40,998 nucleotides of DNA, from NCBI GenBank assembly GCA_039589315.1, contig JBDHHQ010000093.1:1-40998 (forward strand), read 5' to 3'. Made by a program: the position numbers and the translations under genes. Below are positions 1-40,998 of this stretch, in pieces (within the stretch, counting starts at the first letter, position 1; each line of letters opens with the position of its first letter). The stretch comes from Gemmatimonadota bacterium (GTDB lineage Bacteria > Gemmatimonadota > Gemmatimonadetes > Longimicrobiales > Gaopeijiaceae). Below the pieces are notes generated by a model. That model was not told where the DNA came from and searched no databases. It was given only the letters and a program-made list of their open reading frames with translations.

Positions 1-2
1 GG

Positions 3-227
3 GAATGGATCGAATCCCAACTCGACTGGGCTTGGTTCCTACCCGAGAGCGAGGACATTGCCGGGTTCTGGACTGGTGCGGACTCCCCCTCACTCGTGGC
101 TGTGCGAGAGTCGGGGTTACGGAACACAAGACGGATCATCTGGAATGCCATCCAAAGAGATCAGGTGTCCACCGAATGGGGTCAACTCCACGATCTCGCG
201 GAACCGTGGACCGACCCGCTCCAATAG
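3..227 (+). CDS. possible 3' end of a hypothetical protein running in from the window edge
   Basis: Open frame EWIESQLDWAWFLPESEDIAGFW...DPLQ* from position 3; no family recognised; overlaps a competing minus-strand ORF (117-323). Confidence 0.25.
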   Translation, partial: EWIESQLDWAWFLPESEDIAGFWTGADSPSLVAVRESGLRNTRRIIWNAIQRDQVSTEWGQLHDLAEPWTDPLQ

Positions 228-291
228 GTAGCTCTCAAGATCGTAGTACTGCAGGTACCCGTCCTCTGCCATCACTCCAGCCTCACGTCCT

Positions 292-525
292 CTAGCCACT
301 CGAACCCCGGTCGCTTGACCCACGTCCGGTAGAACACGGTCTCCCGTAGCTGCCAGGCGGTGCTCCAGGTCTGACGGGCGAATCCCGTAAAGGACTCGAT
401 GTCGCGTCCCCGTAGCGGAGCAGGGTCTTCGAGGTTATCGAGTCGAGCGTCGCACGGTTTAGACCGTCGATCTCGTCCATGATGCTGTCGAGGCCACTGA
501 TCACGACCACTCCATCCTCATCCAT
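292..525 (-). CDS. hypothetical protein or gene remnant
   Basis: 77-aa ORF whose N-terminal half (MDEDGVVVISGLDSIMDEIDGLNRATLDSI) looks protein-like; no family recognised. Confidence 0.25.
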   Translation of the reverse strand: MDEDGVVVISGLDSIMDEIDGLNRATLDSITSKTLLRYGDATSSPLRDSPVRPGAPPGSYGRPCSTGRGSSDRGSSG

Positions 526-917
526 CTCGACCTGCGCCCTCGGCCGCCGGCCCTGGCCCCGGCTCGTGCTCCGCCTCAGACCGAGCTCGGATTCGATCAG
601 TCCGCCGGGGTCGATCTAGCCGCTCCCGAGCCGATCCCCGAGCTCCAGCTCGACCAGTCCCTGCCTGACTGACCCGCCACCCGGCGCAACCTGCCGCTTC
701 AAGGGCGCTCGCAACCCCCCTCACGTCTCTCCCCGCCGTGGGTCCGACCTCCCGGAAGCCCGTTTGAATTCCCTTTCCTTCCTCGTCGCTGTGGTAGGTG
801 GCCGTGTACGCCCTCAACTCCGCCCCGGGCGGATCGATTTCGGCCACCGGCTCCACGCGGATCTGGGTGCGTCCGGAGTTCAGGGCCGGAGCGGGACGAC
901 TGCCCGCCGGAGGATCG

Positions 918-3662
918 TCAGTCCGTGCGCAGCGCCACCATGGGATCGATGGAGAGCGCTCGCCGCGCCGGAATCCAGGCCGCCGCCAGCGCCACGGCGA
1001 AGAGCCCCGCGCTGGAGGCCAGGAGATCCACCAGCGTCAGCGGCTCGTTGCCGAAGGCCACGCCCTCCAGCGCTCGGGCGAGGATGAGCGCGACCGCCAC
1101 GCCCAGCCCCAGGCCCAGCAGCGTGACCGCTAGGCTCTGCCGGAGCACCAGCCCGAGGACCGTGGAGCCCTCTGCTCCGAGTGACATCCTCAGGCCCAAC
1201 TCCCTCGTCCGTCGGACCACGGTGAACGCGATGGTGCCGTAGAGCCCGGCGGCGACGAGGAACAATGCCACCGATCCGAAGATCCCAAGGACCGCGGTGA
1301 CGACCCGGGGGCGAGCCGTGACGGTGGCCAGGCGGTTCTCCATGGACATGACCGAGGTGAGGGCTGTGTTGGGGTTCATCGCCGTCAGGGCGCCCCGGAC
1401 GGTCTGAGCGAGGTCGGCGGTGCTCCGGGTGCTCCGGATCATGACGCCGGTGCCCAGCCTCGGCGCCTGACGGATGGACACGTAGGCCTGACGCTCGGCG
1501 GGCGCGCCCACCTCGCCCAGTTGCACGTCCTTCGTGATGCCCACGACCCGGGCACCTTCGATCTCGAACTCCGGCCAGGCGATGCGGATGCTGCGCCCGA
1601 GGGCGACTCCGTCGGGGAAGTACTCCTGCGCAGCCAGCTCGTTGAGGACGACCACCGGTTCGGAGTTGACGTCGTCGGTGGCCTCGATGCCCCGTCCCGC
1701 CACCAGCTCGATTCCCAGGGCCTCCAGGTGCCCGTCGGCGACCGGCTGGATCCGCACCCAGCTGTGGGTGGCCGGCGTAAGGTCCGGGCGGCCCTCGGAG
1801 CTCAGTACCAGGTTCCGCCAGGTGGGGCCACCCATGGGCACTTCTCCCAGTGTGGCGCGGTCCACACCGGGTATCGCCCGGATACGCTCCAGGAACGTGG
1901 TGTGGAACCCCCCCGGCTCGATCCCGGCCAGCTCGTCGGCGGGGCTGAGGCTGTACAGGGCCGTGAAGAGGTTCTCCCGGTCGTATCCCAGGGAAACGTC
2001 CTGTAGGCTGCGAAGGCCGTTCATCATCACGGTTGCGCCTGTGAGGAGCACCATGGCCAGCGCGACCTGGACGGTGATGAGACCGTTTCTCCCGAGCGGC
2101 AGCGCCGACCACCGGTTCCCCAGCGTCTGGGTCCGCCCTCCCCGCATGGCCGTGTTCGGGTCGGCGCGGGCACCCTGCCAAGCAGGAACGAGGCCGAACG
2201 CGACGCCCACGCATGCGGTGAGGATGCCGGCGAATGCCACCACGGTCCAATCGATGCCTTGGGCCTCCGGGTTCAAGTATTGCAGCTCTCTTCCGCCGGT
2301 AGTGCCCAGGGCGTTCGAGAGCCAAGTGCCCAGGAGATTCACGCCGAATCCCGCGAGGACGATTCCTGCTACGCCCCCCACCAGGGCCAGGATCAGGCTC
2401 TCGGTCATGAACTGCCGCACGAGGCGCGAACGGGCGGCGCCGAGGGAAGCCCTCACGGCGGCCTCCCGCACGCGGGTCGCGCCCCTGGCCATGACGAGGC
2501 CGGCCAGATTGGCCGTGGCCATCAACAGCACGAGGAGCACCGCACCGAAGAGCGCCAGCATGGACGCCCTGGCCCGCGGGTTGGTACGGGCTTCGCGGTA
2601 GCTGAGCACGTCGGCGCCCGCCATGAGGCGGGACGCCCCCTCCGGGGCGGGATATCGGTCGCTCATCCGAGCCGCCAGCGACTGCAGCTCCGCCCGGACG
2701 CTCTCCACCGTCGCTTCCGGCTTCAGGCGGCCGATGACGTGGAAGTGCAGATTCCACGGGTCTTCCAGATACCCGGGATCGCCGATCTCCCGGAGTGCCG
2801 ACATGGGAACCCAGATGTCCACGCCTCCCGTGACGCCGGCGAAGTCCGCTGGCAGCACCCCCACGACCTGCATGCGGAGTCCGTCCAGGGTGAGGACGGC
2901 GCCGACGGCGTCCGGCGATCCGCCGAACCGGCTCTGCCAGAAGCCGTGGCTCACGAGCGCCGTCATGGCCGGCGCACCGTCGTCTTCCTCGTCGGGCCCG
3001 AAGGCCCGGCCCAGGCGCGGCGTCACGCCCAACATGGGGAGGAGGGAAGGCGTGATGACCTCCACCGAGACCACGGCGGGATCGCCCATCTCCGAGAGGG
3101 TCATGGTGCGGGCCCGATACCCGCCCACGGCCTGCAGGGAGCCGACTTCCTCGGCTAGGTCCGTGAATCGCGGGTAGGACCAACGGGAGGCGTTCATCTC
3201 CTCCGGTGTGTGGCCGAAGAGCTGATCCACCACTACGAGCCGCTGGGGCTCCGGGAACGGCGGGTCGGCCAAAACCGCCTTCTCGAGCACGCTGAAGAGC
3301 GCCGTGCTGGCGCCGATGGACGTCGCCAGCATGAGGATCGCCGCGAGGGCGAATCCGGGACTGCGGGTCAGCGTCCGCACCGCGAAGCGAACATCCTGCA
3401 CGATCGATTCCATCCTCCACCCCTCCTTCCACTCCCAAAGCCCATGAATCGTCAATCCGGCGAGAAAGACCGCCGCCGGCGTCACTCCCACGTCGCCGGT
3501 GCGGAGTTGCCAGAGTTCCGCTTCCCACTCTTCGAGGCACGCTTCCCGGCGCCCGGCGGGGATCAGCCATGCGATGGCCCGAAGGACACGACGGCTCCAG
3601 CGCGTCGTTCCGTCGGCGGGCCAACGGTGGCCTTGGCCCCCGCCCGGATTCGCGTCCCTCAT
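918..3662 (-). CDS. ABC transporter permease, duplicated MacB_PCD/FtsX (ADOP-type)
   Basis: QDVRFAVRTLTRSPGF, ANLAGLVMARG..R.RE.AVRASLGA, RRTRELGLRMSLGA, PARRALSIDPMVALRTD motifs; ATG at 3662 overlaps the PadR stop (ATGA). Confidence 0.92.
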   Translation of the reverse strand: MRDANPGGGQGHRWPADGTTRWSRRVLRAIAWLIPAGRREACLEEWEAELWQLRTGDVGVTPAAVFLAGLTIHGLWEWKEGWRMESIVQDVRFAVRTLTRSPGFALAAILMLATSIGASTALFSVLEKAVLADPPFPEPQRLVVVDQLFGHTPEEMNASRWSYPRFTDLAEEVGSLQAVGGYRARTMTLSEMGDPAVVSVEVITPSLLPMLGVTPRLGRAFGPDEEDDGAPAMTALVSHGFWQSRFGGSPDAVGAVLTLDGLRMQVVGVLPADFAGVTGGVDIWVPMSALREIGDPGYLEDPWNLHFHVIGRLKPEATVESVRAELQSLAARMSDRYPAPEGASRLMAGADVLSYREARTNPRARASMLALFGAVLLVLLMATANLAGLVMARGATRVREAAVRASLGAARSRLVRQFMTESLILALVGGVAGIVLAGFGVNLLGTWLSNALGTTGGRELQYLNPEAQGIDWTVVAFAGILTACVGVAFGLVPAWQGARADPNTAMRGGRTQTLGNRWSALPLGRNGLITVQVALAMVLLTGATVMMNGLRSLQDVSLGYDRENLFTALYSLSPADELAGIEPGGFHTTFLERIRAIPGVDRATLGEVPMGGPTWRNLVLSSEGRPDLTPATHSWVRIQPVADGHLEALGIELVAGRGIEATDDVNSEPVVVLNELAAQEYFPDGVALGRSIRIAWPEFEIEGARVVGITKDVQLGEVGAPAERQAYVSIRQAPRLGTGVMIRSTRSTADLAQTVRGALTAMNPNTALTSVMSMENRLATVTARPRVVTAVLGIFGSVALFLVAAGLYGTIAFTVVRRTRELGLRMSLGAEGSTVLGLVLRQSLAVTLLGLGLGVAVALILARALEGVAFGNEPLTLVDLLASSAGLFAVALAAAWIPARRALSIDPMVALRTD

Positions 3663-3979
3663 GCGCCTCGCGCTTCCCCCGCCGGCTCCTCCGCCGTCCC
3701 GGACACGACGGCGGCGAGCCTGCCTCGCGCCACCGCAAGCTCCTCCGCGCCCGCCGGGGTGAGGGCGTAGTACCGACGCCTGGGCCGACGTTCGGCTTGG
3801 GCGACCTCGGCGTCCTCCCACTGACCCGTGACGAGACCGCGCGCCTCGAGCCGGCGCAGCGTCGTGTACACGGTTCCGGTACGGAGGGCGGTGCGGTCGA
3901 TGATGTCGAGCCCGTAGCACCGGCGGCCCTCGAGTGTGGCCAAGATCGTGATTGACGTGATCCCCATGAATCGACCCAT
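3659..3979 (-). CDS. PadR family transcriptional regulator
   Basis: YGLDII..TALRTGTVYTTLRRLEARGLV...RPRRRYYALTPAG; GGAGG 7 nt upstream of the ATG at 3979. Confidence 0.92.
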   Translation of the reverse strand: MGRFMGITSITILATLEGRRCYGLDIIDRTALRTGTVYTTLRRLEARGLVTGQWEDAEVAQAERRPRRRYYALTPAGAEELAVARGRLAAVVSGTAEEPAGEARGA

Positions 3980-4005
3980 GCTACAACCTCCCGGCACCGC
4001 TCGGG

Positions 4006-4019
4006 TTCTATATGTAGAA
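4006..4019. promoter_or_regulatory. AT-rich imperfect palindrome, candidate PadR operator
   Basis: TTCTATATGTAGAA just upstream of padR in an AT-rich patch; PadR autoregulation is inferred. Confidence 0.45.
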
Positions 4020-4118
4020 GTGTATACTATTTAACACTTGTAGCCTAGTAGGTCAATCCCGGAGGATGTGACGCGGAGGGTGACCAGCTCCCGGGGCCGG
4101 TGCGCTGAAGGGCCGGGC

Positions 4119-5963
4119 TCAGACGTCCTGGAGCTCCTGCACCGCGCGGTACGCCTCCTTGATCGCGGAGTCGGTGTTCGAGCGCACGCCGGCGTCCGAG
4201 TTCGCGATCGCGATGCGGCCGTACCTCTGTCGGCCGACGAACCACGGCGTCTCCTCCTCGACGGGCCATTCGGGCTCCCACAGGTAGTACGGGTTGTACG
4301 AGTAGCCGTGTGGCCAACGATTCACCGTGATCGCTTCGATGTCGCGCTCCGCGTCGAAGCCGCCGGCCGAAAGCGCCGCGTCCATCTGATCCCTCACGTG
4401 GTGCTCGAACGTCTCGAACGGCGTGGACAGCAGCACGCGCCTGCCCTGCCGCCACTGTTCGGGACCCTCGATGTCGTCGAAGTACGGCACGTTGCACAGG
4501 TGCACCACCATCGGCTGGTCCGGCGTCGAGCCGAAGGCGTAGTCGCCGAGCGAGACCGGATAGTCCAGCTCGATCTGCTTGTAGAAGTCGTTCGTGAAGT
4601 AGACGTACGAGACGCCCAGGTCGACGAACGACTGCCAGTTGCTGATGAGCACCTTGGTGTACGTCAGGGGCACCTTGACGTTGTAGGCCAGACCCTCCTT
4701 CTGCGCTTCCGGCAGCTCGGGCACGAGGTAGGGGATCGCGCTGTTGTAGCAGGCCATGATGCACATGCCGGCGCGAACGGTGTGTGCGTCCCCCCCGGTC
4801 ACGAAGGTCACGTCGACCGCGCCCCCGTCCGCCGTGTGCCGCGCCTCGACCACCGTGCTGTTCAAGCGGATGCGCACGGCCGCGTCATCGCGGTCGAGCA
4901 GCGAGTAGTCGACGCGGGAGGTCACCACGTCCTCCATCGTATTCCCGGGCACCGCCTCCGGCAGCATGGCGCGCACCAGCAGTCGAGCGACGGAAGCGTT
5001 GCCGTCCGGGAAGTGGAAGATGTAGGGCTCGTCTCCACGGTCGCCGACGCGCGGCATCGTGTGCGAGAGGCCCGGCAGGCCACCGCCGTCACCGTATTCG
5101 CTGACGATCAGCGCCGGCACGTCCTTCGAGCCCAGGCCGTAGAAGCTGCGGAACCACTGGCGATAGATCCCGAGCACCTGCCCGTCGACTTCGGCGTAAT
5201 CGCGCAGGAAGTCGAGATAGCTGATCTTCGACAGCAGCGCGTACCTCTCGTCGTAGCTCAGGCCCGGCAGGTAGTCCTTCTCCTCGGTGAAGACGCGGAC
5301 TAGGTCGGCCTTCGCCTGCTCGCTCATCGGCGTCTGCGCCGCGAACTCCTCCCAAGGCAGCGAGCCGTAACCGCGCGCCAGCTTGCGCTCGCCGTACGTC
5401 TCCTCGTCGAACATGATCGAGTGGCTCAGGCCGTACCTCGAGTACAGGTCCTGGTCGAAGTAGTCGTAGAAGCGCTCGGTCTCGACGCCGATGTCTTCGA
5501 GCAGCTGGCGCGACACCTCCGAGTAGCCCGACGGGGTATCGATCGACTCCGTGCCCCCGTAGCCGATGCGTGTCCCGCCAGGATGGCTGAACTCGTTGCG
5601 CTTCGCATGACCGCCGAAGTCGTCGTGGTTGTCGAGGACCAGGACGCGAGCGCCCGGATTGGCCCCGCGGTGGAAGTACGCGGCGGAGAGGCCGCTGATG
5701 CCGGCGCCCACGACCACAAGGTCGTAGACCTCTTCGGGCCGGCCGACCGGCCAGCGCCTGCCGTCGACGCGCTCGTGCATCGTCTCCCAGGATCCGTCGT
5801 GGCTGCCGCGCAGGCCGGTCAGGGCCGGCGGGTAGTAGTCCTGTTCGAACCGGAAGCCGCGCGGGGCGGCACCGAACAACTCCACCCACGGCGACAGCAG
5901 CGATGCGCCGATGGCGATCCGAGTGCCGTTCAGGAAATCCCGTCGCGTGATGTCCTTTCTCAT
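4119..5963 (-). CDS. Tat-exported NAD(P)/FAD-dependent oxidoreductase (spermidine dehydrogenase SpdH-like)
   Basis: ITRRDFLNG twin-arginine motif; YYPPALTGLRGSHDGS; VVVGAGISGLSAA Rossmann motif; DNHDDFGGHAKRNEF; ITVNRWPHGY. Confidence 0.9.
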   Translation of the reverse strand: MRKDITRRDFLNGTRIAIGASLLSPWVELFGAAPRGFRFEQDYYPPALTGLRGSHDGSWETMHERVDGRRWPVGRPEEVYDLVVVGAGISGLSAAYFHRGANPGARVLVLDNHDDFGGHAKRNEFSHPGGTRIGYGGTESIDTPSGYSEVSRQLLEDIGVETERFYDYFDQDLYSRYGLSHSIMFDEETYGERKLARGYGSLPWEEFAAQTPMSEQAKADLVRVFTEEKDYLPGLSYDERYALLSKISYLDFLRDYAEVDGQVLGIYRQWFRSFYGLGSKDVPALIVSEYGDGGGLPGLSHTMPRVGDRGDEPYIFHFPDGNASVARLLVRAMLPEAVPGNTMEDVVTSRVDYSLLDRDDAAVRIRLNSTVVEARHTADGGAVDVTFVTGGDAHTVRAGMCIMACYNSAIPYLVPELPEAQKEGLAYNVKVPLTYTKVLISNWQSFVDLGVSYVYFTNDFYKQIELDYPVSLGDYAFGSTPDQPMVVHLCNVPYFDDIEGPEQWRQGRRVLLSTPFETFEHHVRDQMDAALSAGGFDAERDIEAITVNRWPHGYSYNPYYLWEPEWPVEEETPWFVGRQRYGRIAIANSDAGVRSNTDSAIKEAYRAVQELQDV

Positions 5964-6026
5964 GATGCCCCCCGAAGACCCCTTGTCGCAGCCGTGCCGT
6001 GTGTGCCGCGGTCCGGTTCCAGCAGT

Positions 6027-6449
6027 CTAAGCACATCGCTCCTCAGAAGCTCGGACGGCGTACCCGAACGACTCCCGAGGCGACGTCCACTGAGCGAACT
6101 CTGCCGCCCCCTTCAGGGCCTCTGTCACCTTGTTCACCTCGATGAGTCCCACCGGATAATCGTACAAAACCGACGCATCGGCTGCGGAGCGAAAGCGAAT
6201 CTCCTGTACATCGGTGACTTCGAGCGCGGTGAGGACCTCGCTGTTCCCGGCTAAGCGCCCATCCACGTGCACGGCGGGCGTTTCCGTTTCCTGGCGCCCC
6301 TGGGGGCCCCTGGCCGGGCCCGTGGTGGCCCTGAACCATTCGGGGCGAAGCCGACGGACGATCAACAAAAGGTCTCCCGGAGGTTGCCCATCGAGCTCCT
6401 CGAACGTGATCAGCCGCTCTTGGATCTCGTTGCGCTGGATCCCGTCCAC
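6027..6449 (-). CDS. hypothetical protein with TonB-receptor plug-like segment, probably a truncated remnant
   Basis: LITFEEL...IVRRLRPEWF...PAVHVDG...LTALEVTDVQEIRFRSAADASVLY resembles plug-like small proteins; no signal peptide visible. Confidence 0.55.
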   Translation of the reverse strand: MDGIQRNEIQERLITFEELDGQPPGDLLLIVRRLRPEWFRATTGPARGPQGRQETETPAVHVDGRLAGNSEVLTALEVTDVQEIRFRSAADASVLYDYPVGLIEVNKVTEALKGAAEFAQWTSPRESFGYAVRASEERCA

Positions 6450-6526
6450 CGCGCAGCGACGTGAGTGATGCGATGGATGAATCGCGATCTACCTGGAGCT
6501 TCAAGGCGGGCGAGCCGGGGAGGAAC

Positions 6527-6720
6527 CGGCTCCAGGATCACCGCATCCGGCCCGTAACGCAGCACCTGGGCCGTGATCCAGTCGGGGTCGGCGACTCGGC
6601 GGGTGACCGTCACGGAGCCGTCGGCTGCGGCTCGCCCTCGCTCCGCTCCACGAACCAGCGGGCGATCCGAGGGGAATAGCGCACCGTCACCTCGGCGTCC
6701 TCGTGGGCCCGGTAGACGCG
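6527..6720 (-). pseudogene. C-terminal (WCX) fragment of a WYL-domain regulator
   Basis: RVYRAHEDAEVTVRYSPRIARWFVER...(frameshift)DGSVTVTRRVADPDWITAQVLRYGPDAVILEP, typical of the PafB/PafC-like C-terminus. Confidence 0.7.
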
Positions 6721-6956
6721 TCCGTTCCGTGAGATGTCCTGGACCGGATCGAAGCGAGTGCAGGGCAGAAGGGCTTGACCCCGAGAGGGTGCGTCAGGCC
6801 CGCTGAGAGCTAGAGCGACAAGAAGGTGAGCGGGTGTTGGCCTGGCTTCGGACGGTGACCGGGGGGGCGTAGCCCGAAGGGGCGTTCACGTCAGAACGGG
6901 GCCGATGCCCGGAAGATGCCTCACCTACCAAGCCTGTCGTGCCGAACTTAGTCCGC

Positions 6957-7112
6957 CTAGCCGAAGGGGTCCTTGCTATCTTCGCCGGCTAGGTGGCGAG
7001 ACAGGAGTTTCTCCACCAGCCGAGACATGCCGATGTCGTGTCGCTCGCGATACTCCTCGGCCTGCTCGACCACCGCCTGGTCCATAGACAGGTTTACCCT
7101 GCGCCTAGGCAT
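6957..7112 (-). CDS. small ribbon-helix-helix / DUF6364-like antitoxin-type protein, possibly truncated
   Basis: MPRRRVNLSMDQAVVEQAEEYRERHDIGMSRLVEKLL; GAGG 6 nt upstream; no partner toxin gene follows. Confidence 0.65.
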   Translation of the reverse strand: MPRRRVNLSMDQAVVEQAEEYRERHDIGMSRLVEKLLSRHLAGEDSKDPFG

Positions 7113-7151
7113 GGCCATCCTCATTCCTGTGAAGAGTGGAGCAGCACGCGA

Positions 7152-7233
7152 ACCACGCCGAAGGAGGACCTCGGGCCACGTCAGGTAGGTGGGTCGTCTC
7201 GCTGGGGGAGCGGGGGCCCGACCGCGTGCCGAC
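7152..7233 (-). ncRNA. candidate structured RNA element, copy 1 (diverged)
   Basis: Shares GTCGGCAC..GGGCC..GACGACYCACCTACCTGACGTGG with copies at 24919 and 36406; stems CACGC/GCGTG, TCGGGCC/GGCCCGA, CGCT/AGCG. Confidence 0.6.
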
Positions 7234-7305
7234 ATTGACAAGATGCCGCAACGCCGGACCAGCCGACAAGAACTCCGGCACCCGCTGAGCCTCGCATCAG
7301 GCGAA

Positions 7306-7358
7306 GCGGAGGGGGTGGGATTCGAACCCACGTGTCCTTTCGGACGCCGGTTTTCAAG
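7306..7358 (-). pseudogene. 3' half of tRNA-Ser(TGA), att-like remnant
   Basis: CTTGAAAACCGGCGTCCGAAAGGACACGTGGGTTCGAATCCCACCCCCTCCGC has the anticodon loop, long variable arm, T-arm and G discriminator; no D-arm or 5' acceptor strand upstream. Confidence 0.85.
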
Positions 7359-7373
7359 TTCCGTCAGGTTTTC

Positions 7374-7496
7374 TGCGTCTGGTTGCGTTTGGTTGTGTCT
7401 GGCTGCGGGGAAAGGCGATTACGCCGCTCTTCACGGTCGGAGTTTTGCGTTTGGTTGCGTCTGTTCGCGGAGGGCGTTGGCAAAACGTTGGCAGAA
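7374..7496 (+). repeat. short direct repeats beside the tRNA-Ser fragment (candidate integrase arm/accessory sites)
   Basis: 10-mer TGYGTYTGGT-like x3 (7374-7403) and x2 (7446-7465); CGTTGGCARAA x2 (7475-7496). Confidence 0.7.
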
Positions 7497-7687
7497 GCGA
7501 GATGACGCCGCGCCCGATCACCGGATCGCCCGTGAGCTCACGGCCTCCCCGAAAGACTCCTTCGCCAGCGCACACTTCACGCTGTGAGTGAGACACGTAC
7601 CCCTGCGGCAGATGGGCGTCTCGCCGGTAGGACGAATTCCCGGTACATCCTCCGCACGCTGTCCCCTCGCGAAGAGGGCCTTTGTTT

Positions 7688-8407
7688 TCAGGCGCTGGCG
7701 GGCGCGGCCTCGACCGCGGCCCCTGCCATCCGCCCGCTCGTCAGGTCGATGGCCGCGTGCAGGACGATGGCCGTCCAGAGGGAGCCGCTGAAGACCACCA
7801 GCAGCGCCATCACTAGGCCGACCGCCGTCGCCTTGAGGATTCCGCTCACTCCCTGGTGGGCATGGCCAAGCCCAAAGACCAGCGACGTGAGGGCGACCGC
7901 CGGCCACAGGCCCAGTGCCGGCGCGAGCGCGCCCAGCAGCAGGCCCCGGTAGAGGATCTCCTCGCAGACGCCGGCGGTGGCCGGCCGCGCGGCGAAGGCG
8001 TTTGCCTCGGTCCGGCCGCGCGGCACGATGGCGTGGAGCCTGCCGAACCTGCCGCGCACCTCGGCCAGCTTTTCTTCGCTGCCGAGCACGCCGCGCATCT
8101 GGACCACCAGCAACGCCGTGGCCACGAGGCCGGCCGCGACGGCGACCCACTCGAGGCCTGCCGCGGGCACGGCGAAACCCGCAGCCTCCAGGCCGCGGCC
8201 CAGGACCAGCCACCAGCCCAGCAAGCCGGCGACGAGCGCCCATTGCATCACCATGATGGTGCGGTAGGTCCGCAGGCGCCCGTCGGCGCGGCCCTCGGCC
8301 AGCCGGCGCCGGAGGCGGCTGTATTCCCAGATGCCCTGCAGGGGCTCGACCACGGCCAGAAAGGCCAGGATCACCAAGGCGTAGGAGTCGAGGGCTGCGG
8401 TCGTCAT
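7688..8407 (-). CDS. CPBP/CAAX family intramembrane metalloprotease
   Basis: AGVCEEILYRG, FGLGHAHQG and HAAID motifs; multiple hydrophobic helices. Confidence 0.9.
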   Translation of the reverse strand: MTTAALDSYALVILAFLAVVEPLQGIWEYSRLRRRLAEGRADGRLRTYRTIMVMQWALVAGLLGWWLVLGRGLEAAGFAVPAAGLEWVAVAAGLVATALLVVQMRGVLGSEEKLAEVRGRFGRLHAIVPRGRTEANAFAARPATAGVCEEILYRGLLLGALAPALGLWPAVALTSLVFGLGHAHQGVSGILKATAVGLVMALLVVFSGSLWTAIVLHAAIDLTSGRMAGAAVEAAPASA

Positions 8408-9027
8408 GGGATGTTGCCCTTCCGACCGGCGCGCTGTGCATAGCGTCCCCGGAGGGGCAGCAGCGCCAGGGTGAGGGAGAGGTGCTCGTCCTCGGGGCCG
8501 GGCTCGGGCGCGCGGGCGGCCTCGGCCGCCAGCAAATCCTCGATGGCCCGCAGGTGCGCGTTGAGTTCGCGGCGAAGCGCCGGCGATGCCCGCAGGTGCA
8601 GCCGCATGGCCGCCACGTTGCGGTCCGGGCCCTCCCGCCGCGCGTTGCCGTCTCTTAGCGCCGCCTCGAGGTCGCGGACCGTCATGCGGAAGGCGGCCTT
8701 CATGGCCCGCACGGCCTGGTCGGCGGCCCGGGCGTCGTCGGGCTCGACCTCCATCTCGATCCGTTCGCCGGCCGGTTCGTAGAGGGTCTCGAAGCGCTTG
8801 CCCTTGGGCCGGGTGCCAGCCTTGCGCAGGATGCCGGTCCGCTCGAGGACGCCCACGTGGTGGTAGAGCGAGCTGGCGGGACGCCCCATGCGCACGGCCA
8901 TGTCGGCGATAGCCAGAGGCCCGGGCGCCGTGAAGAGCCCGATGATTTCCAGGCGGATGGGTGATGTCAGAGCCGCACGCTGGTCGGCGGTCGTGACCGT
9001 GACGGTCGCGCGGCGCTTCGTTTCCAT
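8404..9027 (-). CDS. ArsR-like winged-helix regulator
   Basis: ALTSPIRLEII...IADMAVRMGRPASSLYHHVGVLERTGIL; stop overlaps the CPBP start (ATGA). Confidence 0.85.
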   Translation of the reverse strand: METKRRATVTVTTADQRAALTSPIRLEIIGLFTAPGPLAIADMAVRMGRPASSLYHHVGVLERTGILRKAGTRPKGKRFETLYEPAGERIEMEVEPDDARAADQAVRAMKAAFRMTVRDLEAALRDGNARREGPDRNVAAMRLHLRASPALRRELNAHLRAIEDLLAAEAARAPEPGPEDEHLSLTLALLPLRGRYAQRAGRKGNIP

Positions 9028-9182
9028 GGAGACATGATCGGGAATAAATTCAAAAGATACAACGTTTTTTGAAAATATAGTCGAAGATCCGTTTCGGAGA
9101 GCTCGGCGTCCTGGACTCCTATCGGACCGCGGCGGTCCAGTCGGATGCTTCGTTTTGTCCGGCGGGCGAGGCGTGGCGCATC

Positions 9183-9461
9183 GCCTGGGGAGAAGACTCG
9201 GCTCTTCCCCGCTACGGAGCCGACGGCTTCCACCCCTCTCGCTTGGGCACGCACCTCGCCGCGTTGGTGATGTACGAGCAGCTGTCGGGGCAGGATCCTA
9301 GCGAGCTTCCTGCCCTCATCCCCGGCTCCGATGGGGACATGTCCCTCAACCCGGCGTTGGCCCTTCTCCTCCAGGAGGCCGCCAGGGAGGCGAACGTTCG
9401 GCATGCGCGAGTGGTCGCCTCGGCGTCTTCTGGCCATAGGGGCGCCGGGTGGCTGCAGTGA
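9183..9461 (+). pseudogene. C-terminal fragment of an SGNH/GDSL-like hydrolase
   Basis: AWGEDSALPRYGADGFHPSRLGTHLAALVMYEQL contains the DxxH block-V motif; no N-terminal part or start. Confidence 0.6.
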
Positions 9462-9594
9462 GGGCGGGCGAAAGCGCCTTTCGGCGGGGGCAGGTGTCCA
9501 TCCCGGGCACCATTGCCACCCGTGTCGGAATCCCGGGTCCGATACGCTTTCGCATCCGATCAAGCAGTGGAGATCGATTCACGGGAGGAGTGTG

Positions 9595-10102
9595 ATGGAC
9601 TTCGGATGGATGGAATCGTGGGCGCTCAGCCTCACGCGCAAAGGTAGGGTGGGCTGTCCTCGCCCTGACCGTCCTCGGCACGCTGGCGCCGACGTCAGGA
9701 GCTGCGGAGGACGGGCCCCTGCTCTTCGAGGACGATTTCGAGGACCGCTTGGCCCAATGGACCTTTCCCAAGGGAGTCGGTCACGAGCTAGTCCCGTCGG
9801 GTGATCCGCTCCATGGAACCGTGCTCAGCCTTCAGACCCGAAACCGCATCGTGGTCGCACTCATTCAAGGCAGCGAAGCATGGGGGGACGTGCGCATCGA
9901 GGGAGACGTGCTCTTCCCGGAGGATGCCCACAACCACCGGGGGTTCATCTATCGGTACGATGAGTCGGATGGACGGACGGACTTCGGCAGTCTCTACATC
10001 AAGGGGAATAGCAGCTACATCCGTGTGAACCCACACCACGACATGAACGTGGGACGCACGTTGTACGAGGAATTGCGCACGCCACTCACCGACGCTGCCG
10101 CC
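9595..10102 (+). pseudogene. truncated secreted beta-sandwich protein (DUF1080/ConA-like)
   Basis: GGAGG RBS and ATG at 9595 are out of frame with a signal-like AVLALTVLGTLA and LLFEDDFEDRLAQW...WGDVRIEGDV; ends at the IS630-like remnant. Confidence 0.45.
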
Positions 10103-10177
10103 ATCTGGACCAAATCCGCCAAAGAGATCATCGAGAAGATCCAACGTGGGCTAAGAACTTTAGAGGCAGTACACCAG
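10103..10177 (+). mobile_element. right-end remnant of an IS630-family element
   Basis: IWTKSAKEIIEKIQRGLRTLEAVH resembles the C-terminus of IS630 transposases; ends GCAGTACACCAG, like the ...ACACTAG IS630 terminus; lower GC than the flanks. Confidence 0.6.
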
Positions 10178-10223
10178 GGCTCAAGTGAGATGTCGTCGAT
10201 GCCCGCTGGGCCCTCGACGGCGG

Positions 10224-11549
10224 TCAGTCCGCCGCGTCGCCGAGCCACCGCCACAGGGTCGTCCGACTCACGCCGAGCAGCTCGGCGGCGCGGCCCTTGT
10301 GCCCGCCGGTCTCTTCCAGAGCCTGCGCGGCCACGTCGGCTCGCGTGCCGCCGTCGTCGGAAAGCACATCGTGTCGCCAGGCGTCTCGGATCTTCGAGGG
10401 AAGGTCCGATACGGTGAGCCGGGATCCGTCGGAACGGATCAACGACGATTCCACCACGGCCAGCAGCTCCCGGACGTTCCCTGGCCAGTCGTAGCTCTCC
10501 AGGGCACGGTACGCCAGATCCGTGGCCTCCGCGGGCTCTCCACTCCGAGAGGGACGAGCGCGAAGGAAATGCGTGACCAGCGCGGAGATGTCCATGGGCC
10601 GCTCGCGGAGCGGCGGGACGGCGACATTGAACACGCTCAGGCGGTAAAAGAGATCGGCGCGCAGACGGCCCTCCTCGACGAGCTCCTCCGGGCTCCGCTG
10701 GGTGGCAGCGATCACCCGGAAGTCGACCGGGCGCGGCTCCGTCGAGCCCACGGGTCGGACCTCACGCTCCTGGATGGCCCGGAGGAGTCGAGCCTGGACC
10801 GCCGGCGACACCTCCCCCATCTCGTCGAGGAAGATCGTGCCGCCTTCGGCGGCCCTGAAGAGTCCCTGGCGGCTGTCCACCGCCCCGGTGAACGCCCCTC
10901 GCTCGTGGCCGAAGAGCTCAGACTCGAGGAGGCTTTCGGGCATGGCGACGGTGTCGACCACCACGTAGGGGCCGTTCCTGCGGGCCGAGCACTGGTGGAT
11001 GGCCTTTGCGACGAGCTCCTTGCCGGTCCCGGTCTCGCCGGTGATCAGGACGGTGGACTCTGTCGGTCCGACGGTGTGGATCTGCTCGATGACCTCCCTG
11101 ATCTCCGGGGACACACCGACGATCCCGTGAAACGCGGAGGCATGCCCGCTCTCGCGGGTCTCCCGGGATCCGACGGCCCCGAGGAGGTGGCGCGACAGCT
11201 CTTCGGCCGAGCACGGCTTCTCGATGAACCCGTCCGCTTCGGGGTAGAGCACGCGGGCGGCGGAGCTCATGAGGGGACACCCCGTGACGACGAGGACCGC
11301 GGCCTCGCCCTGGTGATGGATCACCCTCTCGGTCTCCTTCAGGAGCCCCCCGTCGGGGATGCACACGTCGACGAGGACCGCGTCGACGGCTCCGTCGTCC
11401 AACATCGCGAGCGTGGCCCGGACATCCTCGGCACGACGGACGGCGTGGCCCTGCGGAGAAAGGACCGTGTCCACGAAGGCGTGAAACCCGCCAACGCGGT
11501 CCACAACCAGCACGGCATGACCGTTTCCGTCCGACTTCGCCTCCCCCAC
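10224..11549 (-). CDS. sigma-54-dependent response regulator (NtrC family bEBP)
   Basis: REC domain (VLVDV, FIEKP), GETGTGKE Walker A, ESELFGHERGAFTGA, FLDEMGE, YDWPGNVREL, Fis-type HTH; start uncertain. Confidence 0.92.
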   Translation of the reverse strand: MGEAKSDGNGHAVLVVDRVGGFHAFVDTVLSPQGHAVRRAEDVRATLAMLDDGAVDAVLVDVCIPDGGLLKETERVIHHQGEAAVLVVTGCPLMSSAARVLYPEADGFIEKPCSAEELSRHLLGAVGSRETRESGHASAFHGIVGVSPEIREVIEQIHTVGPTESTVLITGETGTGKELVAKAIHQCSARRNGPYVVVDTVAMPESLLESELFGHERGAFTGAVDSRQGLFRAAEGGTIFLDEMGEVSPAVQARLLRAIQEREVRPVGSTEPRPVDFRVIAATQRSPEELVEEGRLRADLFYRLSVFNVAVPPLRERPMDISALVTHFLRARPSRSGEPAEATDLAYRALESYDWPGNVRELLAVVESSLIRSDGSRLTVSDLPSKIRDAWRHDVLSDDGGTRADVAAQALEETGGHKGRAAELLGVSRTTLWRWLGDAAD

Positions 11550-11820
11550 GCTTCGTCTCACGCATCCCCCTCGAAACCGACCCCGGTACGGTACGAACAA
11601 TATGATTCGCGATTGTGGTCCACCGACAGCGGGCGATGGCCGGCGAGATCACGATCCGCACGTCGGAGCTTCCGCGCGCGCAGGCGCGGTCGGTGTCCAA
11701 CGGGCCTCCATGATCAAGGCCGATGCCACTTTGAGCGCTCTTTGCCAGGGAGGGGCCAGGTCATTGCGTGGCAGGTGCTTGAGTGATGGCGGCCCGGTGG
11801 GGATCACTGTCGTCAGCGAC

Positions 11821-11866
11821 GTTTCATGGACGGTTTCATAGGGTCCTATGAAACGGTTACGAAACA
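11821..11866. promoter_or_regulatory. GTTTCA/TGAAAC repeat cluster, candidate bEBP binding sites
   Basis: GTTTCATAG-ggtc-CTATGAAAC inverted repeat (11833-11854) with extra half sites either side, upstream of the bEBP gene. Confidence 0.5.
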
Positions 11867-11899
11867 GGACTGGGCCGAGGCCGGCCTGATCCCACGAGG

Positions 11900-12133
11900 T
11901 CATCGTGTGCCCGTCGACGGCACTCGATTGAAGATCCACCACGCAAGTGACCAGGCGCCGTGCTCATTCCTCCTCAACAACCAGACGTACTGACCGACCG
12001 GATCCGCTCCTTCCGGTCCGTAAGTTGCTCGTACGACAGCGATGTCATCGCGCACCTCCGAGCCCTCGACCACGACGTGCAGTGGATTGCGCCCACTCCT
12101 CCCCTCGAACGAGCGGGTCCATAGCTCACGAAA
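11900..12133 (-). pseudogene. C-terminal fragment of an NTF2/DUF4440-like protein
   Basis: HVVVEGSEVRDDIAVVRATY....VGQYVWLLRRNEHGAWSLAWWIFN; N-terminus replaced by the adjacent permease fragment. Confidence 0.6.
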
Positions 12134-13693
12134 CGCTGGCGCGACCGTTTCGGGGGCGACCCAGACGTCCTGGGTCAGACCGTCCGCCTCAACGATCGGC
12201 CGTTCACCATCGTGGGCGTGCTCCCCGACGACTTCGAGCTCACGGGCACGTCGGCCCGCATGTGGCGACTCAAGGCCGGATCGTCCACCGATTCCGGGAT
12301 AGGGGAGCACGGGGGCACGCGAGCCATCGCCCGGCTGGCCGCCGGGATTACGGTCGAGCAGGCGCGCTCCGAGGTGGAGCGGATTCTCCAGGGGTCCCTG
12401 CCTCCGGAGCACGGACTGCACGGGGCGTCGGTGTTCCCCCGCAAGACGGAGGAGACGCGGGCCGTCCGACCGGTCCTGTTCGGGCTCCTCATCGCGGCGG
12501 GGCTTCTGCTGGTGGTTGCTTGCGGCAACGTGGCAGCCCTCCTCCTGGGAGCCGGCATCGACCGGGAGCGGGAGCTGGCCGTGCGTGGCGCCGTGGGGGC
12601 CTCCCGAACTCGGATCGTCCAACAGCTTCTGAGCGAAAGCACGATGCTCGCCCTCGTTGGAGCGCTGGGCGGCATCGGCTTCGCAGCGCTGGGCGTGAAG
12701 GCACTGGTCTTCTTGGCGCCTCCGGGCGTGCCACGCCTCGAGGACGCCGCCCTGAACCCCACCGCCCTGGCCTTCGCAATCGGTCTGGCGCTCGTGTGCG
12801 GGATCGGCTTCGGTTCGATCCCCGCGCTGAGCTTGTCGAGCCTGGACCTGGCGTCCGCCATCGGCTCGACCCGGACCACCAGCGGCAAGCGGACGCGGCT
12901 CCAGTCGACGCTGGTGGTGGGTGAGCTGGCGCTGGCCACGGTGCTCATCGTCGCGGGGGGCCTTCTTGGGCGCACGGTGAGCGCGCTCAACGGGGTCGAC
13001 CCGGGGTTCGACCACGAGCGTCTGGTGGTGGCCTCCATCGCGACGCCGTACCAACGGTTCAACACGGGAGATGACGAGGCCGACCGGGCCGCCCTCGACC
13101 AATACGTCCAGCAGATGGTCGACGAGGTCAGGTCGATCCCATCCGTCACGGCAGTGGCGGTTTCGCGGGTGCCCCCCTTTTTCAACCTCCGAGGCAACAA
13201 CGACGTCCATCCCGAGGGATGGCCCGACCGCGACAGCGCCCCCTTCGCGGAGCGCCGCTTGGTGTCGGTAGGCTACTTCGAGGCACTGGGCATCCCGATC
13301 GTCGAGGGTCGCGCCTTCGACGCAACCGACAACGACCCGGGCGTCACGCCCACGGTCATCGTCTCGGAGGGTCTGGCCGACCTGGCTTGGCTGGGTGAGT
13401 CTGCCTTGAGCAAGCGTCTCGAGTATTGGGGAAAGGACGCGGTGGTCGTGGGCGTTGCAGCCAAGATCCGCGACGAAGAGCTCCAGCGCGTCACGGAGCT
13501 CTCCTTCTATGCCCCTGCCCGGCAGAACGGGGCGCTGCAGGGGCCGTTCCTGATCCGTACGTCGGGCGATCCGGCGGCCGTCACCTTGACGTTGGTCGCG
13601 GTGGCGCTTCCGCTTTTCGCGGCGCTCGCCGCTGCCGCGCCAGCACGCCGGGCTACGAAGGTGGATCCGCTTGTGGCGCTGAAGACGGAGTGA
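12134..13693 (+). pseudogene. ABC permease (ADOP-type) remnant, 5'-truncated with an internal deletion
   Basis: Begins mid-protein at WRDRFGGDPDVLGQTVRLN; jumps from IRTSGDPAAV directly to the last helix and PARRATKVDPLVALKTE, so the second FtsX domain is missing. Confidence 0.85.
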
Positions 13694-13712
13694 CTGGAAG
13701 ACGGAGTGACTG
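13681..13712 (+). repeat. 16-bp perfect tandem duplication
   Basis: GAAGACGGAGTGACTG x2 spanning the permease stop codon. Confidence 0.85.
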
Positions 13713-13791
13713 GGGCCGCCGTCAGAAACGGTGGGCTCGAACTGCATGCGTGACAGGCGGCCTATATCCGACGCGCCCTGGTAGCCGTCGG

Positions 13792-13821
13792 GGCCTCCCC
13801 CTCCCACAGGAGGGGAAGGCC
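13792..13821. terminator. GC hairpin between convergent genes
   Basis: GGCCTCCCCCTCC-caca-GGAGGGGAAGGCC; only a short T run follows. Confidence 0.45.
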
Positions 13822-13834
13822 TTGTTCAAGCGTG

Positions 13835-14363
13835 CTAGAACGTGGGGGGGAATGGCAGGAAGACTTCTGGAAGCTCGGTGTTGCCCGGCGCTTCCGCGCC
13901 TGCCTCAGGGATGATCGGGCACAAGACCACCACGCCGGGGGTGGCGATGGTCACCAGGCCCGGCGACCTCTGCATCCAGAATGTCCTCCACGTCGTCGAA
14001 AAGGGCCTCGGGGTAGTGGGCCGACACGTAGGAACTCGCCAGGATGTCGGCCAGGGTCTTGCCGGCGGCCGTATTGACCATGTTCACGTTCCAGTGGGGC
14101 GTGTAGCCCGCTTCGCCCGGGATGAACTCGGCCACGTTGGCTTGATAGACCCGGTCGCCGCCGATCAGGTACAGGTCGTTCTCACCACGTTGCGTCTCCT
14201 CCTCCTCGTACCACCCGTTGGCCGTCGTCACTCCACCTCCCCTGTGCATCGAGAGCATGGGCGAGAGAGCGAGATCGTCGTCCGCTGCGGGCGCGACGAC
14301 GTCCGTGTCCCCACACCCCGCGAGGAGGAGAAGTCCGCACAGGCCGACTGCAGCGTACCGCAT
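13835..14363 (-). pseudogene. lipoprotein of unknown function, frameshifted near 13960
   Basis: GGAGG RBS; MRYAAVGLCGLLLLAGC lipobox; IPGEAGYTPHWNV motif; a natural-looking C-terminus (LVTIATPGVVVLCPII...PPTF*) lies in another frame. Confidence 0.65.
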
Positions 14364-14421
14364 GAGCACCTCCTGTTCCGCTGTGTCCGCCGGGAGTCGC
14401 TCCCGGGCCCCCACTGGAGGG

Positions 14422-14436
14422 GCAAGTCCTGTTCCA
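14422..14436 (-). promoter_or_regulatory. sigma-54 -24/-12 promoter for the lipoprotein gene
   Basis: TGGAACAGGACTTGC = GG-N10-GC with TTGC, ~60 nt upstream of the ATG. Confidence 0.55.
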
Positions 14437-14757
14437 GACCTTCCGATCACCGCATCTATTTGGTACACCATCACTTATCGACTCCGACACGGTTCTTCGA
14501 CTGTTACACGGGCCCTCTTCGAGGCCCGCGACGTGTTCCATGGAACGCTGCTCGGGAGACGGTGCGGCCCACGAGGGCAGGCTGCCCATCGCGAAGATCA
14601 TCCGACCGACCACCGCCGAGGACGTTCCAGGGCGTCGCGAGGCCGACCTCGGGCTGTTCCAATGAAACATCCCGAGAGCACCGAGAGTCGGCGCTTCGAT
14701 CTACGTAAGTGGTGTCAGAAACACGATTTGGAGGCCGGTGGCACGGAGCCGCCAGCA

Positions 14758-14773
14758 GGGCACTGCTCTTGCT
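14758..14773 (+). promoter_or_regulatory. sigma-54 -24/-12 promoter for the peroxiredoxin/DoxX pair
   Basis: GGGCACTGCTCTTGCT = GGCAC-N5-TTGC, ~55 nt upstream of the ATG at 14826. Confidence 0.6.
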
Positions 14774-14825
14774 TTTCGTAAGGCCGGAGCAGTCGCATCG
14801 ACTTCCGGACGAGGAGCTGACGAGG

Positions 14826-15353
14826 ATGAGCGCGCCAGGGACCACATCGACTCGAGAACCGGCGATCCGGCTCGCCGTTGGGGAGCGCTTTCCACCCCTG
14901 ACGGGCTCCCTGGTGGGCGGCGGTCGCGTCGACCTTCCCGCCGACGTGTCGGACGGATGGGCCGTGCTGCTCTTCTACCGCGGGCACTGGTGCCCCTATT
15001 GCCGCAAGCAACTCGACGACTTCCAGCGAAATCTCGACCGATTTCGGGACGTGGACGTTCGGGTCATCGCCTTGAGCGCGGATCCCGAGTCCGAGGCCGG
15101 TGCGACCGTGGAGCAGCACCGGATCGAGTTCCCGGTGGCCTACGGCCTCAATCCGGTCAGCACGCGGGACACCCTCGGGACCTACCTCGGGGACGACGAC
15201 GCGTTCATCCAGGCCTCCGGCTTCGTGCTCGGGCCTGGGGGTCGCACGATGTTGGCCGTCTACTCGAGCGGGGCCGTCGGTCGCCTGGTGGCCGCCGACG
15301 TCCTCGGACTCATCCGGTACGCTCGGAAGCAGGAGGAGGAAGGCTCCGGGTGA
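14826..15353 (+). CDS. peroxiredoxin-like AhpC/TSA family protein
   Basis: LAVGERFP...VLLFYRGHWCPYCRKQL CxxC motif; VIALSAD. Confidence 0.9.
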   Translation: MSAPGTTSTREPAIRLAVGERFPPLTGSLVGGGRVDLPADVSDGWAVLLFYRGHWCPYCRKQLDDFQRNLDRFRDVDVRVIALSADPESEAGATVEQHRIEFPVAYGLNPVSTRDTLGTYLGDDDAFIQASGFVLGPGGRTMLAVYSSGAVGRLVAADVLGLIRYARKQEEEGSG

Positions 15354-15393
15354 AGCCCCGGAATCAGCGACCGACGATCGACGGAGCTCGTTG

Positions 15394-15828
15394 ATGGAAG
15401 ACCTGACACGCATCGCAAAACGGATGGCGGAACCTCTTCTTCGGATCTCCCTGGGAGTGGTGCTCCTCTGGATCGGGGCCTTGAAGTTCGTGGATCCAGC
15501 CCCCGTGGTGGGCCTACTGGAGGCGTCCATCCCGTTCCTCGCCTTCGCGGGATTCGTCTACGTCCTTGGAGTCCTGGAGGTCGCCGGCGGAGCCTTGCTT
15601 TTCGCCGGCAAGGGGACCCAGTGGGTCTCCGCAGGACTCGTCGTACTCTTCGGCGGCACGCTGATGATCTTCCTCATCGCTCCGATGGTCAGCTACGGGG
15701 AGGCCGGCTTTCCGTTCCTCACGCTGGCCGGTGAGTTCCTCCTCAAGGATCTCGTCCTCCTCGCCGCCGCCGTGAGCCTCATCGCCTTGAGGGGCGACAG
15801 GATGGCCGAGGGGGGCACGCCCGCCTGA
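15394..15828 (+). CDS. DoxX/DUF417 family membrane protein
   Basis: LLRISLGVVLLWIGALKF...GVLEV...GEFLLKDLVLL; GGAG RBS. Confidence 0.85.
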   Translation: MEDLTRIAKRMAEPLLRISLGVVLLWIGALKFVDPAPVVGLLEASIPFLAFAGFVYVLGVLEVAGGALLFAGKGTQWVSAGLVVLFGGTLMIFLIAPMVSYGEAGFPFLTLAGEFLLKDLVLLAAAVSLIALRGDRMAEGGTPA

Positions 15829-16248
15829 GCCACTCAGCGCCCTCCCGCGCCGCGGAAGGACAGCAGGCCTGGACTCGACCTGCGTGTGGAGCGATAAGGA
15901 CGGGATGCACACGCATTGGACGCGCTGCCTGCCGCTCGACGTATTCCGCGAGCTGTGTGAAGGGGGATGAGCTCGAGGTATTCCGGCGGACATGGTGTCG
16001 TTTCGATTCTCCCGCAGCCTCGGTGATGGTGGAAGGAGGTCGCTTCGAGCGTCCTCACGTCCTCTCCGAGGGAGATCCCGGCTGCGACATGTTGTGGACC
16101 GTGAAATAGCCCGTCGGTCAGAGTTGTCCACTCTTGATCCTGTCCCTCCCTCGTATCCCTGTCCTCGCACGCGTGGCTGCTACCTCGGCCACGCAGAGTC
16201 GCGACCGTCCAACGCGCGACGTCCTCATCTCGTTTGCAGGGCTGTCCT

Positions 16249-17381
16249 ACGGGGCAGCTCTGGGACCATGATCCGGATCACTGGATCACAAAACTGGCTC
16301 CAGTCGAGTACCTCCCGAAGGCCAAGGCCCCGAAGTGGAGTGCCTTCATCAGTCGAATCACGAAGCAAAACACTGGGTTGTCCTGGTACCTGAAGCGCCT
16401 GGTTGGCTATTGCCTCACGGGGGAGACGAGGGAGCAGAAGATGTTCCTGCTCGTTGGCGCGGGAGCCAATGGGAAGAGCACCTTTCTCGAGGTCATTAGG
16501 GCCGTCATGGTGAGTACGCTATGCAGACACCGATGGACACGCTGGTGGCCCGGCCCAAGGCGGCCCAGACCAACGACATCGCACGGCTGAAGGGAGTCCA
16601 CTTGGTCACGGCCTCTGAGACTGAGATGAATCAGCATCTGTCAGAGGCTCTTGTGAAACGATTGACCGGGGGCGACCGAATAGCGGCCAGGTTCCTCTAC
16701 AGCGAGTTCTTTGAGTTCACGCCGAAGTTCAAGATCCTCCTCGCCGTGAACCACCTGCCCCGCATCGGCGGCAGGGATCAGGGAATCTGGCGTCGGATGG
16801 AGGTGGCTCCCTTTGATGTCGTCATCCCGCCGGCAGAGCGCGATCACGGGTTGATGGAGCGGCTACTGGAGGAGCGCGAGGGCATCCTCAGATGGGCTGT
16901 CGAGGGCGCGGTGGAGTGGTACAGCCATGGGCTGAATCCTCCGGCGGCGGTCCGTCGAGCCACTGAGGCATACCAAACCGCTGAGGTCGCCACGAGTCGT
17001 CCACGGGCCTACCGGTCTCCAAATGCATTGGGCGTGCGGGAGTTCATTGCCGAATCCTGCACCATTGGTCCCGGACTGGCGTGTGAGGTTGGAGACCTCT
17101 TCGAATCGTACCTCGAGTGGTTCAGGCGTGAGACGGCGTCTCCGCTATCGCTGACTGCCTTTGGCCGGACCCTCACCGAGCTTGGGTTCGGGCGAGACCG
17201 GAAGGCACCGGGTGGCCGCACCAGGCGCCTAGGCCTCGCCCTTCGAAGGGATGAAGGGTTTGAACAGTCTGCTAATCAAACTCCCTCCATGGCTCCTTCC
17301 TCTAGCCCTCCTTCTTCCTTGACCGTTCAAGACCCCTCAGCGGTTCAGCAGGAAGAGGGGGAAGATCATGGACTCTCATGA
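16249..17381 (+). pseudogene. P4-family phage/plasmid primase-helicase (D5-like), 5'-truncated and frameshifted
   Basis: HDPDHWITK, GYCLTGETREQKMFLLVGAGANGKSTF (Walker A), frameshift near 16510, then DIARLKG..ASE..VKRLTGGDRIAARFLY, GIWRR. Confidence 0.88.
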
Positions 17382-17749
17382 TGAGCATAGCGGTGAAGCT
17401 TGGCCGAGAGTGGAAGGACCTGGCGTGCCAGCAGCGAGAGCTGGGCGCAAAAGCTCAGGCGTGCACGCTGGAGTGGTGCGCTCGGGAGTTGGAGCGGGCT
17501 TGGGTCGACGACCTCGAAGGGCTCCTGAGCCTTCGAGAGGCTGCCGTCGAGTCCGGCTATAGCGCGGACCACTTGGGCCGCTTGGTGCGGGAGGGCAAGA
17601 TCCCCAACGCGGGCCGCCCCGGAGCCCCCAGGATCGCCCGTAGAGATCTCCCTCTGAAGGCCGGGGGGTTGACCCCCTCCCCTCCCGCCGTCGAGGTTCC
17701 AGCCACGAAGGAGCAGATCGTGCAGTCCGTCATCGCCGAAGGAGGCTGA
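17378..17749 (+). CDS. HTH DNA-binding protein (excisionase-like)
   Basis: LLSLREAAVESGYSADHLGRLVREGKIPN..RPGAPRIARRDL; coupled to the integrase start. Confidence 0.75.
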   Translation: MMSIAVKLGREWKDLACQQRELGAKAQACTLEWCARELERAWVDDLEGLLSLREAAVESGYSADHLGRLVREGKIPNAGRPGAPRIARRDLPLKAGGLTPSPPAVEVPATKEQIVQSVIAEGG

Positions 17750-18890
17750 TGATGGCAAGCACGAAGACACACTGGAGCTACCTGGCAGGAGAGCGGGGCA
17801 GGAACAGGGTCAGGGTGTTCGCTCACCAGACCACCGGTGTCATCCAGCTGGAGTACTACGACCGAGGCGACCGGAAGCGGCGGTCGCTCGGTCATCGCGA
17901 CCGCGACCGGGCCAAGACCCAGGCCGACGAAGTCGCCGCCAAGCTGGGGAAGGCCCTGACCGTCCGCTCTGACGACATCACGCTCCTGGAGCTGTTTGAC
18001 ATCTATTCGGGTGAGGTGACGCCGCGGAAGACGCCGGGCAAGCAGGGCCACGACCGGAGCTGCGTGGAGATGCTGTCACGGTTCCTGGGCCGGAGCCGGC
18101 AGGCAAAGAGCCTCAGTCGTCGAGACTGGGACGCCTTCATAGAGGCTCGCCGGAAGGGGACAATTGCCCCCGCTCAGGCCCGAGTCCCGGGTGGAGTGGG
18201 CGATCGCCAGATCGGATACGATCTGAAGTTCCTGTTGTCAGTGCTGACGTGGGCGACCCAGGCCGGTGACGGGCATGGCGGTACCCTTCTGGAGCGAAAC
18301 CCCCTGAGGGGACTAACGCCACCGAAGGAGGAGAGCCCGGCCCGTCCGATGATGCCCGAGCGTCGATATCAGGCAATGCTGGAGACGGCCTCCGGCATGG
18401 ATTGGCGTTTCGCGGTGGCTCTGGTCCTAGCCCACGAGACGGGACACGGTGGTCAAACGTGGACCTGGAGCGCGGTACGATCCGCTGGCCCAAGGCCAGT
18501 GACAAGATCGGCTTCGAGCATGAGACGCCGCTGACAGCCGCTGCCGTCGACGCTCTGAGGACGGCCAGGACGGAGCGGGCGGGTATCGGGGACGCATGGG
18601 TGCTCCCGAGCCCAGGGGACCCCGCGAAGCCGTGTTCGCGGCACCTCATGCGCGATTGGTGGCTCCGGTGTGAACGCCGAGCCGAGCTGCCGCACATCAA
18701 GCAGATGGGCTGGCACAGCCTGCGCCGGAAGTTCGCGACTTAGTTGAAGGCCGATACTCCACTGAAGGACCTGTGTTACCTGGGGGGCTGGAAGAGTCAT
18801 CAGACGGTCCTGATGTGTTATCAGCAGGCTGATGAGGACACGATGCGATCGGCTCTCGAACGCCGAGCTGAGCGTAGAAACGGCTTCTGA
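17749..18890 (+). pseudogene. tyrosine recombinase/integrase, inactivated
   Basis: LAHETGH then a deletion/frameshift near 18447 removing the catalytic-Arg region; RWSNVDLERGTIRW; GWHSLRRKFAT, in-frame TAG at 18741-18743, LGGWKSHQTVLMCYQQAD. Confidence 0.9.
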
Positions 18891-18914
18891 ACCGACACAC
18901 CTTACCGACACACC
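18891..18914 (+). repeat. tandem 11-bp direct repeat (candidate integrase arm site)
   Basis: ACCGACACACC-tt-ACCGACACACC immediately after the integrase stop. Confidence 0.7.
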
Positions 18915-18935
18915 CCACGTGTCGGCAGGCTACAG

Positions 18936-18969
18936 AAAACCCCGCCCGAGGCTGTAACCTCAAGCGGGG
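18936..18969 (-). terminator. intrinsic terminator-like hairpin downstream of the att/tRNA 3' fragment
   Basis: CCCCGC/GCGGGG and GAGG/CCTC stems followed by TTTT on the minus strand. Confidence 0.55.
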
Positions 18970-18984
18970 CTGGGTGCTGCGAAG

Positions 18985-19029
18985 ATGGGCCTGGGTAGAC
19001 TCGAACTACCGACCTCACGCTTATCAGGC
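18985..19029 (-). repeat. att site: exact 45-bp duplication of the tRNA-Ile 3' end
   Basis: ATGGGCCTGGGTAGACTCGAACTACCGACCTCACGCTTATCAGGC is identical to 36721-36765. Confidence 0.95.
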
Positions 19030-19053
19030 TCAGACCGGACAAGCCCATATCGA

Positions 19054-19162
19054 GCAACCTGCACGGATTCAAGCACTTAACTCAGGCGGCGCGCGCAACC
19101 TGCACGGCTTCAGACGCCGTCTTGAGCAACCTGCACGGGTCATTGACAGTGGAATTGACAGT
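19054..19162 (+). repeat. direct repeats inside the att (candidate arm/accessory sites)
   Basis: GCAACCTGCACGG x3 (19054, 19095, 19126) and ATTGACAGT x2 (19142, 19154). Confidence 0.8.
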
Positions 19163-19201
19163 AGGAGACCCGCAACCTGAATGGCGTAGGAGACTCGGAG
19201 G

Positions 19202-22200
19202 TCACGCTGTTCCCAGTTCGGCCAGCAATGCTTTCGCTTCCTTGAGATCGGCAGTGCCGAACCCCTCGGTGAACCACCCAAAAGCCTCGGCGAGGCTGTC
19301 GCGTGCCTCAGCAGATCGGCCCTGTTCGCGGAGCAAACGGGCGAGGCTGATCCTGGCCCGGAGTTCGTAGGACCGCGCCTCCTGGCTCCGGGCCACTTGA
19401 ATCGCATGCCGGAAGGCCGCCTCTGCCTCGGCCACCTTTGTCTCCGTTAGCCCCAGGTATAGCTCGCCGAGAGTGCGGTGGATCTCCGCCTCGTGACAGA
19501 GCTCGTCGGAGCCCTCGGTGGCAGCATGGGCTTCGTTCAAGACCTTCAGCCCCTCTTCGGCCCGTCCATCCATGAGTAGGGCTTGGGCCAGGAGAGCTGA
19601 ACCCCACGACGCCCAGACCTTCCACCCGATCGCGTGCCATGCCTTCAAGCCTCTTTGAATCGACTGAATTCCCTCAGCCACTTCTCCCTGCTGAGCCGCA
19701 CACCAGCCCGAGTGAATGTCCATGAAGTCATAGTACGCGCCCAGGCCGAGCTCATCTGCTCGCTTCCGGAGGGCTTCACAGACGCGGCGCGCCTCCTGGA
19801 ACTCGCCCCGCCACATATGCGTGTAGACGACATACATCTGCATCAACAGGTGAGTCGAGGGACTCCTGAGGTCCCGGGCGCGTGCAACGGCCTCCTCACC
19901 CCGGACAAGGGCTTGATCGGGATAGCCGACACACCAGAGGATCAGCCCCATCGTTCCGGGTATGGCGCACCCCACGTCAAAGATCGCCGAGAACCTCTCG
20001 TTCCGATGTTCCTCCGGAGCATAGAAGGACTCGAGCTCCTCGTAGTACGCCAGGGCGTTAAGGTGGTCGCCCCTGAGAAAAGCATTCCGTCCAGCCGTAT
20101 CGAGCCCATGGCCCACAAGGCTCTTGTCGCCCACCTCCCGAGCAAGTGAGAGAGCCTCCTCCGCCAACTTCTGCCCCAACCGGTTATCAGGCGCGTAGTG
20201 AGCGAACGTCCAGTACATCGAGTGGAGGGCCCAGAACACCTGGTGTTTCGAACCCGCCCGTTGAGCCAGTTCGTACGCCCGAGACGCAGCTTCCGCCTGC
20301 CCCGGCAGGGCGGTCGCGTGAAGTGCGTTCACCAGTTCCAACTGAATCTCGAGCTCCTGATGATCTCTCTCCAATGCTGGCGGCAGAGCGCGAAGTGCGT
20401 CGAGAGCACCTTTGAAATGACCGACGGCTTCCAGGACGCATCCGATACTCCTGGCTTGGTTCCCGGCCATCTCCAGATACGCCACGGTCTTCTCGGTCGT
20501 CCCTGCCGCCTGAAAATGACGAGCCAACCGGAGTGCGATTTGATCCGTGCGATCCCCGTACAACTGCTCCAACGCTTCTCCCACCTGCTCGTGCAGATGG
20601 ACGCGTTCCACTTCAGTCAGCTGTTCGTACAGGTAGCGTTGGAAGAGGACGTGCCGGAAACGATAGACGGAGAGCCGCGTGCCGTTCACGCGATGGAGCC
20701 CCTCGGAATTCACGAGTCGGTGACGCCTTTCCAGTTCCAGGCTCACCGGCACGACAAGATCACGGACCTCTACCCCCTGAATCCTTGCTGTGGCTTCCAG
20801 AGTGAACTCAGCTCCTTCGACGCTGGCGATCGTCAGCAATCGACGAAGCTCCGCTGGCAGCCTGGCCATTCGTTCCTTGATAACTGCGTCCACGCGGACC
20901 GGCAGTCGGTCCCACCTCAGTCCGGGCGTCTCCACCCAATCACCGTCTTCGTTCCGCACGAGGCTCCCTTGCTCCCGCATGGTGCGGAGCAACTCTACAG
21001 TGAAGAGGGCGTGGCCCTGCGTCTGGCTGTAGAGAGAATCCCTGAAGCCTGTTTCGAGTCGGTTCGGCTCTGCGTCCACCAGTGCGTCCACGAATCGCCG
21101 GTCGCCGGTTGCACCGATCTCGATGAGGACCTCTCCGAATTGCGCCGAGAGTTCGTTGATCACCGGCTCGAGGGGATGCCGTTGGCCATCGCGGCCCAGG
21201 GCTACCTCCGAGGGCCGATAGAGCCCGATCACAAGAATCCGGCTCCCCACCAGTCGTCTTCCCAGCTGGAAAAGAACGGCAACGGAGCCCGCATCGGCCC
21301 ATTGCAGGTCGTCCACGACCAGGAGAAGAGGCCTCTCGCGGGCCAGAGACCGTAGCACGCGTATGAACTGATCCACCACATCAGCCTGTTGGACTCCCCC
21401 ACCCCGGTGATCGACCAACTCACGTAGCGCGTTCCGCTGATTGTCTTTGAGGGCGGGGTGCACATCGGCCCGGGAAAGAAGGCCGCCCTGGATGAAGCTG
21501 CCGACCAGTCCCGGACCACTTTCCATCAGAGCCTGGACCGCGGAAGGCAGGAAACTCCAAAGTCGCGTGGCATGGTCGGCCGAGAGAGAACCTCCAGCCC
21601 ACTGAGCCTCCACGTCTCCGGTCAACAGCCGTAGGATCTCACGGAAAGGATGATGAGGGTCTCCCGGTCCTGTGTGAGCGTCGCAGTTCCCTATTGCCAC
21701 GATGAGACGATCGTCAGATTCGGCCGCTCTCCGACACAACTCCTGGGCCAATGCGGTCTTGCCGCTTCCGGCATCGCCGGTGATGAATCCCACCCGCCCC
21801 TGACCGGCCAAGGCCCCCCTTAGCCATGCCTCCAGCACCTCTGTTTCCTTCTCCCGGCCCACGAACGGCGGCAGGAGTGTCTCGTTCGACGGCTCACTAT
21901 CTGGTGTAAGGAACGGGGGCAGGGTCACCTCGCGCCCGTCGGGGATGTCGTTCGACTCGCCCACAAGGTCGTCGGGGAACTGAACTTCCGGGGCCACGCC
22001 ACCAAGGCTCCCCAGATCGGCCAGCAGCTCGATCATGTCCGCGTAACGGGCCCGACGGTCCTTGGCGAGGGCTCGGACCACGACCCGGTCCAACGCCAAG
22101 GGCACCTCGTGACGGATTGTCCGGATCGCCTTCGGCTGCTCGTGAAGCACGTGATAGAGTGCAGCAACCGGGGTCGCTCCCTTGAAGGGCAGCTGCCCGG

Positions 22201-22822
22201 TCAGCATTTCGTACAAGACGGCTCCCAGCGACCACACGTCTGCTTGGGGCGAGGCTTCGTCCGAGGTAAGCTGCTCAGGCGACCCGTACCCCACCGTGCC
22301 CACCGCGTGTCCGGTCCGAGTGAGACGGTTTGCGCCGGCGAGCTTGGCGATGCCGAAGTCCAGGATCTTCCAGATCCCGTCTTCCGTCGCCCTTAGGTTG
22401 GCTGGTTTGATATCCCTGTGGATGACCCCTCGATCGTGTGCCCTGGACAGGCCGTGGGCGACCTGGCGAGTCACCTCCACTGCATCGAGAATGGCCAGCG
22501 GGCCCCGCTTGAGCTTTTCCGCCAACGTCTCGCCGGCATAGTAGGCCATAGCGATGAACAACTGCCCGTCGTCCGCCTCGTCGATCTCGTAGATCGAGCA
22601 GATGTTCGGGTGATCCAACGCCGAAGCCGCTCGCGCCTCCTGATAGAATCGTTCTTTGGCCCTGTCGTCAGCCACGAGGTGAGGAGGGAGGAACTTGAGA
22701 GCAACGGGTCGCTGAAGCCGGAGGTCCTCGGCTCTGTAAACGACGCCCATGCCCCCCTCACCGAGCTTCTCTTCGATCCGGTAGTGCGATACAACTTGGC
22801 CGATCATCGAAGCCTGATTCAT
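19202..22822 (-). CDS. Ser/Thr protein kinase fused to AAA_16/STAND-like ATPase and TPR-like region
   Basis: GEGGMG, VALK, HRDIKPAN, DFG; FVGRE, GDAGSGKT, LLLVVDDLQWAD; C-terminal A..QEARSYELRA...FTEGFGTADL. Confidence 0.93.
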   Translation of the reverse strand: MNQASMIGQVVSHYRIEEKLGEGGMGVVYRAEDLRLQRPVALKFLPPHLVADDRAKERFYQEARAASALDHPNICSIYEIDEADDGQLFIAMAYYAGETLAEKLKRGPLAILDAVEVTRQVAHGLSRAHDRGVIHRDIKPANLRATEDGIWKILDFGIAKLAGANRLTRTGHAVGTVGYGSPEQLTSDEASPQADVWSLGAVLYEMLTGQLPFKGATPVAALYHVLHEQPKAIRTIRHEVPLALDRVVVRALAKDRRARYADMIELLADLGSLGGVAPEVQFPDDLVGESNDIPDGREVTLPPFLTPDSEPSNETLLPPFVGREKETEVLEAWLRGALAGQGRVGFITGDAGSGKTALAQELCRRAAESDDRLIVAIGNCDAHTGPGDPHHPFREILRLLTGDVEAQWAGGSLSADHATRLWSFLPSAVQALMESGPGLVGSFIQGGLLSRADVHPALKDNQRNALRELVDHRGGGVQQADVVDQFIRVLRSLARERPLLLVVDDLQWADAGSVAVLFQLGRRLVGSRILVIGLYRPSEVALGRDGQRHPLEPVINELSAQFGEVLIEIGATGDRRFVDALVDAEPNRLETGFRDSLYSQTQGHALFTVELLRTMREQGSLVRNEDGDWVETPGLRWDRLPVRVDAVIKERMARLPAELRRLLTIASVEGAEFTLEATARIQGVEVRDLVVPVSLELERRHRLVNSEGLHRVNGTRLSVYRFRHVLFQRYLYEQLTEVERVHLHEQVGEALEQLYGDRTDQIALRLARHFQAAGTTEKTVAYLEMAGNQARSIGCVLEAVGHFKGALDALRALPPALERDHQELEIQLELVNALHATALPGQAEAASRAYELAQRAGSKHQVFWALHSMYWTFAHYAPDNRLGQKLAEEALSLAREVGDKSLVGHGLDTAGRNAFLRGDHLNALAYYEELESFYAPEEHRNERFSAIFDVGCAIPGTMGLILWCVGYPDQALVRGEEAVARARDLRSPSTHLLMQMYVVYTHMWRGEFQEARRVCEALRKRADELGLGAYYDFMDIHSGWCAAQQGEVAEGIQSIQRGLKAWHAIGWKVWASWGSALLAQALLMDGRAEEGLKVLNEAHAATEGSDELCHEAEIHRTLGELYLGLTETKVAEAEAAFRHAIQVARSQEARSYELRARISLARLLREQGRSAEARDSLAEAFGWFTEGFGTADLKEAKALLAELGTA

Positions 22823-22896
22823 CAACTCGATACCTCGACGCGAGCGTCCGGCTTTGGGACCAGCTTGCGCTCCTTGAGCCGGGTCAGGAGGGACAT
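22822..22896 (-). pseudogene. 24-codon stub of a further TolB-N/TPR paralog (MSLLTRLKERKLV...)
   Basis: ATG 3 nt after the upstream stop; matches the RLKERKL N-terminus of the neighbouring family; its TGA overlaps the kinase ATG (TGATG). Confidence 0.7.
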
Positions 22897-22899
22897 CGG

Positions 22900-24876
22900 T
22901 CAGGGCTCGCTTCCGTACTTCTCGAGCAGCGCCTGGAAGCGGGGATCGGCACGGAGGGGGTCCCAGATCGGATCAAGGCGAAGAAGGGGCACGGAGATGG
23001 GCGAAGGGACCGAAAGGAGATGGTCGAGGGCATCAACGGCTGCCTCCGCTTCGCCTGCTTGAGCGAGGATCTCCGCCTCGATGACCTGATAGCCGGGGGT
23101 GAAGTAGACATCCCCTGGAGCGTTGGCCGTCCCCCCGGCCACGTACCGACCCGCGCTTTCTGTGGCTTCGGCCACCTGGCCCAAACCGGCGTAGGTGTAG
23201 CCCATCGCGCCATGGACCCGGAAGTCGTCTGGATTGGCAAAGATGATCGAGTCCAGCATCACACGAGCCGAGTCGAAAGACAGTCGCGCCGCGTCTTCGT
23301 CTCCCCGAATCCGGTGAGCCCAGGCGGCAACGAGGTGCCGGGGTATGATGTAGCCCTGTGACTCCCAGACATCGGGGCCAATCTCCAGGATCTCAAACAG
23401 ACGATCCGGATCGCGGTCCCACCTAGCCAGGTCGAGCCGTGCGTAGAGGTTCTCATCAAGCGCACGGCTGTCGAGGAATGTCCGCAGGGTATCCAGCTCT
23501 CCCATCCAGCGAACGAAGTAGCGCCCCTTTCGGATAGCTGGGGTGTCGAAGTCAGGGGCAAGCTCCAGAGCTCGATCCAAGGCGGCTACGGCATCCGAGT
23601 AGCGTCGGAGGTGCGAGAGCGTGCTTCCGCCAAGGTTGTAGTGGATGTTCACATCCCTGGGATTCAACTGGATGCTCGTGTGATACGCTTCCTCCCAGGC
23701 GCCCCAGTCTCCGAGGCGACGAGACGTATAGCCGATATACTTCGAGGGTTCGGGATCGTTGGGGGCACCCTGTTGAGCGATCCTCAACTCCTCCAGCGCA
23801 GCGTCCAGATCTCCCTGCACGTAGTGGTAGTACCCCATGGCGAAGTGCGCCCACGGTAGATCGGGCTGAAGGCGGAGTGCTTCCATCGCTTGGAATCGCT
23901 GCTCCTCGATCCGCTCGTCTGAAAAGTCCCGAGAATAGAAGTAGGTGACGCCGTGCAGGTACGAGAGCTTTGCACGCGCGAGTGCAAAGTCAGGGTCCAG
24001 ATCAATGGCACGCTGCCACATCTCCTCGGCGATCTCCACGTTCGCCTCAAGCACCCCAGGCCGAGCCCAATAGTCCATTCCCCTCAGAAACAAGGCATAC
24101 GCCTCCGAATTCTCAGTCGGCTTCGCGCCCACTCGACTCTGCTCCTCTGGGCTGATCCTGGCTCCGAGGGCCGACGCTACCTCTTGTGCTACGTCACTCT
24201 CCAATTCGAACAGGTTTCCAGCCGTCAGATCTCGGTCGAAGTTTTCCGCCCAGATCTGGGCTCCGGTCTCATCCAGCAGCTGGAACGTCAGCCTGATCAG
24301 ATCTGCCTGGGGATCCTTCCTGACGCTGCACTCCCCGATGAACCCGACGCCTAGCTCGGCGGCCACCTCGGGCAAGGGCCGTGGATTATCCCGATACCAC
24401 TCGACGGACTCGCGCCCGATGGATAGAAGGGATGAGATCTTGGAGAGCCTGAGGAGGATCTCCTCGTGCAGACCGGCTGCAAGGTAGGCGTCGTCGGCGC
24501 TGGGGCTGAAGTTCTCGCACGGGAGAACCGCGATACCGGGTCGCTCTTCCCCCTCGCGGCTAAGGGAACCCGAGCGTCCATCGCCTCCGAGAAACGAGAG
24601 AACGCCTCCGGCGATGATCAGCAGGACCGTGATCATCATCAGCTCCGGCCCGCTGACTCGCTGCCGCCCCTTCTCTCCGTGGTACCACGCCAGAACCAGC
24701 ACGACTAAGAAGCCCACAGCAACCAGGATCGTGATCGACTGGAGCAGCCGCGTGGACCAATCGAACTGGCCGCCCACGAGGTCCACGCCTTCGAGTAGCG
24801 CCCAGGCCCCGGCGCCGTAGGCCAGAGCCCACTGGAATAGCTTCCGCTCCTTCAGGCGGTCGAAGAACGACGCCAT
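22900..24876 (-). CDS. membrane-anchored TolB-N (adenylate-cyclase-associated) + TPR protein
   Basis: MASFFDRLKERKLFQWALAY + 3 TM helices; IAVLPCENFS..D.YLAAGLHEEI; PTENSEAY; TPRs; DPIWDPLRADPRFQALL. Confidence 0.9.
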   Translation of the reverse strand: MASFFDRLKERKLFQWALAYGAGAWALLEGVDLVGGQFDWSTRLLQSITILVAVGFLVVLVLAWYHGEKGRQRVSGPELMMITVLLIIAGGVLSFLGGDGRSGSLSREGEERPGIAVLPCENFSPSADDAYLAAGLHEEILLRLSKISSLLSIGRESVEWYRDNPRPLPEVAAELGVGFIGECSVRKDPQADLIRLTFQLLDETGAQIWAENFDRDLTAGNLFELESDVAQEVASALGARISPEEQSRVGAKPTENSEAYALFLRGMDYWARPGVLEANVEIAEEMWQRAIDLDPDFALARAKLSYLHGVTYFYSRDFSDERIEEQRFQAMEALRLQPDLPWAHFAMGYYHYVQGDLDAALEELRIAQQGAPNDPEPSKYIGYTSRRLGDWGAWEEAYHTSIQLNPRDVNIHYNLGGSTLSHLRRYSDAVAALDRALELAPDFDTPAIRKGRYFVRWMGELDTLRTFLDSRALDENLYARLDLARWDRDPDRLFEILEIGPDVWESQGYIIPRHLVAAWAHRIRGDEDAARLSFDSARVMLDSIIFANPDDFRVHGAMGYTYAGLGQVAEATESAGRYVAGGTANAPGDVYFTPGYQVIEAEILAQAGEAEAAVDALDHLLSVPSPISVPLLRLDPIWDPLRADPRFQALLEKYGSEP

Positions 24877-25057
24877 GGCGAAGACTCTCGGGCGAGAGGA
24901 ACCGACAGCTCCACGCAGCGGCACACCGAGGGAGGGCTTGGGCCCACGTCAGGTAGGTGAGTCGTCCCGCCAGAAGGCGCGGGTGGCCCGTCCGTGTGCC
25001 GACCCTACGAAGTTGCGGAGTCGAGAGTCCGGAGGGCAAGGCTGGGGTGGGGGCCTG
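24877..25057 (-). repeat. ~180-bp leader duplicated at 36364-36544
   Basis: Near-identical non-coding sequence; similarity continues into the first ~85 codons of both TPR genes. Confidence 0.92.
24919..25003 (-). ncRNA. candidate structured RNA element, copy 2
   Basis: CGGCACAC/GTGTGCCG, GGGCC/GGCCC, CCCGC/GCGGG and ACG..TCA-CCTACC-TGA-CGT stems. Confidence 0.65.
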
Positions 25058-25188
25058 AGACCGCCGGATGTCCCGGTTTCAGGCTGCCGACCGTCATCGG
25101 ATCATTGGGCAAAGACTGGGTCCGCAGTCCGCGTCGACCTACCCACCGGGACCACATGCCGCAGAGGGCATGGATGTGCTGAGGGATG

Positions 25189-27785
25189 CTACCGATTCGA
25201 GAACTCCACGAGCCAGATGTCGCTCGCCTCGACGCCGAGCGAAACGAACAGCTGGTTCGCGGTCAACTCAATGCTATCGAACGTCACAGAATACCGTGGG
25301 GGAGATTGGAACCACGGTCTTGCCGGACCGCTCGGCTGCCCGACGGAGTCGAGGGGAATGCGCCAGATGCTCCGGAGGTCCCGTATGTAGTATAGCGACC
25401 GAGAGTCGTGGGCCCACGCCGCAGAACGCTCGTTCGCTGGGTCTTTGGTGATCCGCCGCGGCGAGCTTCCATCCGAGTCCATCAGCCACAGGTCCCAGCT
25501 GCCATCCAGGAACGCTTCATACGCGATGAAGCGGCCGTCCCGCGACCACCGCGGGTATTCCTCTCCACCTCCGGGCACGTCGAAGACACGAGTTTGTCGT
25601 GAAAGGCCGGTGGCGGAATCGATCTCAGCAATGGCGAGCACGTACGAGCCCCCTGGTCGCGACGCCGTGAACACCATCCGATCGCCGTCGGGGGACCAGT
25701 CATATGACGGCCACTGCCGTCGGGACGCATCAAGTGAATGTACGACCCACCTTCTTCCTCGACCTCGAAGCTGATCCACTGTCCGGGGGGTGATGGCCGC
25801 GGACGAAATTCGGTCGCGGGCGAAGTGGTGAGACGCCGCAACTCGCGCGTGGCAAGCGGCAGGAGCCAGACGTCCAGACTGCCTCGGCGAGTGGACTCGA
25901 AGACAAGGCCGCCCAATGCCTCGGCCCAGCGGGGGCGGGCATCCAGAAAGTCTCGTGTGGTGGTGAGTTGCTCACCGTCAGCCAGTGCTACGCGCGGACG
26001 GTCCGCCGGGAACTCCCAGAGCGTTGCTGCGGTTCGGCGCTTGACCGCCAGAACGGTCGTGTCGCCGCGCACCGAATAGTCGGCAACGTCGAGTCCCGAA
26101 GTGAGCCTGTGGGGAACACTGCGTGCCTCTCCACGTCGCGGGTCGATGGATATCACCCACAGATCAGGAAGCCCGTCGAGGTCCGAAATGAAGAACAAGC
26201 GCTCACCTTCAGCGTCCCACTGAGGTCGCGCCACTCCCGAACCGACTTCCGCGACTTGGCCGGACGACAGTTGGGTCACGTATAGATTGCCGCGGGGCCC
26301 AGTTTGGGAGCTTTTGAAGGCCAGCAACTCGCCATTGGGAGAGAGCTGCCCGGACTGACTTCCTACGTTGGGCAGGTCGCACGTGAGGCATTCCCTATCC
26401 GAGCCGACGGCGGACACGCTGTAGACCTGCTTAGTCCCGGCTTCGTCAAAATCGGTGTACACGAGTCTCCCATCAGGAGCCCACTGAAGCGAAAAGGTGT
26501 AGAGCACGCCGGCCGTAACCGTGGTCACCTTCCGCACAGCCCCTCCGAGCGAGGTCATCGTATAGATGCCGGCGCCGTCCCGAATCGAGTAGAAGGCGAG
26601 GTGCTGTCCATCCGGTGACCAGGTGGGGTGCGCGTCCATGCCCGGGTGCGCCTCCGTGATATTCAGCTGGTTCGTGCCCGCCTGGTCGGAGATCCAGATG
26701 TCTTCGTTACCCGACTCGTCCGAGACGTAGGCGATGAGGTTACCGGCGGGATTCCACGCCGGCTGTTTCTCGATGGCGTTCGTGGTCAGGAACGGCGTTG
26801 TCCGTGGAGTGGCCATCGGATCCTCAACCGGCGGACGCGAGCCGTCGCGTCCGGTCACCCACCACCCGATTCCTGCGGCAGCGAGAGTGAGGCCAGCGCC
26901 GATCGCCCATTGGGTGGGGCGGCGACGCGGGCGCGTAGCTGGATCCACCTCTGCCACTCCTGCAAGCGCGTCGGCGAGCTCGCCTGCAGTGGCGAAGCGG
27001 TCTGCCGGCGACCGGGCCAGCGTCTTCATGACCGCCTGATCAACACGTTCGGGCACGGTCTCTCGCAGCACGCCCGGACGGATGGGACGCTCGGTGATCA
27101 GCTTCGCGACGATCGCGTGCGTGGTGGGCCCGGTGTAAGGTGGCTCCCCCGTCAGCATCTCGTACAACACGGCGCCCAGGGAGTAGATGTCGCTGCGCGC
27201 GTCCGTCGGCTCCCCGGTGGCCTGCTCGGGACTCATGTACTGGGGCGTGCCCACGCTCAGCCCCGTTTGTGTCAATCGCTCCTGACCCGTAGCTGCCACG
27301 GCTTTGGCGATCCCGAAGTCCGCCACCACGGCGTGTCCTTCTTCGAACAGGATGTTCGCTGGCTTGATGTCGCGGTGGATCACGCCTTGCCGATGGGCCA
27401 AGTCCAGGGCTCCGGCCACCTCACGGGCGATCCGGATCGCGTCGTCGAGGGGAAGCTGTCGCTCCCGGTCGAGTCGCTCACGCAGCGATTCGCCCTTGAC
27501 ATACGGCATCACGAAGTAGAGGAGGCCATCGGCCTCTCCCGAATCGTGAACCGGCAGGATGTGGGGATGCGTGAGGTTGGCGGCGATCTCGATCTCGCGC
27601 AGGAATCGTTCGGCTCCGAGGGCCGACGCGAGCTCGGGCTTAAGGACCTTCACCGCGACCTTGCGATGGTGCTTCAGGTCCTCGGCCAAGTAGACCGTGG
27701 CCATCCCGCCCACACCGAGCTCCCGCTCAATGTGGTAGCGGTCAAGCATGGCTGTGTTCAGCCGGGAGACGACGGGATCCGACAC
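25189..27785 (-). pseudogene. Ser/Thr kinase + TM + PD40/TolB beta-propeller, frameshifted near 25705
   Basis: RYHIERELGVGGMATVYLAEDLKH.RKVAVK, HRDIKPAN, DFG, GTPQYMSPEQ; WSPDG repeats continue in a second frame (SYDWSPDG...DIWLVEFSNR*). Confidence 0.88.
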
Positions 27786-28124
27786 CAGCCTGTCCTCGAC
27801 GGGGGCACTGCACCCGCGATCGATCCTACCCCTGTCCAACCGTCGGCATCCCCGGCGGATGGATTGCCCGGTCATGCGGTCCAAACGGGGCAAGACTACC
27901 CCAGCTTCAGGCTAATACACTCCGTCCGGTAGGGGCGTAGGGAAAGGCGAGGGAGTCCGCGTCGGGGTTTGCCCTACGCGACCTCACGCTGAACAAGCGT
28001 GCACTCGGACGACAGTACCTGGGGGGGACCCGCGCATGTGGGTTTCGTTGGAGGGCTCGAAACCCGCACCTACTGATTAAGAGGGGGCAGGTGCGTTCAC
28101 GGAGCTGAAGAGACACGATCAAAC

Positions 28125-28205
28125 GAAGCGGACGGGTTTCTGTTCTACGTGATGCCGTATGTCGAGGGCGAGTCCCTCCGGGGCCGGCTGGACCGTGAGA
28201 AGCAG
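28125..28205 (+). pseudogene. 27-codon internal fragment of a paralogous kinase
   Basis: EADGFLFYVMPYVEGESLRGRLDREKQ versus EADGLLYFVMPYVKGESLRERLDRERQ at 27456-27536 on the opposite strand. Confidence 0.8.
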
Positions 28206-28265
28206 TCTGGAGGGGATGATACGGCCTCTCCAAGCCGCGTGAAATCGGATTCGCTTCGGGTCGCG

Positions 28266-29939
28266 TCAGCGGCTCCCGCCCGCAGACGGCACAGCGTCGT
28301 CAGCGCCTCTGGCGACCCCGACCCCCCTGGGGTCGGCCCCACCCGAGAAGCTCGTCGGCGCCCGATCACCCCACTCGATCGTCAGCCCGTGCGCGTTCCC
28401 GAGCGCGTTCACAGTGCGGACTTCGTGCCCGCGCGCCGCGAGGGCGTCGCGAATCTCCTCCGCTACCCGTCGCTCCACCGCGAGCCCGTTCGGCTCTAGA
28501 AAGCTCACGCGCGGCGCGGCGATCGCCGACTGAATGTCCATACCGAAGTCGAGCACGTTCATCACGATCTGAGGAATCGTCTGGGCGATCGTGTGTCCTC
28601 CGGGTGTTCCGATGGCCATCCATGGCCGTCCTGCGTCGTCGAGCACGAACAGCGGCACGTCTCCAGAGAGCTTGCGGCGCCCCGGGTGCGCGTCCATCGG
28701 GTTTCCGGCCGGCTCGAACGTCGAGTACGCGAGCGAATTGTTCAGGAAGACGCCCGTACCCTCGGGCATGATGCGGGACCCGAATGCGTTGCCGAGCGTC
28801 TGCGTCGCCGAGACGACGTTCCCCCAGCGGTCCGCAACTGCGAAATGCGTGGTGTGCCGATCCGAATTCGCCGGCGTGAACGGCGGCTCGAAATCGTTGG
28901 CCCGCAGCGGGTCGAAGCCGGCGGCGATCCCCTCCAGGTAGGCCTCGCTGAAGAGGACGTCCAGAGGGGGCGGCGCGACGTCGGGGTCGCCGGCCCAGCG
29001 CAACCGGGTCCAGAAGGCGTGCTTGGTCGCTTCCGCGTACGTGTGCAGATAGTCGAGCGAGTTGTGACCCATGGACGCCACATCGAAGCGTGCCATGAGG
29101 CCTAGCCGGACGAGCGCGGGCCAAGAGTTGGCCGGCGGAGGCGGCACGATGACCCGGTGGCCGCGGTAGTCGATCTCGACCGGATCCCACCACTCGGCCT
29201 CGTTCTCGACGAGGTCGAGGAGTCTCAAGAAACCACCCGACTCGGTCATCGCGGCGTCGATGGCCTCGCCGATGGCGCCTCCATGGAAGGCCCCTGGCCC
29301 CTCGGATCCGACGGCGCGCAACGACCGCGCGAGATCGGCCTGCACGAGCCGCTCACCGGCACGCAGCGGTCGTCCGTCCCTTCCGAAGAAGCCCCGCGTG
29401 TACGGCGAGAAGTCCTCGAACGCTCTGGCGATGCTGCGGGCCACCGGCTCGCTCACCTGGTGCCCCTCCTCGGCGAGCCGTGCTGCTGGTTCCAGCACGT
29501 CGGCGAGGGGAAGGCGTCCGTAGGCGTGGAGCGCAGCCCACGCGTTGACGTTTCCGGGGGTGGACACCGCCTTGGGCCCCGTGCGGTTGGCCATGTAGTC
29601 GGGCGTGGGCGCGCGATACTGGTCGGGGTCGGTACCGATGGGGATACGCCCGGACGAGTTCAGGAAACGACTGCGCCCCTCGTCGACCGAGTACACGAGG
29701 ATGGTGCCGTAGCCCCCCATTCCCGACATCATCGGCTCTACCACGTTGAGTGCCGCAGCGACCGCCACGGCCGCGTCGAACGCGTTGCCGCCGGCCGTGA
29801 GGACATCTACGCCCACTTCGGTCGCCAGGGGATGGGCGCTCGAGACCATCCCGCCGGTGCCGACGGCAGCCTGCCCCGCCACATGCAGCGGGGCCGCGAG
29901 CAGCAGGAACAGAAGCGCGAAGCGACTCCGTTCGTTCAT
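28266..29939 (-). CDS. ggt: gamma-glutamyltransferase
   Basis: Signal peptide; GMVSSAHPLA, GGNAFDAAVA, VVEPMMSGMGG, HTTHFAVADRWGN (nucleophile Thr), GTPGG, GGADPRG. Confidence 0.95.
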   Translation of the reverse strand: MNERSRFALLFLLLAAPLHVAGQAAVGTGGMVSSAHPLATEVGVDVLTAGGNAFDAAVAVAAALNVVEPMMSGMGGYGTILVYSVDEGRSRFLNSSGRIPIGTDPDQYRAPTPDYMANRTGPKAVSTPGNVNAWAALHAYGRLPLADVLEPAARLAEEGHQVSEPVARSIARAFEDFSPYTRGFFGRDGRPLRAGERLVQADLARSLRAVGSEGPGAFHGGAIGEAIDAAMTESGGFLRLLDLVENEAEWWDPVEIDYRGHRVIVPPPPANSWPALVRLGLMARFDVASMGHNSLDYLHTYAEATKHAFWTRLRWAGDPDVAPPPLDVLFSEAYLEGIAAGFDPLRANDFEPPFTPANSDRHTTHFAVADRWGNVVSATQTLGNAFGSRIMPEGTGVFLNNSLAYSTFEPAGNPMDAHPGRRKLSGDVPLFVLDDAGRPWMAIGTPGGHTIAQTIPQIVMNVLDFGMDIQSAIAAPRVSFLEPNGLAVERRVAEEIRDALAARGHEVRTVNALGNAHGLTIEWGDRAPTSFSGGADPRGVGVARGADDAVPSAGGSR

Positions 29940-30278
29940 AGGATCACCTTTCCTAGCTTTGCTCTAAGACGTGCTTCAAGCGTCGATAATCGCCGGCTAC
30001 AGAGCGCCGCACCATCGCCCGCATCAAGGGCGCGACGATTCGTGAACGGCCAGGAGTGCCCTTCATCCATCCGTCCCTCTCCGCACGCGAGCGGCTACCT
30101 AATCCTGATGGCTTTGGAGCGCCTTGAGGCTGACCTCTGGTGTGACCCCGACCTCAGACCATACCTCAGCGTCACTCCGATGGGGGCTCACGTCAGCCGC
30201 GAGGCGACTCTGAGGCCAGCCTGGGAGTATTCCTTCCGATGTGGCTCTGGCCCTGGCCCGGAGAAGGGGGGGATGATC

Positions 30279-32960
30279 CTAATCGTGGCGCAGGGCTTCA
30301 GAGGGATCGACGGACAGGGCCCTCCGGACCGGCATGAATGCGGCGGCCAGAGCGATGGCCAGAAGCGCGGGACCCATCAAACCCAAGGCGATGGGATCCG
30401 TGGGCGTGACGCCGTAGAGGAGTCCCGACATCAGGCGGCCCAGAGCCAGGGCGCTCACTCCCCCAATCAGAATCCCCACGAAGATGTCGCGGACCGCCCG
30501 GTTCAGCACGAGGCCGACCACGTGAGTCTTCCCGCCCCCCAGGGCCACCCGGAGGCCGATCTCTCGTGTGCGTCGGCTGGTCGAATAGGACATGACGCCG
30601 TAGACGCTTACGGTCGTCAGAAGGGCGGCGGTCCCGGCGAAGAGCATCATGAGCGTGGTGATGAACCCCATCTCCCGCCGGTCTTCCACCATGCTCTCTG
30701 CCATGGTGGAGACCTCGAATAGCGCCTGGGTGGGATCGATCTCACGAACGAGCTCCCGGACCTGACTGACCACGGCGGCCCTGTTGCCGGGCGCTCGCAC
30801 GAAGATGTTGGTCCGTGCAAGGGGATCCTGAGCCAAAGGGATGTAGACGTCCCTGAGGATCTCACTGTGAATCTGTCCGAGTCCCCGCATTCGGGCATCG
30901 GACACCACGCCCACGACGGCGGGCGGCTCGCTGAATCCACCCACGACCCTTTGGCCAAGGGCCCCTTCCCCCGGCCAGAGGGCATTGGCGGCAGACTCGC
31001 TGACGACGATGCTGGGAGGAGAGTCGGCCTGGTCCGTTTCGTCGAGCATACGCCCCTCGACGAGCTCCAGTCCCAGGCGCTCGAGGGCGCCGGGGCTGAC
31101 GAAGTGGACGAAGGTGTGCAATCCGGCGAATGAGGGATCCGACTCCCGCCCTTCCGGCGCGATGACGCGGAAGAACGAGCTGGACCCTGGCAGGCCCGGG
31201 CCCCAGAGCCCCGCGTCGCTGATGCCGGGGAGTTCCGCCAAACGTCCTTCCAGCTCTCGGTAGGTGACCCGGAGTCGGTCGCGTTCGTACTCCTCACCGT
31301 CCAGCAGAAGCTGCATGTAGACCAGGTCGTCCGTGTTGAAGCCGTAGTCCGTGTGGTTGAACACATAAAGGCTGCGCACCACCAGGCTGGCCCCGGCCAG
31401 GACCGCTACGCTCACGGCAACCTGCGCGATGACCATGCCACGCCGCAGGAGGTTCCGCTCGCGGCTGCGTCCACCCACCCCCGCCTGTCGGAGGGAGGAG
31501 TGAAAGTCACTTCGGGTGCTGCGGAGCACGGGCACGAGTCCGAAGAGGAGGGTCGTCGCCAGAGCCAGCAGCAAGGTCAGGAGGAAGACGCTGCTGTGCA
31601 CCGTCACCTCTGAAAAGGAGTACATGTTCAGAGGATTGCCTGCGAAGATCAGCTTGATGACCAACCAGGCGAGGCCCAATCCGACGCCACCGGCCACGAG
31701 TGTGATGGAGATTCCCTCGGACAACGCCTGATAGACGAACCTGGCGGGTGTGGCTCCCAGAGCCATACGGACCGAGAACTCCTCGGAGCGTTCGACGAAA
31801 CGGGCCACCAGCAGGAGCGTGACGCTGAGGCAGCTCAACAGGAAGACAAGTCCGGCCCCGACCCCCAGGACCGTAACTACCTGATTCAACCTCCCGAAGT
31901 CGCCCCGTAGGTCTGAGAAGGAGGTGATGTGTGCTTCTGTGCCCGCGTTGGCCTCAGGGTATTCCTGCTGCAAGGCGAGGGACACGGCCCGCATGCCGGC
32001 TTGCGCCTGTTCGATGCTGACGCCCTCCCGGAGCCGCCCGACCACGATGGACGTAGTGGAACCCCGGCTCGTATAGATGCCCGCTGACGGCGCAAATCGG
32101 CCTCTCCCGTACGGCACGACGAGATCGAACGGCTCATGGAGCAACCAACGGGCTCTGGGTGACATGACCCCGGCCACGACATGGGGTTGGCCGCCTAGAT
32201 TGACTGTCGTCCCTACGATCTCCGGATCCTCGCCGAACACGGATTGCCAGAAGCCATAACTGAGAACAACCGCCGTCTCGCTCGAGGACGGCTGGTTGTC
32301 CTCTTCCACCAAGGGGCGCCCCAGGGTCATGTCGATGTCGAGAGCCTCGAAAAAATAGGGATCGACGTGGGTCACCATGACCCGCACGTTCCCCTCGGCC
32401 CTCCGAACCGACGAGGCCCAGATCGTGTACGCGGCCAGACCCTCGAAGAAGGGTTCCCCGCCCTCGGCCCAGTCCTGGATGTTCAGGTAGGACGTCGCCT
32501 CACGCACGTGCATGGGCTCGGGGCCTTGTCTCCACAGAAGGACGATTCGATCGGGATCATCGAAGGGCACCGCGCCCATGAAGATCGAGTGCCCGAGGGT
32601 CGTGACGATGGTCACGAAGGAGATCCCGAGGGCCAGGATGAGAATCACCAGCGAGGTGAAGCCGGGCCGCCGGAAGAAAGACCTGAGACCGTAGATCACA
32701 TCCTTGGTGGGCATCGTAGGGATCCTTCTGTGTAGGACGGGATCTCGAGCGTGTCGGACCCGTGAGAAGAGACGGAAAGCGCCGGCGCTGGAACTGAAGG
32801 CTTGTTTCCAGTACCAGCGGGCGGCGCTGCTGCGCCCCATCTGAGCACTGCGCTCGGCGAACTCTTCCTGTAGGTCGCCCAACACGAACTCTGCGACTTC
32901 GGACTCCAGCGCAATGCGCAGTAGGAGGGTCGCCAGGCGTGGAGGGGTGCTTCGACTCAC
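30279..32960 (-). CDS. ABC transporter permease, duplicated MacB_PCD/FtsX (ADOP-type)
   Basis: PPRLA..LL..GDLQEEF..WYWKQ N-terminus, RRPGFT, RRTREIGLRVALG, PVRRALSVDPSEALRHD; GTG overlaps the PadR stop. Confidence 0.92.
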   Translation of the reverse strand: MSRSTPPRLATLLLRIALESEVAEFVLGDLQEEFAERSAQMGRSSAARWYWKQAFSSSAGAFRLFSRVRHARDPVLHRRIPTMPTKDVIYGLRSFFRRPGFTSLVILILALGISFVTIVTTLGHSIFMGAVPFDDPDRIVLLWRQGPEPMHVREATSYLNIQDWAEGGEPFFEGLAAYTIWASSVRRAEGNVRVMVTHVDPYFFEALDIDMTLGRPLVEEDNQPSSSETAVVLSYGFWQSVFGEDPEIVGTTVNLGGQPHVVAGVMSPRARWLLHEPFDLVVPYGRGRFAPSAGIYTSRGSTTSIVVGRLREGVSIEQAQAGMRAVSLALQQEYPEANAGTEAHITSFSDLRGDFGRLNQVVTVLGVGAGLVFLLSCLSVTLLLVARFVERSEEFSVRMALGATPARFVYQALSEGISITLVAGGVGLGLAWLVIKLIFAGNPLNMYSFSEVTVHSSVFLLTLLLALATTLLFGLVPVLRSTRSDFHSSLRQAGVGGRSRERNLLRRGMVIAQVAVSVAVLAGASLVVRSLYVFNHTDYGFNTDDLVYMQLLLDGEEYERDRLRVTYRELEGRLAELPGISDAGLWGPGLPGSSSFFRVIAPEGRESDPSFAGLHTFVHFVSPGALERLGLELVEGRMLDETDQADSPPSIVVSESAANALWPGEGALGQRVVGGFSEPPAVVGVVSDARMRGLGQIHSEILRDVYIPLAQDPLARTNIFVRAPGNRAAVVSQVRELVREIDPTQALFEVSTMAESMVEDRREMGFITTLMMLFAGTAALLTTVSVYGVMSYSTSRRTREIGLRVALGGGKTHVVGLVLNRAVRDIFVGILIGGVSALALGRLMSGLLYGVTPTDPIALGLMGPALLAIALAAAFMPVRRALSVDPSEALRHD

Positions 32961-33313
32961 TCTCCTGCACCCGCATCTAGGCGGGCAACCGCCGCGGCAA
33001 TCTTCGGGCCCAGCCCTTCCGCCATCCTGGTGTAGTCGGTGTAGGAGTTCTGTAGCGCAACGACGCCGGGGTCCTCCAGGCAGTAGTGCCGCTTGCGCCT
33101 TCCCCCGCGCTCCGCCGTGGGCTCTCCGACCTGCGACGAGACCAGGCCCCGCTGCTCCAGCCTTTTGAGTGCGGTGTAGAGGGCGCCGGTGGAGACTTCG
33201 CGCCCCGTGCGCTCCTCGACCTCGCGTCGGAGGGCAAGGCCATAGGCCCCGGGGCCGAGACGCAGCATCGCCAGCAGAATCAGTTCTTCAAAGCGGCCCA
33301 GGGAATCTCGCAT
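32957..33313 (-). CDS. PadR family transcriptional regulator
   Basis: LGRFEELILLAMLRLG..AYG..GALYTALKRLEQRGLV...ERGGRRKRHY. Confidence 0.93.
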   Translation of the reverse strand: MRDSLGRFEELILLAMLRLGPGAYGLALRREVEERTGREVSTGALYTALKRLEQRGLVSSQVGEPTAERGGRRKRHYCLEDPGVVALQNSYTDYTRMAEGLGPKIAAAVARLDAGAGE

Positions 33314-33350
33314 TTCCCTTCTACGTCCTTTGATCACGACTCCAAGTGAT

Positions 33351-33403
33351 TACTATAGCAATGCAATACATATATTAGTATCGCAGAGCAGCACATATGT
33401 CAA
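33351..33403 (-). promoter_or_regulatory. sigma-70-type promoter and AT-rich palindromic operator for padR
   Basis: TTGACA (33403-33398), 17 nt, TACTAA (weak -10); imperfect palindrome TATTGCATTGCTATA downstream. Confidence 0.55.
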
Positions 33404-33649
33404 GAAAGGGTCTGGCTTCGGTTGGCTGAGCAGCAGCGTTCGTTGGGGAGGGATCAGAGAAGCATGGGTATTCCCTTCCCCTCGGGACCCGAGCCGACCG
33501 ACGTCGAAGCACACGTTTGGTCTCTGGTTGCAGAAGGCGAAGCGTCGATGGGTAGAGTCGGTGCCGCCGCTAACAGCTAGGTGCTGTCCGCGCGGCCTGT
33601 GCTGATGCAGACCCAGGCGAGGACGCACGCATATGTGCGCGGGGTCGTT

Positions 33650-33901
33650 TCAGCGACTCCTAAACCAGCCCCAACCACGTCTCATCGACTGCTCCACCAC
33701 CTCCACCCACTGCTCGAAGGAGTCAGCGGGCCAGTTGTTGTCAACCTTGAGCATCTTGACATCATATTGACTTGGAGAGCCACCGTACCAGTTCGACCAG
33801 CCCTCGCCAGGCACCCAGACCAAAGGAACGTCGAACTCCTTGATGATGAACTTCGTACCGGGCGGGAAATCCGAAGCGCTCGGAAGTCGAGGTTTCTTCA
33901 T
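33650..33901 (-). CDS. hypothetical protein (83 aa, Trp-rich, lower GC)
   Basis: MKKPRLPSASDFPPGTKFIIKEFDVPLVWVPGEGWSNWYGG...; globular-looking composition; no family recognised. Confidence 0.6.
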   Translation of the reverse strand: MKKPRLPSASDFPPGTKFIIKEFDVPLVWVPGEGWSNWYGGSPSQYDVKMLKVDNNWPADSFEQWVEVVEQSMRRGWGWFRSR

Positions 33902-34035
33902 AACATCGACTATGTGAGGAAGGCGTTTCTAATGGACTTGCGATTCTGCTGAGCAACCTGGGTGCAGACCGCGCAGCGACGTGAACACGGTAGGTCTGAA
34001 CGGAGCCGGCGATCAAGGCTCATCGCTCCGGAGCG

Positions 34036-34158
34036 CAGGAGGAACTTGAGCGCGGCGAACCGGCCTAGCCGAAGGTCCTCGGCCTTGTAGATGACACCCA
34101 TGCCCCCGCCCCCCAACTTCTCGAGCACTCGGTAATGGGAAACGAGTTCACCTTCCAT
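34036..34158 (-). pseudogene. N-terminal stub of a Ser/Thr kinase
   Basis: [40 protein letters not shown] with a G-rich RBS; similarity stops after subdomain II. Confidence 0.88.
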
Positions 34159-34219
34159 ATGCCCCCCCTGTAGGAGCGATCATCAGACGATATGTCGTGG
34201 GCCGTGCGGCCGAGCGGGG

Positions 34220-34272
34220 CGCCCACTGAACGAGCTTGCGCTCCTTGAGCCGGGCCGGGTCACGAGGGATAT
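34220..34272 (-). pseudogene. degenerate stub of a further TolB-N/TPR paralog
   Basis: ATA(ex-ATG) TCC CTC GTG ACC CGG + 5-nt duplication + LKERKLVQWA, starting 3 nt after the upstream stop, as at 22896. Confidence 0.7.
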
Positions 34273-34275
34273 GGG

Positions 34276-36363
34276 TTAGTTCACGCTCGGGGGGGTCTCC
34301 AGCAGCGCCTGAAAGCGAGGATGGTCCCGGAGGGGATCCCAGATGGGATCGACCTCGAGAATGGGGACCGTCAGCCAGGACGGGGCGGGCAGAAGCTCCT
34401 CTAGCAAGTCGATGGCCGCCTCGTGCTCGCCGAAGTGGGCGTAGACGCGGGCGACGACGGCGCAACGAAGCCTCGCTTCCACCGATCTGCAAGCAGACCC
34501 CCGGCTCGGCCCTTCGGGAGATCCTTCGGCGGTCGCCCCGAACTCCTCCAACAGCCGACCTGCACCCTCCATCGCGGCGCTTCGTTCCTCCAGCCCCATG
34601 TACGCGTGGATCAGGCTCACGAGGCGTTGCCCCGCCGTCTCTCCCGGCGCGTCCATGGTGAGGGCCGCCCCTTCGAGCTTGATCCGCACCGAGTCCCAAT
34701 GGGCGCGCGCGAGATCTGAGCGTCCCAGGGCAGCCTCGTGAATCGCGGCGTTCGCGAAGTACCACCAGCGAAGCTGCCCTTCCTCGTCTTTACAGGTGAG
34801 ACACGAGGTCAGCCATCCGTCGAAGGCTCGCACCCGCTGTTCCGCATCGAGGAGCCGTTCAGCCACTCGTTGGGGGCCGTCCTCACGGTGCGCGTAGAAG
34901 GCCCCCGGCCCGTCTCGCAGTAGCTCGGCGGTCGCGGCCGCTGCTCGCTCCCGGTCCCCTCGAGCGATGTGAATGAACACCCTTCTCAGGCCGATCCGTC
35001 CATCCGGCGTCGGCGTGAGCGCGGCCTGCCGATCTGCCGCGTCCAGAGCGTCGTCATACCGATGCGCGGTGATATACGCGTACTGCAGCCTTCTCGGCAC
35101 GAGTGGATCGCGCGGATGCATCCGCTCCAGGCGTTCGTAGGCCTCGATCGCCGCGTCGAGATCCCCGAGTTGCTCTCGGTACGATGCCAGCTGCAGGGCA
35201 ATCTCGAGGTCGCCCGGCGTAGTCTTTTGAGCTGCCGCGAGTTGGGCCAATGCGTCCTCGACTCGTCCCGAGGCCCAGTTGGCTCTCGCCAGAGCGAGTT
35301 GGGCATCCGGCAGGTCAGGGGAAACGGAGAGCGCACGTCTCGCCAACCCCTCGACGCGCTCAGGCGCGGCCCCTGTGTATGCGAAGGTGTAGGTTCCCGA
35401 GAGGGCGAGCCTCGCGAGCGCCAGCGAGAATCCCGGGTCGAGCTGGATGGCAGACTCGTACCAGCGGATGGAGGGCATTTCCGTCCACTCCGTGAACGTC
35501 CCGCGCAGTCTCTCGCTTCGGTAAGCCTCGTTGCCCCGCATGAAGGCTTCGAGAGCTTCCAGGCTCTCGGTGGGGACCGCCTCGAGCCAGTGCAGGTCTT
35601 CGGGAGCGATGGCGGCGCGTAGCTGGTACGCGATGCGCTGCACGATCTCGGCCTGGAGGCCGAAGTAGGCGTCGGGCGAATAAGCTGCGTCGAAGTTCTC
35701 CGCCCACAGGTGCACATCGGTGTCGCCCTGGATCAGCTGGACAGTGATCCGCACGGAGTCGCCGCCCACGCGCGCGCTGCCCTCGAGAAGATAGTCCGCT
35801 CCGAGCTCTTCGGCGATCTGCCGAAGCGCGGGGCGGTTCGCCGGATCCCGGTATTGCTCGAGAGAGGAGCGAGAGACCACCGCCAACGAAGGAATCCGGC
35901 TGAGCGTGGACGTGAGATCCTCCTGTACGCCCGCCGCGAAGAAAGCGTCCTTCGGATCGGGACTCAGGTTGTCTAGTGGGAGCACCGCGATTCTGGGCCG
36001 CTGGTCTTCGCTGCGGGCTCGCTCCTGTTCCGCCAGGTCCCCGGTGGTGACCTGGGCCGGGCCTTCACGATCGCCGAGGGTCGATAGCGCTACGCCCGCG
36101 ACGACCAGTAGAGCTGAGACCATCACCAGCTCGGGTCCACTGACCCGTTGTCGCCCCCTTTCTCCGTGGTACCAGGCGAGAACGAGGGTGACGAAGAAGC
36201 CGACTCCGGCGAGCAGGGTCAGCGCGCGGACGAAGAACTCCGGCCACCCAAAGCGGTCCGAAACGAAGCCCGTGGCTTCGAGGAAGACCCAGGCTCCGGC
36301 GGCGTAGGCCAGAGCCCACTGGAACAGCTTCCGCTCTTTCAGGCGGTCGAAGAACGACGCCAT
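34276..36363 (-). CDS. membrane-anchored TolB-N + TPR protein (paralog of 22900-24876)
   Basis: Same MASFFDRLKERKLFQWALAY N-terminus; IAVLPLDNLSPDPKDAFFAAG; PTESLEA; TPRs; DPIWDPLRDHPRFQALL. Confidence 0.9.
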   Translation of the reverse strand: MASFFDRLKERKLFQWALAYAAGAWVFLEATGFVSDRFGWPEFFVRALTLLAGVGFFVTLVLAWYHGERGRQRVSGPELVMVSALLVVAGVALSTLGDREGPAQVTTGDLAEQERARSEDQRPRIAVLPLDNLSPDPKDAFFAAGVQEDLTSTLSRIPSLAVVSRSSLEQYRDPANRPALRQIAEELGADYLLEGSARVGGDSVRITVQLIQGDTDVHLWAENFDAAYSPDAYFGLQAEIVQRIAYQLRAAIAPEDLHWLEAVPTESLEALEAFMRGNEAYRSERLRGTFTEWTEMPSIRWYESAIQLDPGFSLALARLALSGTYTFAYTGAAPERVEGLARRALSVSPDLPDAQLALARANWASGRVEDALAQLAAAQKTTPGDLEIALQLASYREQLGDLDAAIEAYERLERMHPRDPLVPRRLQYAYITAHRYDDALDAADRQAALTPTPDGRIGLRRVFIHIARGDRERAAAATAELLRDGPGAFYAHREDGPQRVAERLLDAEQRVRAFDGWLTSCLTCKDEEGQLRWWYFANAAIHEAALGRSDLARAHWDSVRIKLEGAALTMDAPGETAGQRLVSLIHAYMGLEERSAAMEGAGRLLEEFGATAEGSPEGPSRGSACRSVEARLRCAVVARVYAHFGEHEAAIDLLEELLPAPSWLTVPILEVDPIWDPLRDHPRFQALLETPPSVN

Positions 36364-36405
36364 GGCGAAGACTCTCGGGCGAGAGGAACCGACAGCTTCA
36401 CACAC

Positions 36406-36491
36406 CAGCACACCGAGGGGAGGGCTTGGGGCCACGTCAGGTAGGTGAGTCGTCCCGCCAGAAGTCGCGGGTGGCCCGTCCATGTGCCGAC
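36406..36491 (-). ncRNA. candidate structured RNA element, copy 3
   Basis: CGGCACAT/GTGTGCTG (two G-U pairs replace G-C pairs of copy 2), GGGCCA/TGGCCC, CCCGC/GCGGG; invariant core. Confidence 0.65.
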
Positions 36492-36684
36492 CCTACGAAG
36501 TTGTGGAGTCGAGAGTCCTGAGGGCAAGACTGGGAGGGGGCCTGGACGTAGGCTCGGCTTCGATCTAACCCCGCGGGCACCTCACGCCGCAGAGGCGTGG
36601 GGTCGCCAAGCGCCTTGTTGACCTGGGCCCAAGGACGTCCGGGCGCGACACGGCGTGCCGAGCGGGTGCCTGACAGAGAACGAA

Positions 36685-36711
36685 GCCCGCCGAGCTGGCC
36701 GCTCGGCGGGC
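36685..36711 (-). terminator. terminator-like hairpin downstream of tRNA-Ile
   Basis: Perfect 11-bp stem GCCCGCCGAGC/GCTCGGCGGGC followed by TTCGTTCT on the minus strand. Confidence 0.7.
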
Positions 36712-36721
36712 CTCGTGAAAA

Positions 36722-36795
<74 letters not shown>

Positions 36796-37069
36796 TTGAA
36801 GGGGCACCAAAGCTACCACTGACGGGGCGCCGCTTCAACCTCCGCGTGGGCCGGCGAGGCCCCGCCGTAACGGGCACGCTCCACCCAATGACCTAAGGAC
36901 CTCCCAGCCCCAACGCTCACTGCCCCCACCTGTCGTTGGCACAGCCTCGTCCTTGCCCCCACCCCGCTCCACCCTCACGATGCCCTTGGCACTCGCCCAG
37001 GCCAGCTCCAACAGCACCGGCCCAGGCGAGCACCCCGACCCATCGCCGCATCACCATCCGGGAGGCCCC

Positions 37070-38590
37070 ATGAACAACATCGGCCGTCGCGAGTTCATCA
37101 TGACCTCCGGCGCGGGCCTTTCCGGCGCCGTGATTGTGGGACCCCGCAGCGTGTGGCCCGACGAGCGCGCCATGGCGCGAGCAGACCAGAGCACGGACAG
37201 CTTCGACCTGCTCCGGGCCGAGCAGGCGGTACGCAAAGGCGAGCTGTTCGAGCCGGCCGATTACAACCGCCTACCCCTCTCCTGGCACAAGGACAAGACA
37301 CGCGCGCTCAAAGCCCAGGCCCGGGAGCGAGGCGTGGACGGCGGCATCCTACTGACTAGACGGTGGAACATCATCTACGCGACCGGTCTCTGGCACTCCG
37401 GCACGGAGCGCTCGCTGTCCTGCTTCCTCCCCATGGACCAGGACGACGGCGTCATCTGGTTCCACCCGTACCTGGACTACGAGCTCGTCCGGACGTGGTG
37501 GTCGACGGATCAGTACGTCTACTTCGACCACCACCACGCCGAGGGCGGCTTTCCCAACGAGGGCCAGGTGAACCAGGGCCCCACGGTCAACCTGTACCGG
37601 TGGTGGGGCGAGACCCTCGCCGACCTCGGCTACGGCAACAAGACCATCGGGGTCGACGGGAACGGCGCCGTCGAGATCGGCCTTCTGCCCGGACAGTACA
37701 GCAGCGGCCAGCTGAACATGTCGGGCGACTACGACGCGCCTCAGCCGTTCCGGCCCACCGGCGGTAGCCTCGGTGACGTGGCGTCGGCCATGCCCGAGGC
37801 CCAGTTCGTCGACCTGGCCGACATCTTCGTCCGGAACCGCATGGTCAAGGGCGAGATGGAGAACCGCCTGGCCCAGCGGTCCGAGGACATCTGGTCCGAG
37901 GTCCACGCCTTTGCCCGCAACTACGTCATGGAGCGCGGTCCCGGCGTCGTCGATCAGGAGATCCAGAACGCCGCCTACATGTGGGGCCTCGACCGGGTCA
38001 TGCAGGGCATCGAGCAGTCCGGCGAGCCCCACAACGCCGTAGGCATCACCTTCGGCCTGATGGTAAAGTCTGGTCGGACTACAGGTTACCCACACCCCAA
38101 CCAGATGTCCTTCGCTCCCATCGAGCGCGGCAGGTCGTTCTCGATCATCGCGTGGGGAGGCATCGGCGGGTACGGAGGCGAGCAGTACCGCTCGTTCCTG
38201 GTGGGCCCCTGGACCGAATGGCAGGAGAAGGTCTGGGACGTGCATACTCGCGCCCACTTGATCCAGGCCGAGCAGTCCTTCGAGGGCAACACCTGCTCGA
38301 ACGTGGCCAAGGCGGTGCACGACTATCAGGTGTCCCAGGGGATGGGACATCTGGTCTATCACCGTCCCGGGCATGGCTCCGGCTCGGAGGGACACCAGCC
38401 ACCCTACCACGCGCTGGGCGACTACACCGTGCTCCAGCGGGGCATGCACTTCTCCAACGAGCCGGGCCTGTACGATCCCGAGAACGGATTCGGCTTCAAC
38501 CATTCGAACCTGATCGTGGTCGACCAGGAGAAGGGGCTGCAGCTGGGTACCGCGCCGGTCTCGAAGGAGTGGTGTCTGCTGGAATTGTAG
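37070..38590 (+). CDS. Tat-exported M24 (Xaa-Pro peptidase/creatinase) fold protein
   Basis: GGAGG RBS; IGRREFI Tat motif; YPHP, HRPGHGSGSEGHQPPY, GMHFSNEPGLY. Confidence 0.88.
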   Translation: MNNIGRREFIMTSGAGLSGAVIVGPRSVWPDERAMARADQSTDSFDLLRAEQAVRKGELFEPADYNRLPLSWHKDKTRALKAQARERGVDGGILLTRRWNIIYATGLWHSGTERSLSCFLPMDQDDGVIWFHPYLDYELVRTWWSTDQYVYFDHHHAEGGFPNEGQVNQGPTVNLYRWWGETLADLGYGNKTIGVDGNGAVEIGLLPGQYSSGQLNMSGDYDAPQPFRPTGGSLGDVASAMPEAQFVDLADIFVRNRMVKGEMENRLAQRSEDIWSEVHAFARNYVMERGPGVVDQEIQNAAYMWGLDRVMQGIEQSGEPHNAVGITFGLMVKSGRTTGYPHPNQMSFAPIERGRSFSIIAWGGIGGYGGEQYRSFLVGPWTEWQEKVWDVHTRAHLIQAEQSFEGNTCSNVAKAVHDYQVSQGMGHLVYHRPGHGSGSEGHQPPYHALGDYTVLQRGMHFSNEPGLYDPENGFGFNHSNLIVVDQEKGLQLGTAPVSKEWCLLEL

Positions 38591-38699
38591 GGGGCGCCAG
38601 CAGCCGGGCTGCGCCGCCTGGCTGCTCCCCGCTCGGTTGCCGCAGGTCCCAGGGCCGTATCACGTTGTGCGACTCGACCCCGTCCCGGAGACCAGTCCG

Positions 38700-40292
38700 A
38701 TGAGAACCGCCGTCATCCTTGCCGCGCTCGTCGCCTTCAGCGGCACCCCGACTCACGCCCAGACCTACGACGTCCTGATCCGCGGCGGCACGGTGGTGGA
38801 CGGCACGGGCGAGGCGCGCTTCGACGCCGACGTGGCCATCTCGGGCGACAGGATCGTCGCGGTCTCCCGCACGCCCATCGATCCGTCCGAGTCACGGCAG
38901 GTCATCGACGCTACGGGCCGCGTGGTCACCCCAGGCTTCGTCGACAACCACGCCCACATCCAGCAGAGCATCGCCCGCCATCCCATGTCCGAGAACTTCC
39001 TCCGGCAGGGGATCACGACCATCAGCGCGTCGCTGCACTCGGGCGATCAGCCGTGGCCGCTCGACGAGTTCGCCTCGTCCCTGGAGATGGCGCCCAACGT
39101 GGCCTTCTTCGCCGGCCACACCTGGACCCGCAAGCAGGTCCTGGGCATGGAGGACCGGGCGCCCACGCCGGAAGAGCTAGAGGAGATGAAGGCGCTCGTC
39201 GATGAGTCCATGCAGCAGGGCGCCATCGGCCTTTCCACCGGGCTCCTCTACGTGCCGGCCAACTACGCCGAAACCGAAGAGGTCATCGAGCTGGCCAAGG
39301 TGGCGTCGGCGCGCGGCGGCATCTACGTGAGCCACATGCGCGGCGAGGGCGCGGGCCTGCTGGAGTCGGTCGCCGAGGTCATCCGCATCGCCGACGAGGC
39401 CGACATCCCGTCCCAGATCAACCACCACAAAGCAGCCGGGGCCGGCCAGTGGGGATGGAGCGAACGGACCCTGGCCATGATCGATTCGGCCAACGCCGCA
39501 GGACTCACGGTGGTTCATGACCTCTACCCGTATGCCGCCGCGAGCACGGGCTCATCGGTTCTGTTCCCCCAGTGGTCACTGGCCGGAGGGCCCGAGGCCT
39601 TCGCCGAGCGCATCGCGGACCCGGAGACTCGCGCGCGGATGGAGGACGAGATGCGCACGATCTGGCGCACCGACTGGGGCGGCGAGGACCTGTCCCGCAT
39701 CCAGTTCCGGGTCATGCGCTCGGACCGGAGCTGGGACGGAAAGACGCTGGCCGACTACGCCGAGGCCCAGAGCATGGGGCGCGAGGACCTGGAGGCCGGT
39801 ATCGATCTGGCCATCGACCTCCAGCTCGCCGGAGGCTTCAGCGCCATCTACCACATCATGGACGAAGCCGACGTGATCCGGATCATGCAGCACCCGCTGG
39901 CCATGATCGAGACGGACGGAGACAACGTGGGCTACGGCGTGGGCTACCCGCATCCCAGGAGCTATGGCGCGTTCGCCCGGGTGCTGGCCCGGTACGTCCG
40001 GGAGCTCGAGGTGATCACCCTGGAACAGGCCGTCCAGAAGATGACCTCCATGCCGGCCCACTGGTTGGGGCAGACCGATCGGGGGGTGATCGGCGAGGGC
40101 ATGCTCGCCGACGTGGCCATCTTCGATCCCGACGTGATCCAGGACCGGGCCACGTTCACCGACCCCCATCAGTACTCCGTGGGGATCGAGAACCTGCTGG
40201 TGAATGGCGTGCCGGTCATCCGGAACGGAGCGCTCACCGGCGAGAAGCCGGGAAGGTGGATCCGTGGGCCGGCCAGGCGGCCGGTGAGCTGA
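38700..40292 (+). CDS. N-acyl-D-amino-acid deacylase family amidohydrolase
   Basis: Signal peptide; YDVLIRGGTVVDGTG, PGFVDNHAH, GLSTGLLYVP, SHMRGEG, PHPRSYGAFARVL, AVQKMTSMPA. Confidence 0.93.
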   Translation: MRTAVILAALVAFSGTPTHAQTYDVLIRGGTVVDGTGEARFDADVAISGDRIVAVSRTPIDPSESRQVIDATGRVVTPGFVDNHAHIQQSIARHPMSENFLRQGITTISASLHSGDQPWPLDEFASSLEMAPNVAFFAGHTWTRKQVLGMEDRAPTPEELEEMKALVDESMQQGAIGLSTGLLYVPANYAETEEVIELAKVASARGGIYVSHMRGEGAGLLESVAEVIRIADEADIPSQINHHKAAGAGQWGWSERTLAMIDSANAAGLTVVHDLYPYAAASTGSSVLFPQWSLAGGPEAFAERIADPETRARMEDEMRTIWRTDWGGEDLSRIQFRVMRSDRSWDGKTLADYAEAQSMGREDLEAGIDLAIDLQLAGGFSAIYHIMDEADVIRIMQHPLAMIETDGDNVGYGVGYPHPRSYGAFARVLARYVRELEVITLEQAVQKMTSMPAHWLGQTDRGVIGEGMLADVAIFDPDVIQDRATFTDPHQYSVGIENLLVNGVPVIRNGALTGEKPGRWIRGPARRPVS

Positions 40293-40316
40293 GGGGTCAG
40301 GCGCTTGACACCTCGG

Positions 40317-40648
40317 TCACGACAATTCGAGGAAGGCTGCCTCAGAATCCGAATCAAATGCCTCCAAGACGCTTTGGCGCTCCAACAACAGCGCAACGAT
40401 CTCGTCCGTTGTGCAGTTGCCGAGTCGTATCCAAACCACCTTAGGCGGGAAGCCGCGGACGAAGCTCAGTTGGTGGAAGTCAGAATCCTGGATACGATCA
40501 TGAACCCAAGCTCTGCGGCGAACGACCAGACGGCCTGATCCGCGGCCGACGCGAGATCGACATCGCGAACGTGAACCGTTTTCGGGTAGAGCTCTTGGAG
40601 GGCCGCTACTGCGCGTGGCGAGATGTTCTCGTCGAGGAGGAGCTTCAC
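40317..40648 (-). pseudogene. DUF5615 PIN-like toxin, 1-nt frameshift near 40488
   Basis: MKLLLDENISP...FMIVS / DSDFHQLSFVRGFPPKVVWIRLGNCTT...FLELS*; the expected IVSKDSDF is one base short. Confidence 0.85.
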
Positions 40649-40875
40649 GCCGCAGGGGGCGAGGACATCAAGCGGCGCTCACGGTCGGCTGCGAACGCAA
40701 GAACCGCGCGGATGTCCTCCACTCTCAAATCGGGGAAGTCCTCCAAGATCTGAGCTTCCGACATTCCGGACGCCAAGTATTCCAGCACGTCATAGACGGT
40801 GATGCGCAATCCTCGGATGCACGGCTTGCCGCCACGCTTCCCGGGCTCGACGGTGATGATGTCTTTGTAGTCCAT
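40645..40875 (-). CDS. DUF433 domain antitoxin
   Basis: MDYKDIITVEPGKRGGKPCIRGLRITVYDVLEYLASGMSEAQILEDFPDL; stop overlaps the toxin start. Confidence 0.93.
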   Translation of the reverse strand: MDYKDIITVEPGKRGGKPCIRGLRITVYDVLEYLASGMSEAQILEDFPDLRVEDIRAVLAFAADRERRLMSSPPAA

Positions 40876-40998
40876 GGCAAACGATAGCCCGCTCGAAAAA
40901 CTGGGGTCAAGAACCACGGCTCAGAGCCGCCGACCCTACCGCTCCAGTCGGGTAGCGCAGGGCGTAGCCCCCTACCCAGTCGTGAAGAACCGGATGTT

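What the first reader, a model, noticed from the sequence alone, without database searches (positions are those of the whole stretch)
24919..25003. Unrecognised ~85-nt structured RNA motif in three copies with covariation (also 7152-7233 and 36406-36491)
Seen: three minus-strand non-coding segments share GTCGGCAC...GGGCC...GACGACYCACCTACCTGACGTGG...CCTCC..TCGGYGTG. They fold alike by eye: P1 CGGCACAC/GTGTGCCG, P2 GGGCC/GGCCC, P3 hairpin CCCGC/GCGGG, and a weak P4 with a constant CCTACC loop, giving a three-way junction. P1 shows a true compensatory change (CACAC/GTGTG to CACGC/GCGTG in copy 1) and two G-C to G-U changes in copy 3. G-U tolerance works only for the minus-strand transcript, which is the sense of the downstream genes. 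A 2-nt indel in copy 1 argues against coding. Copy 1 precedes an unrelated gene (RHH protein), so the element is not just hitch-hiking on the paralog duplication. Inference: a cis-regulatory leader, riboswitch-like RNA or small RNA associated with these islands. I do not recognise it as c-di-GMP, ZMP, SAM, guanidine, hammerhead or HDV-type.
Basis: partly seen in the sequence, partly recalled or inferred. Interest (0 to 1): 0.82.

Follow-up and report, generated by a model that had tools for sequence, protein, structure and literature searches.

The report
Shuffled promoter-leader block heading paralogous genes
The repeated motif is the front part of a roughly 130-base untranslated leader that, together with a promoter and the first codons, has been copied onto 15 fast-changing genes in one bacterial lineage; it probably damps and stabilises their messages rather than being a widespread new riboswitch.

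Summary
The three copies are real and match no Rfam family. They are 3 of 15 copies in this Gemmatimonadota genome. Each starts 4-7 nt after a TTG-N-CA(A/T)CTT promoter-like site, so the motif is the 5' two-thirds of a ~130-nt leader. In 13 of 15 it continues through a second hairpin (P5) that covers the 38 nt before the start codon. It then runs into a 'MASFF...' N-terminus of membrane/TPR paralogs (11) or sulfatase chimeras (2). Copies 2 and 3 have 94% identical leaders on proteins only 36% identical, and the leaders are mosaic. That points to a promoter-leader-N-terminus block spread by recombination. Copy 1 is a truncated remnant of another copy, not an independent use. The three-way junction is not supported: only P1 and P5 fold reliably, and covariation rests on about one event. 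Stems and a 20-nt loop do change less than linkers. No independent homolog was found in the congener or in several hundred phylum genomes; near-identical leaders occur in two sediment runs. Verdict: a real, undescribed, lineage-restricted structured leader, most likely a static stabilise-and-damp element. A regulated switch remains possible (about 20%).

The parts
25010..25039 (-). Promoter-like site of copy 2: -35 TTGCCC (25039-25034), 18-nt spacer, -10 CAACTT (25015-25010); +1 predicted near 25004-25003
   Evidence: Present before 15 of 15 copies; spacing enriched genome-wide; not detected by the E. coli-type consensus scan
24919..25003 (-).
24878..24914 (-). Copy 2, leader domain 2: hairpin P5 covering the region just before the ATG
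   Evidence: Mean z -2.7, SCI 0.89; about -15 kcal/mol versus -9.4+/-2.6 in 60 homologous genes
22900..24876 (-). 658-aa gene headed by copy 2: MASFF N-terminus with three hydrophobic stretches, TPR repeats, TPR_END_plus domain
22851..22975 (-). Conserved 3' junction block: last codons, stop, and start of a next-paralog fragment; 9 long copies in the genome
   Evidence: also in G001
36498..36527 (-). Promoter-like site of copy 3
36364..36491 (-). Copy 3, full leader (domain 1 36491-36406, P5 36401-36365)
34276..36363 (-). 695-aa TPR paralog headed by copy 3; 36% identical to the copy-2 protein
34230..34350 (-). Second copy of the 3' junction block
36722..36795 (-). tRNA-Ile(GAT), about 200 nt upstream of the copy-3 promoter; its 3' end is duplicated at 18981-19029
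7240..7269 (-). Promoter-like site of copy 1 (TTGTCG-N18-CATCTT)
7154..7233 (-). Copy 1: truncated leader; homology to the other copies ends at 7154 inside P1; P5 absent
7307..7520 (-). tRNA-Ser(TGA) 3' remnant with an upstream repeat block (att-like), found in many further places in the genome
6957..7112 (-). 51-aa DUF6364/CcdA-like protein joined behind the broken copy 1

Best explanation
The motif is the 5' part of a ~130-nt untranslated leader. The leader belongs to a portable 'expression head': promoter, leader and first ~25-85 codons. Homologous recombination or gene conversion has grafted this head onto many divergent accessory genes of one lineage (shown: copy number, promoter position, mosaic identity; inferred: RecA-type exchange at conserved 5' and 3' blocks). 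As RNA, P1 pairs the transcript's first bases with position ~85, and P5 buries the ribosome-binding region. The likely result is a stable but weakly translated message for membrane-anchored proteins (inferred from folding and from recalled knowledge of 5' stems and RBS hairpins; not measured). Copy 1 is a broken remnant.
For: 15 of 15 copies follow TTGnnn-N17/18-CAWCYT. That pattern has 21 non-leader hits at this spacing versus 5-10 at four other spacings, 18 of 21 with a sense ORF downstream. A related TTG-N-xAxCTT pattern precedes 7 of 52 ARAGORN-called genes, and the CATCTT form precedes 8 of 62 homologous genes in other genomes, with short leaders lacking the motif. Leaders of copies 2 and 3 are 94%/93% identical while their proteins are 36% identical. 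Mosaics: C27:6048 domain 1 is 0.87-0.88 to class B but domain 2 is 0.93 to copy 2; copy 3 and C214 are identical in domain 2 and codons 11-25 but 0.53 in codons 26-55. The genes share 5' and 3' blocks around divergent middles. Paired columns change less than unpaired ones (0.61 vs 1.37 per column, p=4e-5); among the 10 closest copies P5 stems have 1 change in 24 columns versus 7 in the 10-column loop. P5 probability is >=0.88 in 10 of 13 copies.
Against: There is no RNA evidence that the leader is transcribed or where it starts. The structure was derived from these same sequences, so the stem-versus-loop test is partly circular. Pair-keeping changes are not in significant excess (12 keep, 19 break, p=0.19). 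A purely static role does not explain why the unpaired 20-nt loop is the most conserved part of domain 1 among the 10 closest copies (0.15 changes per column). It also does not explain why homology stops sharply at the -10 box among class-B copies (spacer 0.24-0.35 versus leader 0.87-0.88). No recombination intermediate was observed.
Confidence: 0.6

Rival explanations
1. A young regulated switch. The conserved 20-nt loop binds a ligand, protein or small RNA, or itself pairs with the start-codon region or P5's 5' arm, toggling access to the start codon of the membrane/TPR and sulfatase genes.
For: It begins at the predicted +1 and ends on an RBS-covering hairpin. The loop is highly conserved. 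A 12-nt loop segment pairs with the start window better than 91-99.5% of downstream windows in 13 of 15 copies. Copies 2 and C27:2634 populate a loop-to-CDS fold at 0.38-0.45.
Against: The loop-to-CDS fold has probability <=0.12 in the other 13 copies. The longer duplex beats genomic background (<2%) in only 2 of 15. Antisense alignment to the CDS is not significant (p 0.11-0.14 for copy 2). Copies are related and the test was post hoc. There is no spread beyond the lineage, no terminator, no Rfam match and no shared metabolic theme downstream.
Confidence: 0.2
2. A DNA-level recombination handle or plain hitch-hiker. The sequence persists only because conversion homogenises it, and the hairpins are incidental in 67% G+C DNA.
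For: Domain 1 is not more stable than shuffles and folds as well on the antisense strand. Covariation counts are not above controls (pairs changed on both sides 4 vs 2.7, 104/500). Copies lie beside tRNA att remnants, an IS-like end and palindromes. Three copies (C201:806, C62:6245, C80) are decaying.
Against: Linkers and the P5 loop change 5-15 times faster than adjoining stems inside the same converted block. P5 stability is strand-biased (z -2.7 vs -0.84) and unusual for this gene family.
Confidence: 0.13
3. An independent small RNA or self-cleaving ribozyme released from the 5' end.
For: Domain 1 is closed by P1 as a self-contained ~85-nt unit, and 2 of 15 copies have domain 1 without P5.
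Against: No Rfam ribozyme or sRNA match even at E<=10. No terminator after P1. By eye it lacks the HDV nested double pseudoknot (the candidate P1 has 4 pairs, with no G for P1.1). One of the two P5-less copies is itself broken in P1.
Confidence: 0.05
4. The region is protein-coding (an N-terminal extension or leader peptide).
For: In copy 3 and in the C1 copy a frame open across the leader is continuous with the gene.
Against: 1- and 2-nt indels between copies shift the frame in domain 1, and in three copies in domain 2. Homologs elsewhere start at the MASFF position.
Confidence: 0.02

Closest known systems
Staphylococcus aureus lpl tandem paralog cluster on island nuSa-alpha (PMC2568036; abstract and section list read)
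   Same: Island-borne tandem paralogs are reshuffled by homologous recombination at conserved stretches, so a block spanning non-coding DNA and part of an ORF, not the ORF, is the unit of evolution.
   Different: There the conserved site is central in the ORF. Here the conserved blocks are promoter + structured leader + N-terminus and a 3' junction, spread over many loci and grafted also onto sulfatases.
Conserved-end gene-conversion families such as Helicobacter pylori babA/babB and Mycoplasma synoviae vlhA (recalled, not tested)
   Same: Conserved 5' and 3' ends flank variable middles and allow exchange between loci.
   Different: There is no single expression site here: 15 loci each carry the promoter, and no host-immunity context is known.
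Static 5'-UTR structures: ompA-type 5' stem and RBS-occluding hairpins or RNA thermometers (recalled)
   Same: A helix at the transcript's 5' end plus a bulged hairpin over the initiation region.
   Different: No sequence or model match; a 20-nt conserved internal loop is unexplained; temperature response untested.
Orphan structured-RNA motifs from comparative genomics (PMC5737381; passages read)
   Same: Conserved non-coding sequence upstream of genes with apparent stems; that paper also notes such motifs can be ssDNA elements such as attC.
   Different: Those motifs were kept only with convincing covariation. Here covariation is about one event and the range is one lineage.

Membership tests
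Any Rfam 15 family (riboswitch, ribozyme, sRNA) | Score at or above a family's gathering threshold | tested here: not met
   Window: only tRNA. Copy 2 best E=3.8. Seven loci holding eight copies: no hit over the motif.
Riboswitch-class cis-regulatory RNA | Located in a 5' UTR, in the sense of the downstream gene | tested here: met
   15 of 15 between a promoter-like site and a sense ORF; position predicted, not mapped.
Riboswitch-class cis-regulatory RNA | Multiple independent compensatory changes | tested here: not met
   4 pairs vs 2.7 shuffled, 104/500; 4 vs 1.9, 33/500; the clear P1 change is one class split.
Riboswitch-class cis-regulatory RNA | Conservation across lineages with a coherent gene association | tested here: not met
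   No independent homolog; the only other genome (G540) carries near-identical contigs.
Riboswitch-class cis-regulatory RNA | Expression platform (terminator or RBS-sequestering helix) | tested here: inconclusive
   RBS hairpin present; no terminator; an alternative fold is predicted in only 2 of 15 copies.
Riboswitch-class cis-regulatory RNA | Ligand-dependent structural change | not testable with these tools
   Needs probing.
HDV-like / hammerhead ribozymes | Nested double pseudoknot or conserved catalytic core | tested here: not met
   No Rfam hit; by eye on the alignment the candidate P1 has 4 pairs and no P1.1 guanine; no descriptor search was run.
Recombination-shuffled paralog cassette (lpl-like) | Conserved blocks flanking divergent middles in paralogs | tested here: met
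   5' block about -181..+260 and ~115-nt 3' block, 77-93% identical, with unalignable middles.
Recombination-shuffled paralog cassette (lpl-like) | Incongruent similarity between adjacent segments | tested here: met
   Segment-wise identities; no formal breakpoint test was run.
Recombination-shuffled paralog cassette (lpl-like) | Different arrangements at the same locus in different strains | not testable with these tools
   Only one genome of the species is held; short contigs in X2 and X3 do not span genes.
Integron attC / MITE | Fixed ends with attC core sites or terminal inverted repeats and target duplications | tested here: inconclusive
   Ends are ragged (5' homology stops at the -10 box, at about -45 or further up); no attC core or terminal repeat seen by eye; no dedicated scan.

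The most novel reading that the evidence does not exclude
A recently evolved, lineage-specific translational switch. Its invariant 20-nt loop senses a factor and toggles a hairpin over the start codon. It is being spread by recombination as a plug-in promoter-plus-switch onto unrelated membrane receptors and sulfatases, so a regulon is being built by moving an RNA regulator.
Probability: 0.2. Interest if true: 0.75.

Novelty: new variant of a known kind. Interest (0 to 1): 0.4.

Why it matters
It shows how an uncultured sediment Gemmatimonadota lineage may put very different accessory genes under one promoter and one structured leader by swapping a small block. It also gives a phylum-specific promoter signature (TTG...N17-18...xAxCTT). 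It is a caution that multi-copy 'covarying' motifs inside one genome can be paralog leaders. If the conserved loop proves to be a sensor, it would be a rare view of a regulatory RNA caught while spreading.

Tried and rejected
Rfam scans: nothing over the motif. Exact-pattern scans of metagenome contigs, genome contigs and viral contigs: 0 matches; these need exact cores and missed the variant copies in G540, so they are weak negatives. Plasmids: one 44-nt match at E=0.6. Phages: none. Weak hits in G046, G029, G050, G144, G237, G414, G418, G200 and G309 (22-47 nt or <=28 bits): those re-scored or inspected lack the conserved loop or break the stems and were rejected as chance; G414 was not re-scored. 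G540 (=G404, locus L083) holds 3 copies, but on contigs 99.9% and 98.4% identical end to end to G000 contigs, so it is not counted as independent (mis-binning or very recent sharing; not resolved). The idea that domain 1 is an inverted copy of the gene's first codons looked striking in copy 2 (14 of 16) but was not significant. No RNA holder was listed, which says nothing on expression. The E. coli-type promoter scan found nothing. The ESM Atlas gave only unnamed clusters for the N-terminus. Earlier-findings look-ups were empty. Literature searches (listings only) showed no description of this motif or promoter; supplements of the motif-discovery papers were not read and could hold it.

Full report
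1. Observation. They are clearly homologous (BLAST E 5e-13 and 1e-9 for copy 1 against copies 2 and 3). Rfam has no match at gathering level. The best weak match over copy 2 is a miRNA model at E=3.8, and eight copies scanned at E<=5 gave nothing over the motif. The individual base changes cited are real. The shared fold is not: single-sequence z-scores are +1.65, -1.26 and +0.21.

2. How many copies, and in front of what. A profile of the three copies finds 14 matches at E<=1.3e-4 in the 6.67-Mb genome and a 15th at E=0.31. The 15th is collinear and has the same upstream site. In 13 of 15 the conservation runs on for about 45 nt to a start codon. Eleven head 'MASFF..LKERKL' genes, a family with three hydrophobic N-terminal stretches and TPR repeats; one of these is cut to 56 aa. 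Two head sulfatases with a chimeric N-terminus. The N-terminal probe has 50 matches in this genome and 20 in the congener G001; most lack the leader. The best homologs in named genomes are mostly Gemmatimonadota. Copy 1 precedes a DUF6364/CcdA-like gene. It is 93% identical over 340 nt to the copy at C27:6048, including the tRNA-Ser att remnant upstream, and diverges abruptly at 7154 inside the 3' strand of P1. It is a broken derivative, so it does not show independent use. The only intact-looking case of domain 1 before an unrelated gene is the most diverged copy (C201:1870).

3. It is a 5' leader. All 15 copies follow TTGnnn-N17/18-CA(A/T)C(C/T)T by 4-7 nt. Genome-wide, TTGC-N20-CAWCTT occurs 33 times versus 2-10 at the 13 other spacings. 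Without the leader copies it occurs 21 times versus 5-10 at four control spacings, and 18 of the 21 have a sense ORF downstream. A related TTG-N16-18-xAxCTT precedes 7 of 52 ARAGORN-called genes. The CATCTT form precedes 8 of 62 homologous genes examined in other genomes (62 of the 78 loci; most of those left out had little upstream DNA or were not Gemmatimonadota), always with a short leader lacking the motif. I infer a housekeeping-type promoter with +1 at the GTCGG that opens the motif. This is not mapped, and the E. coli consensus scan does not call it.

4. Structure. On 13 full-length copies RNAalifold gives P1 (8 bp), a short extension, P2, and a 12-bp bulged hairpin P5 ending 1-2 nt before the ATG. 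Per-copy pair probabilities: P1 is >=0.67 in 12 of 13; P5 is >=0.88 in 10 of 13; P2 exceeds 0.5 in 4; P3 exceeds 0.5 in 3. Domain 1 has mean z -1.07 (antisense -1.45) and SCI 0.51; domain 2 has z -2.7 (antisense -0.84) and SCI 0.89. The 40 nt before the ATG fold at about -15 kcal/mol in 10 copies, against -9.4+/-2.6 in 60 homologous genes, of which 1 is as low. My structure gives 4 versus 1.9 (33/500; cells paired 5/500, a level related sequences can reach without structure). On a tree, paired columns change less than unpaired ones (0.61 vs 1.37, p=4e-5; 10 closest copies 0.25 vs 0.62, p=0.003). The P1-P5 linker changes fastest, and the 20-nt unpaired loop is the most conserved part of domain 1 in the 10 closest copies. 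Pair-keeping changes are not in excess (12 vs 19) and G-U versus A-C is 10 vs 7. So selection on P1, P5 and the loop is plausible, but covariation does not prove it.

5. How it spread. Copies 2 and 3 share 94% and 93% identity in the two leader domains but head proteins that are 36% identical. Among seven close copies, mean identity is 0.83 (spacer), 0.94, 0.95 (leader), 0.92, 0.87 (codons 1-25), then 0.63 (codons 26-55). Segments are mosaic (examples under best explanation). The genes also share a ~115-nt 3' block running from the last codons into the start of a next paralog or fragment. It is found 9 times at >=100 nt here and also in G001. The loci lie among tRNA 3' remnants, an IS-like end and short palindromes. 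None of the leader-headed genes had a counterpart above 46% identity among the 15 G001 loci I held (not the whole G001 genome). This is the anatomy of cassettes exchanged by homologous recombination at conserved ends, as described for the S. aureus lpl cluster (PMC2568036; abstract and outline seen). The mechanism is inferred.

6. Range. No convincing match in 60 relatives by DNA, in G001, in 150 family genomes, 150 order genomes or 150 phylum genomes by covariance model, or in 400 class genomes by DNA; these sets overlap. Of 313 family genomes by DNA, one (G540) has real copies, on contigs essentially identical to G000's. Of 78 loci around protein homologs, only that same contig hit. Short contigs in two of three sediment runs carry the leader with 5-6 differences over 75-185 nt, so it exists outside this assembly, in close relatives.

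7. Mechanism. Most likely (0.6) the block supplies a promoter and a leader whose P1 shields the 5' end and whose P5 limits ribosome access, giving stable, low-level expression of membrane-anchored proteins. The roles of 5' stems and RBS hairpins are recalled knowledge, not tested here. A regulated switch (0.2) is kept alive by the conserved loop and its 9-10 bp complementarity to the start-codon region. The alternative fold is populated in only 2 of 15 copies and the longer antisense match is not significant. DNA-only hitch-hiking (0.13), sRNA or ribozyme (0.05) and coding (0.02) are less likely.

8. Novelty. I found no description in six literature searches (listings only). Passages of PMC5737381 and PMC10469786 do not mention it; their supplements were not read. 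It works like a recombination-shuffled paralog head with a structured 5' UTR. It is not a member of any Rfam family and fails the covariation and distribution tests for a riboswitch class. Rating: new variant of a known kind, interest 0.4.

Noticed in passing
window 18981-19029 and 27979-28013: A 49-nt duplicate of the tRNA-Ile 3' end and a weaker 35-nt look-alike divide 19-36.8 kb into tandem island-like blocks, each with one leader-headed TPR gene; no integrase was seen in them.
   Followed up: partly
window 7307-7520; G000 C27, C142, C1, C184: An att-like block of tandem TTGCCAAC and ACGCAACC repeats joined to a tRNA-Ser(TGA) 3' fragment recurs about a dozen times in the genome, 8-9 times on contig C27 alone.
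   Followed up: partly
genome-wide (G000) and homolog loci L084-L156: Candidate Gemmatimonadota housekeeping promoter TTG...N17-18...xAxCTT; the TTGC/CATCTT form often precedes kinase and TPR signalling genes.
   Followed up: partly
window 918-3920 and 30279-33337: Two ADOP-family duplicated permeases, one with its PadR regulator.
   Followed up: no
window 19202-22825 and 25482-27893: Ser/Thr kinase-AAA-TPR and kinase-PD40 genes; a broken kinase start follows the copy-3 gene at about 34150-34020.
   Followed up: no
window about 25150-25175 and 36575-36605: Short palindromes of the CACGCC...GGCGTG type upstream of copies 2 and 3 and of the C170 copy; they resemble REP or IS200/IS605-type ends (recalled resemblance).
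   Followed up: no
G000:C1:164791-164868 versus L168:1899-1952: The tRNA-Ser(TGA) on C1 lacks about 8 nt of the variable arm that the att fragments and the G540 contig keep; an assembly or strain variant.
   Followed up: no
G000:C68:16206-18887: A cluster of 16 or more tRNA genes in a row.
   Followed up: no
L168 and L169 (G540 C168, C112): Contigs of a genome assigned to another genus are 98.4-99.9% identical end to end to G000 C1, C201 and C207: mis-binning or very recent transfer.
   Followed up: partly
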